Positions 1 through 38,435 of a stretch of DNA of 38,435 nucleotides are shown here, piece after piece. Position numbers and translations under genes: made by a program. Numbering within the stretch: position 1 is the stretch's first letter; the number at the start of each line of letters is the position of its first letter. The stretch covers positions 2,488-40,922 of the forward strand of contig CAZANK010000001.1 in assembly GCA_964486235.1 (NCBI GenBank). Reading direction: 5' to 3'. The stretch comes from an uncultured Prolixibacteraceae bacterium. GTDB taxonomy: Bacteria > Bacteroidota > Bacteroidia > Bacteroidales > Prolixibacteraceae. A model generated the notes under the pieces. That model was given only the letters and a program-made list of their open reading frames with translations, was not told where the DNA came from and searched no databases.

Positions 1-1
1 C

Positions 2-1246
2 AAGCTTTCAATCTATGAACAGCGGCAGAAAATTACACGAGAGTCATTACCCCGGTTGATGACGAAAGAAGGGTATTTTGTCAAAAGCCTGGAACCGGAA
101 GGGCTAAAACATGGGGTATTGGGGCAGGAACAATTTGGGTACCTGGAAGGTGTGACCAATGCCGATGCCGTGGCCCTGCGGGTCGCCGATGATAAAACTG
201 CAAAACACATTTATGATCAGATTGCTGCATATCCGGCAATCCGTCCTTTTGATTTCCTTTTGACCAACGCACCGGGGCTGGATGATACTTACTGGAACTA
301 CGGGAATACAACAGGGAAAGGCATGGAAGGTATTCACGAGTTTGGCTGCTGGGTGAATGGCGGTGCATGGGGCACGGTCGAGGGGCGGGCCCTTTTGATG
401 TATTACCGCTTGGGCAAATTTGAAGACATCTGCCGGTCGACGATAAGAGCCATGAAATGGGCCAAAGATTTCCGTATGGATGCGCCTTTTACCCAACTGG
501 GAGAAAATACCGATAACAACTGGTTCGAAAAAGGCCGATGGCTACACGGCAAAGGAATTGCCGTTATGGTTGACAACTTTGCTATTCCTGCTGCAACCAT
601 TCGTGGTCTGTTCGATTTTGAATACCAGTCAGACAGGCTCATCCTCAGACCCAGGATTCCCGGATCAATCACACGGTATAGTCAAAAACAACCTGTACGG
701 TTTGGTGATAAGAAGATTTTCATTTCTTGTTTGAACGGCGGTCCTAAGGTAGAATCGGTCAAGGTGAACGGAAAAGATAGAAGAGTGGATCGGCGTGACA
801 GAGTGGACCTTCTGTTCGATGAACTTCCGATGAACACGGAAGTTGAGATTACAACAACAGGCGGTTGGCCCCGGGAGAATACAAAACCTGATTATCCGGA
901 TTTACCTGCGCTGGTATCCCAGTCAGGCTCGAAAAAAGAGGAACACGTGGAACTGCCGGGATCACTGCAGGTACCCTATGAAATTCTGCAAAGAATGAGC
1001 GAACTGCTGAAAGACAAAGAAGGGATGGAGTTTGATAAGGCCTTTGTTGAAGCCGCAATTAAATCGGTTCAGGCCTATCGTGAGCGTGTGGCCCTCGACG
1101 CCGGACAGGGGTATTACCGGGACATGACACCCGGGCGCAAAGAAGCTGTCCTGCAATTTTATGAGCAGACGGCACTTTCCATGTACAAGGGTTTTGCAAA
1201 CCGTATGGAGCGATACACGGGGAAAGGCAGTCCGTTGCAAAAGTAA
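2..1246 (+). CDS. C-terminal part of a putative glycoside-hydrolase-like protein; the 5' end lies outside the window
   Basis: The frame is open from nt 2 to the TAA at 1244-1246, with no stop between nt 2 and the first ATG at 56, so the gene probably begins upstream. The segment CWVNGGAWGTVEGRALLMYYRLGKFED looks like an (alpha/alpha)6 six-hairpin glycosidase core. The family cannot be assigned by eye. Confidence 0.55.
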   Translation, partial: KLSIYEQRQKITRESLPRLMTKEGYFVKSLEPEGLKHGVLGQEQFGYLEGVTNADAVALRVADDKTAKHIYDQIAAYPAIRPFDFLLTNAPGLDDTYWNYGNTTGKGMEGIHEFGCWVNGGAWGTVEGRALLMYYRLGKFEDICRSTIRAMKWAKDFRMDAPFTQLGENTDNNWFEKGRWLHGKGIAVMVDNFAIPAATIRGLFDFEYQSDRLILRPRIPGSITRYSQKQPVRFGDKKIFISCLNGGPKVESVKVNGKDRRVDRRDRVDLLFDELPMNTEVEITTTGGWPRENTKPDYPDLPALVSQSGSKKEEHVELPGSLQVPYEILQRMSELLKDKEGMEFDKAFVEAAIKSVQAYRERVALDAGQGYYRDMTPGRKEAVLQFYEQTALSMYKGFANRMERYTGKGSPLQK

Positions 1247-1274
1247 ATGGCTGCTGTATTTAAAGAAATGATAG

Positions 1275-1346
1275 CGGCAGGTCATTCGTGTGATAAAAAT
1301 AATCGGGAAACCGAAAAAAGCTTAAAAGCCGACTAGTGACCTGCCG
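1275..1346. repeat. Perfect 10-bp inverted repeat CGGCAGGTCA (1275-1284) / TGACCTGCCG (1337-1346) with a 52-nt spacer, in the intergenic region upstream of the orphan anti-sigma gene
   Basis: Read directly from the sequence; the arms are exact reverse complements. Function is unknown (RNA structure, operator or rearrangement scar). Confidence 0.6.
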
Positions 1347-1416
1347 GCAAAAGTCGTTATAATAATCAGATGTTGGCAAATGGGATGCTTTATTCATCGG
1401 TTAAACAGAAAGGTTT

Positions 1417-2367
1417 ATGGAACAAAAACTACTTATGCGTTATATTTCGGGCGATGCCACTGAAGTTGAAAAAGCAGATGTCGCGAAATGGTTGAATGCT
1501 GATCCGGTAAATATGCGCGAGTTTCTGAAGCTTCGCGAACTGCATGATATCATGATATGGCAACAGCCCCCCCCGGGCGGCTCCGGCAGGATCCCCGCAA
1601 AGAGAAAAGCCGGGGCATTGACACGGAAAATCCTGGTTGAAACATTAAAAGTTGCGGCTATTCTGGTGGTTGCATTGTTTATAGTCAAATATTTCTTTTC
1701 TGGTCCCGTCGATTACGAGAAGGTTGACATGCATACCATTACCGTGCCTTCCGGACAACACGCAGAGTTAACGTTATCTGACGGTACCAGGGTGTGGTTA
1801 AATAGCAATACTACATTCGCCTTTCCCGGGCATTTCACGGCAAATACCCGGGAGGTGAAGCTCGATGGTGAAGGCTATTTTGATGTGGCAAAAAATGAGG
1901 CACAACCCTTTGTTGTTCATTCCGGACGATACGATGTCAAAGTACTGGGTACAGAATTCAACGTGACTTCTTATGCAGCGAACCGTGAGTTTGAGACCTC
2001 TCTTTTAAGCGGTTCTGTTGAACTGCGAAAGGAAGGGAGTGCTGAAGTTCTTGTGCTTCGTCCGAATGAACGGGCGTATGTGCGGAATGACCAACTTATC
2101 CGGGGAGCAATTACCGACTACAATCAATTTCAGTGGAAAGAAGGGATAATTAGCTTTAGTGACGAGTCTTTCCCGGAAATTATTCGAAGGCTTGAGCTTT
2201 ATTACGATCTGGATATCGTCATAAAAAACGAAAATACGTTAAGCTATCGTTGCACCGGAAAATTCCGAACCAAAGACGGAATTGAGCATATCTTAAAAGT
2301 CCTTCAAATGGATAACGAATTCTGCTACAAAACAGACGAGCAGTCTAATACGATCACCATTGAATAA
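1417..2367 (+). CDS. FecR-family anti-sigma factor (transmembrane sensor)
   Basis: N-terminal anti-sigma segment ISGDATEVEKADVAKWLNADPVNMREF. Single TM helix VAAILVVALFIVKYFF. FecR core motifs LSDGTRVWLNSNTTFAFP, VKLDGEGYFDVAKNEAQPFVV and VKVLGTEFNVTSY. C-terminal DUF4974-like ISFSDESFPEIIRRLELYYDLDIV. Confidence 0.88.
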   Translation: MEQKLLMRYISGDATEVEKADVAKWLNADPVNMREFLKLRELHDIMIWQQPPPGGSGRIPAKRKAGALTRKILVETLKVAAILVVALFIVKYFFSGPVDYEKVDMHTITVPSGQHAELTLSDGTRVWLNSNTTFAFPGHFTANTREVKLDGEGYFDVAKNEAQPFVVHSGRYDVKVLGTEFNVTSYAANREFETSLLSGSVELRKEGSAEVLVLRPNERAYVRNDQLIRGAITDYNQFQWKEGIISFSDESFPEIIRRLELYYDLDIVIKNENTLSYRCTGKFRTKDGIEHILKVLQMDNEFCYKTDEQSNTITIE

Positions 2368-2441
2368 GTTTGCAAATAGAATGAACGAGCTAACCCATTT
2401 ATTAACCCAAGTGAATAACCTATGACCTGAAATCGTAAAAA

Positions 2442-2471
2442 AACCGGTCAGCGCGCCAACGCTTTCCGGTT
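2442..2471 (+). promoter_or_regulatory. Compound stem-loop AACCGG-tc-AGCG-cgccaa-CGCT-tt-CCGGTT between the anti-sigma and SusC-like genes
   Basis: Arms are exact complements (6 bp plus 4 bp). It is preceded by an A7 run. The same AACCGG/CCGGTT theme recurs at 15756-15776 and 18078-18109. Confidence 0.4.
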
Positions 2472-2533
2472 AAATGTCAATACCTGACTCACTTATCAAA
2501 TAACTCAAGTATCAACCAACGAATTACAAATGT

Positions 2534-5500
2534 ATGAAAATTTATTTATTACGAGGATGCAATGCCTCAACTAAACGACTGATTAGAAAGATGAAATTGA
2601 CCTGCTTCATTCTTTTTGTCTTTGCTTCAGGACTTTTTGCGACCAATGCTGAATCGCAGGTCGCAAAAGTCTCCATCGATCTAAAAAACGGGACAGTCGC
2701 GGAAGTGATCGACCAAATTGAAAAGCAAACCGGTTATCTTTTTGTCTACAATGCCACGAAGGTTGATCTCTTGCGGGAACTCACCATTTCTGCCAGGAGA
2801 AAAACTGTAACGGACATACTATCTGCCGTTTTTGAAGGAAGCGATGTCACTTATGTTGTGGAAGGTTCAAACATCCTGCTCAGATGCCGGGCCAGCGAAC
2901 CGCCCCAGGAAAACAGGATTACGGGCAAAGTGACCGACAAGGACAAAAAGCCACTCCCGGGAGTGACCATTATCATCGTCGGTTCTACCCGAGGCGTAAT
3001 TACCGCCCCTGACGGGACTTTTTCGATCGAAGCCAGTCCTTCCGATAAACTGGTTTTTTCGTTCGTAGGAATGGAAAGCCAGATCGTTGATGTGGGCAAT
3101 CAGAAAACCATCAACATCATCATGTCTGAAAAGATTGATGAATTGTCGGAGGTCACGATCGTCGCTTTCGGAAAACAGAAGAAAGAGAGTGTGATCTCTT
3201 CTATTTCGACCATCAATGCCGAAGAACTTAAAGTCCCTTCCAGCAATTTAACAACTTCCTTTGCAGGACGTATTTCCGGAATTATTTCGTACCAGCGCAG
3301 CGGCGAACCGGGAAAAGATGACGCCGAATTTTTTGTACGTGGTGTAACGACCTTTGGAACAGGAAAAGCAGATCCCTTGATCCTGATCGACGGGGTGGAG
3401 ATGAGTTCTTCCGATCTGGCTCATTTGACACCCGACGATATTGGCAGTTTTTCCATTATGAAAGATGCCAATGCCACAGCGTTGTATGGCGCACGAGGTG
3501 CCAATGGTGTGATCCTGGTGAATACGAAGGAAGGCGTTGAAGGTAAAACGAGACTTTCGTTCAGAGCAGAAACCTCGCTTTCAAGCCCCACTAAAATGGT
3601 CGATATAGCCGATCCTTTAACATTCATGCAGTTGCGGAACAAAGCGGTTCGCGCAAGAAATCCGCTGGCAGCGCTTCCTTATACAAAGGAAAGGATCGAT
3701 ATAACCGAAAAAGGAACCGAACCGTTGCTATATCCCCAGGTCGATTGGTATGGCATGATGTTCCGGGACAACACAATCAATGAGCGGTATAACCTAAACA
3801 TAAGCGGTGGCGGTAAAATGGCCCGGTACTATGTTGCCGGGGCATACAGCATTGACAGGGGAATCCTGAAAAATGACAAAGCCAATCATTTTGAAAATAA
3901 TATCAACGTGAAGCGGTATTCGCTCCGTTCAAATATTAATATGAAATTTACGCCGACCACCGATGCCGTGATCCGTTTGCATGGAGATATGGACAAGCGG
4001 GTTGGTCCGCAGCAGGATGGCGCCGATTATTTTAATCAGGCACGGAATGTTTCCCCGGTCGATTTCCCTGCTTATTTTCCTAAGGATCCTGACGATCCGA
4101 GAACATATTATGTCAATCATATCCTTTTTGGAAGCGATCCACAGATGGAACTGGTCAACCCCTATGCGAATATGGTGAAAGGGTTCAGGGAATCAAGTTC
4201 TTCCATCATGCTGGCCCAGATTGAGCTTTCTCAGAAGTTCGACTTTATCACGACGGGCTTGTCTGCTAGGACACTTTTTAACATCAACCGGCAATCGCAC
4301 TATAATTTTTCCAGGTCGACAACCCCTTTTTTGTACGCGATGTCAAAGAATATTGTTACCGGTAAAAACGAACTGACAAATCTAAATCCTAAACTGGGGA
4401 AGTCATTTTTGGAATATTTTCCGGGGGGTAGCACAGTCTCATCATCGATGTATTCGGAGACCGCGTTGATGTACAACCGTCTTTTTGCTGAAAAGCATGA
4501 TGTTTCCGGTATTTTCGTTTTTACCGCCCGGGATACCCAGTATGGAAATGCGGATAATTTGATCGGGTCCCTGCCTTTCCGGAACCTGACATTCGCCAGC
4601 AGGTTAACGTACGGGTACGACGGCAGATATTTTGCTGAAGCCAACTTCGGCTACTGGGGGTCTGAGCGTTTCGAGAAAAAAGAACGTTGGGGGTTTTTCC
4701 CTTCCGCCGGACTGGGGTGGATGGTCAGCAGGGAAAATTTCATGAAGCGCTACGAAAAGACCATTACCAAGCTGAAACTTAAAGGTACCTATGGACTGAC
4801 AGGGAATGACCAGATCGGTGATACAAACGACCGGTTCTTTTATATGTCGAGAGTAAATATGAATGACGGGAACAGAGCTTCCCAATTCGGGACTGATTTG
4901 GGGTATGCCCTGCCTGGAATCTCCTTTACCCGTTATGCCGATCCGAATATCACCTGGGAAATTTCAAGAAAATTAAATCTTGGGGTTGAATTGGGCATTT
5001 TCAATGATGTCGACATTCAGTTCGATTATTTCAGGGAACGGCGGAGCAATATTTTGCAATATCGTTCGGATATTCCTTCAACGATGGGGCTACAGTCTAT
5101 TCCCAGTTCCAATATCGGCGAAGCCAAATCGCACGGCGTGGAATTATCGGTCGATTATAAACACTTTTTTAGCGAAGACTTCTGGGTCAATGGCCGGGGA
5201 ACATTCACGTATGCAACCAACGCGTATTCCAGGTATGAAGAACCCGATTATTCGACGCGGAATGTCAAGTGGCTGTCTCATTTGGGCAGGTCGTTGAGTC
5301 AGCCCTATGGATGGGTGGCCGAACGGTTGTTTATTGACGAAGAAGATGTGCGGAATGCTCCGGAACAGACATTCGGCACCTACGGTCCCGGCGATATTAA
5401 ATACAAAGACATTAACAGCGACGGTATCATATCCTCTCTGGACCAGGTGCCGATCGGATTGCCAACCACCCCTGAAATCATCTATGGCTTTGGATTTTCG

Positions 5501-5950
5501 ATTGGCGTTCATCATTTTGATTTTTCCTGCTTTTTTCAGGGCTCCGGTAATTCATCCTTTTTCATCGACCCCAGGGCCACAGCGCCTTTTGCCGGCGGGA
5601 CAAGGGCTATTTTAAAGGCTTATGCAGACGATCACTGGTCGGAAGAGAACCAGTATCCCTATGCCCTATGGCCCCGGTTGTCTCCTGAAATCCTTGAAAA
5701 CAATTCGATTACCAGTACATGGTGGTTGCGTGACGGACGGTTCCTTCGACTGAAATCGGCCGAGTTTGGTTATTCCTTATCTAACAGGCTCACGAAAAGC
5801 CTGAAATTGAGGAATACCCGTATCTATGTTTCGGGAACGAATTTATTTTTGATTTCTTCCTTTAAACTCTGGGATGTGGAAATGGCCGGAAACGGTCTGG
5901 GATACCCATTGCAAAGGGTGATCAATGTAGGATTGAAACTTGACTTTTAA
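2534..5950 (+). CDS. SusC/RagA-family TonB-dependent receptor with an N-terminal STN signalling domain (TonB-dependent transducer)
   Basis: Signal peptide MKLTCFILFVFASGLFATNAESQ, so an alternative start at 2591 is possible. STN-like VSIDLKNGTVAEVIDQIEKQTGYLFVYN. Carboxypeptidase-regulatory-like ITGKVTDKDKKPLPGVTIIIVGSTRGVITAPDGTFSI. Plug region VTIVAFGKQKKESVISSIS. C-terminal barrel strand ending in F (VGLKLDF). About 1100 aa. Confidence 0.93.
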   Translation: MKIYLLRGCNASTKRLIRKMKLTCFILFVFASGLFATNAESQVAKVSIDLKNGTVAEVIDQIEKQTGYLFVYNATKVDLLRELTISARRKTVTDILSAVFEGSDVTYVVEGSNILLRCRASEPPQENRITGKVTDKDKKPLPGVTIIIVGSTRGVITAPDGTFSIEASPSDKLVFSFVGMESQIVDVGNQKTINIIMSEKIDELSEVTIVAFGKQKKESVISSISTINAEELKVPSSNLTTSFAGRISGIISYQRSGEPGKDDAEFFVRGVTTFGTGKADPLILIDGVEMSSSDLAHLTPDDIGSFSIMKDANATALYGARGANGVILVNTKEGVEGKTRLSFRAETSLSSPTKMVDIADPLTFMQLRNKAVRARNPLAALPYTKERIDITEKGTEPLLYPQVDWYGMMFRDNTINERYNLNISGGGKMARYYVAGAYSIDRGILKNDKANHFENNINVKRYSLRSNINMKFTPTTDAVIRLHGDMDKRVGPQQDGADYFNQARNVSPVDFPAYFPKDPDDPRTYYVNHILFGSDPQMELVNPYANMVKGFRESSSSIMLAQIELSQKFDFITTGLSARTLFNINRQSHYNFSRSTTPFLYAMSKNIVTGKNELTNLNPKLGKSFLEYFPGGSTVSSSMYSETALMYNRLFAEKHDVSGIFVFTARDTQYGNADNLIGSLPFRNLTFASRLTYGYDGRYFAEANFGYWGSERFEKKERWGFFPSAGLGWMVSRENFMKRYEKTITKLKLKGTYGLTGNDQIGDTNDRFFYMSRVNMNDGNRASQFGTDLGYALPGISFTRYADPNITWEISRKLNLGVELGIFNDVDIQFDYFRERRSNILQYRSDIPSTMGLQSIPSSNIGEAKSHGVELSVDYKHFFSEDFWVNGRGTFTYATNAYSRYEEPDYSTRNVKWLSHLGRSLSQPYGWVAERLFIDEEDVRNAPEQTFGTYGPGDIKYKDINSDGIISSLDQVPIGLPTTPEIIYGFGFSIGVHHFDFSCFFQGSGNSSFFIDPRATAPFAGGTRAILKAYADDHWSEENQYPYALWPRLSPEILENNSITSTWWLRDGRFLRLKSAEFGYSLSNRLTKSLKLRNTRIYVSGTNLFLISSFKLWDVEMAGNGLGYPLQRVINVGLKLDF

Positions 5951-5968
5951 ACTATTAATTTGTTAATT

Positions 5969-7906
5969 ATGAGAATGTTAAATAAATTTTCGATCATTCC
6001 GATCATTTTGGTGTTGCTTTGCGGTTGTTCGGATTTTCTCGATATTATACCTGACGATGTGGCTACCGTTGAAACCGCTTTTGAAAACCGGCAAAACGCT
6101 GAAAGCTTTCTGTTCACCTGTTATAGTTACCTGCCCGATCCATCCGATCCGTGGACTTATCCCGCCTACTCCATTGATGAATTCTACATGCATTCTCCGG
6201 AAAAGTTGTCTTTGGGTCCTGCCCAGGAAATGTATAAGATCATTGACGGGAATCAAAGTGTTAGTCAAACGTACCTGGACTTCTGGGGCGGAACAGGAGG
6301 CAAGGCCGTTAAAAACTTATTTCAGGGTATTCGCGACTGTAATATTTTTCTTGAAAATATCGATAACCCAAAGGATATGCAGTCTGAAACGGAACGCAAA
6401 AGATGGATTGCTGAGGTGAAGTTCCTCAAGGCTTATTTGCATTTTTTTATGATGCAGGTCTATGGCCCTGTCCCGGTTATTAAAGAAAATATCCCGATTT
6501 CTGCGGGTATTGATGAAGTCCGGGTATTTCGCGAACCAGTCGATAGCGTGGCCGCGTATGTTGTTCAATTATTGGATGAGGCTATCCCTGACCTGCCCGA
6601 AGAGATCGCGGATGTCAAAAATGAATTCCGGAGAGTTACAAAACCGATAGCCCTGGCTGTAAAAGCAAAAGTATTGACCACAGTTGCTAGTCCGCTATAC
6701 AACGGAGGTGTTTCTGATTATTCCGGTTATACCGATAGCAAGGGAACTCAGTTGATCTCGGCCACCTATGATCCTCAAAAGTGGATTCGCGCAGCAGATG
6801 CGATACAGGAAGCGATCAACGTGTGCGAAAACAACGGGAACCGGCTCATGGACACCACCGACATTAACTTAACTAACGAATTTTCGACGCGAATGAAATA
6901 TAAGATCACGCTACGGGATATGATCAGTAAGGACGGAAGCCAGGGGCTGGCTGATAATCCCGAGGTGATCTGGGCAATTAATCAAGGGACCAATTCCGGG
7001 CGAAAGGGGAATTACGATACCGATTATTATTATGGTTGTATTGAATACCTGTGCTACCCGGGAGGCAGTCACTGGGCTGGCTATTTCGGCGCAACGATGA
7101 ATACGGTTAAGCTGTTTTATACGGATAAAGGAATACCCATTAAGGAAGATCCGGATTGGCTGGGAATAGATTACAGCGAAGTAGTGACGATACCCGCAAG
7201 TTCGAAGGATTATCTTCCTTCAGGAGAAGCAACGGCGAGGTTTAATTTAAACCGCGAACCCCGATTTTATGCCCATCTGGGATTTAACAGGAGTTACGTG
7301 ACAATGAAGCATTATGAAACAACGCCATATATCAACCGAAGCCTGGGAAACGAGATACTGGGTAAAAAGAATTTTACCGGCTATAATGCCATTAAGCTTA
7401 CAAGTTATACGGCTTCAGGATTATTCGGCGAGTACTTTAATCCGGCCAATTACCAGTTCCCGTTAATCCGGATGGCCGATTTGTACTTGTTATATGCCGA
7501 AGCGCTGAATGAGGTTAAAGCGGCGCCCGACGGCGAGGTTTACCAGTTCGTGGACAAAGTGCGGAACAGAGCTGGATTGAAAGGGGTGGTTGAAACATGG
7601 CAACAGTCCGTCAATCCAAATAGACCGTCAACGAAAGAGGGAATGAGGGAAATAATCCGGACAGAAAGGCAAATTGAGCTGATGTACGAGGGACAGCGGT
7701 TTTTCGATCTAAGAAGATGGTACATTGCCGAAGCCTATTTGAACGGCCCGGTTACCGGCTGGCAGGTATTTGGCACGACGCCGGAAAACTATTATAAAGA
7801 AACGACTTTGTTTACCAGGAGCTATAAACTCCGGGATTATTTCTGGCCAATACGGGAATACGATCTGCTGGTGAATCCCAATCTCGTTCAGTCGTATGGA
7901 TGGTAA
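5969..7906 (+). CDS. SusD/RagB-family nutrient-binding outer-membrane lipoprotein
   Basis: Lies immediately downstream of the SusC-like gene. Lipobox LLCGCSD. SusD motifs FPLIRMADLYLLYAEALNE, ERQIELMYEGQRFFDLRRW and WPIREYDLLVNPNLVQSYGW. The ORF-track start at 5960 is a TTG; ATG 5969 is preferred. Confidence 0.92.
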   Translation: MRMLNKFSIIPIILVLLCGCSDFLDIIPDDVATVETAFENRQNAESFLFTCYSYLPDPSDPWTYPAYSIDEFYMHSPEKLSLGPAQEMYKIIDGNQSVSQTYLDFWGGTGGKAVKNLFQGIRDCNIFLENIDNPKDMQSETERKRWIAEVKFLKAYLHFFMMQVYGPVPVIKENIPISAGIDEVRVFREPVDSVAAYVVQLLDEAIPDLPEEIADVKNEFRRVTKPIALAVKAKVLTTVASPLYNGGVSDYSGYTDSKGTQLISATYDPQKWIRAADAIQEAINVCENNGNRLMDTTDINLTNEFSTRMKYKITLRDMISKDGSQGLADNPEVIWAINQGTNSGRKGNYDTDYYYGCIEYLCYPGGSHWAGYFGATMNTVKLFYTDKGIPIKEDPDWLGIDYSEVVTIPASSKDYLPSGEATARFNLNREPRFYAHLGFNRSYVTMKHYETTPYINRSLGNEILGKKNFTGYNAIKLTSYTASGLFGEYFNPANYQFPLIRMADLYLLYAEALNEVKAAPDGEVYQFVDKVRNRAGLKGVVETWQQSVNPNRPSTKEGMREIIRTERQIELMYEGQRFFDLRRWYIAEAYLNGPVTGWQVFGTTPENYYKETTLFTRSYKLRDYFWPIREYDLLVNPNLVQSYGW

Positions 7907-7932
7907 CTATAAAAAACTAAACTTTTAACAAG

Positions 7933-9165
7933 ATGAAACGAATCACTTCATATATTTTGTTGGGAATTTTCTCCCTCTTGCTGGTACAATGTAAAGAATC
8001 GCCTTTCGGACAAACGGCGGTCGATGATGTAAGCCCCGGTAAGGCAATGGTAACCGATGTGACTGCTATTCCGGGAGGTGCTGTTATTACCTATAACGCT
8101 CCTGCGGATGATGATCTGTTGTACGTTAAGGCAGAATATCCACGAAATGGGAAAATTGCCTCCACGCTTTCTTCGAGCCAGGTGAATACGCTGAAAATTG
8201 AAGGTTTACCTCCTTTCACAGAAAGCATGGAAGTGAAACTGATAGCCGTCGACGCAAGCAGGAATGAATCAGTGCCGGAACTGGTAACGATCAACCCGCT
8301 CGAATCTCCGCTTATCAGTGTTTTGAATTCATTTGATCCACATGCCGATTTTGGCGGGTTCAGCGCCCGTTGGGAAAATCCAACTGCTACAGAGATCGGA
8401 ATTACAGTTCTTTACGACACCTTGCAATCTGGTGCCTATAAAGAAGCCATAACCTTTTATTCTGAGACAGTTGCCGACAGCACGTTATTCGGGCCGTTCA
8501 AGGATAAACACACTTTATTTAAGGTTTACCTGACGGACAAATGGGGAAACCAGTCGCCTGAAAAAGAGTTTGAATTAACTCCTTATTATGAAAGATTGCT
8601 GGATGGCAATAAATTCAAGTTGGTCGGGATTATAACAGACCATACTGTTCCATATTTAGGTCATTTCCCGGATTGGCATGCATTGTTTGACGGACAAACA
8701 CACAATGAAGGATTTATTTCTGACCCAAAAGAAGATGGTTTCCCCATCGTCATGACTTTTGATTTGGGGAAAAAAGTAAAACTATCCAAATACAGGATTT
8801 TTCAAAGGACGCAATACGATGCTGCATTTATTCATTGGAACCTGAAAGATTATGAGTTTTGGGGAACCGGTGAAATCGATGAATCAACTTTTGCAGACTC
8901 GACTTATTGGTCTAACGCGGAAGATGCGCCATGGAAAAACGACTGGGTGCAACTGACGAATTCCCATGTTTATAAGCCATCGGGAGATGATAATCCGGTA
9001 TCTGCCGAAGATGTTGCTGCTGCTCTGGCAGGATATTCTGAAAAGTTCAAGGCTTCCGACCCTTCGGTCAGGTACTTACGGCTTGTAGGAAAGTCAACTT
9101 ATGCCGGATGGCCATGTTGGCAAATTGCCGAGTTAATGATATGGGGGGATGATAAAAATTTTTAA
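7933..9165 (+). CDS. PUL accessory surface lipoprotein, DUF4959/DUF5126/DUF5000-like, with a galactose-binding-like C-terminal domain
   Basis: Lipobox LLLVQCKE. The N-terminal segment VTDVTAIPGGAVITYNAPADDDLLYVKAEY...KLIAVDASRNES is typical of DUF4959. The C-terminal part (YRIFQRTQYD...RYLRLVGKSTYAGWPCWQIAELMIWG) resembles F5/8-type-C-like DUF5000. Confidence 0.75.
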   Translation: MKRITSYILLGIFSLLLVQCKESPFGQTAVDDVSPGKAMVTDVTAIPGGAVITYNAPADDDLLYVKAEYPRNGKIASTLSSSQVNTLKIEGLPPFTESMEVKLIAVDASRNESVPELVTINPLESPLISVLNSFDPHADFGGFSARWENPTATEIGITVLYDTLQSGAYKEAITFYSETVADSTLFGPFKDKHTLFKVYLTDKWGNQSPEKEFELTPYYERLLDGNKFKLVGIITDHTVPYLGHFPDWHALFDGQTHNEGFISDPKEDGFPIVMTFDLGKKVKLSKYRIFQRTQYDAAFIHWNLKDYEFWGTGEIDESTFADSTYWSNAEDAPWKNDWVQLTNSHVYKPSGDDNPVSAEDVAAALAGYSEKFKASDPSVRYLRLVGKSTYAGWPCWQIAELMIWGDDKNF

Positions 9166-9185
9166 TAATGACAAAGCGTTAAATT

Positions 9186-9866
9186 ATGAAAACAAAACCC
9201 GTATTTTTTATATTCCTGATGTTGTTGCTATGTGGATGCAAGGACCTTACTGAGATTCACCAAACCTACCTCGACCGGGGGGAGATCATTTATCTGGCCC
9301 GGCCTGATACAGTGACCGCGGGACAGGGCTATCAGAAAATCCAGTTGAAATGGAATCCCGGGGTAAATCAGGAAATTGAAGGCACCGTTATTTACTGGAA
9401 TGACAGGACCGATTCGCTGGTGCATGCCGTGACCAGTATCAGGGGAAAAGAGGCTGTCGTGATCAGCAATTTGCAGGAGCGTATCTATGTATTCGAATTG
9501 GTTAACTTAGCTTCCAATGGGATCCGTTCGTTGCCTACCGAAGTTAGTAAAATGGTTCTTGGCGAAGAATATGTCAATGCCTTGTTCCCGGCCACTTTTA
9601 CTTATGCCTACGACGAAACCGAAACACGGTTGGTGATTACCTGGGGTAAAACGGATGAAACCCTCCGGTACTCCAGGGTGAAATACACGGCTCTTTCCGA
9701 TGGTTCGGTAAAAGAAGTCGTGTGGAGCCCGTCTGATGGAACCATTACCGTGATTGACGATTTTGATGCCGGTACCGGAAAGACCCTGGAAGTCTGTTCC
9801 GGCTACAGGCCTGACGGAGATGCTTTCGAGGACTTTGAGTCCGGCGCCAAGGTAATCGTGTTTTAA
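9186..9866 (+). CDS. PUL accessory lipoprotein, DUF4998-like
   Basis: Lipobox LLLCGCKD. The segment YLDRGEIIYLARPDTVTAGQGYQKIQLKWNPGVNQEIEGTVIYWND matches the DUF4998 pattern, which commonly follows DUF4959/DUF5000 genes in Bacteroidota PULs. Confidence 0.7.
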   Translation: MKTKPVFFIFLMLLLCGCKDLTEIHQTYLDRGEIIYLARPDTVTAGQGYQKIQLKWNPGVNQEIEGTVIYWNDRTDSLVHAVTSIRGKEAVVISNLQERIYVFELVNLASNGIRSLPTEVSKMVLGEEYVNALFPATFTYAYDETETRLVITWGKTDETLRYSRVKYTALSDGSVKEVVWSPSDGTITVIDDFDAGTGKTLEVCSGYRPDGDAFEDFESGAKVIVF

Positions 9867-10015
9867 TTCTGAAAATACATGACGTATTTGCAGGGAATTA
9901 TGGGGAACTGGCATCAGGATGGAGACAGCCATGGATGCGTCGTGAATACCAATTTCAGTGTACGACGGGTCCCGGCATGATACAAATTAACAGTACTAAC
10001 TCAAATTTTAAAACA

Positions 10016-10117
10016 ATGAAAAGGCATCAGTCAGTCCTTCAGATCAGCGCAATAAGCTTAATCTGCTTGTATTTTGTTTTTGGATGTTCATCCAACTTAA
10101 GACAAAAGGGTGTATGA
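10016..10117 (+). pseudogene. 33-codon stub of a lipoprotein gene (signal peptide plus lipobox only), cut off at the left arm of the inverted repeat
   Basis: MKRHQSVLQISAISLICLYFVFGCSSNLRQKGV then stop. The stop falls inside the repeat arm that begins at 10108. No continuation of the ORF is found after the right arm. Confidence 0.5.
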
Positions 10118-10151
10118 CAAAAACCACTTTTTTTAAAAAAATAGGGTTATA
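10108..10151. repeat. Left arm of a 45-bp imperfect inverted repeat (GGGTGTATGACAAAAACCAC-T7-A7-TAGGGTTATA)
   Basis: Matches the reverse complement of 13762-13806 at about 39 of 45 positions with one 1-nt indel in the T/A tract. Confidence 0.8.
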
Positions 10152-10184
10152 AATTGATATACAATATCATATATTTATAACCCT
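10143..10184. repeat. Palindrome with perfect 12-bp arms AGGGTTATAAAT / ATTTATAACCCT and an 18-nt loop, flanked by A/T runs
   Basis: Read directly. Its left arm overlaps the inner end of the 45-bp repeat arm, so the AGGGTTATA motif occurs three times (10143 +, 10184 -, 13770 -). Confidence 0.7.
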
Positions 10185-10524
10185 TTAAAAAAAATAGGTC
10201 AGGTGCAACGATTGCACGGGGCATTTTATATAATAACTTTAGAATTTAAGGATTTTCGTTAGAGGTATTTGGAGAACATTTTACACTTATCTACTATATA
10301 ATGTTAGAGAGAATAAGAGCTTTTCTTGTTAACGGAATCGTAGTCATTATGCCGAAACCGGCCAATCTATAACCATACAAAATTGATTTTAGTTTCGATT
10401 TTGCTTTATATGGCAATTTTTTTACCGCACATCTTTCAGTTAAACCGTGTAAAAGAGTTTGATTGTCGATGTGGATTTTAGAGTAGCATTTTAAAAGTTT
10501 ACATCAAGAAAATGATTTGGAATT

Positions 10525-12813
10525 ATGATACTTAATTTTATAAAAAATATTTACATTCTCTTATTAATATTAACAACTATCACTTGCAAAAGGGATTCTT
10601 CAGGATGTTCATCGAAGGAAATTATAAATGAGTACAAAATTGAATTCGACCACCCTCCTTCAAAAATTCCAGTACCACATTCTGTTGATGCGCCCCTGCT
10701 CGGAAACGGTTACACAGGAGTATCTATATCTGGACCGCCGGAAAAACAAGTTTATTATCTGGCAAGGAATGATTTCTGGCGATTAAAATCCTCATATAGT
10801 GAGTGTTTTCCTGCAGTTTTGGGGAAAGCTGAAATAGATATTCCAGCATTGTCAGGGGCATCATACAAGATTGTTCAGTATCTTCATAGTGCGGAGACTT
10901 TTTCTTCATTTTCAAAACCTGGAATGAGAGCTGAATTCATTTCATTTGTTTCTGCCACAGATGATTTTATGATTATCGAAATTAGTAATTCTGGAGCCAG
11001 TGAGTTAAAAGGTAATGTAAGGCTTCTACTTCCCGGAGTGGAAGAAAGAAGGGATGAACTTGCTCATGAACCTCCTTGTAAAAAAATTCTTGAGGACATC
11101 AGTGAATCAGGGGATAACGGGAATGGTATATATTGGATTTGCAGGGGTTTTGAAAAAAATGTGGACATTTGTTCTAAAGCAGCGTGTGCTTTTAAAATAC
11201 TCCAAAACAAAACAAACAGTTTTAATCTAAAACCTGGAAAGAAAATTAAGATTGTCTTTTCGTTTTCAAGCGACTTTAAAAGTGAGGACTGTTTGAAGAA
11301 AGTAATTGACAACGTTTTAAAAGTTAATAAATCCGATATAAAATCGCTTGAAAAGGATCACAAATCATGGTGGGCTGATTTCTGGTCAAAATCGTTTGTT
11401 TTCATTTCAGATAAAAAAATTGAGAAACACTATTATTTATCTAATTATGCATTGGCATGTTCCTGCAGGGACAAAAATTTCCCTCCCGGTATTTTTGGCA
11501 CATGGATTACTAAGGAGATTCCTTTCTGGTCTGGCGATTATCATCTGAATTATAATCATATGGCTCCTTATTATGGGCTGTATTCTTCCAATCATATAGA
11601 GCAGGCTGACTCCTATAATGCTCCTGTTTTGGCAATGCAGGAAAGGGGAGAATATTACTCTGAAAAGATAACAGGGATTAAAGGAGGCATATTGCTGCCT
11701 GTCGGAATCGGACCAATTGGAATGGAGAGTACCCGCAAGAATACATGGGTGGCTGAAAATAAAAAAAACTGGATTAATGAAGGATATGAAGATGAGGGTA
11801 TGTTTTGGGGACAGAAAAGCAACTCAGCCTACTGCGTTGTCAATATGTCTATGCAGTTTTACCATACTTACGACAAAGATTATATTAATCGTGTTTACCC
11901 TTTTGTAAAGGGTGTTGCAACTTTTTGGGAAAACTATCTGGTTAATGAGAACGGAATCAATGTAATATATAATGATGCTGTTCATGAAGGGAGCCATGAA
12001 GGGCCGAACGGAAATAAGAATTCTATTTTATCCTTAGGATTGGTGCGCCTCGTTTTTCAGACGGCTATTGATATGAGCATAGAGATCCAGCGGGATGGTG
12101 ACCTTCGCGAAAAATGGACTCTTATTCTTAAGAACATGGCAGATTATCCTTTGCAGAAAAAGAAAGGGAAAATCATTTTTCGTTATACTGAAGAAGGGCC
12201 GGCGTGGTTTGATAGTAATACAATTGGAATTCATCATATTTATCCGGCAGGACAAATCGGATTGGAAAGTGATCCTAAACTTCTTGAAATAGCAAAAAAT
12301 ACAATGGATATTATGAACAGATGGACTGACTTCAATGGTTCAAACAGTTTTTTTCCAGCTGCTGTTCGTATAGGCTATGACCCCAAAGAAATTTTGAAGC
12401 AATTACATAAATATATTGAGAATACTGATCCTAACGGATTTGAAAAACATAATCCGCATGGAATTGAAAATTTAAGTACGGTGCCAAATACGATCAATGA
12501 AATGTTATGCATAAGCCATCAGGGAATAATAAAAGTTTTTCCAGTATGGCCTATGGAAAAAGATGCCTGTTTTCATCAGTTAAGGACTTATGGTGCATTT
12601 TTAGTTTCAAGTGAAATAACGAACGGTATTGTTTCTTTTGTTAGGATTCATAGTGAGAAGGGAAAAACTTGCTTTTTGGAGAATCCATGGAAAGGAGAAA
12701 AAGTAACTGTAAAAAGTACTACGTCGGGATTGCGGCATGTAGATGGTGACATAATTAAAATAGATACAAAACCTGGAGAGGACTTACTAGTGCAAATTTT
12801 TTCAACTCGGTAG
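10525..12813 (+). CDS. GH95-like six-hairpin glycoside hydrolase (lipoprotein)
   Basis: Lipobox-like LILTTITCKRD. N-terminal LLGNGYTGVSISGPPEKQVYYLARNDFWRL resembles the GH95 N-terminal domain (GNGxxG...W). WSGDYHLNYNHMAPYYGLYSSNH resembles the GH95 catalytic-domain YxxNxNxxMxYW motif. The gene is markedly AT-rich compared with its neighbours. Confidence 0.55.
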   Translation: MILNFIKNIYILLLILTTITCKRDSSGCSSKEIINEYKIEFDHPPSKIPVPHSVDAPLLGNGYTGVSISGPPEKQVYYLARNDFWRLKSSYSECFPAVLGKAEIDIPALSGASYKIVQYLHSAETFSSFSKPGMRAEFISFVSATDDFMIIEISNSGASELKGNVRLLLPGVEERRDELAHEPPCKKILEDISESGDNGNGIYWICRGFEKNVDICSKAACAFKILQNKTNSFNLKPGKKIKIVFSFSSDFKSEDCLKKVIDNVLKVNKSDIKSLEKDHKSWWADFWSKSFVFISDKKIEKHYYLSNYALACSCRDKNFPPGIFGTWITKEIPFWSGDYHLNYNHMAPYYGLYSSNHIEQADSYNAPVLAMQERGEYYSEKITGIKGGILLPVGIGPIGMESTRKNTWVAENKKNWINEGYEDEGMFWGQKSNSAYCVVNMSMQFYHTYDKDYINRVYPFVKGVATFWENYLVNENGINVIYNDAVHEGSHEGPNGNKNSILSLGLVRLVFQTAIDMSIEIQRDGDLREKWTLILKNMADYPLQKKKGKIIFRYTEEGPAWFDSNTIGIHHIYPAGQIGLESDPKLLEIAKNTMDIMNRWTDFNGSNSFFPAAVRIGYDPKEILKQLHKYIENTDPNGFEKHNPHGIENLSTVPNTINEMLCISHQGIIKVFPVWPMEKDACFHQLRTYGAFLVSSEITNGIVSFVRIHSEKGKTCFLENPWKGEKVTVKSTTSGLRHVDGDIIKIDTKPGEDLLVQIFSTR

Positions 12814-12881
12814 TTATATCGAATTAATAACTAGAATCATGAAATTAGAAGAATTGATGAATGGAAAATATTATTTTTTAA

Positions 12882-13367
12882 ATGTCAGAATATTATGTGA
12901 CTATTTTCTTTCTTGCAAGTGTTAATCAGATTACCGCTCAAAATAAAGCTTCTTTACTAAATCGCAACTTTGAACTTACAGTTACAATAGATACAGTCAA
13001 AGTCAATGTAAAAATTACTGATCTAAAGTATAATGCAATGTGGGCTGACGGGATATATAATCATCAACTGGAGGAAATAGCTACCGGGGAACTTGAGGGG
13101 TTTTCAGGGCTCAAATTACCATCATTGGAATGTCATTCTGACCGGATCCGCATTCGGAGACTCATTGGTGACTTTGAAATTGAACATGATCTTATTCTTG
13201 CTACCGAAAGTCCCCTTCTTGCTGAAGAGATGAAAATTGTGAATCTTCAAGGGATTCGAAGAAATGTCAGTAAGTTTTCTGCTTCATTTAGCAAAAACGT
13301 AACAGGCACAAACAGAGAAATTTTGAAAAATCACATTCAATGTCGTTTAGTTAGTGGCTTTTTATAA
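12882..13367 (+). CDS. Hypothetical protein, probably the N-terminal fragment of a larger secreted protein
   Basis: Signal-peptide-like IFFLASVNQITAQ sits at the very N-terminus. An upstream ATG at 12839 lies in the frame displaced by one nucleotide, across a T6 run (12874-12879), suggesting a frameshifted start. The ORF ends a few bp before the IS66-like fragment. No family was recognised. Confidence 0.35.
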   Translation: MSEYYVTIFFLASVNQITAQNKASLLNRNFELTVTIDTVKVNVKITDLKYNAMWADGIYNHQLEEIATGELEGFSGLKLPSLECHSDRIRIRRLIGDFEIEHDLILATESPLLAEEMKIVNLQGIRRNVSKFSASFSKNVTGTNREILKNHIQCRLVSGFL

Positions 13368-13400
13368 TCGTTTGTAATTCGTAGTTGTTTACCCGGCTAT

Positions 13401-13595
13401 TTATGAGGTAATAAAATTATGCCCTTCAAATGTGGCGCATAATTTTGTAAAGACATTACGCTGATTTTTTCTTGCAGTCGATATAAAACCTTCAATCGGG
13501 GCATAGAATTCAGCTCCCCTGAAAGTTCGGAAACAGTTGGATACTTTTTGCTTGACCTTTGCCGCTCTGAGGTCCCTTTCGGCCTGATTATCCAA
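13401..13595 (-). mobile_element. C-terminal fragment of an IS66-family-like transposase (pseudogene)
   Basis: LDNQAERDLRAAKVKQKVSNCFRTFRGAEFYAPIEGFISTARKNQRNVF fits the IS66-type C-terminal pattern (DNNxAER, then KxKxKxSxxFRxxxGA and ISTxxK). Only about 65 homologous residues remain. The upstream part of the 112-aa ORF is out-of-frame read-through of a different fragment. Confidence 0.5.
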
Positions 13596-13761
13596 AAGTT
13601 GTGATAATCTGGCTGAACACATCGTAAAGCATCGAACCCATCGCCAAAGACCGGGGACTGTCTGTTTTAGGGCCAAACTGGTGTACCCCAAATTCTTCCA
13701 CCACGCTGGGATGATTGGGCAAAACCAACCGGGTACCATCTACGGCCAGGGTACGCATGCC
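13588..13761 (-). mobile_element. Internal fragment of an IS4-family-like DDE transposase (pseudogene), in a different frame from the IS66-like piece
   Basis: My own translation of the minus strand gives RVIGMRTLAVDGTRLVLPNHPSVVEEFGVHQFGPKTDSPRSLAMGSMLYDVFSQIITTFG then stop. AVDGTxLxLP...EFG...LYDV resembles the region around the first catalytic Asp of IS4-like transposases. There is no start codon and it is under 60 aa, so it is absent from the ORF track. Confidence 0.4.
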
Positions 13762-13806
13762 TATAACCCTATTTTCTAAAAAAGGAGTGGTTTTTGTCGT
13801 ACACCC
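13762..13806. repeat. Right arm of the 45-bp imperfect inverted repeat (reverse complement GGGTGTACGACAAAAACCACTCCTTTTTTAGAAAATAGGGTTATA)
   Basis: See the left arm at 10108-10151. This arm directly abuts the IS4-like fragment. Confidence 0.8.
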
Positions 13807-13851
13807 CCATCAAATTGATAGGCATTATGCAGTTTTTTTATTCTTTTATTT

Positions 13852-13859
13852 TACTTTTG
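13852..13859 (+). promoter_or_regulatory. Candidate Bacteroidota -7 promoter box TACTTTTG (consensus TAnnTTTG) upstream of the ECF sigma gene
   Basis: Matches the TAnnTTTG consensus 36 nt upstream of the ATG at 13895. No clear -33 TTTG partner was seen, so support is weak. Confidence 0.3.
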
Positions 13860-13894
13860 ACATGAATTAAAGGGAACTGTCAACAAACTAATCT

Positions 13895-14527
13895 ATGGCA
13901 AAAGAGGGTGATAAAAATAGAGAATACTGGGATATGGTTTGGTCTCAGTTTAAAGATGGTGACAAGGAGGCTTTTGCTGTTTTTTATAACCTTCACATTG
14001 ACCGCCTTTATCAATATGGTCTTAAATTCTGTAATGATGGAGAAACCATAAAGGATGCTATTCAGGAAGTATATCTTGATTTGTATCTGAAAAGAGAAAA
14101 GAATACAGCCGGTCCTGACAATCTAAAATACTATCTGTTTTTATCCCTGAAAAGAAATCTGATTAAGAAACTACAATTTGACAGGCGTTTTGATCGTGGT
14201 GAAATCGAAAACAAAAAACAAGCTGACCTGGAGTTTAGTATAGAGTACCTGCTTATTGAGAAAGAGCAGGAGGCAGAGCTTCAAAAAAAACTTGCAAATA
14301 CGTTAAATCAGCTTCCACGCAAGCAAAAAGAAGCAGTATACCTGCGATTTAATGAAGCGTTGGATTATCCTTCTATCGCAGTTGTTTTGGGAACTACAGT
14401 GGAATCGGTACGGAAGCAGGTATACAGGGCATTAAAGACTATTCGCGAGACGATCGACGATAAGTCGTTTATGTTGCTGTTTTCTTTTTTTCAAAAAAAG
14501 CTAAAAAAAAAGTCCATGTTTGAATAG
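13895..14527 (+). CDS. ECF-type RNA polymerase sigma-70 family factor
   Basis: Region 2-like FAVFYNLHIDRLYQYGLKF...IQEVYLDLYLKRE. Region 4 HTH LPRKQKEAVYLRFNEALDYPSIAVVLGTTVESVRKQVYRALKTIRE. It lies directly upstream of a FecR gene. Confidence 0.88.
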   Translation: MAKEGDKNREYWDMVWSQFKDGDKEAFAVFYNLHIDRLYQYGLKFCNDGETIKDAIQEVYLDLYLKREKNTAGPDNLKYYLFLSLKRNLIKKLQFDRRFDRGEIENKKQADLEFSIEYLLIEKEQEAELQKKLANTLNQLPRKQKEAVYLRFNEALDYPSIAVVLGTTVESVRKQVYRALKTIRETIDDKSFMLLFSFFQKKLKKKSMFE

Positions 14528-14557
14528 TTGGAAGCCTTTTAAGGTATAATTCCAACA

Positions 14558-15757
14558 ATGCGGATGGACAAGCTTAGTAAATACCTTGAAGACCTCAACT
14601 TTGTTCGTTGGGTTTTTGATACCACGCCGGAAATGGACCGGCATTGGGATCAATTTATGAGAGAACATCCTGATGAAATAAAAAGTATTCAGCACTCCCG
14701 GAGCATTATGCTCCAATTTCGGACAATCGCTAAAACGCTTTCCGAAGAGGAGAAGATTATTTTATTTTCGAGGGTACTGAATGAAATAGAGAAAAGACAA
14801 AAGGTAAAAACAACCTACCGGTTTTTTTCCGAAGTATTGAAATATGCGGCCATCGCCATAATTTTCTTTTCGGCAGGAGTATTGCTTTTTTACCGGGATA
14901 ATCCTGTCATCCCAGCCTTTTATACTTCAAGCTTAAATGACCGAATACCTGAAAATCAGGCACAATTGATTCGTGCAAGTGGAGAAACGGTCATTCTCGA
15001 CAAGCAATGCACCGTTCTGGAATACAAAAAAAACGGTGAGTTGGTCATAAATAACGATACTCTAAAACCAGTAAATTCAGATTCGAAAGGCGAACAGAAA
15101 CTCAACCAACTAATTATACCATACGGAAAAACCTCAGAATTAATACTGCCTGATGGGACAAAAGTATTTTTGAATGCGGGAAGCCGCTTGATTTATCCTG
15201 ATCTTTTCACGGGCGATACGCGTGATGTATTTCTGGTTGGAGAAGCCTATTTTGAAGTGGAGCACGATTCAAAACATCCATTCATCGTCCAGGTAAACGA
15301 ATTAAGAATTAAAGATTTGGGAACCAAGTTTAATGTCTCTGCTTATCCGTCTGATGGCCGCATTGAGACAGTATTGACTGAAGGAAAGGTAAGCATTCAG
15401 CCAGGCAATTCCGGTCTTTTCACCCGGTCAACAGAACTTATTCCCGGACAATTGGCTTCCTTTAACAAACAGAATCTTCAGATTTCAGTAGAATCAGTTA
15501 ATGTCGATGATTATATCCTTTGGACACAAGGGGTCATGAGGTTTGAAACGGCCGAACTTAGCCGAATTATAAAAAAACTGGAGCGCTATTTTAATGTTCG
15601 TTTTGAATATAAGGATCCGATGCTGGGTTCGTTATTGATTTCCGGAAAACTAGCGTTGAAGGAGGATAGACAGGAGGTTTTTGAACGGATTGCACGGGCT
15701 GCATCGGTAAAAATAGTAGAAATAGGAGATAACTATTATGAAGTAGTAAAAAATTGA
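14558..15757 (+). CDS. FecR-family anti-sigma factor (transmembrane sensor)
   Basis: TM helix AAIAIIFFSAGVLLFY. FecR motifs LPDGTKVFLNAGSRLIYP, VFLVGEAYFEVEHDSKHPFIV and IKDLGTKFNVSAY. C-terminal DUF4974-like MRFETAELSRIIKKLERYFNVRFEY. Confidence 0.9.
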   Translation: MRMDKLSKYLEDLNFVRWVFDTTPEMDRHWDQFMREHPDEIKSIQHSRSIMLQFRTIAKTLSEEEKIILFSRVLNEIEKRQKVKTTYRFFSEVLKYAAIAIIFFSAGVLLFYRDNPVIPAFYTSSLNDRIPENQAQLIRASGETVILDKQCTVLEYKKNGELVINNDTLKPVNSDSKGEQKLNQLIIPYGKTSELILPDGTKVFLNAGSRLIYPDLFTGDTRDVFLVGEAYFEVEHDSKHPFIVQVNELRIKDLGTKFNVSAYPSDGRIETVLTEGKVSIQPGNSGLFTRSTELIPGQLASFNKQNLQISVESVNVDDYILWTQGVMRFETAELSRIIKKLERYFNVRFEYKDPMLGSLLISGKLALKEDRQEVFERIARAASVKIVEIGDNYYEVVKN

Positions 15758-15790
15758 ACCGGAAGGAGTTCCGGCAACGGCCGATTCACC
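15755..15790 (+). repeat. Junction repeat copy 1 (TGAACCGGAAGGAGTTCCGGCAACGGCCGATTC), containing the hairpin CCGGAA-ggag-TTCCGG
   Basis: Begins at the FecR stop codon. It is similar to 18077-18112: the first 10 nt are identical and about 26 of 33 aligned positions match. Confidence 0.6.
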
Positions 15791-15957
15791 TTATCGTTTA
15801 TTTGACAAAATATGAAAAGAATCTGATGCACGTATCTGTTTTACCGACAGGCAGACCGGGTTGGATATACGCTCACCTCGTGAAGCTAAAACTCTTCCTT
15901 CAGCGAGTCTTCCGATTTACGAAATTTCAAATTAAGGAGAGCGACCACTTAAAAGTG

Positions 15958-18075
15958 ATGAAATATAAATTGATGACGACTAAAAGGCTATCAAATCAAA
16001 AAGGAATCATGATTGCATTCATCCTGTTTTTTAACGCGATAGGATATTCTGAAACAATGGCTCAGAATCGAAGAACAGAGATTTTATGGGATCATTATGG
16101 TGTCCCGCATATTTATGCAAAGAATACAAAGGAAATGTACTATGCCTTTGGCTGGTCGCAAATGCATAATCATGCAAACCTGATGTTGAAACTTTATGCA
16201 CAGGCAAGGGGCCGGGCCGCTGAGTACTTTGGCGAAGACTATCTAAGTTCGGACAAGCTTATTCAACTTTTCAATATCCCGGAACAGGCCATAAACGTTT
16301 ACAAGAAGCAGGAAGATGAATATAAAACGTATCTCGATGCCTTTGTTGCAGGAATTAACAATTACGCAAGAACACATCCTGAGGTAATTGATGAAAGGAG
16401 CAGACAGGTGTTGCCGGTAACCTCTTTCGATCTTATAAGTCATATGATTAGGATTGTAAGCTTAGAATTTGTGGCAAAAGAAGATATATACATCTCCGCG
16501 AAATCAACCGGGGCTGGTTCGAATGCTTATGCAATAGCCCCCTCAAAATCTGAGTCAAAGAATGCCATGCTTGTTAGTAATTCCCATCTTCCATGGTCTG
16601 ACTATTCTCTGTATTTTGAAGCTCATTTGAACACGGTTGGGTTTAATTCGTATGGGATCGCCCTTGTTGGGATGCCTGCAATTATTATGGCTTTTAACGA
16701 TCATCTGGGTTGGACATTCACCGTGAATCCGATCGATTGTTCTGACCGCTATGAGCTTACATTGCAGGATGGCGGCTATTTGTTGGACGGGAAAACCCTC
16801 AGATTTGAAAAAAAGAAAGCAACAATCAAAGTAAAGCAAAAGGATGGTCGGATTGAGGAAGAAGAGTTAGAATTCAATTATTCAAAGCACGGACCTGTGG
16901 TCGCGCAAAGCAGTCATAAAGCCTTTGCCGTGAGAATTGCAGGGCTTGACAATTTCAGTGTATTTGAGCAATATCATAAAATGAACAAGGCCAAAAATCT
17001 GACTGAATTTGAGTCAGCGCTAAAAATGCAGCAAATGGCTATGTTTAATATCATATATGCAGATAAATCAGGAAATATTCTATATCTGTTTAATGGGAAT
17101 GTTCCGATAAGAGAAGAAGGTGATTTTGCTTTTTGGAAGGGCACAATTGACGGAACTCAATCAAAGTTTATCTGGACCAAAACACATCCATACAACGATT
17201 TACCCAGATGTTTAAACCCGCCTTCAGGATTTATTCAGAATTGTAACGATGCCCCTTGGACTTGTACAGAGCCTGCGGTATTGGATGCTAAGAATTTCCC
17301 ACCCTATTTCTCTTCTCTTGGTACGTCTTTCCGCCCGCAGCGGGCTGTAAATATGATAAAAGATAATCCTTCGATTTCTTTTGACCAGTTAATAAGCTGC
17401 AAACATGACACAGGAATGGAGACAGCACACAGATTCTTGGACGATTTACTCGCAGCAGCTGATGCGTATCCCGATACAATGGTACTTAAAGCCGCCTCTG
17501 TGCTAAGACGATGGGATAAGAAAACGGAGGTTGATAGCAGAGGTGCTGTTTTATTCGCCAAATGGTGGGATTCGGTGAGCAGTGATCTGTTTGAAGTCCC
17601 ATGGAATGCAAAAGTCCCGAATACGACTCCTGACGGTATAAAAGACAAGAAAAAGGCTGTTGAATTATTGGGAAAAGCCGCGAATGAGGTTAAAGAGAAA
17701 TACGGATCATTGGATGTTGCCTGGGGCGATGTGTATCGCTTTCGATTGAATGGCATTGATTATCCGGCAAATGGCGGATCAGGGGAATACGGAATTTTCA
17801 GGACGCTATATTTTACCGATGATGGAGATAAAAAAATCGCTGTTGCCGGGGAGACTTATGTGGCCATAGTTGAATTTGGTAAAAAAGTGAAGGCAATGGT
17901 CTTGCTTGGTTATGGGAATGCGACTCAGGCAGGGAGTAAGCACATCGGAGATCAACTTCAAATGCTGTCTGAAAAGAAGCTGCGCCCTGCGTTAATAAAC
18001 AAAGCCAACATCATCAACAATCTTGAATTTTTCGAAACCCTTTCAATGGAGACCGATAAAAAAAGCACCTTATAA
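15958..18075 (+). CDS. Peptidase S45 / penicillin-acylase-family Ntn hydrolase (PvdQ / acyl-homoserine-lactone-acylase-like)
   Basis: Signal peptide within MKYKLMTTKRLSNQKGIMIAFILFFNAIGYSETMAQ. Alpha-subunit motif ILWDHYGVPHIYAKNTKEMYYAFGWSQMHNHANLMLKLY. Autoprocessing and nucleophile motif GAGSNAYAIAPSKSESKNAMLVSNSHLPW (compare PvdQ SNAIAV...LLANPHFPW), with the candidate nucleophile Ser codon at 16519-16521. The ORF-track start at 15754 is a TTG overlapping the FecR stop and adds 68 non-homologous residues. Confidence 0.82.
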   Translation: MKYKLMTTKRLSNQKGIMIAFILFFNAIGYSETMAQNRRTEILWDHYGVPHIYAKNTKEMYYAFGWSQMHNHANLMLKLYAQARGRAAEYFGEDYLSSDKLIQLFNIPEQAINVYKKQEDEYKTYLDAFVAGINNYARTHPEVIDERSRQVLPVTSFDLISHMIRIVSLEFVAKEDIYISAKSTGAGSNAYAIAPSKSESKNAMLVSNSHLPWSDYSLYFEAHLNTVGFNSYGIALVGMPAIIMAFNDHLGWTFTVNPIDCSDRYELTLQDGGYLLDGKTLRFEKKKATIKVKQKDGRIEEEELEFNYSKHGPVVAQSSHKAFAVRIAGLDNFSVFEQYHKMNKAKNLTEFESALKMQQMAMFNIIYADKSGNILYLFNGNVPIREEGDFAFWKGTIDGTQSKFIWTKTHPYNDLPRCLNPPSGFIQNCNDAPWTCTEPAVLDAKNFPPYFSSLGTSFRPQRAVNMIKDNPSISFDQLISCKHDTGMETAHRFLDDLLAAADAYPDTMVLKAASVLRRWDKKTEVDSRGAVLFAKWWDSVSSDLFEVPWNAKVPNTTPDGIKDKKKAVELLGKAANEVKEKYGSLDVAWGDVYRFRLNGIDYPANGGSGEYGIFRTLYFTDDGDKKIAVAGETYVAIVEFGKKVKAMVLLGYGNATQAGSKHIGDQLQMLSEKKLRPALINKANIINNLEFFETLSMETDKKSTL

Positions 18076-18076
18076 A

Positions 18077-18112
18077 TGAACCGGAAAGTGTTCCAGCACA
18101 GTCCGGTTCTTA
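18077..18112 (+). repeat. Junction repeat copy 2 (TGAACCGGAAAGTGTTCCAGCACAGTCCGGTTC), containing an 8-bp stem GAACCGGA / TCCGGTTC with a 16-nt loop
   Basis: Begins 2 nt after the acylase stop codon. See copy 1. Confidence 0.6.
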
Positions 18113-18155
18113 GTGTTAAATCTTTTGCTAATGTATCATTTAACGATTCAAATTT

Positions 18156-21100
18156 ATGAAAAAAAAACGAGAAGTTTTACATCCTTATGCGGATGAGATG
18201 AGATTAAACTTTAGGAAGATGAAATTGACAACTATTCTACTGTTTATTGTTTGTGTTACTTTTGGGAACAGTTTCTCTCAGGTTCGGTTATCGGTTCATT
18301 TTGACAAATCCGATATTCGTGAAGTACTTCTAACCATCGAAGAAAAAACCGATTACGTTTTTCTGTATAAGGATCAAATCTTCGATTTCTCACAAAAGAT
18401 TTCGGCTGCTTTTAACGAAGCAAAATTCGAGGATGTTCTAAAAGATTTCTGTGATCAGACGAATATCTCTTATGAGATACGCAACAGGCAGATTATCCTG
18501 AAATCGAAAGAGCCAGACGGTTTGCCGACAGCACAGCAACCTCAGAAAAGGACCGTTACCGGTAGAGTTACTGATACGGCAGGAGATCCGATTCCCGGGG
18601 TTTCCGTGATTGTAAATGGCACTTCAGTCGGAACCATTACCGACAGTGAAGGGAACTTTTCTTTACAGGTTCCCGGCGACGTCAAAGCACTGACCTTTTC
18701 TTTTGTAGGGATGAAAACACTTGAAGTTCCTGCCGCCGGGAAGACGACATTTTTCATCGAGATGGATGAAGAAACGGTTGGTGTTGATGAAGTTGTAGTG
18801 ATTGGTTATGGGATACAAAAAAAGGTTAACCTTTCTGGAGCCGTTGATGTCGTAACTTCTGAAGCATTAGTTAACCGCCCTGTGAATAATGTGGTGCAGG
18901 CTTTACAGGGAATGGCACCCAACCTCAACGTCACCGTAGGCAATGAAGGTGGAGAATTGGGAGGAAAGATGAGTATGAATATCCGGGGAATCGGTTCAAT
19001 CAGTGGTTCCGGTGGAAATCCCTACATCCTGGTGGATGGAATCGAACAGAGTATTTATAACATTAATCCAGAGGATGTTGAAAGTATATCAGTTTTAAAA
19101 GATGCAGCTGCGTCTGCGATTTACGGGGCAAGAGCCGCATTCGGTGTTATTTTAATTACGACCAAACGGGGGCAGACGGATGGTGTTACTGTAAATTATT
19201 CAAATAGTTTCTCTTTTGCCACGCCTATTAATCGTCCAAAATCGGTTAATTCGATCAAATTCGCGGAGTATTTTAATTTGGCTTCAGCCAATGATGGTAA
19301 TGTTCCCATATTCGAACCTATTATCATAGAGAACATGCACAAATACCAGGCCGGTGAACTGACGGACTGGACTATGCCGATTCCCTGGGAGCCTAATTAT
19401 TGGCTGACTTACCAGGGTGGATGGGCAAATACGGATTGGTATAAAGTATATTATAAAGATTGGGTACCCAAATCCACCCATGGCATTAGTTTAAGCGGTG
19501 GTGATCAACGAACGCAATTCTTTGTTTCAGGTTCAACGTTCGACCAGGATGGTCTTTTAAGATATGGTGATGATACTTATATCAGGAACAATTTGAATGC
19601 AAAAATCAATACGAGTGTCAATGATTGGCTACGCTTCAGCTTTTTAAGCAAATTCAACCGGACTAACTTGAACAGACCCAGTTACGATAAGGATGCGATG
19701 TATGCAAACATTGCTCGTTCCTGGCCTACAAATGATGTTTTTTTCCCCGATGGCAATCGCCATTATGAAACCGGATTAATTTATGTTCAGCAAGGCGATC
19801 GGTATATTGAAAACTCCAATGAATTCACCGTTATTCCGGGAATCGAGATTGAGCCTGTAAAAGGTTGGGTTATCAATGCAAACTATCGTTGGAAAATGAA
19901 TACCAATGGTTATACCAATCACGAAGCCAAGGTACAGGGAACCTTTACTGACGGATCTCCGTTTTACCTGAGGCCAAATAATTATTTTGCAAGAAACCAG
20001 TATGAAAGTTACTATAATTCACCGAATGTCTATTCTACCTACCACAAAAAGATAGGATCACATCAATTCACGGCGCTGGCTGGTTTTGAACAGGAAAAGG
20101 TTGACTATCAGTCTTCATATTCCCGAAAAGATGACTTGATCAGCGATGAAAAACCATCTCTTGGCACAGCTACAGGCAAGGAATATGCGTCAGGCACTCT
20201 CGGACATTGGGCAACCCGAAGTTATTTCGGCCGGTTAAATTATGATTTTCGTGAGAAGTATCTGCTGGAGGTTTCAGCACGCCGGGACGGCTCATCCAAA
20301 TTTGAAAAGGGATATCGTTGGGGTCTTTTCCCATCAGGGTCCATGGCCTATATTATTTCGAAAGAATCGTTCTGGGAGCCTCTCGAAACCTATATCCCCA
20401 TGATGAAAGTCCGGGGGTCATTTGGTTCTTTGGGAAATCAGGATGTGGCAAATTATCTGTACGTGGAGCGCCTTCCGGTTTATACGAACTTGCCATACAT
20501 TATGGGCGACGACAGACCCAATTATATAGGAATGGCAGGTCTTTCAAGCCCGGAATTAACATGGGAAAGGGTCAATACGACTAATTTTGGGCTGGATGTG
20601 GGCTTGGTAAAGAACAAACTGACGGCTTCTATCGATTATTTTATCCGGGATACTTACGATATGTTAGGGCCTGTAGAATCCCTCCCGGCAGTGCTTGGGA
20701 CAGAAGTTCCAAGATCAAACAACGCGACCTTGAAAACAAACGGATTTGAACTTATCGTGGGATGGAAAGATAAAATCAAGGATTTCTCATATGATGCTAA
20801 ATTTATGCTTTCCGATGCAAAAACCAAAATCATGGAATACTATAACCCTCAGGATTTATTAAGTGCTCCTTTCTACGAAGGGATGCAAATGGGTGAAATT
20901 TGGGGATATACGACCACCGGGTTATTTCAAACTGATCAGGAAGCCCAAAGCAAAGATCAGTCCTACTTATCAAAAGAAGTGTGGCGCGCGGGCGATGTGC
21001 AGTATGCTGACCTGAATGGAGATGAAAAGATTAATATTGGTAAAAATACTGTCGGAGACCATGGTGATCTTTCGATAATTGGTAACTCGACACCACGATA

Positions 21101-21581
21101 TTCATACAGTTTTCTGCTCAATGTATCATGGAAAGGATTTGATTATAATATGATTTGGCAAGGAGTCGGGAAAAGAGACCTCTGGCTCGATTCACCTAAT
21201 TTCTGGGGCGCCGGATGGATATGGACAGCCGTGGCCTTTGAAGAACATATGGATTATTGGACTGAAGACAACAGAGATGCTTATTTCCCCAGACCATACA
21301 TGGATAAAGGTGGCAAAAACCATCAGGTTCAAACAAGGTTCCTTCAAAACGGCGCATACCTGCGTTTGAAATCATTACAGTTGGGCTATACCTTACCTGA
21401 AAATCTTACCCGGAAATGCAGGGTTAAAAAATTAAGGTTTTTTGTAACTGGCGAAAATTTGTTAACATTTACGAAACTTCCCAAGAATTTTGATCCGGAA
21501 TCCACAGGTGGTGCTCATGGTGCGGGAATGATTTATCCCCTGCAGATAAATTTGGCCACTGGCGTTAATATAACCTTCTAA
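18156..21581 (+). CDS. SusC/RagA-family TonB-dependent receptor with an N-terminal STN signalling domain (TonB-dependent transducer)
   Basis: Signal peptide MKLTTILLFIVCVTFGNSFSQ. STN-like VRLSVHFDKSDIREVLLTIEEKTDYVFLYKD. VTGRVTDTAGDPIPGVSVIVNGTSVGTITDSEGNFSL. Plug region VVVIGYGIQKKVNLSGAV. C-terminal barrel strand ending in F (GVNITF). Alternative starts at 18198 or 18219 are possible. Confidence 0.93.
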   Translation: MKKKREVLHPYADEMRLNFRKMKLTTILLFIVCVTFGNSFSQVRLSVHFDKSDIREVLLTIEEKTDYVFLYKDQIFDFSQKISAAFNEAKFEDVLKDFCDQTNISYEIRNRQIILKSKEPDGLPTAQQPQKRTVTGRVTDTAGDPIPGVSVIVNGTSVGTITDSEGNFSLQVPGDVKALTFSFVGMKTLEVPAAGKTTFFIEMDEETVGVDEVVVIGYGIQKKVNLSGAVDVVTSEALVNRPVNNVVQALQGMAPNLNVTVGNEGGELGGKMSMNIRGIGSISGSGGNPYILVDGIEQSIYNINPEDVESISVLKDAAASAIYGARAAFGVILITTKRGQTDGVTVNYSNSFSFATPINRPKSVNSIKFAEYFNLASANDGNVPIFEPIIIENMHKYQAGELTDWTMPIPWEPNYWLTYQGGWANTDWYKVYYKDWVPKSTHGISLSGGDQRTQFFVSGSTFDQDGLLRYGDDTYIRNNLNAKINTSVNDWLRFSFLSKFNRTNLNRPSYDKDAMYANIARSWPTNDVFFPDGNRHYETGLIYVQQGDRYIENSNEFTVIPGIEIEPVKGWVINANYRWKMNTNGYTNHEAKVQGTFTDGSPFYLRPNNYFARNQYESYYNSPNVYSTYHKKIGSHQFTALAGFEQEKVDYQSSYSRKDDLISDEKPSLGTATGKEYASGTLGHWATRSYFGRLNYDFREKYLLEVSARRDGSSKFEKGYRWGLFPSGSMAYIISKESFWEPLETYIPMMKVRGSFGSLGNQDVANYLYVERLPVYTNLPYIMGDDRPNYIGMAGLSSPELTWERVNTTNFGLDVGLVKNKLTASIDYFIRDTYDMLGPVESLPAVLGTEVPRSNNATLKTNGFELIVGWKDKIKDFSYDAKFMLSDAKTKIMEYYNPQDLLSAPFYEGMQMGEIWGYTTTGLFQTDQEAQSKDQSYLSKEVWRAGDVQYADLNGDEKINIGKNTVGDHGDLSIIGNSTPRYSYSFLLNVSWKGFDYNMIWQGVGKRDLWLDSPNFWGAGWIWTAVAFEEHMDYWTEDNRDAYFPRPYMDKGGKNHQVQTRFLQNGAYLRLKSLQLGYTLPENLTRKCRVKKLRFFVTGENLLTFTKLPKNFDPESTGGAHGAGMIYPLQINLATGVNITF

Positions 21582-21608
21582 ATTATGAAAATTATGAAAA
21601 TTATGAAA
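21582..21608 (+). repeat. Three perfect tandem copies of the 9-mer ATTATGAAA spanning the SusD-like start codon
   Basis: Read directly. It produces three in-frame ATGs (MKIMKIMK...) immediately after the SusC stop at 21579-21581. Confidence 0.85.
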
Positions 21609-23396
21609 CGATATATACCTGTTATTCTTATTATTGGATCGCTCTTCACATGGTCATGTAGTGAAGGCTTCCTTGAAAGGTATCCACTCGATGAGTTAGC
21701 GCCTCAGGATTTTTTCAATTCTCCTGAAGAACTGCAAATCTATGCCAACAGATTTTATGTTCTCCTTCCTGCCCATCAGGGATATTTCAATACATTTTAT
21801 GTTGATGCGAATAGTGATAATCTGGTGCCTGCTGAATTCGACATGAGGCTTGCCGGAACACGTACAGTTCCTTCATCTGTTTCTGCCACTACTGTTAATA
21901 CCCGGTTTTCTATTGTTTATGGTTGGAATTGGGCTGACATTCGGCAGGCAAATTACTTCCTCGAGCATTGCAATAAGGCCACTGGTACACCAGAAGACCT
22001 TAAACAATACATAGGTGAAGTAAGGTTTTTCAGGGCATTCCTTTATTTTGACAAGGTTAAGACTTTTGGGGATGTCCCATGGATCAGTAAAACCACGAAT
22101 ACGACTTCTCCCGAACTATACATTCCTCGGACAAGCCGGAAGGTTGTGACCGATTCCATCATCGCGGATCTGGATATCGCGATAAGTTATTTAAAACCTG
22201 CTGCCCAGGCGAATGCCTTCAGAATAAATAAAGAGGTAGCTATGCTTTTAAAAGCACGCGTTTGTCTTTATGAGGGTACCTGGGAGAAATACCATAGCGG
22301 CACCCCACTTGGGGTGTCCGGTTCCGACGGTTCACAATTCATACAGAAAGCTGCTGAGGTTGCTGATCAACTTATGCAAACAAACGCGCACAGTATTTAC
22401 AAAGGACCTGCCGGACGGGAGTATTGGTCTCTTTTCAACCAGTTGGACTACACCGGGAATCCAGAGGTAATGCTTTGGAAAAAATACGATATAGGACTTC
22501 AGATAACACACAATGTGGCAAGATACATGGCAGGAGGAATTGGTCAAATAGGAATGTCGAAAGGGTTAATAGACAGCTATTTATGTACAGACGGAAAGCC
22601 TATTTCTATTAGTCCGTTGTTCCTTGGCTATGATTCTTTGCTCATGGAGGCAACAAATCGTGACCCCCGGCTCCAGCAATCGGTATTCCTCCCGGGAGAC
22701 GATCAGAGAATCAATGGACCCGGCGGCACACTGAACGTGAAATTCGAAAAACCCACTTTGGATGGGATGGGTGAGTTCCGGAACACCACAGGCTTCGCTA
22801 TTTATAAAGGAGTTAATCCTGATTATTCACAGTCATCAAATGACAATGTCGGTACACAGGGATCTATTATTTTTCGATATGCCGAAGCCTTGCTAATCTA
22901 TGCTGAAGCAAAGGCCGAAATGGGAAATATTACTCAAGCGGATGTCGACAGAACCATCAATCGGCTGCGCGACAGAGTGGGCATGATCCATTTGGATATC
23001 AATAATATCAGCACCGATCCCAACTGGGATTATCCGACCCTCTCTCCGGTCATTAATGAGATCAGGCGGGAACGAAGAGTGGAACTGTCCTGTGAAGGAT
23101 CAAGATGGGATGATCTGGCTCGTTGGAGAGCGCATCACCTCATTGTAGGTAAACGTCTCAAAGGAGCCAAATATACCGGCACAAATCTGGATGGTGCATA
23201 TAAAGATGCTCAGGGAAATCCAAGTATAGTAATCGGAGTAAATCTGTATGTTGATGCCAATGGTTTTATTGATCCCTATCAGAACGTTTTTCCAAATGGA
23301 TTCGGATTCGATCCAAATCGTGATTATTTATCACCTATTCCAAGCGACGAAATCACGTTGAATGACAAACTGGTACAAAATCCAGGTTGGGAATAA
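21585..23396 (+). CDS. SusD/RagB-family nutrient-binding outer-membrane lipoprotein
   Basis: Lipobox FTWSCSE. SusD motifs RINKEVAMLLKARVCLYEGTW, IFRYAEALLIYAEAKAEMG, ERRVELSCEGSRWDDLARW and SPIPSDEITLNDKLVQNPGWE. It starts 3 nt after the SusC-like gene. Confidence 0.92.
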   Translation: MKIMKIMKRYIPVILIIGSLFTWSCSEGFLERYPLDELAPQDFFNSPEELQIYANRFYVLLPAHQGYFNTFYVDANSDNLVPAEFDMRLAGTRTVPSSVSATTVNTRFSIVYGWNWADIRQANYFLEHCNKATGTPEDLKQYIGEVRFFRAFLYFDKVKTFGDVPWISKTTNTTSPELYIPRTSRKVVTDSIIADLDIAISYLKPAAQANAFRINKEVAMLLKARVCLYEGTWEKYHSGTPLGVSGSDGSQFIQKAAEVADQLMQTNAHSIYKGPAGREYWSLFNQLDYTGNPEVMLWKKYDIGLQITHNVARYMAGGIGQIGMSKGLIDSYLCTDGKPISISPLFLGYDSLLMEATNRDPRLQQSVFLPGDDQRINGPGGTLNVKFEKPTLDGMGEFRNTTGFAIYKGVNPDYSQSSNDNVGTQGSIIFRYAEALLIYAEAKAEMGNITQADVDRTINRLRDRVGMIHLDINNISTDPNWDYPTLSPVINEIRRERRVELSCEGSRWDDLARWRAHHLIVGKRLKGAKYTGTNLDGAYKDAQGNPSIVIGVNLYVDANGFIDPYQNVFPNGFGFDPNRDYLSPIPSDEITLNDKLVQNPGWE

Positions 23397-23428
23397 ACCC
23401 ATTTTAAGGGGATATTAATCTAAACCAC

Positions 23429-23463
23429 ATGGACTTGTCTGAACATTTATCAGGCAAGTCCAT
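23429..23463 (+). terminator. Stem-loop ATGGACTTG-(17 nt)-CAAGTCCAT followed by TTTAT; a possible weak intra-operon terminator or attenuator after the SusD-like gene
   Basis: The 9-bp arms are exact complements. It lies in the 97-nt gap between susD-like and the enzyme genes. The T tract is short, so it may only be an RNA-stability element. Confidence 0.35.
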
Positions 23464-23493
23464 TTATAAACATGGTGAAATTTAAATCAGAAA

Positions 23494-25194
23494 ATGTATC
23501 GGAAACATCTTCCTTCGGCTAGATGGTTATGTTTAATCTGTTTAGTCCTTTGCTGTAGTTGTGTAAAAAAAGTGACAATAGATTCTTTGGTCAAGGAGAT
23601 GACCCAAAGAGAAAGTCTTAGTTATTTTCCACGGAATCCTTATGTTCACAAACAATTCAGCAGTTACAATCCGGCATCAAAATCACCTGAAAAAGAGGGT
23701 TGGTTTGAAAACTTCGATATGTCTCATTTCATTCGGGTGGAAGAAGATGCCGGAAGGCGCGAATTTGTGATGCTTGATGCCGATGGGCCGGGTGCAATTG
23801 TCCGATGGTGGATGACCTTTTATAAAGCTCAAAACGGCGTGTTGCGGATTTATGTGGATCATGATTCAATTCCTGTTATTGAGGGATCACCAAACAAGTT
23901 ATTGAGCGGTGACCTTCTGACAAAATCTCCACTCGCGGTATCTGTCCAGGCAGGAGCTGACATTGGGGAAGAAGGACGTGATTACGATCACAATCTCTAT
24001 GTTCCCATACCCTTTGCACGTCATTGCAAAATTACTTACGAATGCGATTCGCTGGTTTTACGCTACGATTATGAGGGCATCAAAGTACCTCAAGGCTATT
24101 ATTCGCCCGATGTGTTTTATAATATTGGGTACCGTGCCTACGCGAAAAACATAACTGTTGAGTCTTCTTCACGCCAGTCACTCAAAGAGGCCGGAACTCT
24201 TTTTGATATAGCTGGTAAATCTTTATTGAACAACCAGGTAAACTCCGTCTCTAACGAGAAATTTGAGAAACTCATTCTGCCGGGAGATTCACTCGTCATT
24301 GAACTCACAGAAGAGAAACATGCCATAAATCAATTGATGGTTGATTTGGAAGCAAACGATATGCAGCAGGCTTTACGTTCTGCATTGTTAAAAGTATCAT
24401 TTGACGGATATCAAACAATTTGGGCTCCCATCGGTGAGTTCTTTGGGACAGGATATAGTCTGAATCCCCATAAAACATGGATGAATCAGAGAGATGAAAA
24501 TGGCAGGATGGAATCTTACTGGGTAATGCCCTTCAGAGAAAAATGTGCACTTACGATCGTCAACCATGGAAATGAAAATATAAAGCTGAAGGGATCGGTA
24601 GGCCTGATACCATATAAATGGACCACAAACAGCATGTATTTCGGAGCCTTTTGGCACGAATACCGGCATCTTAAAACCAGAGACGGGAAGGGTTTGCCTT
24701 TCGACCTGAATTTTATTGACATCAAGGGGAAAGGAGTATATGTGGGCGATCAGGTTACTCTCTTCAACAATACCTATCAGTGGTGGGGCGAAGGCGATGA
24801 GAAAATTTTTGTTGACGGAGAGTCTTTTCCATCCAGTTTTGGAACAGGTTCAGAAGATTATTACGGTTATTCATTTGCGCGGCCAGAATCATTTTCACAT
24901 CCCTTTTTATCGCAGCCGGAAGGAACGGGAAATACAAATTGGGGGATTACCGTTAACATGAGGCATCGCTCTCTTGATGCGATCCCATTTCATACATCAA
25001 TCAGCTCAAATATCGAATTATGGCATTGGGCTAATATCCGTATGAACTACGCACTCACATCTTATTTTTATGTATTGCCCCCTTTTACGATCAATGCCAT
25101 GCCGAACATTGAAAGCATAAGAAATCGGGTTGCAATTAAGAAAGATGATATTAACAACGATGAGAATAGTCCCCGGACTACTTTTACCAAATGA
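23494..25194 (+). CDS. DUF2961 / glycoside hydrolase family 172 protein (lipoprotein)
   Basis: Signal and lipobox CLVLCCSC. DUF2961 motifs DADGPGAIVRWWMTF, YVPIPFARHCKITYE and WWGEGDEKIFVDGESFPSSFGTGSEDYYGYSF. Confidence 0.85.
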   Translation: MYRKHLPSARWLCLICLVLCCSCVKKVTIDSLVKEMTQRESLSYFPRNPYVHKQFSSYNPASKSPEKEGWFENFDMSHFIRVEEDAGRREFVMLDADGPGAIVRWWMTFYKAQNGVLRIYVDHDSIPVIEGSPNKLLSGDLLTKSPLAVSVQAGADIGEEGRDYDHNLYVPIPFARHCKITYECDSLVLRYDYEGIKVPQGYYSPDVFYNIGYRAYAKNITVESSSRQSLKEAGTLFDIAGKSLLNNQVNSVSNEKFEKLILPGDSLVIELTEEKHAINQLMVDLEANDMQQALRSALLKVSFDGYQTIWAPIGEFFGTGYSLNPHKTWMNQRDENGRMESYWVMPFREKCALTIVNHGNENIKLKGSVGLIPYKWTTNSMYFGAFWHEYRHLKTRDGKGLPFDLNFIDIKGKGVYVGDQVTLFNNTYQWWGEGDEKIFVDGESFPSSFGTGSEDYYGYSFARPESFSHPFLSQPEGTGNTNWGITVNMRHRSLDAIPFHTSISSNIELWHWANIRMNYALTSYFYVLPPFTINAMPNIESIRNRVAIKKDDINNDENSPRTTFTK

Positions 25195-26285
25195 CACGAA
25201 ATATGAAAATCTGCAATGCTTTGAGCACAGTAAAATGGGTGGGACTTTTAACATTCATGACAATTGTAAAGTCATGTAATTCTCCGGAAAAATTCTATTC
25301 TGCCGATGACTTTGCCCTTGTTCAGAAGATTGATGCACATTTTCATTATCTAACCATGAATGAGGAATTCCTCAAATTGGCATCAAATCTGAACTTCCAT
25401 TTGCTTTCACCAAATTGGGATGGTGAGTATTCTATAGACGAGCAAATGAAAATTGCCCATAAGATATGGCTTTCCAATCCCAAAGGATTTGCATTTTTCG
25501 GTACTTTTTCGGTTGACAGTTTTGGTCAACCTGAGTTTGCTGACCTTACGATTGCCCGCATCAGGCAATGTTTACAAGGAGGCGCTTCTGGAATAAAAAT
25601 CTGGAAAAACATCGGGATGGTTTTAAAAGACCAGGATGGGAAATTTGTAATGATTGACGACCCGGCTTTCGATCCCGTTTTTACATTTCTCGAAGAGAAT
25701 AACATTCCGGTTCTGGCTCATTTGGGAGAACCAAAAGACTGCTGGCTACCCGAAAGTGAGATGACAGATCCGGGTGACAAAAGCTATTATCGAAACAATC
25801 CTGAATACCACATGTATCTGCATCCCGAAGTTCCTTCTTACGACGATCAGATTACAGCAAGGGACAATATCCTAAAAAAATACCCAAAACTTGATTTTAT
25901 CGGAGCACATCTGGGCAGTCTGGAATGGAATATTGATGAGTTGGCTCAACGTTTTGATATGTTCCCGAATTTCAAGGTTGACATGGCCGCCAGATTATAC
26001 CACCTGCAATATCAGTCTAAAAGCAACAGAGAAAAAGTCCGCAATTTTATGATCAAGTATCAGGACCGGATTTTATATGCCACAGATAATGAGGTACACG
26101 ATATTTCAGGTACGGATACTAAGACAACGATGCGAAATCTTCAACGGGGCTGGATGGCGCAATGGAGCTACCTCGCTACTGATTCAGTTATTAACAATAC
26201 AAAAGGATTAAAACTTCCAAAGGATGTTATTGATAAGATCTATTTCAAAAATGCGAAAAAGTATTTTAATCAAAAACAGAATTAA
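25191..26285 (+). CDS. Amidohydrolase-family (PF04909-like) metal-dependent TIM-barrel hydrolase, lipoprotein
   Basis: Lipobox IVKSCNS. Metal-binding HxH in KIDAHFHY. Later VLAHLGEP, FIGAHLGS and ILYATDN are spaced as in amidohydrolase_2 proteins. The start overlaps the upstream stop (ATGA). Confidence 0.6.
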   Translation: MTRNMKICNALSTVKWVGLLTFMTIVKSCNSPEKFYSADDFALVQKIDAHFHYLTMNEEFLKLASNLNFHLLSPNWDGEYSIDEQMKIAHKIWLSNPKGFAFFGTFSVDSFGQPEFADLTIARIRQCLQGGASGIKIWKNIGMVLKDQDGKFVMIDDPAFDPVFTFLEENNIPVLAHLGEPKDCWLPESEMTDPGDKSYYRNNPEYHMYLHPEVPSYDDQITARDNILKKYPKLDFIGAHLGSLEWNIDELAQRFDMFPNFKVDMAARLYHLQYQSKSNREKVRNFMIKYQDRILYATDNEVHDISGTDTKTTMRNLQRGWMAQWSYLATDSVINNTKGLKLPKDVIDKIYFKNAKKYFNQKQN

Positions 26286-26295
26286 ACTTAAAGAC

Positions 26296-27120
26296 ATGAA
26301 AAAATTATTGCTGATTTCAAGCCTGTTAATACTCTTTCAATGTGTGAAAGGAAACGATGATTTTAACAATGGTTATAATCCATCCGAAAAACTTGTGTTA
26401 AAAGATGTTTCATACGGGGAATTACCGCGACAAAAATTCAACGCTTACCTTCCGGCAAACAGAAATAAAAATACGAAAGCAATCATTCTTATTCATGGAG
26501 GCGGCTGGAAATCAGGAGATAAAAGCGATTTCGATTTATTTGCATCCGCATTTGCCGATTCAGCTATTGCAGCTTTTGCCATAAATTACAGGTATGCCAA
26601 TACAAATGATCGTGTAAGTTATGTTGAAATTTTGAAGGATATTGACAAGGCAATTAGTTGCATCATCGATAGTTCTGTGACTTTTTCCTTTAATCCGAAA
26701 CAAATATGTCTTTTGGGACATAGTGCAGGAGCGCACCTGGCATTACTCTATACTTTTCGTGACAACAAGAAGGGTGTTGTGAATAAAGTTGTTTCATTGG
26801 CAGGCCCAACAGACTTGACCGACCCTCAATTACTCAATATCTCCGGGATAAATGACTTGGTAAACACATTGGTAGGGAATGATTTAGATAAACGTGAAGA
26901 TGCCAGTCCCATAAATTATGCAGGCGAAATTCCCACCTACTTGTATCATGGCAAAGCGGATGAAGTAGTTCCCAGTCAGCAATCCGTTAAATTCTTCGAA
27001 AAAATCAGTAGTCGGAATCCGAGGAATCGTTGCGCCATAATTGAAGGCTGCGGACATGGGTTTGATCTGGCGGAATTCATTAAAATATTAAATGAAACAG
27101 TTGCATTCGTTAAAGAATAG
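26296..27120 (+). CDS. Alpha/beta-hydrolase esterase (HGGGW / GHSAG type), lipoprotein
   Basis: Lipobox ILFQCVK. Oxyanion motif ILIHGGGWKSGDK. Nucleophile elbow LLGHSAGAHLA. C-terminal GCGHGF. The ORF-track start at 26224 overlaps the upstream gene; ATG 26296 gives a proper signal peptide. Confidence 0.8.
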   Translation: MKKLLLISSLLILFQCVKGNDDFNNGYNPSEKLVLKDVSYGELPRQKFNAYLPANRNKNTKAIILIHGGGWKSGDKSDFDLFASAFADSAIAAFAINYRYANTNDRVSYVEILKDIDKAISCIIDSSVTFSFNPKQICLLGHSAGAHLALLYTFRDNKKGVVNKVVSLAGPTDLTDPQLLNISGINDLVNTLVGNDLDKREDASPINYAGEIPTYLYHGKADEVVPSQQSVKFFEKISSRNPRNRCAIIEGCGHGFDLAEFIKILNETVAFVKE

Positions 27121-27169
27121 CTATTGGATATTCATTTTCTGAAATAAGGTCTTTAATCGGTGAATTGAA

Positions 27170-29266
27170 ATGAAAGCAAGATTTTATATCGTTGCATGGA
27201 GCCTGATCGTTACTCTTTCCTGTATGCAACGGGGATTGGCGCAAACCATAACTACCGAGAGCCTGCTAAACGACATGGTTGATTTTGAACGATTGACCCG
27301 TTTGTCCAAAGAAACCTATAAAGCAGTGCAATATTCTTCATACGACCGGAGAAGCACAAAACCAACCGATAATTTCTGGTTTGCCAATGAAGATGGGTTT
27401 GGCAATGAACCAATTCCCGGCTTTGAAAAAGTACTGAAACAACCGGATGCAAATGGAATAGGGGAGTATCTGATATGCGATATTCGAAAGCCAGGTGCCA
27501 TTTTACGCCTTTGGACTGCGCAGATAACCGGTAAAATCCGTTTGTTTTTAGATGATATGACCTCCCCTGTTTTTGAAGGAGATGCCCAGGATTTTTTTTG
27601 GAAAGCAATTGAAAAGTTATCCGACACTCCGGTTCAAATTGATTATGTCAACACCTTCAGGCAATTTGATGCGGTTTATCTCCCCATTCCTTTTGCCAGG
27701 GGATGCCGGATTGAATGGATCGGGGATATTAAAGAAACTCATTTTTATCATGTAGGTCTCCGCGTTTATGACTCCAACGTAAAGGTCGAAACGTTCAATG
27801 TTAAAGAGATCCCTAAATATGTTCAAAAACTGGAGGAAATAAACAGGATTTTAAGGAATCCGAAAGATGGAGTTTCCAATAAAAAGCGAATTATTCAAAC
27901 AAAGGAAATTAGTGTGCCTGTGGCCTCAACAAAAGAATTATTTAACATTACAGGACAACAGGCGGTTGAATATTTCTCCATCAAATTAAAAGCAAATAAT
28001 CCTGAAAATGCACTCCGGAAGAGTCTCTTAAAAATCTGTTTTGATGATTCTTCTGTTCCCCAGATACATGCGCCAATTGGCGATTTTTTTGGAGCAGCTC
28101 CTGGCCTGAATCCATATCAATCACTTCCTTTTTCAGTGGAAACAGATGGTACAATGACTTGCCGGTTTGTTATGCCATTTAAAAATGCTGCGCGCATAGA
28201 AATTGAAAATAATTCGGATGAGAATATTACTGTTTCAGGAGGTCTTGGTACCACAGATTATAAATGGGAGGATGGAAAAAGTATGCATTTCAGGGCACGC
28301 TGGAAAATCAATCATGAATTAACTGCTACGAATATTAACGCGGGTGATAATCGTGCTTCCGATATTCTATACTTGATGGCATCGGGTCAAGGCCGGATTG
28401 TTGGCGCCGCCGCCTATTTATATAATCCCAGCAATGTTCCCACTCCCTGGGGCAGTTGGTGGGGTGAAGGCGATGAAAAAATTTATGTAGATCAGGATAC
28501 CTTTCCTTCATTCTTTGGTACAGGCTCCGAAGATTATTTCAATTACTCATGGTCGTCGGCAAAAATATTTAGTTTCCCGTATTGCGGGCAACCCAGAAAT
28601 GATGGTCCCGGAAACCGTGGTTATGTTTCAAATTTCCGTTGGCATATCCTCGATGATATTCCATTTAAAGATAAAATCGCTTTTTTCATGGAGTTGGGCC
28701 ATCATGGAAATGTTCCCCGTTTTTCGTACGGAAGGATGGTCTGCCTCTATGCCTCACCCGAACTTATTGATGATTATCAGAAAATAACGATTGATGACCT
28801 TCGTGACATTTCCTATCGACCCTGGACCCCGGAGGCATACCTCGGTTCTGCAGGCTTCCGATTCATTCAAGCTGAAATGTTTATTGTTGAAAATAAGACG
28901 ATTAAGGTGGAAAATGGATCGCTGTGGTCAGAAGGAAGCATTGTGATGTGGACTCCGGCAAAAACAGCAGAGAAACTCAAATTCATGATCAATTCCGATA
29001 AAGCCGGCGATAAAACAAATATCGGTTTTACACTTGCCCATAGTCCGAATGGTGGCACAATGGCCATATTCATAAATGGAATGCCGGTAAAGTTTGATGG
29101 CAAAGAAACAGTGAACCTTTTCGAGCCAAATCAGCAGATTTTGGAAAACCATTTTTCAGAATCAATCCAATTACTAAAAGGTAATAATGAAATAATTTTC
29201 GAATCCAGAGATACCGAAATGGGTAAAAAAATAGGAATTGATTTCGTCTGGATGAGAGAGAAATGA
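27170..29266 (+). CDS. DUF2961 / glycoside hydrolase family 172 protein with an extra C-terminal beta-sandwich-like domain of about 150 aa
   Basis: Signal peptide MKARFYIVAWSLIVTLSCMQRGLAQ. DUF2961 motifs KPGAILRLWTAQ, YLPIPFARGCRIEW and WWGEGDEKIYVDQDTFPSFFGTGSEDYFNYSW. It is a paralog of 23494-25194 but about 130 aa longer at the C-terminus. Confidence 0.85.
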   Translation: MKARFYIVAWSLIVTLSCMQRGLAQTITTESLLNDMVDFERLTRLSKETYKAVQYSSYDRRSTKPTDNFWFANEDGFGNEPIPGFEKVLKQPDANGIGEYLICDIRKPGAILRLWTAQITGKIRLFLDDMTSPVFEGDAQDFFWKAIEKLSDTPVQIDYVNTFRQFDAVYLPIPFARGCRIEWIGDIKETHFYHVGLRVYDSNVKVETFNVKEIPKYVQKLEEINRILRNPKDGVSNKKRIIQTKEISVPVASTKELFNITGQQAVEYFSIKLKANNPENALRKSLLKICFDDSSVPQIHAPIGDFFGAAPGLNPYQSLPFSVETDGTMTCRFVMPFKNAARIEIENNSDENITVSGGLGTTDYKWEDGKSMHFRARWKINHELTATNINAGDNRASDILYLMASGQGRIVGAAAYLYNPSNVPTPWGSWWGEGDEKIYVDQDTFPSFFGTGSEDYFNYSWSSAKIFSFPYCGQPRNDGPGNRGYVSNFRWHILDDIPFKDKIAFFMELGHHGNVPRFSYGRMVCLYASPELIDDYQKITIDDLRDISYRPWTPEAYLGSAGFRFIQAEMFIVENKTIKVENGSLWSEGSIVMWTPAKTAEKLKFMINSDKAGDKTNIGFTLAHSPNGGTMAIFINGMPVKFDGKETVNLFEPNQQILENHFSESIQLLKGNNEIIFESRDTEMGKKIGIDFVWMREK

Positions 29267-29300
29267 TCAGGATTAAAATATTTTGAGATAAAGGGAGGCT

Positions 29301-30458
29301 ATGTTGCTAATAAAGAGATATATACAGGAACTTGAGATTTTTCAGGTCAGAAATAGAACAATTCTCTCGAAAGAACGGGTAATCTCCGTAGATGCATTAA
29401 GAGGTTTTGATATGTTTTGGATTATGGGAGGCGATATTGGGTTTCAGGCCCTTGATCATGTTTTCCACAGTAAGCTGTCAGGTTTTGTTAGAACACAATT
29501 TGATCATACTGAATGGTTCGGCTTTCATTTTGAAGACATTATCATGCCACTTTTTCTTTTTATTGTTGGCATTTCAATGGTCTACTCATACAGAAAAAGA
29601 CTCGGTAGTGGTTCCACTGACAAATCGTTGTGGATTCACACAATGAAGAGAGTTGCCCTACTTTGGTTATTAGGTATGGTTGTTCAGGGAAATCTGCTAA
29701 GTTATGACCTCAACCATATTCAATTTTACACAAACACCTTGCAGGCTATTGCAAGCGGTTATCTGATAGCAACCATTTTCATTCTGTATCTGCCGGTCTT
29801 TTATCAGATGCTGGCTACAATTGGTTTAATGATAGTTTATTGGGCAATTCTGGCACTTATTCCAATTGGAGGAACAACAGCCAACGCATATTCTCCTGAT
29901 GGGAATGTGGCAATGTATGTTGAAAAGTTGGTTATGGGGCGTTTTATCGGCTGGGGAACTTATACCTGGATTGTTTCGAGCCTGAATTTTGGGGCGACTG
30001 TCATGGTCGGTGTTTTTGCCGGGTACATGATGCAATCAAATGAGAGTAAGATGAAGAAATTCTGGAATTTCGGGATTCTTGGAATTTCACTGATTATCCT
30101 TGCGTTAATCCTGAATATTTGGCATCCAATAATCAAGAAGATATGGACAAGCTCATTTGTTCTCTTTTCCGGTGGTATCAATTTGCTGATACTTGCAGCT
30201 TTTTACCTGGTGATTGATATCTGGAACGTTCGGAAAGGCACAAAATGGATGATAATCATAGGATCGAATGCCATTTTTGCCTATGTGGCCTGGCATCTGT
30301 TTAGCAACAGTTTTATAGGCATGGCTGAAATCTTTTTGAAAGGTTTAAAACCATGGATTGGAAACTGGTTTGAAGCACTGGGTATTTTTGGCGGTACGCT
30401 GATCTTATACCTCATCCTCAAGTATATGTACAAGAATAAAACTTTCATTAAAATTTAA
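29301..30458 (+). CDS. DUF5009 / HGSNAT-like polytopic membrane acyltransferase (heparan-alpha-glucosaminide N-acetyltransferase-like)
   Basis: The diagnostic N-terminal motif RVISVDALRGFDMFWIMGG is followed by about 10 hydrophobic helices. It has no signal peptide. Size is about 385 aa. Confidence 0.7.
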   Translation: MLLIKRYIQELEIFQVRNRTILSKERVISVDALRGFDMFWIMGGDIGFQALDHVFHSKLSGFVRTQFDHTEWFGFHFEDIIMPLFLFIVGISMVYSYRKRLGSGSTDKSLWIHTMKRVALLWLLGMVVQGNLLSYDLNHIQFYTNTLQAIASGYLIATIFILYLPVFYQMLATIGLMIVYWAILALIPIGGTTANAYSPDGNVAMYVEKLVMGRFIGWGTYTWIVSSLNFGATVMVGVFAGYMMQSNESKMKKFWNFGILGISLIILALILNIWHPIIKKIWTSSFVLFSGGINLLILAAFYLVIDIWNVRKGTKWMIIIGSNAIFAYVAWHLFSNSFIGMAEIFLKGLKPWIGNWFEALGIFGGTLILYLILKYMYKNKTFIKI

Positions 30459-30489
30459 ACCAAAACCGAAATACTAATCTCTGAAAACT

Positions 30490-31959
30490 ATGAATACTAA
30501 TCGCCGGAGTTTTTTTAAAATCGCGGGAGTTGCCAGTGTCAGCATATTTTCCGGGGCCTTATCTTCCTGTGATTCAAATGAAAAAAAAAATCAAACTGGC
30601 TCACTTTTAAACATCGAAGAGGAGGCAAATAAAGCACACGCTCAACGCTTTAACATGAGCGGTTATGCAGCGCCAAAACTAGATGTTGTACGAATTGGAT
30701 TTATCGGACTGGGAATGCGAGGACCTGGCGCAGTTGAACGAATAGCTAATATTGAAGGTGTCGAAATTAAAGCGCTTTGCGATGAACGAATGGATCGGGT
30801 TGAAAGCGCGCAAAAAATTCTCGCCGAACGCGGATTGCCTGAGGCAAAGGCATATGGGGGAAGGAAAGAGGCATGGAAAGAGCTTTGTCGAAGTAATGAA
30901 ATTGACCTTGTTTATATTTGCACACCCTGGCAGCTTCATACTCCAATGGCTGTATTTGCAATGGAAAATGGCAAACATGCCGCTTCTGAAGTTCCCGCAG
31001 CCACAACTCTTGAAGAGGCATGGCTACTGGTCGAAACATCTGAAAAAACAAAAAAGCACTGCATGATGCTTGAAAACTGCTGCTACGACTTTTTCGAACT
31101 GCTGACTTTAAATATGGCACGACAAGGTTTTTTTGGAGAACTGACCCATGTTGAGGGAGCTTATATTCACAACCTCGCTGATCTGAATTTCAGTAAAAAA
31201 GGCTATACCGAAATGTGGCGGTTAAAGCACAACCAGCATCGCAATGGCAATCTTTACCCTACTCATGGTCTCGGACCAGTTTGTCAGGCGTTGAACATCA
31301 ATCGCGGCGATAAGATGGAATACCTGACGTCCATGTCGACAAATGATTTCCAATTGGCAAAAATGGCTGATAATCTGGCAAAGGAGGATGCTTTCTACAA
31401 AGAATTTGCAACGACAAACTATCGCGGGAATATGAACACAACCCTTGTCCGGACTGAGAAAGGCAAGACAATAATGATTCAGCACGACACCACTTCTCCA
31501 AGACCATATTCGCGTATCCACCTCATTTGCGGAACCAAGGGAGTAGCCATCAAGTATCCTGAGCCCGGAAGAATCGCGACAGGTCACGAATGGTTCGATG
31601 ATGCGAAAATGGCTGAGATTCAGAAACAGTATACTCCTGAAATTGTGAAGCGGGTAGGTGAGATGGCAAAGAAAATTGGTGGCCACGGCGGTATGGATTT
31701 TATGATGGACTGGCGCCTTATTGATTGCCTTCGCAACGGACTGCCGCTTGACCAGGATGTTTACGACGCGGCATTATGGAGTTGTATTGCACCATTAAGC
31801 GAATGGTCTGTTGCCAATCGCTCGAATTCGATACAGGTTCCGGACTTTACCTGCGGATCCTTTAAATCAAATCTACAGGTTGATATCAGTCTGTCTCAAG
31901 GCGGAAATACTGGAGTCAGGGCCATAACGAGCAGTTCGGGGAGCCAATTAAAAGTATAA
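30490..31959 (+). CDS. Gfo/Idh/MocA-fold NAD-dependent enzyme with a Tat signal, GH109-like (alpha-N-acetylgalactosaminidase family)
   Basis: Twin-arginine signal plus lipobox-like RRSFFKIAGVASVSIFSGALSSC. Rossmann motif VRIGFIGLGMRG. YICTPWQLHTPMAVFAMENGKHAASEVPAATTLEEAWLLVETSEKTKKHCMMLENCCY...EGAYIHNL matches the GH109 pattern. Confidence 0.7.
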   Translation: MNTNRRSFFKIAGVASVSIFSGALSSCDSNEKKNQTGSLLNIEEEANKAHAQRFNMSGYAAPKLDVVRIGFIGLGMRGPGAVERIANIEGVEIKALCDERMDRVESAQKILAERGLPEAKAYGGRKEAWKELCRSNEIDLVYICTPWQLHTPMAVFAMENGKHAASEVPAATTLEEAWLLVETSEKTKKHCMMLENCCYDFFELLTLNMARQGFFGELTHVEGAYIHNLADLNFSKKGYTEMWRLKHNQHRNGNLYPTHGLGPVCQALNINRGDKMEYLTSMSTNDFQLAKMADNLAKEDAFYKEFATTNYRGNMNTTLVRTEKGKTIMIQHDTTSPRPYSRIHLICGTKGVAIKYPEPGRIATGHEWFDDAKMAEIQKQYTPEIVKRVGEMAKKIGGHGGMDFMMDWRLIDCLRNGLPLDQDVYDAALWSCIAPLSEWSVANRSNSIQVPDFTCGSFKSNLQVDISLSQGGNTGVRAITSSSGSQLKV

Positions 31960-32040
31960 AATGGTGATATGGATTACCCTCAAGATCGTATCAAAACAAA
32001 TTTTGACGTGTCAAATACATTAATAAATCAATTGTTAAAG

Positions 32041-34560
32041 ATGGAACACCTTAATCATAAGCATTTAGTAATAACTATAATTCTGAGCTTATCCTTGTTT
32101 CTTTGTTCGGCTAAAGAAAAGAGCATTAATCCCCGGGATCATGCTTTTAACGGGTATTACTCAGGAAAGTATCTGGATCGTGTTGCTTTCCCAATTGGTG
32201 GCATTGGCGCCGGAATGTTTTGTATGGATGGCACAGGATCACTTTCTCATTTGTCAGTAAAGCATAGGCCTGAATTATTCAATGAGCCTGTCTGTTATGC
32301 AGCAATATGCGTCAAAGGAAGGGAAAATGGGGCAAAAGTTTTGGAAGCACAGGTTCCTGAATGGAAACTGTATGGTTCAGCAGGATCGACAATCGGCGCC
32401 CTGGGAAAGTCATATGGTCTTCCTCGGTTTGAGAATAGTCGCTTTTTACCAAGGTTTCCATTCGCCACGCTTGAACTTCAGGATAAAGATATTCCGTTTG
32501 AGGTTGAAGTAACGGGTTGGAGCCCCTTCATTCCGGGTGATGAAGATAATTCAAGTTTGCCGGGCGGTGCCATGGAATATTCTTTCAGAAACAATACAAA
32601 AGAAGAAATTGAAGCGGTTTTTTCCTGGAACTCAAGGAATATTATTACCGAATGGGTTGGACGTATTGTAGAAATAAAGAATGGTTTTACTTTAACGGGC
32701 GATCCACCCGATTCCGGGAACACTGGCTTGTCAGTCTTTATAAATGACAACGATGCCGTGGTGGACTATTGCTGGTTCCGGGGTGAGTGGTTTGATCCCC
32801 ATATGATTCTTTGGAAGAACATTGAAAATGGTAACGTTGTTTCTAATCGTCCGGTTGATTCACCCGCGCCTGGCGCATCAATATATGTCCCGTTTAGACT
32901 TAAACCTGGCGAAAGTAAAAGCATCGTTGTCAACTTCTGCTGGTATCTGCCCCAAACGAACCTGTCAATAGGGAATGTGCCAGGCACGGAAGAGAAGCTC
33001 CCTCCCTATAAACCCTGGTATACGGCTCGTTTTGATAATCTGGATGAAGTCAATAAGTACTGGATGACGAATTATTCAGACCTGAAGCAAAAAAGCGAAC
33101 TTTTTCGTGACGCGTTTTTCTCCTCAACACTTCCTCCCGAAGTCATTGAAGCAGTTGCTGCAAACCTGGCAATTCTGAAATCTCCAACCATTTTGCGGCA
33201 GTTTGACGGACGGCTTTGGGCTTGGGAAGGATGCGATGATAACGAAGGCAGTTGTCATGGCAGTTGCACACACGTTTGGAATTATGCCCAGGCGATGCCC
33301 CATCTCTTTCCGGGCCTTGAAAGAACGTTTCGAGAAACGGAACTAATGGTCAGTCAAAATGATAAAGGGCATCAGAATTTCAGGGTGAATCTGCCAATTT
33401 CTACGCCTCCGCACGATTTTCATTCAGCAGCCGACGGTCAGTTGGGCGGAATAATGAAAGTATACCGGGAATGGAGGATCAGCGGAGACACTGAATGGAT
33501 GAAAGGTCTGTTTCCACTTGTTAAAAAAAGTATGGATTATTGCATTGAGACCTGGGACCCGGATCAGAAGGGTTATCTCGAAGAACCCCACCACAATACA
33601 TACGATATCGAATTCTGGGGACCTGATGGGATGTGTACCAGCTTTTACCTGGGCGCCCTCACTGCATTTAATGAAATGAGCAAAGCAGTAGATTCTCCAT
33701 ACGGAGAGTATGAAAACCTGCTTGCTAAGGGTAAGGTATTTACTGAATCGGAGCTGTTTGACGGAGAATATTTCATACAAAAAGTAAAATGGGAGGGATT
33801 GCATTCCCCAAGTCCTGTTGTGGCTGCAAAGAGCAGTTACAGAACCAGCTATTCTGAAGAAGCGTTGAAGCTGTTAAATGAAGAAGGCCCTAAATATCAG
33901 TATGGGAAAGGGTGCTTGTCGGATGGTATTTTAGGAATGTGGATGGCTTCTGTTTGTGGTTTGCCTGAAATTATCGATCAGGAAAAAGTAACCAGTCATC
34001 TTGCTGCAGTTTATAAAAACAACTTTAAATCAAACCTTATTGATCATGCCAATCCCCAACGGCCAACTTATGCCGCAGGAAGAGATGGAGGTTTATTACT
34101 ATGTACCTGGCCTAAAGGAGGTAGATTGTCTCTTCCTTTCATCTACAGTAACGAGGTTTGGACCGGAATAGAATACCAGGTTGCAAGTCATCTCATGTTT
34201 CATGGGGAGGTTGAAAAAGGACTGGATATTGTCCGTACCTGCCGGAAACGATATGATGGACGTGTACGAAACCCGTTCAATGAATACGAATGTGGAAGCT
34301 GGTATGCACGCGCCATGTCGAGTTATGCACTTCTCGAAGGACTTACCGGTGTCCGCTATGATGCCGTAGACCGCACTTTATTTATCGATTCAAAGATTGG
34401 AGATTTTAAAAGTTTCCTTTCCGCTGAAACCGGCTTTGCCAATGTTGGACTCAAAAACGGGAAGCCCTTTCTCGAAGCTGTATATGGAACTATTGATATC
34501 CAAAAAGTCATCGTTTCGGGCGTCGAAAAACAATTGATCCATCAATCGTTATCAAAGTAA
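32041..34560 (+). CDS. Glycoside hydrolase family 116 (GBA2-type) protein
   Basis: Signal peptide MEHLNHKHLVITIILSLSLFLCSAKE. GH116 N-terminal domain motif FPIGGIGAGMFCMDGTGSLSHLSV. Catalytic-domain (DUF608) motif WAWEGCDDNEGSCHGSCTHVWNYAQAMPHLFPGLERTFRETE. HNTYDIEFWGPDGMCTSFYLGAL. The ORF-track start at 31969 adds 24 residues ahead of the signal peptide. Confidence 0.82.
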   Translation: MEHLNHKHLVITIILSLSLFLCSAKEKSINPRDHAFNGYYSGKYLDRVAFPIGGIGAGMFCMDGTGSLSHLSVKHRPELFNEPVCYAAICVKGRENGAKVLEAQVPEWKLYGSAGSTIGALGKSYGLPRFENSRFLPRFPFATLELQDKDIPFEVEVTGWSPFIPGDEDNSSLPGGAMEYSFRNNTKEEIEAVFSWNSRNIITEWVGRIVEIKNGFTLTGDPPDSGNTGLSVFINDNDAVVDYCWFRGEWFDPHMILWKNIENGNVVSNRPVDSPAPGASIYVPFRLKPGESKSIVVNFCWYLPQTNLSIGNVPGTEEKLPPYKPWYTARFDNLDEVNKYWMTNYSDLKQKSELFRDAFFSSTLPPEVIEAVAANLAILKSPTILRQFDGRLWAWEGCDDNEGSCHGSCTHVWNYAQAMPHLFPGLERTFRETELMVSQNDKGHQNFRVNLPISTPPHDFHSAADGQLGGIMKVYREWRISGDTEWMKGLFPLVKKSMDYCIETWDPDQKGYLEEPHHNTYDIEFWGPDGMCTSFYLGALTAFNEMSKAVDSPYGEYENLLAKGKVFTESELFDGEYFIQKVKWEGLHSPSPVVAAKSSYRTSYSEEALKLLNEEGPKYQYGKGCLSDGILGMWMASVCGLPEIIDQEKVTSHLAAVYKNNFKSNLIDHANPQRPTYAAGRDGGLLLCTWPKGGRLSLPFIYSNEVWTGIEYQVASHLMFHGEVEKGLDIVRTCRKRYDGRVRNPFNEYECGSWYARAMSSYALLEGLTGVRYDAVDRTLFIDSKIGDFKSFLSAETGFANVGLKNGKPFLEAVYGTIDIQKVIVSGVEKQLIHQSLSK

Positions 34561-34570
34561 GAAAATTACC

Positions 34571-35830
34571 ATGAAAATCAATCATTCTTTTCTTTCAATT
34601 TTTTTCCTTTTCTTATCATCAACTACAGGAAGCGCCCAGGTAAACAACCTGAAAATCAGTGAAGATACTGACGTGATTGTAATGAAGAAAGTAGCTGACC
34701 ATATACTTTCCAATACCACTTATGATTTTATTATTCCTGGCGATGGAACAATTCTGAAAACTGTGAATTCTTCGAATTATAAAGAGTCAATTGCTTTACG
34801 AAGCCCTTATAATACCTGGAACTATTGGAACGGGGTATTGAGTATTGCAATGATCAGGATAGCAGAGAGTTTAGATGATAAAAGATATCAGAAATTCGCG
34901 ATTAAGAATTATGAATTCTCATTCGACAACCTCCCATTTTTTAAAAGCAGGTATAAAGGACAGGATAAATGGATCTATCCGTTCGGACAGGCTATCGTAA
35001 CCAAAGAGTTAGATGATTGCGGCGCTATGGGAGCCGGCCTGATAGAGGTCAACCAAATTAAACCACGAGAAGAATACAACGATTATCTGTTGAATGCTGC
35101 CTTGCATATACTTAACGGGCAAGACCGGCTTGATGACAAAACGCTGGTACGTAAATTTCCTTACGAGATGACCTTGTGGGCCGATGATCTGTACATGAGC
35201 ATTGTGTTTCTTTCAAGAATGGGTAAATGGACGGGTGACAATAAGTATTTTGATGATGCCATACTTCAGGTAGAAAACTTCACGAAGTATTTATTCAATC
35301 CAAACACGGCGCTTTATTACCATAGCTGGTATAGCGACCTTAAAACCAATGGTGTTGCGCATTGGGGCAGATGCAATGGTTGGGTTATGATGGCCCAGGT
35401 TGAATTATTGGATTATTTGCCAACGAATTATCCCAATCGGGAAAAGTTACTGAAAATACTTTATCAGCAGATTTTAGGAATTTCCCGATACCAGGATATC
35501 TCGGGAATGTGGCATCAATTGATTGACAAAAACGATTCTTACCTCGAAACCTCATCAACGGCCATGTTTACGTATAGCATTGCAAAAGCTGTAAACAATG
35601 GTTGGATTGACAAAAGGTATATTTCAGTGGCCATTGAAGCTTGGGACGGTTTGAAGAAAAATATCAATGAGGATGGACTGGTCAGGAACATCTGTGAGGG
35701 GACAGGTATCGAGAATGACCTCCTTTACTATTATAAAAGGCCAACTCCGCTGAATGATATTCATGGATTGGGGGCAATTTTATTGGCTGGCAATGAGATC
35801 ATTAAGTTTAAAAGAGAAAATAATAAATAA
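34571..35830 (+). CDS. GH105/GH88-family unsaturated glycuronyl (rhamnogalacturonyl/glucuronyl) hydrolase
   Basis: Signal peptide FLFLSSTTGSAQ. YteR-type motifs LWADDLYMSIVFLSRMG, HWGRCNGWVMMAQVELLDYLP, GMWHQLIDKNDSYLETSSTAMFTYSIAKAVNNGWI and HGLGAILLAG. Confidence 0.85.
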   Translation: MKINHSFLSIFFLFLSSTTGSAQVNNLKISEDTDVIVMKKVADHILSNTTYDFIIPGDGTILKTVNSSNYKESIALRSPYNTWNYWNGVLSIAMIRIAESLDDKRYQKFAIKNYEFSFDNLPFFKSRYKGQDKWIYPFGQAIVTKELDDCGAMGAGLIEVNQIKPREEYNDYLLNAALHILNGQDRLDDKTLVRKFPYEMTLWADDLYMSIVFLSRMGKWTGDNKYFDDAILQVENFTKYLFNPNTALYYHSWYSDLKTNGVAHWGRCNGWVMMAQVELLDYLPTNYPNREKLLKILYQQILGISRYQDISGMWHQLIDKNDSYLETSSTAMFTYSIAKAVNNGWIDKRYISVAIEAWDGLKKNINEDGLVRNICEGTGIENDLLYYYKRPTPLNDIHGLGAILLAGNEIIKFKRENNK

Positions 35831-35831
35831 A

Positions 35832-38084
35832 ATGAAGAGGAAATTAATTCCGGCAATCTGCTTTTTCTTTTTATTGTCATTTGTCTTCAATAGCCTAAAG
35901 GTACGGGCAGGTGATGTAACAATTATTGATTCAAGGCATTACAGTACTGTACTTGGCGAAATGCGTAACTATCGCATATTTTTGCCTCCCGGCTATTCTG
36001 AAAACCCTCAGAAAAGATACCCGGTCATCTATTTTTTGCACGGATGGTCTCAGCGCTATTTTGGCGCAGGTCCGATTTATTCAGATCCTTTTGAAAAAGG
36101 CAGTGATAACAATGGCGACAACATTGCGAATTTCGTTTCAAAGCATGATGTTATTGTTGTAAAATCAGATGGATACAACCGAAACCCTGATGAAGAATAC
36201 TACGTGCGACCTTATAACGTTGGGAAAAAGAGCGAGGTCGAAACTTACCGGCAATTCCCGATCTATTACCCTGAGTTCGTAAATTATATTGATGAAACCT
36301 ATCTTACCATTGCCGACAGGGAACACAGGGCAATTTCAGGTCTTTCGATGGGGGGGTTTATGACTTTTTGGATTGGTGGAAAATATCCGCAGTTATTTTC
36401 TGCCGCCGGAAATTTCTGTGGTTCTACGGAATTTTTTGTTGGTCCCCAAAGCTTCCCTGTGGAGTACCACCACAAAGATATGTATAAGAATTACGGAGGA
36501 ATGAATATCCGGTTAAATTATGGTGATAAGGACTTTATCCTCAATTATCATGAGGAAGTAAATAAAGTGTGGACACAGGTAATGGATCATTATGAATTTA
36601 AAATTTATGATGCGGCACATTCTACCTGCGGACTTGGTGAAATGTTTAATTTTTGCATGAAAACCTTTGAGAATCCTCCGGGAAAACCTGAAAAATGGGA
36701 TCATATTGATGTATATCCTGAATTCTCTGTATGGGATTATAATATCTATTCCGACCGAAATGTTCCGGGTTTTACTGTCCTCGAAAATGTAGATAAAAGA
36801 GGGTTCAAATGCGCGGTAAGGGAGTTTCTTCCCGATGGTGAATTGTTGCCTTTTGTGAACCTGACGGTAACAACACCACCAATATATGAAAAGAATCAAT
36901 CGTACATTATTAACGATATTGACGCCAAAAGCTTAGAATCCATGCAAAAAACAATCCTGAGCGACGATTCAGGAAGATTGAAGATCAGTATAAATGGCAG
37001 TCTTCACGAAATTGGAATCAATAAAAAAGACGATAAACCCAACATTTGTGTCGCTTCGTTCGAAATTGAAAATATGGCTTGGGCAATAACCGGGAAAGAT
37101 GTCAGGCTCTCCATAAAACTACTGAATAAAGGATTGGCGACTGCGAAAAACATCAGCGCCAGGATTGCAGCAACACGAAATACTACGATCATTCCTGAAA
37201 GTGAAGCATCATTTGGGAATATTGATGTTAATGAATTGAAGACCTGTCAGATTCCATATGTATTCCACGTGCAAGCTGATCATGTTGAAATGGTACAATT
37301 CAGGATAACAATTCAGGATGAGAAAAAAAATCAATGGATTGAATTATTTGAGGTTCCTGTTAAACGGGATTTGCTGGAAATGGATTGTGTGATCGCCGAT
37401 GGCAAAGTATTTACCGTCGCGAAAGCGGGCGACGATACCGAAACAATCTTTTTGGGAGAAGGAAATGGTGATGGTGTAGCAAATCCGGGTGAGAGTATTA
37501 TGATACTCGTAAAAGATAACGATACCTACCGCAGAACCAGTTTATATTTTTCAGATAAGTACCTAAATCCATTTGGGATAAACCACAGAATATCAGATGA
37601 CTGGTTTAGTTATGATTATGTGGGCGCTTCATGCAAATTTTCCAAACCATTAATTGCCTCCGATTGCCCTGAAAATCATATCATTGAATTATCCACTGAA
37701 CACTGGCTCCCAGACAAGCTTTTTCATGTTGTTAAACAAGGGAAAGTTAAGATTAACGTGAAAGGAAAGGATAGTACACCACCCAAACTTAGGTGGGTGC
37801 AAATCCCTGGTAATAATATTGTCCAGGCAAAGCTATACGATGGTTCAAAAATTCTGTCGGTGAAAGCCAAACTAATCCTATGGGTGAAGGATAAACCTAC
37901 GGAATATCTTGAATTTAAGTTGAATGACAATGGTTTGAATGGTGATCTGGTTAAGGCCGATAATGTATTTAGCGCGAAAATTCCTGAACAGAAACTTGGT
38001 TTTTACAGGGTGGTAATAGAGGCGGAAGATTCATTTGGAAATACATTAATTGAAGAGGCCCGTGATAAATATTTGTTGCACTGA
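35832..38084 (+). CDS. PF00756-type (esterase D / CE1-like) serine esterase fused to a C-terminal region of about 460 aa with unknown function
   Basis: Signal peptide MKRKLIPAICFFFLLSFVFNSLKVRA. YRIFLPPGYSENPQKRYPVIYFLHGW. Nucleophile elbow GLSMGGF. The ATG at 35832 lies 1 nt after the upstream stop. The ORF-track start at 35754 overlaps the GH105 gene. Confidence 0.78.
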   Translation: MKRKLIPAICFFFLLSFVFNSLKVRAGDVTIIDSRHYSTVLGEMRNYRIFLPPGYSENPQKRYPVIYFLHGWSQRYFGAGPIYSDPFEKGSDNNGDNIANFVSKHDVIVVKSDGYNRNPDEEYYVRPYNVGKKSEVETYRQFPIYYPEFVNYIDETYLTIADREHRAISGLSMGGFMTFWIGGKYPQLFSAAGNFCGSTEFFVGPQSFPVEYHHKDMYKNYGGMNIRLNYGDKDFILNYHEEVNKVWTQVMDHYEFKIYDAAHSTCGLGEMFNFCMKTFENPPGKPEKWDHIDVYPEFSVWDYNIYSDRNVPGFTVLENVDKRGFKCAVREFLPDGELLPFVNLTVTTPPIYEKNQSYIINDIDAKSLESMQKTILSDDSGRLKISINGSLHEIGINKKDDKPNICVASFEIENMAWAITGKDVRLSIKLLNKGLATAKNISARIAATRNTTIIPESEASFGNIDVNELKTCQIPYVFHVQADHVEMVQFRITIQDEKKNQWIELFEVPVKRDLLEMDCVIADGKVFTVAKAGDDTETIFLGEGNGDGVANPGESIMILVKDNDTYRRTSLYFSDKYLNPFGINHRISDDWFSYDYVGASCKFSKPLIASDCPENHIIELSTEHWLPDKLFHVVKQGKVKINVKGKDSTPPKLRWVQIPGNNIVQAKLYDGSKILSVKAKLILWVKDKPTEYLEFKLNDNGLNGDLVKADNVFSAKIPEQKLGFYRVVIEAEDSFGNTLIEEARDKYLLH

Positions 38085-38119
38085 AATCGATGGGTATTCT
38101 ATCCATTCGTATTGATTAA

Positions 38120-38372
38120 GAGCTCCCGCGGTTTCGGCGCACACAAGAGCCGTCACCTTGGTGATTTTAGTTCCCATTGTTTTGACAATCCGCCAGCCTC
38201 CCATCATGGTTCCCAGGCCGATCGCCTCGAAACAGGTGAGGGGAACCCATCCGGGCATGGTGTCGGCCGAGTCGATCTGCTCCACCGCGATCAGCGCTGT
38301 CGCGATGATACCCATTACTTTCCGAGAATCATTCAGGCCATGATAGCTTTTTAGCCCTTTTCTGTGCTAAGT
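38120..38372 (-). pseudogene. Internal fragment (about 75-80 codons) of a PiT/PHO4-family inorganic phosphate transporter gene
   Basis: The minus-strand translation SYHGLNDSRKVMGIIATALIAVEQ...GLGTMMGGWRIVKTMGTKITKVTALVCAETAGAL matches conserved PiT motifs (HGxND..K.MGII; GGWRIxxTxGxKITK; AE). Similarity stops near 38120. An in-frame TAG lies just upstream at 38372-38374, so both ends of the gene are missing. Spot counts show GC clearly higher (52-63% per 60 nt) than the flanks. Confidence 0.6.
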
Positions 38373-38435
38373 TCAATTATTTTCTGAGTTTTTCAATTTT
38401 TTGTACCTAAAAATCCTGCCGCTCGATTTTTGGCT

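Follow-up and report, generated by a model that had tools for sequence, protein, structure and literature searches.

Between two PULs of an uncultured Prolixibacteraceae bacterium lies an AT-rich segment of 3.7 kb (positions 10108-13806) that is bounded by an imperfect inverted repeat. This arrangement raises the question of what the two arms of the repeat are, and of how the genes enclosed by them came to stand at this site. We examined the segment within a window of 38,435 nucleotides (GCA_964486235.1, CAZANK010000001.1:2488-40922), whose numbering is used throughout. An earlier, sequence-only reading had offered three possibilities: a transposase-less mobile insertion cassette or decayed composite element with a passenger CAZyme, a segment inverted by recombination between its arms, or two copies of a dispersed repeat that mediated a rearrangement.

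The arms as outer ends of a dispersed mobile element

The inverted repeat, previously put at about 39 of 45 positions, is real. Alignment of the left arm (10108-10151) with the reverse complement of the right arm (13762-13806) gives 40 identical columns out of 45, with one 1-nt gap. The near-perfect core common to both is only 21 bp long, wherein the outer 21 nt (GGGTGTAYGACAAAAACCACT) are identical save for one transition. With up to three mismatches allowed, this 21-mer is found at just two sites in the window, which are the arms themselves, and a two-match outcome was obtained in none of 100 shuffles. A scan with the inner 14-mer of the arms had the same outcome.

Each arm represents an outer end of a mobile element that is dispersed and unclassified, and which we name X. 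The 21-mer matches three further contigs in the JGI metagenome collection (L008, L009, and L010) and has no match among the GTDB species representatives. In all five copies, two in the window and three outside, similarity begins exactly at GGGTGTA, and the flanks beyond this point are unrelated. These flanks are the lipoprotein ORF and the sigma factor promoter region of the window, the interior of a GH29 fucosidase gene, an IS630-type element, and the region upstream of a metallophosphatase gene. The fucosidase gene (L008) is interrupted at the X boundary, such that only profile positions 220 to 344 of 345 are kept. The inner boundaries of the copies are ragged (45, 89, and about 225 bp), as is expected for truncated copies. 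For the copy number and context of the arm sequence, which the sequence-only reading had proposed to check, these scans gave three further copies in unrelated settings with the same sharp outer boundary.

The left stump of X spans 89 bp on the plus strand (10108-10196) and consists of the outer terminal sequence followed by a long subterminal hairpin, whose folding energy is −17.1 kcal/mol (z = −5.4). It is 92 to 93% identical to the copies in L008, L009, and L010, with no significant similarity to X copies past position 10196, and the interior of X would run rightwards from it. Homology at this end is longer than the arm as it had been delimited before. The right stump comprises 45 bp on the minus strand (13762-13806), with its outer end at 13806 and an interior that would run leftwards. 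At 95.6% identity, it is nearer to the outside copies (L008-L010) than to the left arm, which carries private substitutions that have no counterpart in the right arm. The right stump breaks off partway along the left side of the hairpin stem, where it is directly joined to an IS4 fragment; alone it has no fold, whereas the subterminal hairpin is present in the other four copies. There was no match in Rfam. The three outside copies lack any cassette sequence (0 of 3), and homologues of a short ORF within X are confined to its own cluster, which is made up of copies of one locus. Neither a full-length X nor an X transposase was found in the metagenome scan or among GTDB representatives, viral contigs, plasmids, and phages, collections that are themselves incomplete in coverage.

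The outer junctions read ...GACAAAA/GGGTG on the left and CACCC/CCATCAA... on the right. They contain no direct repeat or target-site duplication of 2 to 12 nt, in agreement with what had been noticed before. Likewise, the left arm does begin where a lipoprotein ORF (9935-10117, plus strand) is cut. This ORF has its likely true start at an MKRH... codon near 10016 and a lipobox of VFGC, and about 31 native codons remain before a TGA stop (10115-10117) that is supplied by the arm. It has no match in Pfam or NCBIfam, and the remainder of the gene is absent beyond the far side of the cassette. On that side, an ECF sigma factor gene (13895-14527, plus strand), whose start is 88 bp away from the right end of X, opens the second PUL and is followed by a FecR gene (14558-15757).

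Genes and insertion sequence debris between the arms

Inward of the left stump, a unique AT-rich spacer (10197-10524, 32% GC) with no homology to X or to any fetched locus lies upstream of an intact gene for a 762-aa protein (10525-12813, plus strand) with an N-terminal signal or lipoprotein sequence. This protein matches the GH95 catalytic domain (PF22124, 8.6e-24, profile positions 48-408), and its N- and C-terminal GH95 domains fall below the Pfam cut-offs. Full-length homologues of 741 to 774 aa share 53 to 59% identity with it, solved GH95 enzymes match it at only 5e-7 to 1e-4, and the best PDB match is 7kmq (8e-11). As judged from these similarities, the protein is a putative glycoside hydrolase of a distant GH95-like family. 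Because the nearest homologues are just 57 to 59% identical, no donor can be named. The exact protein is found at this locus only, on six contigs.

Downstream lies an ORF of 161 codons (12882-13367, plus strand) whose product is a small secreted protein belonging to a rare family without a Pfam match. Native sequence extends to about position 13334, after which an IS4-like terminal repeat contributes the final 10 codons (IQCRLVSGFL); the gene is therefore cut at its 3′ end. The ORF had been called probably truncated, and the terminal repeat provides the cause that this earlier description lacked.

The rest of the interior is formed by three minus-strand fragments, of which those at 13335-13380 and 13592-13761 can be assigned by similarity to the IS4 family and that at 13381-13591 to the IS66 family. 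The leftmost of these holds the final 46 bp of an IS4-family element, among them its terminal inverted repeat (..TTCAATGTCGTTTAGTTA..), and shares 87 to 93% identity with the right ends of IS4-like copies of 1.48 kb (L013, L014, and L016). The terminal repeat CAATGTCGTTTAGTTA occurs at both ends of these three copies and once in the window (13338-13353). The second IS4 fragment (..RTLAVDGTRLVLPNHP..SMLYDV..) is internal to the transposase and corresponds to approximately positions 491 to 650 of the 1.48-kb elements, with which it shares 75 to 78% identity. Its homologues match NCBIfam NF033592 (9.9e-28 and 6.9e-20) and PF01609. The window thereby matches the right end, an internal part, and the terminal repeat of elements such as that in a Bacteroidota MAG (GCA_030697035.1, L014), but only about 215 of 1480 bp are left, and these are split by the IS66 piece.

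The IS66 piece carries the last ~63 transposase codons, with the stop at 13401-13403, and its own terminal repeat (GTAGTTGTTTACC...), which reads from 13381 onward on the plus strand. It matches NCBIfam NF033517 (2.2e-13), has homologues P0027-P0055 (P0029 at 2.7e-40), and is 76% identical in DNA to two elements (L017 and L022) whose 3′ termini align with it. The conserved C-terminus of the family (NxAERDLRxxKVKQKxSNCFRT...) and the GTA... terminus of these two elements are both present, but only the last ~210 bp of an IS66-family element are kept. The IS4/IS66 junction lies somewhere in 13592-13606. The fragments are nested: the 3′ end of the 161-aa ORF is occupied by an IS4-family element, which in turn harbours an IS66-family element, and most of each is missing.

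The contents listed by the sequence-only reading, namely a GH95-like gene, a cut ORF, and two transposase fragments, are borne out, as is its statement that 10108-13806 holds no intact transposase or recombinase, since only the IS4 and IS66 fragments are present. Neither the IS4 nor the IS66 terminus resembles the arms. That the transposase fragments form a nested IS4::IS66 wreck unrelated to the arms had been missed.

In base composition, the interior (10197-13337) has a GC content of 35.5%, compared to 45.7% for positions 1-9866 and 41.2% from 13807 to the end of the window. On the left, GC falls abruptly from 49 to 30% within the interval of about 9.8 to 10.2 kb. At the right arm no such step is seen: values are 33 to 38% to either side, with the IS fragments forming a local peak of 44%. 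The claim that the cassette is compositionally foreign is weakened by this result, and the composition described earlier is borne out only in part. The sigma factor and FecR genes next to the segment approach its AT content (GC 36.7-39.9%, GC3 0.37-0.38). The GC3 values of the GH95-like gene (0.31) and the 161-aa ORF (0.29) are the lowest among the 23 genes of the window, which suggests that these two genes were brought in as cargo. The tetranucleotide correlation of the segment to the window (0.77) is also the lowest, with equal-size chunks at 0.83 to 0.90.

Origin and present state of the segment

The same arrangement is present in assemblies from five of five metagenome samples, with junctions that are identical in independent assemblies; it is therefore not an assembly artefact. 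We put at about 0.5 the probability that the arms represent the outer termini of two X copies, each truncated and facing inward, or the two ends of one copy, and that the 3.7-kb segment is a fossil of the composite or cargo transposon type at a PUL junction. Under this model, one deletion would have run from the IS4 interior into IS66. Another would have joined X position 46 to approximately IS4 position 491 and removed the contents of X, possibly including its transposase. The arrival of the segment or a later rearrangement may have eliminated the rest of the lipoprotein gene along with any target duplication. Several observations count against this history: a target-site duplication is absent, as is a GC step at the right arm; neither a full-length X nor an empty site was found; a donor cannot be named; and a native-like position of a GH95-like gene is seen elsewhere. 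A search for an empty site joining the flanks, or for an alternative context of the flanking genes, found neither.

The last of these points bears on a different history, which is possible but rather doubtful, wherein the GH95-like and 161-aa genes are native to the end of PUL1 or to the inter-PUL region. Two X elements would have inserted in opposite orientations and suffered deletions from inside each, with no movement as a unit; these deletions would have taken the body of X, what remained of the lipoprotein gene, and a portion of the IS4::IS66 nest. A comparable layout (PUL, GH95-like gene, sigma/FecR, SusC) is seen in L026, an unrelated contig that lacks X, so the position between PULs could be native. 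The GH95-like gene runs in the direction of PUL1, and gene orientation agrees with that of both PULs. The lack of a duplication across the pair, the absence of a right-arm GC step, and the resemblance in composition to the adjacent sigma and FecR genes fit native genes as well, and the private substitutions of the left arm fit two insertions that differ in age. However, two stumps would have to face each other 3.7 kb apart by chance, and X is rare, with only three more copies detected by 21-mer scans in the JGI metagenome collection and none in GTDB species representatives. The enclosed genes also stand out in the window by the lowest GC3 and the most deviant tetranucleotide usage, and a second strain shows zero differences across the segment compared to 0.2 to 0.9% in PUL2.

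Retained function of the arms is far less probable in any form. A non-autonomous cassette whose arms are still recognized in trans by a full-length X transposase, such that the GH95-like gene hops, would account for inverted X ends around cargo without a transposase of its own and for the almost perfect preservation of the outer 21 nt at both ends and in the outside copies. We nevertheless consider this very unlikely: in all five samples the cassette occupies a single locus with no second copy found, there is no target duplication, no autonomous X was detected in the (incompletely covered) collections, none of the three outside copies carries cassette sequence, and the right end is a 45-bp stump that has lost the hairpin of every other copy. 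Inversion of the 3.6-kb interior by arm recombination, which would change the expression of either the GH95-like gene or the sigma factor downstream, is suggested by the inverted repeats themselves and by the placement of the right arm 88 bp upstream of the ECF sigma gene, and yet it is hardly to be expected. Every assembly that spans an arm, in all five samples, has one orientation (assemblies report the majority form only), the 38-kb window encodes no serine or tyrosine recombinase (all ORFs of at least 150 aa are PUL-type genes), and the arms, which share only a 21-bp near-perfect core, are ends of a dispersed element rather than a dedicated recombination site. Equally improbable is a REP-like or regulatory intergenic hairpin with no link to mobility or to the cassette. 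Such a repeat would be AT-rich, form a strong hairpin, and recur in other contexts, as X does, but X has an exact common outer boundary, interrupts coding sequences (the lipoprotein ORF and the GH29 fucosidase gene), is present in very low copy number, lacks an Rfam match, and has an inner boundary that is ragged, unlike that of unit-length REP elements.

The fossil reading thus retains part of two earlier proposals. A decayed composite element with a passenger CAZyme is partly right in that X ends face inward around the GH95-like gene, and the arms are indeed copies of a dispersed repeat. The mobile version of the cassette and the invertible segment are not upheld. With no transposase, one crippled end, and no duplication, the segment is most likely immobile at present. 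We regard the locus as an ordinary scar of past transposon activity, and not as a working switch or cassette. The GH95-like gene is probably its only working part, with a predicted role as an accessory enzyme.

Relation to known elements and to PUL evolution

Composite transposons with inverted IS copies include Tn10 with IS10, Tn5 with IS50, and, in Bacteroides, Tn4351 flanked by IS4351. As in these transposons, cargo without transposition function lies between inward-facing ends that belong to the same element, and both outer ends appear to be of the same type. The segment differs in having 89-bp and 45-bp stumps instead of whole IS copies, no working transposase in 10108-13806, and no target duplication, and X is unclassified with no intact copy known. 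A second precedent is MIC231 of Bacillus cereus, in which IS231-type ends surround passenger genes that are mobilized in trans. Both there and here, IS-type inverted ends enclose passenger genes without the cognate transposase. In MICs both ends are complete, target duplications are present, the cassette exists in several copies, and an autonomous partner is known, whereas here one end is truncated and no target duplication, further cassette copy, or autonomous partner was found.

In gut Bacteroidetes, mobile elements are documented whose cargo comprises glycoside hydrolases, GH95 among them, and also entire PULs (Jiang et al. 2019, PMC6907783). The present locus likewise ties a GH95-type gene to transposable-element sequence beside PULs. 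Those elements were defined as intact and recently transferred, whereas the segment described here, from an uncultured lineage of environmental Bacteroidota, is degraded to a relic and shows no sign of recent transfer as a unit.

The locus serves as a worked example of PUL boundaries in an uncultured Bacteroidota lineage that have been remodelled by successive insertion sequences. X ends bracket an accessory glycosidase gene, the genes for a PUL lipoprotein and a small secreted protein are truncated, and three element families are nested within less than 500 bp. In annotating the locus, the "hypothetical" ORFs of 56 and 112 aa should be read as IS debris, as should the tail of the 161-aa ORF, and the GH95-like gene is best taken as accessory and possibly acquired. 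The identity of X is the point of wider interest. It is conceivable, though unlikely, that X is the terminus of an undescribed family of cargo-carrying transposons in environmental Bacteroidota, a derivative of which moved the GH95-like gene between PULs. Such a family would be marked by terminal repeats of at least 45 bp, a subterminal hairpin of ~80 nt, and no transposase recognizable in current databases, and it would provide a dedicated route by which single CAZyme genes are shuffled between PULs.

Repeat arms and the interval between them

The segment at 10108–13806 is bounded by an imperfect inverted repeat, as the sequence-only reading had proposed on the basis of about 39 agreeing positions in 45. 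In an alignment of the left arm (10108–10151) with the reverse complement of the right arm (13762–13806), 40 of 45 columns are identical and there is one 1-nt gap. The outer 21 nt of the arm, GGGTGTAYGACAAAAACCACT, are present at two sites only in the window when up to three mismatches are allowed, and none of 100 shuffles yielded two matches. Between the arms lie a gene for a GH95-like protein of 762 aa (10525–12813; Pfam GH95 catalytic domain, 8.6e-24), an ORF of 161 aa (12882–13367), and two transposase fragments on the minus strand, which agrees with the GH95-like gene, probably truncated ORF, and two transposase fragments described earlier. The left arm was also said to cut off a lipoprotein ORF, and indeed the stop codon of the upstream ORF that carries a lipoprotein signal (VFGC; 9935–10117) is located inside this arm. 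Inspection of both outer junctions confirmed the reported lack of a target duplication, in that no direct repeat flanks the arm pair.

The proposal that this cassette is compositionally foreign holds only in part. The GC content of the segment interior is 35.5%, compared with 45.7% for the polysaccharide utilization locus to its left (PUL1, 1–9866) and 41.2% for that to its right (PUL2, 13807–38435). The GC3 values of the two enclosed genes (0.31 for the GH95-like gene and 0.29 for the 161-aa ORF) are the lowest among the 23 genes of the window, and the tetranucleotide correlation with the whole window is likewise lowest for the segment (0.77, versus 0.83–0.90 in equal-size chunks). A sharp GC step, from 49% to 30%, occurs on the left around 9.9–10.2 kb, whereas there is no step at the right arm, next to which the sigma and FecR genes are nearly as AT-rich. 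Because PUL1 and PUL2 also differ from each other in GC content and in GC3 (0.41–0.56 versus 0.34–0.43), the break at ~9.9 kb is equally a PUL boundary and a cassette boundary. Thus, composition hints at a foreign origin of the segment but does not prove it.

Copies and boundaries of element X

The arms are the outer ends of a dispersed mobile element that we call X. The sequence-only reading had proposed that the copy number and context of the arm be determined. An exact scan with the arm 21-mer succeeded in this among JGI metagenome contigs, where three more copies were found (L008, L009, and L010), but gave no match in 185,579 species-representative genomes (GTDB). When the three copies are aligned with the two in the window, similarity in all five begins at the identical base (GGGTGTA...), and the DNA beyond this outer boundary is unrelated among them. 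The left window copy borders the truncated lipoprotein ORF, and the right window copy borders DNA upstream of the ECF sigma gene at 13895–14527. In L008 (622–1379), X cuts into the interior of a GH29 alpha-L-fucosidase gene, with only Pfam positions 220–344 of 345 left; in L009 (97–1279), it adjoins the start of an IS630-type element; and in L010 and a further contig, L033, the outside DNA lies upstream of a metallophosphatase gene. The boundaries at the GH29 gene and the IS630-type element place X copies in IS-rich, CAZyme-associated regions. In L009, 27 bp separate the outer boundary from the start codon of an IS630-type transposase (HTH and DDE_3) that carries a frameshift.

The inner extents of X are 45 bp in the right window copy, 89 bp in the left window copy (92–93% identity, with nothing significant further in), at least 117–122 bp in L008 and L009, where the similarity runs up to the contig ends, and ~225 bp in L010 and L033. 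Homology of the left arm beyond 10196 was rejected, as the local alignment score of 16 is below the shuffle mean of 19. A sharp, common outer boundary that cuts genes, together with ragged inner boundaries, is the signature of truncated mobile-element copies. The X stump of L010 (200–436) and L033 (99–547) abuts a FecR-type anti-sigma gene that is cut after ~75 codons and adjoins its own ECF sigma gene. A diverged relative (protein P0184) differs at 4 of 44 residues yet retains the same ‘VFLHPCFNS’ tail, and hence the same X junction, which argues that X remnants are old. Folding predicts a long subterminal hairpin at the X end (−17 kcal/mol, z about −5), and the right window copy is cut within the left half of this hairpin.

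Several candidate identities for X were rejected. It is not the terminal repeat of the IS4-like element, because the near-intact 1.48-kb copies of that element in L013, L014, and L016 carry CAATGTCGTTTAGTTA at both ends, a repeat that is also present in the IS4-like tail of the window. Nor is it the left end of the IS66-like element, whose terminus is GTAGTTGTTTACC...; the short ORF inside X, which lacks an IS66 homologue, further argues against this link. The ORF ‘MTKELEKFARENAQ...’ inside X was considered as a transposase N-terminus, but among 5.8 billion proteins only same-locus copies match it, and therefore it is probably not a real gene. L008 and L009, both from sample Ga0172382, have in common a 35-bp block at their far ends (575–609 and 1980–2013, respectively; minus strand), TTTTTGTCGGTYRRTAGTGAT...AATAT, which contains the reverse complement of CGACAAAAAC from the arm. 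This block was not accepted as a second X end, since the window lacks it and its alignment with the arm is limited to a 10-mer; it may represent the end of a different IS or, alternatively, the opposite end of X. In L008, the block is located ~85 bp after an ORF that resembles a transposase C-terminus (no Pfam match).

Nested insertion sequences and the enclosed genes

On the minus strand, reading leftward, the 45-bp piece of X (13806–13762) is followed by an internal piece of an IS4-family transposase, ‘..RTLAVDGTRLVLPNHP..’ (13761–~13592), whose homologues match NCBIfam IS4 and PF01609. Next are the last ~63 codons and stop of an IS66-family transposase with its own terminus (13591–13381), and then the 46-bp end of the IS4-like element, within which its terminal repeat lies (13380–13335). 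These pieces and their terminal repeats show that the gene of the 161-aa ORF is interrupted at ~13334 and takes its final ten codons from the IS4-like repeat, that insertion of the IS66-like element took place close to the 3′ end of the IS4-like one, and that the arms belong to neither. Two deletions would suffice to produce the present order, one from ~IS4 position 650 into IS66 and the other from X position 46 to ~IS4 position 491.

Assemblies from two Logan samples break inside the IS4-like fragment (window 13639–13729), with L003 and L004 ending at 13639 and L031 and L032 starting at 13729, which suggests that the fragment is repeated in those communities. DNA past the IS66-like terminus in L017 (4441–4457) resembles the IS4-like tail of the window (13363–13380), and the BLAST alignment between the two continues 18 bp past the IS66 end. 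The IS66-like element may have a target preference for the IS4-like tail sequence.

Compared with hundreds of homologues (741–774 aa), the GH95-like protein is full length. The closest matches other than itself are only 57–59% identical and belong to Reichenbachiella, Sunxiuqinia, Prolixibacteraceae, and Marinilabiliaceae, and its relationship to solved GH95 enzymes is distant. Members of this family are found among GH2, GH109, and GH29 genes in L023, and at a PUL end, right before the next sigma/FecR/SusC set, in L026. Both loci were rejected as the ancestral context, because their neighbors are absent or only 23–37% identical to those of the window; at this identity, the L026 layout is not orthologous synteny.

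The family of the 161-aa ORF is rare (eight relatives among 1.84 billion representative proteins) and has no Pfam match. The ORF is not a GH95 paralogue fragment, as its BLASTP comparison with the GH95-like protein yields E > 1. Similarity to its closest homologue, P0177 (L034, 2524–3051; 49% identity), is lost near the same codon. A common ‘QCRL’ tail was discounted, given that the codons differ and that the DNA downstream of P0177 lacks the IS4-like terminal repeat. At its 3′ end, the P0177 gene overlaps a 64-aa minus-strand ORF at the contig end that resembles a transposase C-terminus (no Pfam match), and an IS30-type transposase gene is located upstream. This small secreted-protein family seems to reside in IS-rich islands.

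Strain variation and origin of the segment

Exact-protein look-ups with the GH95-like, DUF4998 (flanking gene), and sigma proteins recovered contigs from five samples (ENA, JGI, and three Logan runs), in which junctions and orientation are all alike at 99.6–100% identity. None of them shows an empty site, the inverted form, or a second location, and so the arrangement in which 10107 is joined to 13807, raised by the sequence-only reading, was not recovered. Of 91 pattern matches to the DUF4998 protein among the GTDB species representatives, none was confirmed; together with the lack of arm 21-mer matches, this indicates that the lineage is not represented there.

Over window positions 10818–20528, a second strain, L030 (Logan SRR29050538), differs at 35 positions, all within 14635–20366. 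The stretch 10818–14634 is free of differences; it holds the 3′ part of the GH95-like gene, the 161-aa ORF, the remains of the insertion sequences, the right arm, and the sigma gene. So uneven a spread of differences suggests that the cassette and ~830 bp of its right flank recently underwent recombination or a sweep, or that strains were mixed in the assembly. Between FecR and SusC of PUL2 is a penicillin-amidase-family gene (15754–18075; Pfam 1e-128), an unusual PUL component. In L030 (5156–7257) its sequence is divided between ORFs of 182 and 518 aa, and in this second strain it may be a pseudogene.

The best reading of the segment, to which we assign a probability of about one half, is that it is a now immobile fossil with X ends at its borders, of the kind of a composite or cargo transposon. 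The main rival, wherein the two enclosed genes are native and two X insertions, followed by deletions, did no more than bracket them, is possible but distinctly less likely. It is favored by the lack of a target duplication, by the absence of a GC step at the right arm, and by the layout seen in L026. The low copy number of X, the inward-facing pair, the atypical GC3 of the enclosed genes, and the fact that the remainder of the lipoprotein gene is gone favor the cargo reading.

Other explanations are poorly supported. Neither a transposase nor an intact copy of X was found in the species representatives or in the JGI metagenome, plasmid, phage, and viral collections, the last three of which gave no match to X at all; a cassette that can still be mobilized is improbable. 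An invertible switch, as had been suggested, is more doubtful again, in that the assemblies from all five samples show a single orientation. X is not a REP-type repeat: rather than the many unrelated intergenic copies that the sequence-only reading had named as the case against a cassette, copies are few and cut genes, and an Rfam search of 9800–14000 found no known RNA family at E ≤ 1. We consider a REP-like origin of the arms just as implausible as the switch.

IS-bounded relics are commonplace. Transposable elements with GH95 genes and whole PULs are already known from gut Bacteroidetes (PMC6907783). Element X aside, the segment fits these known phenomena.

Follow-up and report, generated by a model that had tools for sequence, protein, structure and literature searches.

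The locus described here raises the question of why a gene for an acylase should lie between those of an anti-sigma factor and a SusC-like transporter, with similar sequences on both sides of it. The window, that is, the whole stretch of 38,435 nucleotides under analysis, carries two PULs. In PUL1, FecR and SusC follow each other in plain adjacency, as the initial annotation had observed. In PUL2, an ECF sigma factor gene (13895-14527, plus strand; Pfam Sigma70_r2 and r4_2, NCBIfam TIGR02985/TIGR02937) precedes the FecR-type anti-sigma factor gene (14558-15757, plus strand; Pfam FecR and FecR_C), whose relatives (60-80% identity) occur in Prolixibacteraceae-type metagenome bins. A housekeeping-type (sigma-ABfr) -7 promoter box, TACTTTTG, stands 36 nt upstream of the sigma gene (13852-13859, plus strand). 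When positions 13700-18300 were scanned for the TAnnTTTG consensus (PMC7366714), this was the only plus-strand match upstream of a gene start, and the other two (15165 and 18257) both fell within coding regions. The acylase gene comes next, followed by SusC (18156-21581, plus strand). The rest of PUL2 (within 21585-38084, plus strand) encodes SusD, a GH172, an Amidohydro_2 protein, a BD-FAE esterase and another GH172, and then a NagX/HGSNAT-like N-acetyltransferase, GH109, GH116, GH88 and a PF00756 esterase. Four independent assemblies, each from another sample, agree at 100% identity over the 5.1 kb around the acylase, so the arrangement is not an assembly artefact.

The reading we favour, to which we give a probability of about 0.6 as a whole, is that the acylase would be an old member of this PUL, that the regulators would have been imported, leaving a decayed junction copy behind FecR, and that an antisense RNA and a periplasmic deacylation would complete the system.

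The acylase and its relatives

The gene between FecR and SusC encodes an S45 Ntn-hydrolase of the penicillin/cephalosporin-acylase family (15958-18075, plus strand). It is intact and gives 705 aa from the ATG at 15958, with 16009 (688 aa) being the alternative start chosen by public gene callers. Pfam PF01804 (Penicil_amidase) matches the protein nearly end to end (residues 40-685, E=7e-129), which bears out the family and the position assigned by the initial annotation. The autoprocessing site Gly187-Ser188 (16516-16521, Ser codon 16519-21) aligns with beta-chain residue 1 of the solved acylases, and this site, together with H210, N430 and E639, is invariant among the 30 homologues compared. 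These alignments show an S45 Ntn-acylase with a complete set of catalytic residues.

The best solved relatives are the class I cephalosporin (glutaryl-7-ACA) acylases of Pseudomonas and Brevundimonas (PDB 1keh, 1fm2, 1or0, 4e57; E=1.5e-165, residues 37-684). They have the precursor layout and the Gly/Ser autoprocessing site in common with our enzyme, which also keeps their aligned beta-chain catalytic residues Ser1, His23, Val70, Asn244 and Glu455; the counterpart of Val70, V256, is not among the invariant or near-invariant columns of the 30-homologue alignment. Whereas these acylases have Arg57, which binds the glutaryl carboxylate, the window enzyme has Ile243, and most PUL-linked homologues have Thr. 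We know of no natural substrate or PUL context for the glutaryl-7-ACA acylases. The homologue search returned no database acylase at around 80% identity. As read by eye, the N-terminus is a Sec-type signal peptide without a lipobox cysteine, which suggests that the enzyme would act in the periplasm, after import, and not before it as had been proposed.

The junction cassette and its predicted antisense RNA

The sequences following the FecR stop (15752-15787) and the acylase stop (18074-18109) are indeed alike, with 78% identity over 36 nt, and a degenerate 22-mer spanning both copies has only these two matches in the window (0 expected from 100 shuffles). Both belong to a cassette of 80-130 nt that runs from FecR to SusC in 75 of 80 related FecR loci. 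Although the profile was built from those same 80 junctions, the cassette is also found in L166-L169, L028 and the PUL1 of the window, none of which was used for building. In PUL1 it occupies 2434-2534 on the minus strand (E=4.4e-7), with its hairpin at 2442-2471, a minus-strand T7 run and, on the same strand, a -7 box, TACATTTG, overlapping the SusC ATG, from which an antisense RNA of around 88 nt is predicted. Copy 2 of PUL2 is a complete cassette (18074-18155; profile match 18078-18199, E=2e-25), consisting of the hairpin (18078-18109), the boxes GTGTTAAAT and CATTTAACG, and then CAAATTTATG, in a layout near-identical to the L089, L144 and L166 junctions. Copy 1 is a truncated remnant that matches profile positions 10-52 only (9.7 bits, E=0.017).

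By this comparison, the repeat is shown to be the hairpin of a conserved FecR-to-SusC cassette, complete before SusC and present only as a decayed hairpin after FecR; that both are homologous copies of junction DNA is supported as well. The SusC-proximal (3') half occurs only at 18129-18169 and is absent upstream of the acylase gene, so that, in functional terms, the earlier notion of both genes sharing an upstream element fails. Copies 1 and 2 agree at 25/32 positions, no better than they agree with cassettes of other genomes (26-29/32); against the L166 hairpin, copy 1, its positional orthologue, scores 24/32 and copy 2 scores 28/32.

Covariation and strand asymmetry characterise this hairpin. 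Changes on both sides (compensatory) are found in 8 of its 14 pairs, and 84% of cells are paired, versus at most 50% when the partner is slid, values reached by 0 of 500 shuffles. There are 29 G-U cells on the minus strand versus 7 on the plus strand, and the minus strand folds more stably in 29 of 39 sequences, both statistics coming from related sequences and not being independent. The T-run is on the minus strand; on the plus strand, 5-8 A precede the hairpin and only TTT follows it. Moreover, 38 of 40 cassettes have CAAAnnTA overlapping the ATG of SusC, which is a minus-strand TAnnTTTG at a fixed position, and it is present at both SusC genes of the window. A minus-strand terminator is flagged at both window copies; the window sequence taken by itself folds equally well on either strand, and a second stem, GTTAAAT/ATTTAAC, is weak and has no strand preference.

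On account of the compensatory changes, the G-U bias, the T-run and the TAnnTTTG box, the hairpin probably serves to terminate a DonS-like antisense RNA and not as a promoter common to both genes. It would act mainly in the opposite-strand RNA, as a Rho-independent terminator of a transcript of around 70-90 nt that would start, like the DonS-type RNAs of Bacteroides, at the TAnnTTTG box overlapping the SusC start. For PUL2 we predict a small RNA of around 70-75 nt (18070-18143, minus strand), with its -7 box TAAATTTG at 18156-18149, the terminator hairpin at 18109-18078 and a poor U-tail, UUCAUUUAU. The acylase gene has neither the SusC-proximal cassette half nor a housekeeping -7 box, and therefore it would most likely be transcribed by read-through from the sigma-fecR promoter.

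Two other explanations of the repeat bear on this prediction. It is scarcely credible that the similarity arose by chance or reflects a genome-wide REP-like palindrome unrelated to the locus: both copies are GC-rich palindromes after stop codons, resembling generic terminators, but no matches are expected by chance, the profile finds only three FecR/SusC junction sites in the 38 kb (next best at most 5 bits), and the same sequence recurs at the same position in the 75 of 80 loci. Of the refuting cases named in the initial annotation, that of a generic motif is borne out in part, the cassette being generic to FecR-SusC junctions. A possible but less probable reading than ours dispenses with the antisense RNA. 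The hairpin would then be a sense terminator or attenuator ending a constitutive sigma-fecR transcript, GTGTTAAAT and CATTTAACG would form an ECF-sigma-dependent susC promoter, and CAAAnnTATG would be the translation-start context of SusC. FecI-type systems require a sigma-dependent promoter before the transporter gene; none was located elsewhere, and the boxes, whose sequence is conserved but shows no covariation, might act as this promoter. The housekeeping box of the sigma gene fits this reading too, as does a hairpin near the 5' end of susC (18180-18195) with a strong plus-strand bias, which implies that sense RNA covers the area. Furthermore, no ECF promoter motif is known for the PUL sigma factors of Bacteroides, so none would be recognisable in the window (PMC7366714). 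However, the boxes lie 14 to 19 nt apart across cassettes, a range too wide for -35/-10 elements; the T-run and the G-U pairs favour the minus strand; and start-codon context alone hardly accounts for an exact TAnnTTTG in 38 of 40 cassettes, seen at none of the other gene starts of the window.

Origin of the arrangement

Many other Bacteroidia share an order of S45, SusC, SusD, GH172 and amidohydrolase, in most cases with no sigma/anti-sigma pair: among 25 Bacteroidota acylase loci whose downstream sequence is 3 kb or longer, GH172 is present in 12, and by our own reading of the gene maps an orthologous SusC directly adjoins the acylase in 9. The two nearest relatives (70% and 68% identity) have a LacI-type regulator upstream and a short SusC, and in L010 and L028 an S15 gene lies next to S45. 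These maps show a recurrent locus, (S15 hydrolase)-S45-SusC-SusD-GH172-Amidohydro_2-...-GH172-...-GH116, to which the window gene belongs. Sigma/FecR pairs were present in only two of these Bacteroidota acylase loci, L008 and L028, where the pair sits between S45 and SusC. Because these are only 32-36% identical to the window pair, they are, judging from sequence, independent acquisitions and not ancestors.

SusC itself proves to be a chimera in these comparisons. Over residues 1-125 (18156-18530) it shares 73-82% identity with SusCs from loci of the FecR family, whereas residues 331 to the end share 60-66% identity with acylase-linked SusCs and just 40% with the best SusC of a FecR-family locus. 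The N-terminal signalling extension is FecR-family-like and the transporter body orthologous to acylase-linked SusCs; the extension, the cassette and the sigma and FecR genes are all shown by sequence to resemble one family of sigma/anti-sigma PUL modules. On this comparative evidence, the acylase is a conserved core gene of the PUL type, and the module of sigma, FecR, junction and SusC N-terminus would be the newcomer.

A trace of the rearrangement is found at 15799-15845 (plus strand), which matches the start of the L166 hydrolase gene, a Peptidase_S15 by Pfam (L166 2806-2854; 82% identity over 49 nt, E=1e-8 pairwise and 3.6e-6 against all loci). It is what remains of the leader and opening codons of an S15 (CocE/NonD) gene that has probably been deleted. 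In L166, whose FecR is 80% identical to that of the window, a full cassette is followed by a 16-codon relic of the SusC start and by the S15 gene, inside which the L166 sequence ends, so that the comparison stops there; in the window, FecR is followed by the decayed hairpin, the 49-nt relic and then S45. We propose that an ancestral locus without sigma/anti-sigma regulation was rewired by an imported sigma-FecR-cassette-STN module, and that a duplication of the junction at that stage left the S15 and S45 genes between FecR and SusC. The upstream junction copy would then have decayed and S15 would have been deleted, the order of events being part of the proposal.

The initial annotation had instead imagined an ordinary sigma-FecR-SusC PUL that captured a foreign acylase, duplicating the junction and bringing both genes under one sigma-dependent element and into one regulon. 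The duplication is the part that stands: the acylase is flanked by homologous junction DNA, the junction is uninterrupted in all other FecR relatives (none of around 75 related loci has an intervening gene, the closest relative L166, with its different hydrolase, being the exception, so the position is as unusual as had been claimed), and the L166 enzyme gene behind a junction copy and SusC-start relic indicates that the duplication belongs to the lineage of the window and L166. Capture of a stray gene is nonetheless unlikely. In genomes without sigma/FecR, S45 commonly stands directly before an orthologous SusC. Of the window SusC, only the first 125 residues group with the FecR family, and the body falls with acylase-linked SusCs. 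The hairpin alone is common to both sites and behaves as a minus-strand-biased structured element and not as a promoter, and the two copies are no more similar than cassettes of different genomes. Much less likely still is a quorum-quenching AHL acylase (PvdQ/QuiP/AiiC-like), placed incidentally in the PUL or tying signal degradation to nutrient sensing. JGI annotates homologues as acyl-homoserine-lactone acylases, cyanobacterial homologues reach 45-50% identity, the change of the carboxylate-binding Arg to Ile is compatible with an aliphatic acyl chain, and PvdQ is detectable (E=3e-54). Yet it is a far weaker relative than the glutaryl-7-ACA acylases, the protein reaches 241.7 bits with the NCBIfam PvdQ equivalog, whose cut-off is 950, the JGI annotations are automatic, the gene is syntenic with SusC, SusD and GH172 in many genomes, and the window ORFs scanned include no LuxI/LuxR-type genes. 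Nothing found here ties the enzyme to quorum signals.

Substrate and comparison with known systems

The GH116 and two GH172 genes point to a D-arabinofuranose glycan as the substrate of PUL2. GH172 and GH116 enzymes degrade mycobacterial D-arabinan (PMC10115798; PMC10509167), and the best solved relative of the GH116 is the exo-beta-D-arabinofuranosidase 8ic6 (E=2.6e-102; glucosylceramidase 1e-7). An L-fucose/D-arabinose-type isomerase adjoins the acylase in L082; no D-arabinose isomerase was found in the window. Our guess is that the acylase would probably remove, in the periplasm, a non-carboxylated N-acyl group from imported D-arabinofuranose-containing fragments of a glycan of the actinobacterial cell-wall type, helped by the esterases, the amidohydrolase and the NagX-like/GH109 pair present in PUL2. 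The likeness to the D-arabinan clusters of Dysgonomonas gadei (PUL42) and Microbacterium arabinogalactanolyticum is one of gene content; a GH183/DUF4185 endo-arabinanase was not found in the window, and PUL2 has an acylase, a word with no mention in PMC10115798 and PMC10509167.

Among the AHL acylases, PvdQ, QuiP, AiiC and AhlM belong to the same S45 Ntn-hydrolase family, but they are much more distant than the glutaryl acylases, and the pyoverdine or quorum-sensing context of the PvdQ type is absent around the window gene. PUL2 resembles FecIRA-type trans-envelope signalling PULs in having an ECF sigma factor, FecR and a SusC that is extended at the N-terminus by 125 residues; the difference is the enzyme gene between FecR and SusC.

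With regard to the RNA, the FopS/GibS paralogous sRNAs of Bacteroides differ in being trans-acting, whereas a cis-antisense RNA is predicted here; 9 of 14 FopS RNAs are intergenic (PMC11697453), and Rfam scans of the window gave no significant match, the FopS family having been deposited there according to that paper. A parallel is provided by the DonS-type RNAs of Bacteroides fragilis and B. thetaiotaomicron (Cao et al. 2016, via PMC7366714 and PMC10994844). They are described there as 78-128 nt long, numbering 32 in B. thetaiotaomicron, divergent to susC homologues and likewise located in the anti-sigma-susC gap of sigma/anti-sigma PULs. The window RNA would share with them, as described there, a housekeeping-type promoter and a terminator hairpin, with a predicted length of around 70-90 nt. 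Whereas the DonS RNAs are reported ones, ours is a sequence-based prediction from an environmental, Prolixibacteraceae-like member of the Bacteroidia, and it differs from the DonS RNAs as presented there in the strong sequence conservation of its cassette among many paralogous loci.

An S45 acylase gene between FecR and SusC

The window holds two sigma/anti-sigma polysaccharide utilization loci (PULs). In PUL1, the FecR gene (1417-2367) is directly followed by SusC (2534-5950), the adjacency that the initial annotation had described. In PUL2, the ECF sigma gene (13895-14527) and the FecR gene (14558-15757) are followed by an ORF of 705 aa, running from ATG 15958 to the stop at 18075, and only then by SusC (18156-21581) and SusD. 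The PUL2 SusC matches TIGR04056 (E=2e-258) and stands alongside SusD, two GH172 genes, GH109, GH116 and GH88, which identifies the locus as a PUL. This SusC carries a 125-residue extension, with TIGR04056 beginning at residue 132 and a weak FecR_C-like Pfam match (E=6e-4) in the extension; having an ECF sigma factor, FecR and a SusC with an N-terminal (STN-type) extension, PUL2 belongs to the trans-envelope signaling type. Four independent assemblies from different samples are identical over 5.1 kb around the acylase gene, so the arrangement is real.

A 112-aa ORF between PUL1 and the PUL2 sigma gene (13401-13739, minus strand) has a weak match to the C-terminal part of IS66 transposases (E=4e-4, under the Pfam cut-off); it may be a rearrangement scar, which would fit a rearranged boundary. 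Two pairs of neighboring ORFs overlap, by 62 nt for Amidohydro_2/BD-FAE (25191-27120) and by 77 nt for GH88/esterase (34571-38084), and the listed starts of the downstream genes are probably too early in both.

The assignment of the intervening gene to the S45 (penicillin-acylase) family holds, since its product matches almost the whole of Pfam PF01804 (Penicil_amidase), covering profile positions 2-673 of 675 at E=7e-129 and scoring 432 bits where the cut-off is 21.3. The likeness to PvdQ proposed in the initial annotation does not: the NCBIfam PvdQ equivalog NF051460 gives 241.7 bits, under its cut-off of 950, and among solved structures the class I cephalosporin (glutaryl-7-ACA) acylases 4e57/1keh are by far the closest (E=1.5e-165, residues 37-684), with PvdQ at E=3e-54. 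An AHL-acylase label is present solely in automatic annotations of homologues.

In the alignment, residue 1 of mature beta chains falls at G187-S188, and the pair is invariant in 30 homologues, which points to S188 as the N-terminal nucleophile at the Gly-Ser autoproteolysis site of S45 enzymes, with cleavage predicted there. H210, V256, N430 and E639 align with beta-chain His23, Val70, Asn244 and Glu455 of the glutaryl acylase, its oxyanion-hole and processing residues; in the 30-sequence alignment all of these are invariant except V256, which is absent from the list of invariant or near-invariant positions. Beta-chain Arg57, the residue that in glutaryl acylases binds the carboxylate of the glutaryl side chain, aligns with Ile243 ('irf' vs 'iim' in our acylase), and the consensus of PUL-linked homologues has Thr at this position. 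Thus, whereas the enzyme resembles glutaryl-7-ACA acylases in overall sequence, it differs from them at Arg57, and its acyl pocket is unlikely to be adapted to side chains bearing a carboxylate. By its predicted features, the protein is a competent S45 acylase that can be classed neither with PvdQ nor with typical glutaryl acylases. Its N-terminus, MKYKLMTTKRLSNQKGIMIAFILFFNAIGYSETMAQ, read by eye, has the look of a Sec signal peptide without a lipobox cysteine, which suggests a soluble periplasmic enzyme.

The junction cassette and the history of the locus

Homologues of the acylase, 45-70% identical, are common in Bacteroidia, Chitinophagaceae, Cytophagales, Cyanobacteria and Acidobacteriota; a contig search with the acylase protein alone gave no match, and one with an alignment did. 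Among Bacteroidota acylase loci that extend 3 kb or more downstream, 25 in all, S45-SusC-SusD-GH172-Amidohydro_2-...-GH172 is the usual order, with GH172 genes in 12 loci and, on our reading of the coordinates, a SusC 58-63% identical to that of the window directly after the acylase in nine. The two nearest relatives on long contigs (70% and 68%) keep this order with a LacI-family regulator upstream, and their SusC proteins, of about 1060 aa, have no N-terminal extension. Sigma/FecR genes occur in only two of the 25 loci (L008 and L028), placed between S45 and SusC and only 32-36% identical to the window pair. In L083-L085, a 66%-identical acylase directly precedes GH172, Amidohydro_2 and a PF00756 esterase with no SusC/SusD in between, and upstream of it lie a SusC-like/DUF4249 pair and a fucosidase, so the acylase-GH172 link persists even with a different transporter.

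The regulatory genes have other relatives. At 80 metagenome loci encoding relatives of the window FecR (38-67% identity), the order is sigma-FecR-SusC wherever the contig continues, and no gene lies between FecR and SusC in any of these. Residues 1-125 of the window SusC are 73-82% identical to the N-termini of SusC proteins beside these FecR relatives; the remainder, both residues 126-330 and 331 to the end, resembles acylase-linked SusC proteins (53-66% identity), and over the barrel (331 to the end) no SusC from a FecR-family locus exceeds 40%. Judged by these identities, the window SusC is a chimera. On the simplest reading, the acylase and the transporter body would be the old residents, and the sigma factor, FecR, junction and signaling domain would have been imported as a block. 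The same regulator family also includes a PUL at L167 (8745-13235; FecR 69% identical, SusC N-terminus 79%) with an amide hydrolase of another kind, an alkaline ceramidase (PF04734), together with a CBM9 protein, an SSF transporter and GH109.

The initial annotation had further proposed that the FecR-SusC junction was duplicated when the acylase gene was captured, leaving the same upstream element before both genes. The repeat itself is confirmed: 15752-15787, after the FecR stop (copy 1), and 18074-18109, after the acylase stop (copy 2), are 78% identical over 36 nt, and a degenerate 22-mer spanning both copies has only these two sites in the window, with none expected by chance. A longer repeat was rejected, as pairwise alignment gave no convincing similarity downstream of about 36 nt. 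In FecR relatives, the interval between the FecR stop and the SusC start is taken up by a conserved cassette. Its elements are the stop codon with an A-run; a hairpin, CCGG-nn-AGTG-TTCCAG-CAC-nnn-CCGG, then TTT; a box GTGTTAAAT and a spacer, AT-rich and varying in length; a box CATTTAACG; and, as the last element, TTCAAAnnTATGAAAAAAAAACGAGAA. A profile built from 55 distinct junctions matches 75 of the 80 FecR loci, which are themselves its source, and, outside that set, L166-L169 and the distant L028. Within the window, it matches 18078-18199 (copy 2, E=2e-25), the PUL1 junction (2436-2540, E=4.4e-7) and, at profile positions 10-52 only, copy 1 (15757-15800, 9.7 bits, E=0.017). The suspicion that the repeat is a generic motif is thus right in that the cassette recurs throughout the FecR family, but not for the window at large, where the next-best matches are at most 5 bits. 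A profile of the SusC-proximal half has its sole window match at 18129-18169 (E=2.7e-11), and that half was not found upstream of the acylase. Judged by these profile matches, copy 2 is therefore the whole cassette, close to consensus and standing where it normally does ahead of SusC, and copy 1 a decayed cassette hairpin alone, so that the acylase and SusC genes share no more than the hairpin upstream. Two apparent remnants lack support in the profile searches, a box-2 look-alike at 15912-15936 and a SusC-start relic, ACAAAATATGAAAAG, near 15806, which is instead part of the S15-gene relic described below.

Whether the two copies record a fresh duplication can be judged from the 32-nt hairpin core. 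Copies 1 and 2 agree at 25/32 positions, and each is closer to a hairpin from another locus: copy 1 to L088 (26/32), copy 2 to L089 (29/32) and to L166 (28/32), with copy 1 and L166 at 24/32. On these counts, the likeness of the copies reflects family-wide conservation rather than recent duplication.

An older duplication is nonetheless indicated by L166, the locus with the closest FecR relative (80% identity). There, the FecR stop is followed by a nearly complete cassette (E=4e-18 searching L166 alone, 2e-15 over all loci) that bears a 16-codon SusC-start relic, and about 120 nt beyond begins a gene for an S15 (CocE/NonD) hydrolase, inside which the contig stops. Like the window, L166 thus has an enzyme gene behind FecR; its own cassette (2574-2795) is decaying, with GTGTTAAAT changed to GTATTTG and the C of its -7 box to T. 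Window and L166 sequences can be aligned across the end of FecR and the hairpin (79%, 89 nt); beyond the hairpin, about 200 nt of L166 are missing from the window, and then 15799-15845 matches the leader and first codons of the L166 S15 gene (82% over 49 nt, E=1e-8). S15 and S45 genes adjoin in L010 and L028 and lie near each other in L008 and L030, and many contig sizes are common to the S15 and S45 match lists; the contexts of the closest S15 homologues (P0243, P0244) are unrelated loci. We infer that an ancestor of the window and L166 organisms would have had the order sigma-FecR-cassette copy-SusC relic-S15-S45-cassette-SusC, and that the window lineage would later have lost most of the upstream cassette copy and the S15 gene. 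On this ancestral order and these losses, a junction duplication did presumably accompany the placement of enzyme genes between FecR and SusC. The proposal of the initial annotation accordingly survives as to the duplication, but not as to a capture of the acylase, since the enzyme genes are native to this PUL type.

The acylase frame is open for 68 codons upstream of ATG 15958, back to the FecR stop (15754-18075), and the relic S15 start, ATG 15826, lies in this frame (MHVSVLPTGR vs MQISILPINR in L166); the shared frame may reflect chance or a fusion created by the deletion event.

A predicted antisense RNA and the sense leader

RNAalifold on the MAFFT alignment of the cassette gave little signal, with the 3' arm misaligned, and an alignment of the hairpin only was used instead, comprising 32 distinct hairpins from related sequences. 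Among these related hairpins, 8 of the 14 pairs have changes on both sides, and 84% of the cells pair, against at most 50% with a slid partner; none of 500 shuffles reaches the observed values. Judged by this covariation, the cassette hairpin is a real structured element. Several features assign it to the minus strand: 29 G-U cells against 7 on the plus strand, a fold more stable in 29 of 39 sequences (mean -18.3 vs -15.9 kcal/mol), and the long T-run of the cassette. A terminator scan flagged both window copies on this strand. Copy 2 has a weak U-tail, and its two strands fold equally well; a second stem of the cassette (stem-loop 2) is weak and without strand bias.

TAnnTTTG is the -7 box of the primary sigma factor of Bacteroidetes (PMC7366714). 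An exact minus-strand copy overlaps the SusC ATG in 38 of 40 cassettes and occurs at both SusC genes of the window, but at none of 20 other gene starts. From this box and the minus-strand bias of the hairpin, an antisense RNA of about 70-90 nt is predicted, starting just upstream of the SusC start and ending at the FecR stop. Its elements lie at 18070-18156 (minus strand) in PUL2, for a length of about 70-75 nt, and have the same layout in PUL1 (about 88 nt) and in 38 of 40 related cassettes. The PUL1 junction (2434-2540) is a divergent cassette member, with the hairpin followed by T7 on the minus strand and its -7 box, TACATTTG, overlapping the SusC ATG. No Rfam family reached its gathering score in the window, and nothing relevant appeared at E up to 10 in 18040-18260; the model of FopS, which has been deposited in Rfam (PMC11697453), has no match in the window.

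A further hairpin at 18180-18195, 24-40 nt into the annotated SusC ORF, has the opposite bias, being more stable on the plus strand in 47 of 51 sequences (mean -11.2 vs -7.2 kcal/mol). Its stems vary widely yet pair, so that the structure is kept and the sequence is not, and it has the same position throughout L086-L163; on this evidence, it is part of the sense leader. One related locus, L129, has in-frame stops behind the annotated first SusC ATG. SusC translation may therefore truly begin further downstream, at M15 or M22 of the window protein, and this region may be a 5' leader.

The sigma-dependent susC promoter must also lie in the cassette region, where it was sought and not identified. 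The boxes GTTAAAT and TTTAAC were rejected as ECF -35/-10 elements because their spacing varies from 14 to 19 nt, and no shared ECF-type motif was found upstream of the sigma genes. Between 13700 and 18300, a single plus-strand -7 box stands upstream of a gene start, the one at 13852 in front of sigma. As neither such a box nor the SusC-proximal cassette half precedes the acylase gene, this gene is most likely transcribed by read-through from the sigma-fecR promoter, across the hairpin remnant, and would share the expression of the sensor genes instead of that of the induced susC operon.

The glycan substrate and comparison with known systems

The name of the GH116 Pfam family would suggest glucosylceramide as the substrate, a candidate dropped after comparison with solved structures: the best relative is the exo-beta-D-arabinofuranosidase ExoMA2 (8ic6, E=2.6e-102), with glucosylceramidase at 1e-7. 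The two GH172 proteins match exo-alpha-D-arabinofuranosidases of D. gadei and Microbacterium and alphaFFase1 (8ah3, 8ic8, 7v1v). Neither a GH183 (DUF4185) endo-D-arabinanase nor a D-arabinose (L-fucose) isomerase is among the scanned ORFs of the window, which ends at 38435; a related locus, L082, has a fucose-type isomerase beside its acylase. The window also encodes GH109, GH88, Amidohydro_2, two esterases and a NagX/HGSNAT-like transmembrane N-acetyltransferase. Our best guess from this gene content is a D-arabinofuranose glycan with amino-sugar and acyl decorations. The predicted hexosamine N-acetyltransferase adjoins GH109 (29301-31959), a pair that would suit a substrate with a non-acetylated amino sugar needing acetylation before cleavage.

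A broader reading, to which we give a probability of roughly one in five, joins a dedicated S45 de-acylation toolkit with a cassette-encoded, multicopy family of antisense RNAs. The toolkit, comprising S45, its frequent S15 partner, Amidohydro_2, beta-lactamase-fold and esterase genes, would act inside Bacteroidia to remove non-acetyl N-acyl or O-acyl decorations from actinobacterial cell-wall glycans that contain D-arabinofuranose, for example fragments of arabinogalactan or lipoarabinomannan. The antisense RNAs would have a common 5' sequence through which each could base-pair with the susC leader of every paralogous sigma/anti-sigma PUL. If this were true, the long-orphan cephalosporin-acylase clade would gain its first natural substrate, and environmental Bacteroidia a cis-plus-trans network for prioritizing glycans.

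Apart from this reading, the gains are modest but concrete, and current models are not overturned. The recurrent link of S45 with GH172/GH116 is a testable lead to the natural role of the cephalosporin-acylase-like clade, pointing either to acyl decorations of D-arabinan-type glycans that are still undescribed or to steps by which these glycans are broken down; a literature search on acylases in PULs returned nothing relevant. The locus offers a clear example of a change of PUL regulator, in which a sigma-FecR-junction-STN block sits on a transporter of another lineage, with a decayed junction copy and the relic of a deleted gene as dated footprints of the graft. The cassette, conserved in dozens of loci, is in turn a defined place to seek the promoter of PUL-type ECF sigma factors and DonS-like antisense RNAs outside gut Bacteroides.

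Mycobacterial D-arabinan is degraded by GH172 and GH116 enzymes (PMC10115798, PMC10509167), and the window is like D-arabinan utilization clusters in its GH116 and GH172 relatives of arabinofuranosidases. DonS-type antisense RNAs are characterized as PUL-repressing RNAs of 78-128 nt, divergent to susC homologues (PMC7366714), and 32 of them are counted for B. thetaiotaomicron (PMC10994844). The RNA predicted here fits this description: its elements lie between the anti-sigma gene and susC, divergent to susC, with a predicted promoter and Rho-independent terminator on the antisense strand, the U-tail in the window being weak. Compared with these known systems, the apparent new variants would be an S45 acylase as a conserved PUL component, a scarred regulator swap, and a DonS-like cassette outside gut Bacteroides.

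Follow-up and report, generated by a model that had tools for sequence, protein, structure and literature searches.

A Bacteroidales utilisation locus with two GH172 enzymes and a GH116 enzyme, possibly for scavenging decorated D-arabinofuranose-type oligosaccharides

Introduction

What glycan does a bacterium dismantle with two GH172 enzymes and one GH116 enzyme encoded behind a SusC/SusD pair? These genes occupy 23494-34560 of the window (the whole stretch of DNA analysed here, 38,435 nucleotides), and an earlier note had proposed them as a candidate locus for degradation of D-arabinofuranan or another furanosyl glycan. The pairing of GH172 with GH116 subfamily 4 is the signature of both characterised D-arabinan loci. 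Family GH172 was first defined by a DFA I synthase/hydrolase, and alpha-D-Araf is accepted by Dg71 and every other assayed GH172. Below we show to which families the proteins belong, which residues for catalysis and specificity they keep, how they are built and which genes form a conserved core; from these we infer a candidate substrate, an order of steps and a mode of regulation.

Results

Pfam confirms both families, and the limits of 23494-34560 are exact ORF boundaries within an array (13895-38084) in which every gene is on the + strand and intergenic gaps are at most 97 bp. The gene order is ECF sigma, FecR, acylase, SusC, SusD, GH172a, Amidohydro_2, BD-FAE esterase, GH172b, NagX-like, GH109, GH116, GH105-like and CE1-like esterase. 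From this layout the array looks like an operon; promoter and terminator scans of it gave results at chance level. The array is best explained as a single polysaccharide-utilisation locus, ~24 kb in length, of an uncultured Bacteroidales bacterium. It begins with an ECF-type sigma-70 factor, the presumed locus regulator (13895..14527; Pfam Sigma70_r2 and r4_2; NCBIfam Bacteroides-type sigma-70 TIGR02985), and a FecR-type anti-sigma factor (14558..15757; Pfam FecR and FecR_C). The SusC/SusD pair ahead of the GH172 and GH116 genes is likewise confirmed by Pfam and by the co-directional array, and consists of a SusC/RagA TonB-dependent transporter with an N-terminal signalling extension (18156..21581; Pfam Plug and CarbopepD_reg_2; TIGR04056 860 bits) and a SusD-family surface glycan-binding lipoprotein (21585..23396; Pfam SusD_RagB and SusD-like_3). 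The sigma/anti-sigma pair and the extended SusC would probably induce the locus, and all locus enzymes carry signal or lipoprotein signals.

A core consisting of the acylase, SusC/D, GH172a, Amidohydro_2, GH172b, NagX-like N-acetyltransferase, GH109 and GH116 recurs in 11 orthologous loci of other Bacteroidales MAGs, with acylase orthologues at 52-66% identity, and the homologue lists of GH116 and GH172b have ~20 contigs in common. The arrangement is no accident of neighbouring genes, since it turns up again in numerous metagenome contigs and MAGs that are independent of one another. The two esterases and the GH105-like enzyme appear to be accessory additions to this core in the present genome. 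Neither the BD-FAE-type alpha/beta-hydrolase esterase, a lipoprotein (26224..27120, likely start 26296; Pfam BD-FAE E=5e-35), nor the CE1-type 'Esterase', which has a long C-terminal extension (35754..38084, likely start 35832; Pfam Esterase PF00756 E=2e-14; weak NCBIfam feruloyl-esterase and PHA-depolymerase matches), was found in the orthologous MAG loci. The GH105-like enzyme, of unsaturated-uronyl-hydrolase type (34571..35830; Pfam Glyco_hydro_88 E=1e-78; PDB 3K11 E=8e-66, YteR E=5e-39), has a distant GH88 counterpart (28% identity) in one orthologous locus (L088) and none in the others. Thus, of the suggestion that the substrate is heavily acylated, the part that leaned on the two esterases loses ground, while the acylase and the amidohydrolase prove to be conserved.

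The GH116 enzyme has the closest tie to D-arabinofuranose. Its ORF (31969..34560, 863 aa, likely start 32041, with a signal peptide) matches both the N-terminal and the catalytic GH116 Pfam domains (E=7e-56 and 7e-36). The best PDB match is 8IC6, the solved exo-beta-D-arabinofuranosidase ExoMA2 (E=2.6e-102, 346 bits; ~40% identity across 445 aligned catalytic-domain residues), compared to E=1e-7 for the sole other PDB match; the best beta-glucosylceramidase-type chain (9wiz) reaches 33 bits, and the beta-glucosidase TxGH116 is absent among the PDB matches. Moreover, the equivalents of ExoMA2 Glu431, His446, Arg483 and Asp557, that is, the nucleophile, the acid/base and both Araf-specific residues, are all retained. 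ExoMA2 is strictly specific for beta-D-Araf (PMC10509167), and its Arg483/His446 pair separates Araf from Glc recognition, whereas TxGH116 has His/Asp instead. These residues and matches support placing the enzyme in the exo-beta-D-arabinofuranosidase clade (subfamily 4), not among the beta-glucosidases.

The GH172 enzymes are less decisive. GH172a (23494..25194, 566 aa) and GH172b (27170..29266, 698 aa) both match the full DUF2961/GH172 Pfam model (E=2e-56 over residues 294-526 and E=1e-59 over residues 282-525, respectively), and precomputed Pfam domains of GH172a are GH172_1st, GH172_dom and GH172_2nd. Both retain the catalytic Glu pair (acid/base and nucleophile) and the neighbouring Asp, which in GH172a are E433, E454 and D455; in GH172b, the motif WWGEGD...GTGSEDYFNYSWS retains the positions of alphaFFase1 W267, E270, E291, D292 and W298. 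Both also possess an extra N-terminal GH172-like jelly roll, so described for GH172a from a weak likeness (E=3e-6 to 7e-5), and are thus partially duplicated, in the manner of Dg71. GH172a has a lipoprotein signal with a Cys in the signal peptide. The AF2 model of GH172b (pLDDT 83.9, pTM 0.85) matches GH172 structures by Foldseek (E ~1e-16) as well as CBM35/MiXBM modules (TMt 0.6-0.8 over ~140 columns), and we assign the latter matches to a C-terminal CBM35-like beta-sandwich. We predict that GH172a is a retaining exo-alpha-D-arabinofuranosidase-type enzyme and that GH172b is of exo-alpha-D-arabinofuranosidase type. Identity to any characterised GH172 is only 21-26%, and the catalytic domains are about equidistant from alphaFFase1 (a DFA/fructofuranosidase) and Dg79 (a D-arabinofuranosidase). 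At the alphaFFase1 W298 and G299 positions GH172a has Phe461 and Ala462, and GH172b has Ser462 at that of G299; with Ala or Ser there, the position that discriminates Fruf from Araf does not decide specificity. Thus, the kinship with D-arabinofuranosidases that had been suggested stands for GH116 and for the catalytic residues of the GH172 pair, and is not supported by the placement of that pair.

The remaining core genes may point to an amine or amide on the substrate. The acylase (15754..18075, likely true start near 15958; Pfam Penicil_amidase E=1e-128) is an Ntn-hydrolase N-acyl amidase on a class-I cephalosporin-acylase scaffold (E=1.5e-165 to PDB cephalosporin/glutaryl-7-ACA acylases). 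In our residue mapping it keeps Ser1beta and Tyr33beta, but carries Arg57beta to Ile, Gln50beta to Leu, Tyr149alpha to Phe and Arg155alpha to Ile substitutions. We take these four residues to be the glutaryl carboxylate binders in cephalosporin acylase; since all are swapped for hydrophobic ones, the enzyme should accept an uncharged acyl group. Amidohydro_2 (25191..26285; Pfam Amidohydro_2 E=4e-11) is an orphan metal-dependent TIM-barrel hydrolase and a lipoprotein, with no PDB sequence match; its AF2 model (pLDDT 92.6) has LigY, LigJ and 3IJ6 as best folds, at a TM of only ~0.5, and D48, H50, H52, H177, H240 and D299 are invariant. In two relatives it is fused within one continuous ORF, to GH172a (L085) or to GH172b (P0186), and from these Rosetta-stone fusions we predict that it is functionally coupled to the GH172s.

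Of the two core members that follow GH172b, the earlier note had not identified the NagX-like acetyltransferase and had not discussed GH109. The former (29301..30458) is a NagX/HGSNAT-like transmembrane N-acetyltransferase that matches NCBIfam NagX NF046061 end to end (E=1e-56), at 192 bits against an equivalog cut-off of 480 bits, and weakly matches Pfam Acyl_transf_3 and HGSNAT_cat. NagX has been proposed to acetylate periplasmic glucosamine (PMC9007349), and we predict that the NagX-like protein acetylates a periplasmic free-amine hexosamine from cytoplasmic acetyl-CoA. The GH109 enzyme (30490..31959; Pfam GFO_IDH_MocA and Glyco_hydro_109_C) is of the NAD-dependent N-acetylgalactosaminidase type, with a TAT signal (motif RRSFFK) and a lipobox, and is similar to solved GH109 N-acetylgalactosaminidases (PDB 6T2B E=5e-96; 2IXA E=1e-68). 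In seven orthologous loci the NagX-like orthologues (64-79% identity) lie immediately upstream of GH109, as here.

The counter-evidence that had been raised against a D-arabinan locus holds: no GH183 (DUF4185) endo-arabinanase was found in the window and the GH88/GH105-type gene is present. A D-arabinose/fucose isomerase and a ribulokinase are also absent from the window. Around four orthologous loci, out to 10 kb, none of these three (GH183, isomerase, ribulokinase) was found, and none was seen in the set of 126 genes that neighbour distant tandem GH172s. In favour of a D-arabinose-type sugar, fucose/arabinose-isomerase-like genes adjoin such tandem GH172s at 4 of the 64 loci, and one of these four (L063) also has a GH116. 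Thus, the proposal of D-arabinofuranan degradation keeps the ExoMA2-like GH116, the GH172 Glu pairs and the signature pairing, but lacks the endo-enzyme, isomerase and kinase.

We also noted that tandem GH172 genes are common in Planctomycetota, Verrucomicrobiota and other phyla without arabinan context, and that genes for beta-lactamase-family, CocE/NonD and C1-peptidase proteins recur near relatives.

Discussion

With the esterases not conserved, and the acylase, amidohydrolase, NagX-like protein and GH109 in the core, exo-acting scavenging is likelier than degradation of an arabinofuranan polymer, and the target would be a decorated D-Araf-type oligosaccharide or glycoconjugate. Our tentative proposal, to which we give a little less than an even chance, is that the locus scavenges decorated oligosaccharides of D-Araf by exo-action, perhaps from a galactosamine-bearing Corynebacteriales arabinan. 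Oligosaccharides or small glycoconjugates would be imported, the polymer not being cut by the locus itself, and dismantled by exo-enzymes at the surface or in the periplasm. The two Dg71-type GH172s, with the active site completed intrachain by partial domain duplication, would cleave off D-arabinofuranose-type residues in alpha linkage where these stand in certain decorated settings, and the GH116 subfamily-4 enzyme would remove beta-linked D-arabinofuranose caps. In an amine-editing series, the hydrophobic-pocket Ntn acylase and/or Amidohydro_2 might take off an acyl group or another substituent, the NagX-like acetyltransferase in the membrane would N-acetylate the amine so exposed, and GH109 would then release the N-acetylhexosamine. 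Among candidate substrates, decorated fragments of D-arabinan from Corynebacteriales cell envelopes lead, and endo-arabinanases of other organisms could release them; mycobacterial arabinogalactan carries non-stoichiometric galactosamine and succinate. Galactosamine has been reported mainly from the arabinogalactan of slow-growing mycobacteria, however, and that NagX and GH109 are core to a locus widespread in environmental MAGs counts against this substrate. So do the acylase and Amidohydro_2, which no known arabinan feature accounts for, and the recurring beta-lactamase-family and CocE/NonD hydrolases of locus variants, likewise unexplained by arabinan. A further point against it is that the GH109 and GH116 orthologues are also paired beside ceramidase-like genes in a locus that has no GH172 (L089).

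We considered that the same enzyme logic might act on a furanose other than D-arabinose that shares the ring configuration of D-Araf, the candidates being beta/alpha-L-fucofuranose, L-galactofuranose and alpha-D-fructofuranose-type ketosides. Its source would be a bacterial or algal heteroglycan in which an amino sugar, and possibly a uronic acid, is also present. The equal distance of the GH172 catalytic domains from alphaFFase1 and Dg79 is consistent with this, as is the small Ala/Ser at the Gly299 position, which leaves space for a group attached to the anomeric carbon. So are the tandem GH172s outside arabinan contexts, the co-listing of GH109, GH116 and GH172 in the putative fucoidan loci of one marine strain of Planctomycetota, and one of the four isomerase-like-bearing loci (L063), where tandem GH172s lie beside a GH116, the fucose/arabinose-isomerase-like gene and a sulfatase; the GH105-like gene and the CBM35-like module hint at uronic acid. 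We regard a different furanose as unlikely, if worth serious attention, given that GH116 retains the exact beta-D-Araf contact residues of ExoMA2, that Dg71 and all other assayed GH172s accept alpha-D-Araf, that the operon is without sulfatases or fucosidases, and that the GH105 gene is outside the core.

More doubtful still is that the target, in place of a polysaccharide, would be a glycoconjugate with an N-acyl group, either a glycolipid or a glycopeptide. Its breakdown would be much as in glycosphingolipid-type catabolism: an amide hydrolase would cleave off the hydrophobic acyl chain or the peptide, and the head-group sugars would be left to GH116, GH109 and GH172. The hydrophobic acylase pocket and the hydrolase and peptidase genes near relatives would fit, GH116 is classically a glucosylceramidase family, and one locus without GH172 (L089) has GH109 (66% identity) and GH116 (60-76%) orthologues beside two ceramidase-like genes, DUF6786 and an MFS transporter. 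However, these ceramidase matches are weak and partial (45.7 and 30.5 bits, over ~215 and ~190 of the model's 509 positions), the active site of GH116 is of the Araf and not the Glc type, SusC/SusD systems usually take up glycans, and to our knowledge no sphingolipid or similar lipid with D-Araf is established. An ordinary plant-glycan locus (pectin/rhamnogalacturonan or fructan/difructose-anhydride), with GH116 as a beta-glucosidase, is disfavoured as very improbable. The similarity of the GH105-like gene to YteR and a B. thetaiotaomicron GH105-type structure, the two carbohydrate-esterase-like genes and the DFA I activity of the GH172 founder might suggest it, but the first three genes are missing in almost all orthologous loci, polysaccharide lyases, GH28, GH32 and GH91 are all absent, D. 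gadei GH172s are inactive on DFA I, and GH116 has no beta-glucosidase match, its Arg/His taking the place of the His/Asp of TxGH116.

Two described D-arabinan loci resemble the present one. The D-arabinan utilisation locus PUL42 of Dysgonomonas gadei (Al-Jourani et al. 2023, PMC10115798; Ross et al. 2026 preprint) is, as here, a Bacteroidota SusC/SusD-type locus with several GH172s, one of them partially duplicated (Dg71), and a putative GH116 subfamily-4 gene. The active site of Dg71 is completed in one chain, and the likeness of GH172a and GH172b to it is one of described architecture. An alpha-D-Araf aziridine labels Dg71, but plain arabinan is a poor substrate for it, and the authors of that work propose that it acts on a decorated one, e.g. 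succinylated arabinan. Two GH183s, the canonical oligomeric GH172s Dg67 and Dg79, a fucose isomerase and a ribulokinase are found in PUL42 only, whereas both GH172s of the window are of the duplicated type; relative to PUL42 as described, the acylase, Amidohydro_2, NagX-like protein and GH109 would be extra. The Microbacterium arabinogalactanolyticum D-arabinan cluster (ExoMA1 GH172, ExoMA2 GH116, EndoMA1/2 GH183; Shimokawa et al. 2023, PMC10509167) shares the division of labour between exo-alpha (GH172) and exo-beta (GH116 subfamily 4) enzymes. That cluster is Gram-positive, with an ABC transporter, cytoplasmic exo-enzymes without signal peptides, four GH183 genes and arabinose catabolic genes, unlike the window, where enzymes are secreted or lipoproteins behind SusC/SusD and there is no endo-enzyme. 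Thus, the locus resembles known mycobacterial D-arabinan loci but, without an endo-enzyme and without an arabinose isomerase or kinase, is not a canonical D-arabinan locus.

The locus adds a proposed amide-editing module, previously unreported, and its parts have relatives elsewhere. The acylase resembles Pseudomonas class I cephalosporin (glutaryl-7-ACA) acylases over its full length (555 bits) and shares their Ser1beta N-terminal nucleophile, but differs in its glycan-locus setting and in its Ile, Leu, Phe and Ile at the carboxylate-binding positions. We found no description in the literature of a NagX-like and GH109 pairing in a furanosidase locus, which differs in this from the HGSNAT/NagX system (lysosomal heparan sulfate; bacterial glucosamine use, PMC9007349), but the predicted membrane N-acetylation of a free-amine hexosamine, on the non-cytoplasmic side, is shared. 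In the lysosome, acetylation by HGSNAT enables an N-acetylhexosaminidase; here the NagX-like gene lies directly upstream of GH109.

Two GH172 genes and one GH116 gene lie in a co-directional array

Nearly all of the large ORFs in the window are on the plus strand, and a co-directional array of 24 kb (13895-38084) holds both GH172 genes and the GH116 gene. According to Pfam, the 5' part of the array encodes an ECF sigma factor, a FecR anti-sigma factor, a penicillin-amidase-family acylase, SusC, SusD, GH172a (23494-25194, plus strand; DUF2961/GH172, E=2e-56), an Amidohydro_2 protein and a BD-FAE esterase, and the 3' part encodes GH172b (27170-29266, plus strand; DUF2961/GH172, E=1e-59), a 385-aa membrane protein, a GH109-type oxidoreductase, GH116 (31969-34560, plus strand; both domains), a GH88/GH105-type hydrolase and a 776-aa "Esterase". 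The earlier note had read two GH172 genes and one GH116 gene here, and both the positions and the family assignments hold, with Pfam domains matched in all three proteins on ORFs with identical boundaries. Given plausible start codons, intergenic gaps are at most 97 bp across the array, and every enzyme in it bears a signal peptide, a lipobox or a TAT motif. From its gene layout, the array looks like one operon; a promoter and terminator scan gave chance-level results, and an Rfam scan gave nothing above chance.

Upstream is a second, unrelated SusC/SusD locus (1417-9866), in which no glycoside hydrolase is seen; it encodes FecR, an STN-domain SusC, SusD, a DUF4959/DUF5126/DUF5000 protein and a DUF4998 protein. 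The ORF at 56-1246 (396 aa) matches nothing in Pfam or NCBIfam. A 3.7-kb segment (10.1-13.8 kb) with a GC content of about 35% (vs 45%) lies between imperfect inverted repeats of ~45 nt that are 82-91% complementary (10108-10151 and 13762-13806). It contains a GH95-like gene (10525-12813), a 161-aa ORF with no family match and an IS66-transposase fragment (13401-13739, minus strand); the segment resembles a cassette insertion that separates the two loci.

The GH116 protein keeps the Araf-reading residues of ExoMA2

The GH116 protein has an N-terminal beta-sandwich (PF12215, E=7e-36) and an (alpha/alpha)6 catalytic domain (PF04685, E=7e-56). In a search of all PDB sequences, its closest match was ExoMA2, the GH116 exo-beta-D-arabinofuranosidase of Microbacterium arabinogalactanolyticum (8IC6; E=2.6e-102, 346 bits), with ~40% identity across 445 aligned catalytic-domain residues. 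The sole other match was a glucosylceramidase (9wiz, 1e-7), and the TxGH116 beta-glucosidase was not matched at E<=0.01. In ExoMA2, Glu431 is the nucleophile and Asp557 the acid/base, and Arg483 and His446 read Araf O2, at positions where TxGH116 has His507/Asp452 (Shimokawa et al., PMC10509167). Mapping the ExoMA2 residues onto the window GH116 after a 4-residue chain offset, we found Glu431 and Asp557 kept in the motifs AWEG and NTYDIEF, and Arg483 and His446 kept in the motifs QNFR and CTHVW. At the level of sequence, this mapping shows an Araf-type active site, and the protein belongs to subfamily 4 as a predicted exo-beta-D-arabinofuranosidase of the ExoMA2 type. The earlier note had provided for a GH116 that groups with the beta-glucosidases; because all four named ExoMA2 residues are kept, and with ExoMA2 as the nearest PDB sequence, we do not group it there.

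GH172a and GH172b are putative Dg71-type enzymes

Both GH172a and GH172b match the DUF2961 double-jelly-roll catalytic domain of Pfam over its full length, and the AF2 model of GH172b matched 4KQ7, 8AH3, 8IC8 and 7V1V in Foldseek (E about 1e-16). The acid/base E270 and nucleophile E291 of alphaFFase1, the founding GH172 fructofuranosidase, correspond to E433 and E454 in both proteins, the adjacent Asp is D455, and these three residues are invariant among 52 homologues. As aligned, the catalytic residues are thus shown to be intact in both putative Dg71-type enzymes.

Both proteins exceed the canonical GH172 length by about 190-320 residues. The extra N-terminal ~250 residues have a weak likeness to the GH172 jelly roll (blastp against the short GH172s of orthologous loci, E 3e-6 to 7e-5), and are beta-rich in the AF2 model (GH172b; pLDDT 83.9, pTM 0.85). 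Dg71, from the arabinan locus of D. gadei, was described as having a "second double-jelly-roll architecture", in which the active site is made complete inside a single chain by a partial duplication, with a fourth beta domain after it (August 2026 preprint). An alpha-D-Araf aziridine reacts with Dg71, and plain arabinan substrates are barely cleaved; its authors state that the preferred substrate is not known and consider decorated (e.g. succinylated) arabinan or the arabinan-galactan junction possible (August 2026 preprint). We regard GH172a and GH172b as putative Dg71-type enzymes, a likeness drawn through the published description of the Dg71 architecture. GH172b also has a predicted C-terminal beta-sandwich (residues about 560-698; window about 28850-29263), absent from GH172a, which Foldseek matched to CBM35-type modules, one of them solved with delta-4,5-anhydrogalacturonic acid.

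The catalytic domains of both proteins are about equally distant from alphaFFase1 and from Dg79, a GH172 arabinofuranosidase of D. gadei. At the position that discriminates between Araf and Fruf, which is Asn253 in the D-Araf-specific ExoMA1 (the GH172 enzyme of M. arabinogalactanolyticum) and Gly299 in the D-Fruf-accepting alphaFFase1, GH172a has Ala462 and GH172b has Ser462, neither Asn nor Gly, so that the sequences favour neither Araf- nor Fruf-type specificity.

An acylase, an amidohydrolase, a NagX-like protein and GH109 are part of a conserved core

We defined the core of the locus by tblastn of the window proteins against homologous loci, together with the Pfam-annotated neighbourhoods of four further homologues. 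The acylase, SusC, SusD, GH172a, Amidohydro_2, GH172b, the NagX-like protein, GH109 and GH116 are present in 11 Bacteroidales loci, at 47-83% identity; the conserved core therefore includes the acylase, an orphan amidohydrolase, a NagX-like acetyltransferase and GH109. The BD-FAE esterase and the CE1-like esterase are not conserved in the orthologous Bacteroidales loci, nor is the gene whose product matches GH88 in Pfam and is GH105-like by its PDB matches (3K11, E=8e-66; YteR, E=5e-39), save for a distant copy in one locus (L088). Variants of the locus add a third, canonical GH172, a beta-lactamase-family hydrolase, MFS transporters, DUF6786 and a divergently transcribed CocE/NonD hydrolase. 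In some variants, a DUF1080 "3-keto-disaccharide hydrolase" directly follows GH109 (homologous loci L087:14915-17191 and L086:13808-14569), and L087 also has a BT_2158-family glycoside 3-dehydrogenase (847 bits, over the equivalog cut-off), which suggests that a resistant linkage in the substrate of the locus is attacked oxidatively.

An identical GH172b protein is found on six contigs (ENA, JGI and Logan assemblies), and gene order is the same on the four contigs listed. With one genome scanned per GTDB species, at least 584 relatives of the tandem GH172 were found, of which the best 80 are all from MAGs. The locus is known from MAGs and metagenome contigs alone, and the organism is uncultured.

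The acylase (15958-18075) has a full-length match to class-I cephalosporin/glutaryl-7-ACA acylases (E=1.5e-165, 555 bits). Alignment mapping showed that Ser1beta and Tyr33beta are kept, and that Arg57beta, Gln50beta, Tyr149alpha and Arg155alpha, which we take to be the glutaryl-carboxylate binders of class-I glutaryl-7-ACA acylases, are replaced by Ile, Leu, Phe and Ile, respectively. We read the protein as a putative amidase for an uncharged acyl group, a relative of the glutaryl-7-ACA acylases and not a glutaryl acylase. A glutaryl or succinyl amidase, which would suit succinylated arabinan, was ruled out, since every carboxylate-binding residue is now hydrophobic. We know of no natural substrates of the industrial glutaryl-7-ACA acylase family, and the acylase may be a natural, hydrophobic-acyl relative of that family.

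In the Amidohydro_2 protein, the metal ligands (HxH, H, H and D) are kept; no PDB sequence is related to it, and the fold relatives of its AF2 model (pLDDT 92.6) are remote (TM about 0.5). In two uninterrupted ORFs it is fused in frame to a GH172, to GH172a in one homologous locus (L085:7416-10004, 862 aa, GH172 first) and to GH172b in one homologous protein (P0186, 1027 aa, amidohydrolase first), which argues that it shares a substrate with the GH172s. A cytoplasmic sugar-lactonase was ruled out by the lipoprotein signal, the fusions to secreted GH172s and the lack of a close structural relative.

The 385-aa membrane protein aligns end to end with the NCBIfam NagX model (E=1e-56; 192 bits, vs an equivalog cut-off of 480 bits), and its Pfam matches to HGSNAT_cat and Acyl_transf_3 are under the gathering scores. 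By eye, we noted DHTEWFG in its sequence, presumably the "H..W.G" motif typical of the NagX/HGSNAT family. NagX is a transmembrane glucosamine N-acetyltransferase related to HGSNAT, proposed from fitness data and this kinship to acetylate periplasmic glucosamine with cytoplasmic acetyl-CoA (PMC9007349). The oxidoreductase has the NAD-binding Rossmann and GH109 C-terminal domains of Pfam and matches 6T2B (E=5e-96) and 2IXA (E=1e-68) in the PDB; as judged by these matches, it is a genuine GH109, close to solved N-acetylgalactosaminidases.

Distant homologues occur in heterogeneous neighbourhoods

Tandem GH172s of about 40% identity are common in Planctomycetota, Verrucomicrobiota, Gemmatimonadota, Aminicenantes and Hydrogenedentota, and their neighbourhoods are heterogeneous. 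The commonest families among 126 neighbouring ORFs from 64 distant loci were C1-like peptidases (13) and fucose-isomerase-like proteins (4). We dropped substrate inference from this context, since the neighbourhoods of the 64 loci are heterogeneous and none of these ORFs is a GH183. In Porphyromonadaceae/Bacteroidales MAGs, tandem GH172s (41-45% identity) have one or two C1-like (papain/aminopeptidase C-type) peptidase genes beside them, with 14 such ORFs in eight homologous loci (L016, L029, L032, L033, L038, L052, L055 and L084).

Two other contexts contain GH116. On one contig, binned as Bifidobacteriaceae under a label that looks doubtful, a 1296-aa GH116 occurs with a tandem GH172, two xylose-isomerase-like TIM barrels, an arabinose/fucose-isomerase-like gene, a GDSL/WbsX-like protein and a sulfatase (L063:4306-22038), a context that hints at a sulfated glycan. 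In another locus (L089:4310-17029), orthologues of the window GH109 (66% identity) and GH116 (60-76%, with an insertion of about 150 aa) lie behind SusC/SusD, with a PhoPQ-related protein, a different Amidohydro_2, DUF6786, an MFS transporter and two weak ceramidase-like genes as neighbours, and with no GH172 within 10 kb. Bona fide ceramidases beside this pair were downgraded as a candidate, the matches being weak and partial. A study of marine Planctomycetota lists GH109, GH116 and GH172 in putative fucoidan loci.

Proposed mechanism and candidate substrates

Because no endo-enzyme is present, we infer that the locus would import pre-formed oligosaccharides or small glycoconjugates. Exo-enzymes would remove alpha- and beta-D-Araf-type residues, and an amino sugar would be handled stepwise: it would be deacylated, then N-acetylated across the membrane, and then cleaved off by GH109. 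Among the available candidates for the substrate, the best are decorated D-arabinan fragments from Corynebacteriales, since the arabinogalactan of these bacteria bears galactosamine and succinate, both non-stoichiometric (PMC10115798), and since the Dg71 authors suspect a decorated substrate. The reading as a whole, an exo-acting uptake locus for decorated D-Araf oligosaccharides with an amine edit and with Corynebacteriales arabinan as the candidate, is tentative, and we put it slightly short of an even chance. The Corynebacteriales candidate does not account for the hydrophobic acylase, the amidohydrolase or the breadth of distribution.

We also considered a broader proposal, possible though doubtful, that this is a widespread, uncharacterised locus type of uncultured Bacteroidales for an undescribed glycoconjugate, which would combine alpha-/beta-D-Araf-type residues with an N-substituted or free-amine hexosamine, and that it is also the natural context of Dg71-type GH172s. 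The hexosamine would be processed by a three-step amine edit, in which the hydrophobic-pocket Ntn acylase or a new amidohydrolase subfamily would deacylate, the NagX-like enzyme would re-acetylate across the membrane, and GH109 would release the amino sugar.

Two other explanations draw jointly on the L063 context, on the fucoidan-loci listing and on the L089 GH109-GH116 pair without GH172. In one, the glycan holds a homomorphous furanose, other than D-Araf but of the same ring configuration, which we think rather unlikely given a GH116 with the predicted Araf-type site; in the other, the target is an N-acylated glycoconjugate (a glycolipid or glycopeptide), which we judge improbable. An ordinary plant glycan is the substrate we would least expect, and we hold it to be highly improbable. 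The earlier note had argued from the esterases for an acylated substrate and from the GH88/GH105-type gene for uronic acid; because these genes are not conserved and lie outside the core, both arguments turn out to concern lineage-specific additions.

The conserved Bacteroidales locus pairs a predicted beta-D-Araf-type GH116 with two putative Dg71-type GH172s, and would give a genetic context for what Dg71-type enzymes cut, the question left by the 2026 preprint. If the acylase/NagX/GH109 module acts in the proposed way, it would be a new bacterial means of removing amino sugars that are oddly acylated or lack an acetyl group, among them the galactosamine of mycobacterial arabinan, and would supply enzymes to analyse or strip decorated arabinan. 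In the case of a non-mycobacterial substrate, the locus would point to an unrecognised, environmentally common D-Araf-type glycan.

Comparison with characterised D-arabinan loci

The mycobacterial cell envelope is the best-known source of D-arabinofuranose glycans, and to our knowledge only two loci for their degradation have been dissected so far. Publications already cover both the joint use of GH172 and GH116 and the duplicated architecture of GH172. We found no description in the literature of a locus type that combines two duplicated GH172s with an acylase/Amidohydro_2/NagX/GH109 module and lacks GH183; on GH116, GH109 and DUF2961 together, we found nothing beyond CAZyme inventories and a single fucoidan paper in which the families are listed jointly.

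The earlier note had itself counted the lack of DUF4185/GH183 against its reading, and rightly so: there is no match in any window ORF, in the gene lists of homologous loci L085-L088 or among the 126 neighbours of distant homologues. Fucose-isomerase-like/ribulokinase genes for D-arabinose catabolism are likewise missing from the window, and the pair from the orthologous loci examined. Both D. gadei PUL42 and the Microbacterium cluster have a GH183 endo-arabinanase and the fucose-isomerase/ribulokinase genes. The claim of a D-arabinan-type locus thus fails on these genes, but stands on the exo-acting enzymes, since the pairing of an exo-alpha GH172 with an exo-beta GH116 of subfamily 4, of the D. 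gadei PUL42/Microbacterium type, is, as predicted from sequence, present in the window.

Follow-up and report, generated by a model that had tools for sequence, protein, structure and literature searches.

A NagX-type acyltransferase gene beside a GH109 gene in a D-arabinan-type PUL: a possible, loosely coupled amino-sugar module

In a 38,435-nt stretch of DNA from an uncultured Prolixibacteraceae bacterium (all of which was analysed and is called the window), a gene for a NagX/HGSNAT-family membrane acyltransferase lies immediately upstream of a gene for a Tat-exported GH109 enzyme, within a PUL whose D-arabinan context is strongly supported. We tentatively favor the reading, to which we give somewhat less than an even chance, that the two genes form an accessory module for amino sugars, loosely coupled in function, in a PUL for a D-arabinofuranose polymer. 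The best-known candidate for this polymer is the cell-wall arabinan of Mycobacteriales, and the pair plausibly processes an amino-sugar side chain of the D-arabinose polymer.

The gene pair and its locus

The locus is composed of the following features.

13895–23396, plus strand: ECF sigma, FecR anti-sigma, penicillin-amidase-like Ntn hydrolase, SusC and SusD (regulation and uptake)
23494–25194, plus strand: GH172 enzyme "a" (Pfam; the public gene call starts at 23572)
25191–26285, plus strand: exported Amidohydro_2 lipoprotein (Pfam, 3.8e-11), a core gene conserved in orthologous loci
26224–27120, plus strand: BD-FAE type alpha/beta esterase
27170–29266, plus strand: GH172 (DUF2961) enzyme "b", 698 aa (Pfam, 1.3e-59), directly upstream of the NagX gene
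29301–30458, plus strand: NagX/HGSNAT-family transmembrane acyltransferase with the TmAT fold, 385 aa (NCBIfam, HGSNAT profile, Foldseek)
30459–30489, no strand: 31-nt spacer between NagX and GH109, with no terminator-like site seen inside
30490–31959, plus strand: predicted GH109 NAD-dependent glycosidase, Tat-exported probable lipoprotein, 489 aa (Pfam, PDB matches)
31969–34560, plus strand: GH116 of the exo-beta-D-arabinofuranosidase (ExoMA2) subfamily, directly downstream of GH109 (PDB 8ic6, 2.6e-102)
34571–35830, plus strand: GH88-family hydrolase (Pfam, 1.1e-78), not conserved in most orthologous loci
35754–38084, plus strand: PF00756 "putative esterase" protein (the public gene call starts at 35832)

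Both genes of the pair are real: the same 385-aa and 489-aa products are found in the public gene calls of three independent metagenome contigs. A reading made earlier from the sequence alone (the sequence-only reading) had placed the two ORFs correctly, side by side on the plus strand with a gap of exactly 31 nt. Along the run GH172b–NagX–GH109–GH116 the gaps are 34, 31 and 9 nt, and a promoter and terminator scan across these four genes found no separating signal above shuffled expectation.

The arabinan context that had been proposed from GH172 and GH116 is strongly supported by the ExoMA2 match, the two GH172 genes and the D-arabinose catabolic genes of orthologous loci. The only other PDB match of the GH116 protein was a glucosylceramidase, at merely 1e-07, and its residues E420, D546, H435 and R472 correspond to the catalytic and specificity residues E431, D557, H446 and R483 of ExoMA2. 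In the PDB, GH172b matched GH172 structures, DG02479 of D. gadei and ExoMA1 among them. The GH172 family also holds fructofuranosidases; the two GH172 genes of the window are candidate exo-alpha-D-arabinofuranosidase genes. Among the orthologous loci, L165 carries a fucose isomerase gene and L161 carries genes for an FGGY kinase and a class II aldolase; these D-arabinose catabolic genes are absent from the window. The proposed polymer is based on homology to two characterised arabinofuranosidase families. ExoMA2-like GH116 proteins occur widely, in many phyla, and for most of them no GH172 homologue was detected in the vicinity.

The combination of GH172 with an ExoMA2-type GH116 is shared with PUL42 of Dysgonomonas gadei (PMC10115798) and with the cluster of Microbacterium arabinogalactanolyticum (PMC10509167), as is that of a fucose/D-arabinose isomerase with a sugar kinase, found here in orthologous loci. 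In contrast to these clusters, the window has no GH183: no Pfam match to this endo-arabinanase family (DUF4185) was found among the 22 ORFs scanned. The two papers, for their part, mention neither GH109 nor an acetyltransferase. The D. gadei protein 02469 is listed in the proteomics supplement as an uncharacterised protein of 416 aa. Pfam and NCBIfam profile scans of the window detected no cytoplasmic N-acetylhexosamine catabolic genes, and nagA, nagK and nagP, which mark a GlcNAc/chitin context, were found neither in the window nor in the orthologous loci.

The membrane protein and the GH109 enzyme

The NCBIfam model NagX_SO_3504 (NF046061) matched the membrane protein over its full length (E 1.3e-56). 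Because the score of 192.3 bits is below the equivalog cut-off of 480, we regard the protein as a NagX relative and not as an equivalog. The label "DUF5009/HGSNAT-like" given earlier was half right: the HGSNAT-like part is backed by the NagX match, the HGSNAT profile and the fold, whereas Pfam DUF5009 (PF16401) gave no match even at E<=5. Pfam Acyl_transf_3 (23.5 bits) and HGSNAT_cat (19.2 bits) both scored under their gathering cut-offs. Homologues numbered 6533 at E<=1e-5, and the family profile matched human HGSNAT with an E value of 1.1e-36, covering only HGSNAT residues from about 295 to 663. Proteins of the NagX type mostly carry the annotation "predicted acyltransferase" or "hypothetical".

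An AF2 model of the protein, predicted from the shallower alignment A2 and not from the diverse alignment A1, had a pLDDT of 75.8 and a pTM of 0.78. All 15 significant Foldseek matches of this model were HGSNAT chains (E 5e-8 to 5e-6, TMq 0.67–0.70), while transporter folds had E>0.1 and a TM of about 0.2. The sites discussed below for the two proteins are as follows.

29391–29432, plus strand: motif DALRGFDMFWIMGG, residues 31–44 of the membrane protein, including the TMH1 DxxR acyl-CoA motif (D31, R34; alignments A1–A3)
29505–29537, plus strand: codons His69 (29505–29507) to Asp79 (29535–29537), equivalent of the HGSNAT dyad H297–D307 (HMMER alignments to 8vkj)
30502–30570, plus strand: twin-arginine motif RRSFFK (residues 5–10) to lipobox Cys27 of GH109 (sequence motif)
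30706–30723, plus strand: Rossmann GxGxxG (G73–G78) of GH109, NAD binding (alignment/motif)
31162–31686, plus strand: GH109 catalytic Tyr225 (31162–31164), His259 (31264–31266) and His399 in the GGHGG loop (31684–31686; alignment to AmGH109A)

The first of these motifs, already pointed out in the sequence-only reading, was confirmed in the membrane protein. D31 and R34, together with H69 and D79, the counterparts of the catalytic His-Asp dyad defined for HGSNAT in PMC11199644, are invariant in alignments A1–A3. The role of DxxR in TmAT is described in PMC12423673; we placed DxxR by motif and the other acyl-CoA residues by alignment. Altogether, H69, D79, D31, R34, F85, G90, R117, G237, N323 and Y328 are invariant or nearly invariant in the alignments, and their equivalents in HGSNAT are, in the same order, H297, D307, D272, R275, F313, G318, R345, G514, N606 and Y611. 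The acyl-CoA site is complete (TMH1 DxxR D31/R34, TMH2 FxxxxG F85/G90, TMH3 R117, TMH6 G237, TMH9 Y328). In the comparison with HGSNAT, the 10-helix TmAT fold, the catalytic His and the acyl-CoA motifs all matched.

The two proteins also differ. With 385 aa against 663 aa, the bacterial protein has neither the N-terminal luminal domain nor the extra helix of HGSNAT, should face the periplasm and is encoded in a PUL. The glucosamine-binding residues R372 and E499 of HGSNAT are not kept and align with Q141 and T222. The oxyanion Asn of HGSNAT, N286, has no clear equivalent: HMMER left TMH1 unaligned, and an ungapped register gives D45, a residue whose conservation is limited to close orthologues. 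A clade at 34–35% identity (e.g. L049) retains a DPEG motif. From its sequence and model, we take the membrane protein to be a short acyltransferase of the bacterial HGSNAT/NagX branch with a catalytic dyad, and hexosamine acetylation is its putative activity. No biochemical activity is known for bacterial members of this family, the evidence on NagX being solely genetic, and no DUF5009 protein had been tested according to PMC12423673.

A distant member of the same family from Bacteroidota is TfMurT of Tannerella forsythia, a putative transporter of MurNAc. If the membrane protein were likewise an inner-membrane transporter, its cargo would be an amino sugar or an arabino-oligosaccharide, and GH109 would act independently. 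The protein is the sole polytopic inner-membrane protein of the locus, and a distant relationship links NagX to TfMurT (PMC9007349). In addition, a homologue of an MFS protein was found in two NagX-less loci (L165 and L169) and in none of the NagX-bearing loci. We rejected a complementary distribution of NagX and MFS, which would favor a transporter, as too weak: most other NagX-less loci showed no homologue of that MFS. TfMurT was called a transporter on genetic grounds. The membrane protein of the window retains every catalytic residue of an acetyltransferase; the dyad and the acyl-CoA residues are invariant across the family down to 28% identity, and the significant matches of the fold search were HGSNAT chains only. 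We consider a transporter very improbable.

For the downstream protein, Pfam gave Glyco_hydro_109_C (PF21252, 1.3e-46) and GFO_IDH_MocA (PF01408, 4.9e-15). The PDB matches were AmGH109A of Akkermansia (6t2b, 4.8e-96) and NagA of Elizabethkingia (2ixa, 1e-68), with which it shares the NAD Rossmann domain, the GH109 C-terminal domain, the catalytic Tyr and His, the GGHGG His and a secretion signal. Its Tyr225, His259 and His399 align exactly with Tyr226, His259 and His404 of AmGH109A, whose roles are as cited in PMC10755693. The objection that the protein might be a plain oxidoreductase fails because both family assignments hold and the NAD and catalytic residues are all present; glycoside 3-dehydrogenase models matched weakly, at 26–34 bits against cut-offs of 650–750.

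The N-terminus of the protein is MNTNRRSFFK. An NRRxF motif was present in all GH109 orthologues inspected, although the lipobox Cys was not universal. The description of a Tat-exported GH109-like enzyme stands on its domains, its catalytic residues and a Tat motif conserved in orthologues. The supposition that the two proteins share a compartment also agrees with the data: GH109 is predicted to be targeted to the periplasm, the side that the active site of the acetyltransferase should face.

GH109 could nevertheless have another job, on another alpha- or beta-linked sugar or in a redox step on arabinose products with the exported Amidohydro_2 protein. In that case the acetyltransferase would be a passenger with no link to GH109, serving general housekeeping of the envelope or of amino sugars. 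The Amidohydro_2 protein has a lipoprotein signal and an HxH motif, and a PDB search with it gave no match; its gene accompanies GH109 both here and in the unrelated loci L112 and L113. Moreover, GH109 homologues at 62–71% identity are common in Bacteroidota with no NagX, GH172 or GH116 gene nearby, and the wider NagX family lies in very varied contexts, 160 families being counted over 118 immediate neighbours. Against this reading, the active-site segments are near-identical to those of AmGH109A, a characterised N-acetylgalactosaminidase, and the arrival of two amino-sugar-related genes at exactly one site, between GH172b and GH116, would be an unlikely coincidence. We judge it improbable.

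Distribution of the pair and coupling of its functions

A rival to the loosely coupled module is a strict relay along the lines of the sequence-only reading. In it, the TmAT would N-acetylate a terminal alpha-GalN on O-2 of branched Araf in imported arabinan oligosaccharides; only then could GH109 free GalNAc, and GH172 and GH116 would complete the degradation of the backbone. Such a relay would reproduce in bacteria the lysosomal sequence from HGSNAT to alpha-N-acetylglucosaminidase. Several observations favor it. The arabinan of slow-growing mycobacteria bears non-acetylated, alpha-linked GalN (PMC7502851), and the papers on D-arabinan degradation (PMC10115798, PMC10509167) name no enzyme for this substituent. 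HGSNAT accepts glycosides besides a polymer end, MU-beta-GlcN being a substrate. In our data, the 31-nt spacing within one operon-like run and the predicted periplasmic location of GH109 are as expected. Both genes were present in 13 distinct loci, in every case adjacent and with NagX ahead of GH109. The combination also recurs in L112 and L113, where a distant TmAT member (28% identity, dyad kept) occurs with GH109 and Amidohydro_2.

On the other hand, a single gene of a strict relay should be useless, yet GH109 was alone in 8 loci and NagX in 3. In an unbiased sample of loci found via a GH116 seed, both genes were present in 4 loci, NagX only in 3, GH109 only in 4 and neither in 1, showing no association. 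These are counts at the level of the locus; a partner gene elsewhere in the genome could rescue the relay. In L081, NagX was reduced to a deletion scar by an internal deletion, while the closest orthologue of GH109 (83% identity) was kept. NagX homologues at 57–66% identity adjoin fucosidase or corrinoid-methyltransferase genes with no GH109. GH109 is no usual neighbour in the wider NagX family: in a scan of 118 immediate neighbours, GH109_C was not among the 25 commonest families. The bacterial protein also has no luminal domain like that of HGSNAT. A heparan-sulfate-like context (GH88 with alpha-N-acetylglucosaminidase) was considered for a NagX clade at about 34% identity and rejected, as the neighbours were GH88, GH106 and GH5.

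The expectation that the two genes would be co-conserved was thus largely contradicted, as each occurs without the other in the same locus family. Because related genomes often keep only one gene, an obligatory acetylate-then-cut relay is not established, and we hold the strict relay to be possible but unlikely. Given the single-gene loci, the NagX scar in L081 and the close NagX homologues in other contexts, we consider the two functions to be loosely rather than obligatorily coupled.

Proposed role and significance

Under the loosely coupled module that we prefer, cytoplasmic acetyl-CoA would thread into the NagX-type pore (D31/R34, F85, R117, Y328). The His69-Asp79 dyad, where the pore opens to the periplasm, would deprotonate the amine of a hexosamine, which would accept the acetyl group. 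The acetyltransferase would most likely work in the way proposed for NagX, converting a non-acetylated periplasmic hexosamine (a free sugar, possibly also a terminal residue) to its N-acetyl form. GH109 would leave the cytoplasm folded, with NAD+ bound, via the Tat pathway. It would remove alpha-linked N-acetylhexosamine by C3 oxidation, elimination, hydration and reduction (Tyr225, His259, His399), and would clear N-acetylhexosamine caps independently of the acetyltransferase. The data show that the genes are real, to which families they belong, their catalytic residues, the export signal, the type of locus and the distribution, whereas we infer the acetyl donor and acceptor, whether the sugar is GalN or GlcN, and the sequence of events. 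A fuller chain, in which the TmAT uses cytoplasmic acetyl-CoA to N-acetylate an alpha-GalN cap at D-arabinan branch points, making it a GH109 substrate, before GH172 and GH116 finish the polymer, would be the equivalent of the HGSNAT relay inside a PUL; we find it doubtful.

Price et al. 2022 (PMC9007349) proposed that NagX is a transmembrane N-acetyltransferase for glucosamine, and fitness data back its role in glucosamine use (PMC9007349). NagX of the Shewanella SO_3504 type resembles the present protein in its short architecture (309–395 aa) and conserved catalytic His (PMC9007349). Its genes, unlike this one, lie in chitin/GlcNAc operons with NagA, NagK and NagP, whereas here the gene is flanked by GH172 and GH109 within a locus of the arabinan type. 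Elizabethkingia NagA and AmGH109A differ from the present GH109 in a similar way: they act on blood-group A and mucin glycans, and GH109 here is in a D-arabinofuranan locus. The acetylating module, presented earlier as novel, is new in part. The idea of a transmembrane hexosamine N-acetyltransferase was published for NagX with free glucosamine (PMC9007349), but we found no paper on a NagX-GH109 pair. Nor did our literature search find any pairing of GH109 with an HGSNAT-type acetyltransferase or with mycobacterial arabinogalactan, or any biochemical study of NagX.

The papers on D-arabinan degradation consulted here do not describe how the non-acetylated GalN of mycobacterial arabinan is removed, and the pair provides two concrete, clonable candidates. 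If the relay is true, it would be the first acetylate-to-degrade step in bacterial glycan foraging, in which a step of biosynthetic type, consuming acetyl-CoA across the inner membrane, joins the breakdown of an extracellular glycan. These would also be the first enzymes assigned to removal of the GalN substituent of arabinogalactan, with possible use as tools to dissect mycobacterial cell walls, and the large bacterial NagX/DUF5009 branch would gain its first biochemical function. If the relay is not true, the distribution still usefully corrects the annotation of NagX-type acetyltransferases, by showing that they are mobile accessory genes in several different utilisation loci.

The gene pair and its two products

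The window is of metagenomic origin and forms a polysaccharide utilisation locus (PUL) of the Bacteroidota type; its other genes encode an ECF sigma factor, a FecR anti-sigma factor, SusC, SusD and glycoside hydrolases. The adjacent pair claimed in the sequence-only reading was confirmed, with 31 nt between two open reading frames (ORFs) on the same strand:

29301-30458, plus strand, NagX-like membrane protein, 385 aa
30490-31959, plus strand, GH109 enzyme, 489 aa

Both belong to a same-strand run with short gaps (34 nt from the upstream GH172b gene to the membrane protein gene; 9 nt from GH109 to the downstream GH116 gene), in which no terminator-like or promoter-like signals were found above shuffled expectation. 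Both genes are real. Public gene callers called the 385-aa and 489-aa products identically on three independent metagenome contigs carrying this sequence, and homologues of the membrane protein number in the thousands. Antisense ORFs of 99-154 aa inside the GH109 gene (30679-31686, minus strand) are without support and most likely spurious.

The mechanical ORF starts of several window genes (23494, 25191, 26224, 31969 and 35754) are probably too far upstream. Public starts differ for GH172a (23572 versus 23494), the amidohydrolase (25203 versus 25191) and an esterase (35832 versus 35754), and better signal-peptide starts lie at internal Met codons for GH116 (mechanical start 31969) and BD-FAE (26224). 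The apparent overlaps at 26224-26285 and 35754-35830 are probably due to mis-set start codons; the public gene call confirms this for the second only.

For the membrane protein, Pfam gave only sub-threshold matches (Acyl_transf_3, 23.5 bits; HGSNAT_cat, 19.2 bits). Its earlier label, DUF5009, was not recovered, as there was no Pfam match to that family, of which no protein has been experimentally tested (PMC12423673). Other comparisons place it with NagX and with HGSNAT, the human lysosomal N-acetyltransferase. The NCBIfam model "transmembrane glucosamine N-acetyltransferase NagX" matched over the full length (1.3e-56; 192 bits, far under the equivalog cut-off of 480 bits). A profile of 22 diverse homologues matched human HGSNAT from TM2 to the C-terminus (E = 1.1e-36). 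The only significant structural neighbours of its AlphaFold model (pLDDT 75.8, pTM 0.78) were HGSNAT chains (TMq 0.67-0.70). Transporter folds matched this model only at E > 0.1; that the protein is a transporter seems very improbable.

HGSNAT residues and their counterparts in the window membrane protein, mapped on the basis of PMC11199644 (mechanism) and PMC12423673 (TmAT superfamily)
Catalytic dyad: H297-D307 is H69-D79, invariant down to 28% identity
TMH1 DxxR: D272/R275 is D31/R34, conserved
TMH2 FxxxxG: F313/G318 is F85/G90, conserved
TMH3 Arg: R345 is R117, conserved
TMH6 Gly: G514 is G237, conserved
TMH9 Tyr: Y611 is Y328, conserved
Glucosamine 6-OH binder: R372 is replaced by Q141, not kept
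Glucosamine 3-OH binder: E499 is replaced by T222, not kept
Oxyanion Asn: N286 is without a clear counterpart in the alignment

The HGSNAT luminal domain is also missing. Because the dyad and the acyl-CoA residues are kept while the glucosamine binders and the luminal domain are not, the protein is a bacterial acyltransferase of the HGSNAT/NagX family in which the catalytic and acyl-CoA machinery is intact but the acceptor undefined.

The second product carries a Glyco_hydro_109_C domain (1.3e-46) and a GFO/IDH/MocA Rossmann domain with the NAD motif GxGxxG at residues 73-78. Among solved structures it is closest to Akkermansia AmGH109A (6t2b, 4.8e-96) and Elizabethkingia NagA (2ixa, 1e-68). 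In AmGH109A, catalytic roles are assigned to Tyr226, His259 and, in the GGHGG loop, His404 (as cited in PMC10755693); the alignment pairs them with Tyr225, His259 and His399. Since domain, NAD motif and catalytic residues are all present, the protein is GH109-like, as first described, and the objection that it might be a plain oxidoreductase fails. The twin-arginine motif is kept in all orthologues inspected and the lipobox cysteine not in all of them, so that GH109 is predicted to be periplasmic and in some cases lipid-anchored. Each of the two proteins adds a new member to a known family.

A probable locus of the D-arabinan type

By far the best solved relative of GH116 is ExoMA2, the characterised exo-beta-D-arabinofuranosidase of Microbacterium arabinogalactanolyticum (8ic6, 2.6e-102); the sole further PDB match is a glucosylceramidase (1e-07). 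The nucleophile, the acid/base and two residues said to confer arabinofuranose specificity on ExoMA2, E431, D557, H446 and R483 (PMC10509167), correspond to E420, D546, H435 and R472 in the window and are invariant in homologues. Solved relatives of the two upstream GH172 proteins include enzymes of D. gadei and M. arabinogalactanolyticum. One orthologous locus (L165) runs on into genes for a LacI regulator, a fucose/D-arabinose isomerase and an MFS transporter, and another (L161) into a class II aldolase and an FGGY kinase. Characterised D-arabinan clusters likewise have an isomerase and a kinase. This evidence backs the arabinan context first proposed for the GH172 and GH116 genes, and a D-arabinofuranan PUL is the best reading of the locus. 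The window was found to contain no GH183 endo-arabinanase.

In slow-growing mycobacteria, O-2 of branched Araf in the arabinan bears non-acetylated alpha-GalN and succinyl groups (PMC7502851), which makes the earlier idea of a GalN-arabinan substrate chemically reasonable. Arabinan of M. tuberculosis and BCG is GalN-positive, that of M. smegmatis GalN-negative. The two esterases of the locus would fit an ester-decorated arabinan, to which they may be linked.

ExoMA2-like GH116 proteins of 52-61% identity (L213-L287) were also found in Verrucomicrobiota, Planctomycetota, Acidobacteriota, Chloroflexota and elsewhere. So broad a range is unexpected, given that the enzyme is known only from the breakdown of mycobacterial arabinan. 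The catalytic and specificity residues of these proteins were invariant in a sample, and no GH172 homologue was detected near most of them. In many orthologous loci (L160, 12592-13770; also L001, L007, L018, L164 and L169), a short third GH172 gene (about 390 aa, mutual identity 70-74%) lies directly 3' of GH116, where the window has GH88.

Among the core genes of the arabinan-type locus is one for an exported Amidohydro_2 lipoprotein with an HxH motif (25191-26285); no solved relative of it was found. Candidate activities for it are de-N-acylase, desuccinylase and lactonase. Amidohydro_2 genes recur in two unrelated loci, L112 (603-1670; with GH31) and L113 (12569-13669; alongside genes for an SGNH esterase and an APH-family kinase), in each case together with GH109 and a distant member of the HGSNAT family, and the three genes may form a functional unit. 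Between the anti-sigma gene and SusC lies a gene for a penicillin-amidase/PvdQ-like Ntn hydrolase (15754-18075; Pfam 1e-128), which recurs near GH172a in L085 and L166. As an N-deacylase it is odd in a glycan locus and could yield free amines. Upstream is a second SusC/SusD locus (2534-13367) with DUF4959/DUF5000/DUF5126 and DUF4998 proteins, a weak GH95-like enzyme and an unannotated 161-aa ORF, itself preceded by an unannotated 396-aa ORF (56-1246).

Distribution of NagX and GH109

We mapped all window proteins onto three sets of loci, fetched with the membrane protein (80 loci), GH109 (80) or GH116 (133) as seed. A clade of uncultured Bacteroidales shares the architecture SusC/D, GH172a, Amidohydro_2, GH172b, [NagX], [GH109], GH116, in which NagX and GH109 are both inserted at a single site of the D-arabinan-type PUL.

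Co-occurrence in distinct contigs, window included (all relatives are metagenome-assembled, so an absence could in rare cases be an assembly artefact; the junctions are clean and were seen repeatedly, in independent samples)
NagX and GH109: 13 loci, adjacent in every one, in the order NagX then GH109
GH109 without NagX: 8 loci, among them L081 with a deletion scar; example contigs JAEZZA010000012.1 and JAXLTS010000001.1
NagX without GH109: 3 loci; example contig CAVVFB010000018.1

Of all GH109 orthologues, that of L081 is the closest (83% identity). In this locus the 410-nt spacer between GH172b and GH109 (about 9592-10000) still encodes NagX residues 1-35 and 305-385: it is an internal deletion scar, and NagX was lost while GH109 was retained. 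The GH116-seeded subset, a sample unbiased towards NagX or GH109, had both genes in 4 loci, NagX only in 3, GH109 only in 4 and neither in 1, and shows no positive association between them. Lack of co-conservation, which the sequence-only reading had named as a refutation, is thus largely what we see.

This bears on the strict relay of the sequence-only reading, in which a terminal GalN is acetylated and then cleaved. Such a relay predicts that NagX and GH109 are retained or lost together, which the distribution contradicts; it survives only if the missing partner is supplied from elsewhere in the genome. This central claim is weakened, and we consider it rather unlikely.

Neither gene occurred in 77 further ExoMA2-like GH116 loci outside the clade, from many phyla. 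About 70 GH109 homologues (62-71% identity) were without NagX, the exceptions being L112 and L113 with their distant NagX family member (28% identity, dyad intact). NagX homologues of 57-66% identity lay between GH32, GH29 and GH141 genes or beside corrinoid methyltransferase genes. RACo corrinoid-activation genes flanked those of L012, L014, L015, L016 and L017 (57-62% identity; all but L016 scanned singly with Pfam), joined in L012 by a gene for a methanol-cobalamin methyltransferase (MtaB), a setting unrelated to glycans. A clade of about 34% identity from Bacteroidales and Rikenellaceae (L046-L049, L052, L058, L061, L064) lay directly upstream of GH88, then GH106 and GH5; its L049 member retains the HGSNAT DPEG motif (E499 equivalent), unlike the window protein. 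GH88 is also present in the window locus (34571-35830). Immediate neighbours of the NagX family were very heterogeneous (160 Pfam families among 118 neighbours), with GH109_C outside the 25 commonest families.

Possible roles of the pair

The facts fit a membrane enzyme that acylates an amine at the periplasmic face from cytoplasmic acyl-CoA, and a periplasmic NAD-dependent glycosidase of an N-acetylhexosaminidase family. The distribution fits two separately useful accessory functions better than a strict relay, and we tentatively favour a loose amino-sugar module of this kind. The NagX-like protein would convert periplasmic non-acetylated hexosamine to its N-acetyl form, and GH109 would act as an alpha-N-acetylhexosaminidase. 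That NagX and GH109 have unrelated functions is distinctly improbable. Which sugars the two enzymes act on, in what order the steps run and which polymer is degraded are inferences. The loose-module and relay readings overlap, because HGSNAT accepts simple glycosides (PMC11199644) and one enzyme could serve both a free and a terminal sugar.

Acetylation before hydrolysis is the textbook logic of lysosomal heparan sulfate breakdown. The idea of a bacterial transmembrane transacetylase has been published for NagX, whose conversion of free glucosamine to the N-acetyl form was proposed from fitness data (PMC9007349). In the literature searched, we found neither a NagX/HGSNAT-type gene beside GH109 in a PUL nor any enzyme that deals with the GalN substituent on arabinogalactan. 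The pair offers a way to test an open detail of how mycobacterial cell walls are turned over.
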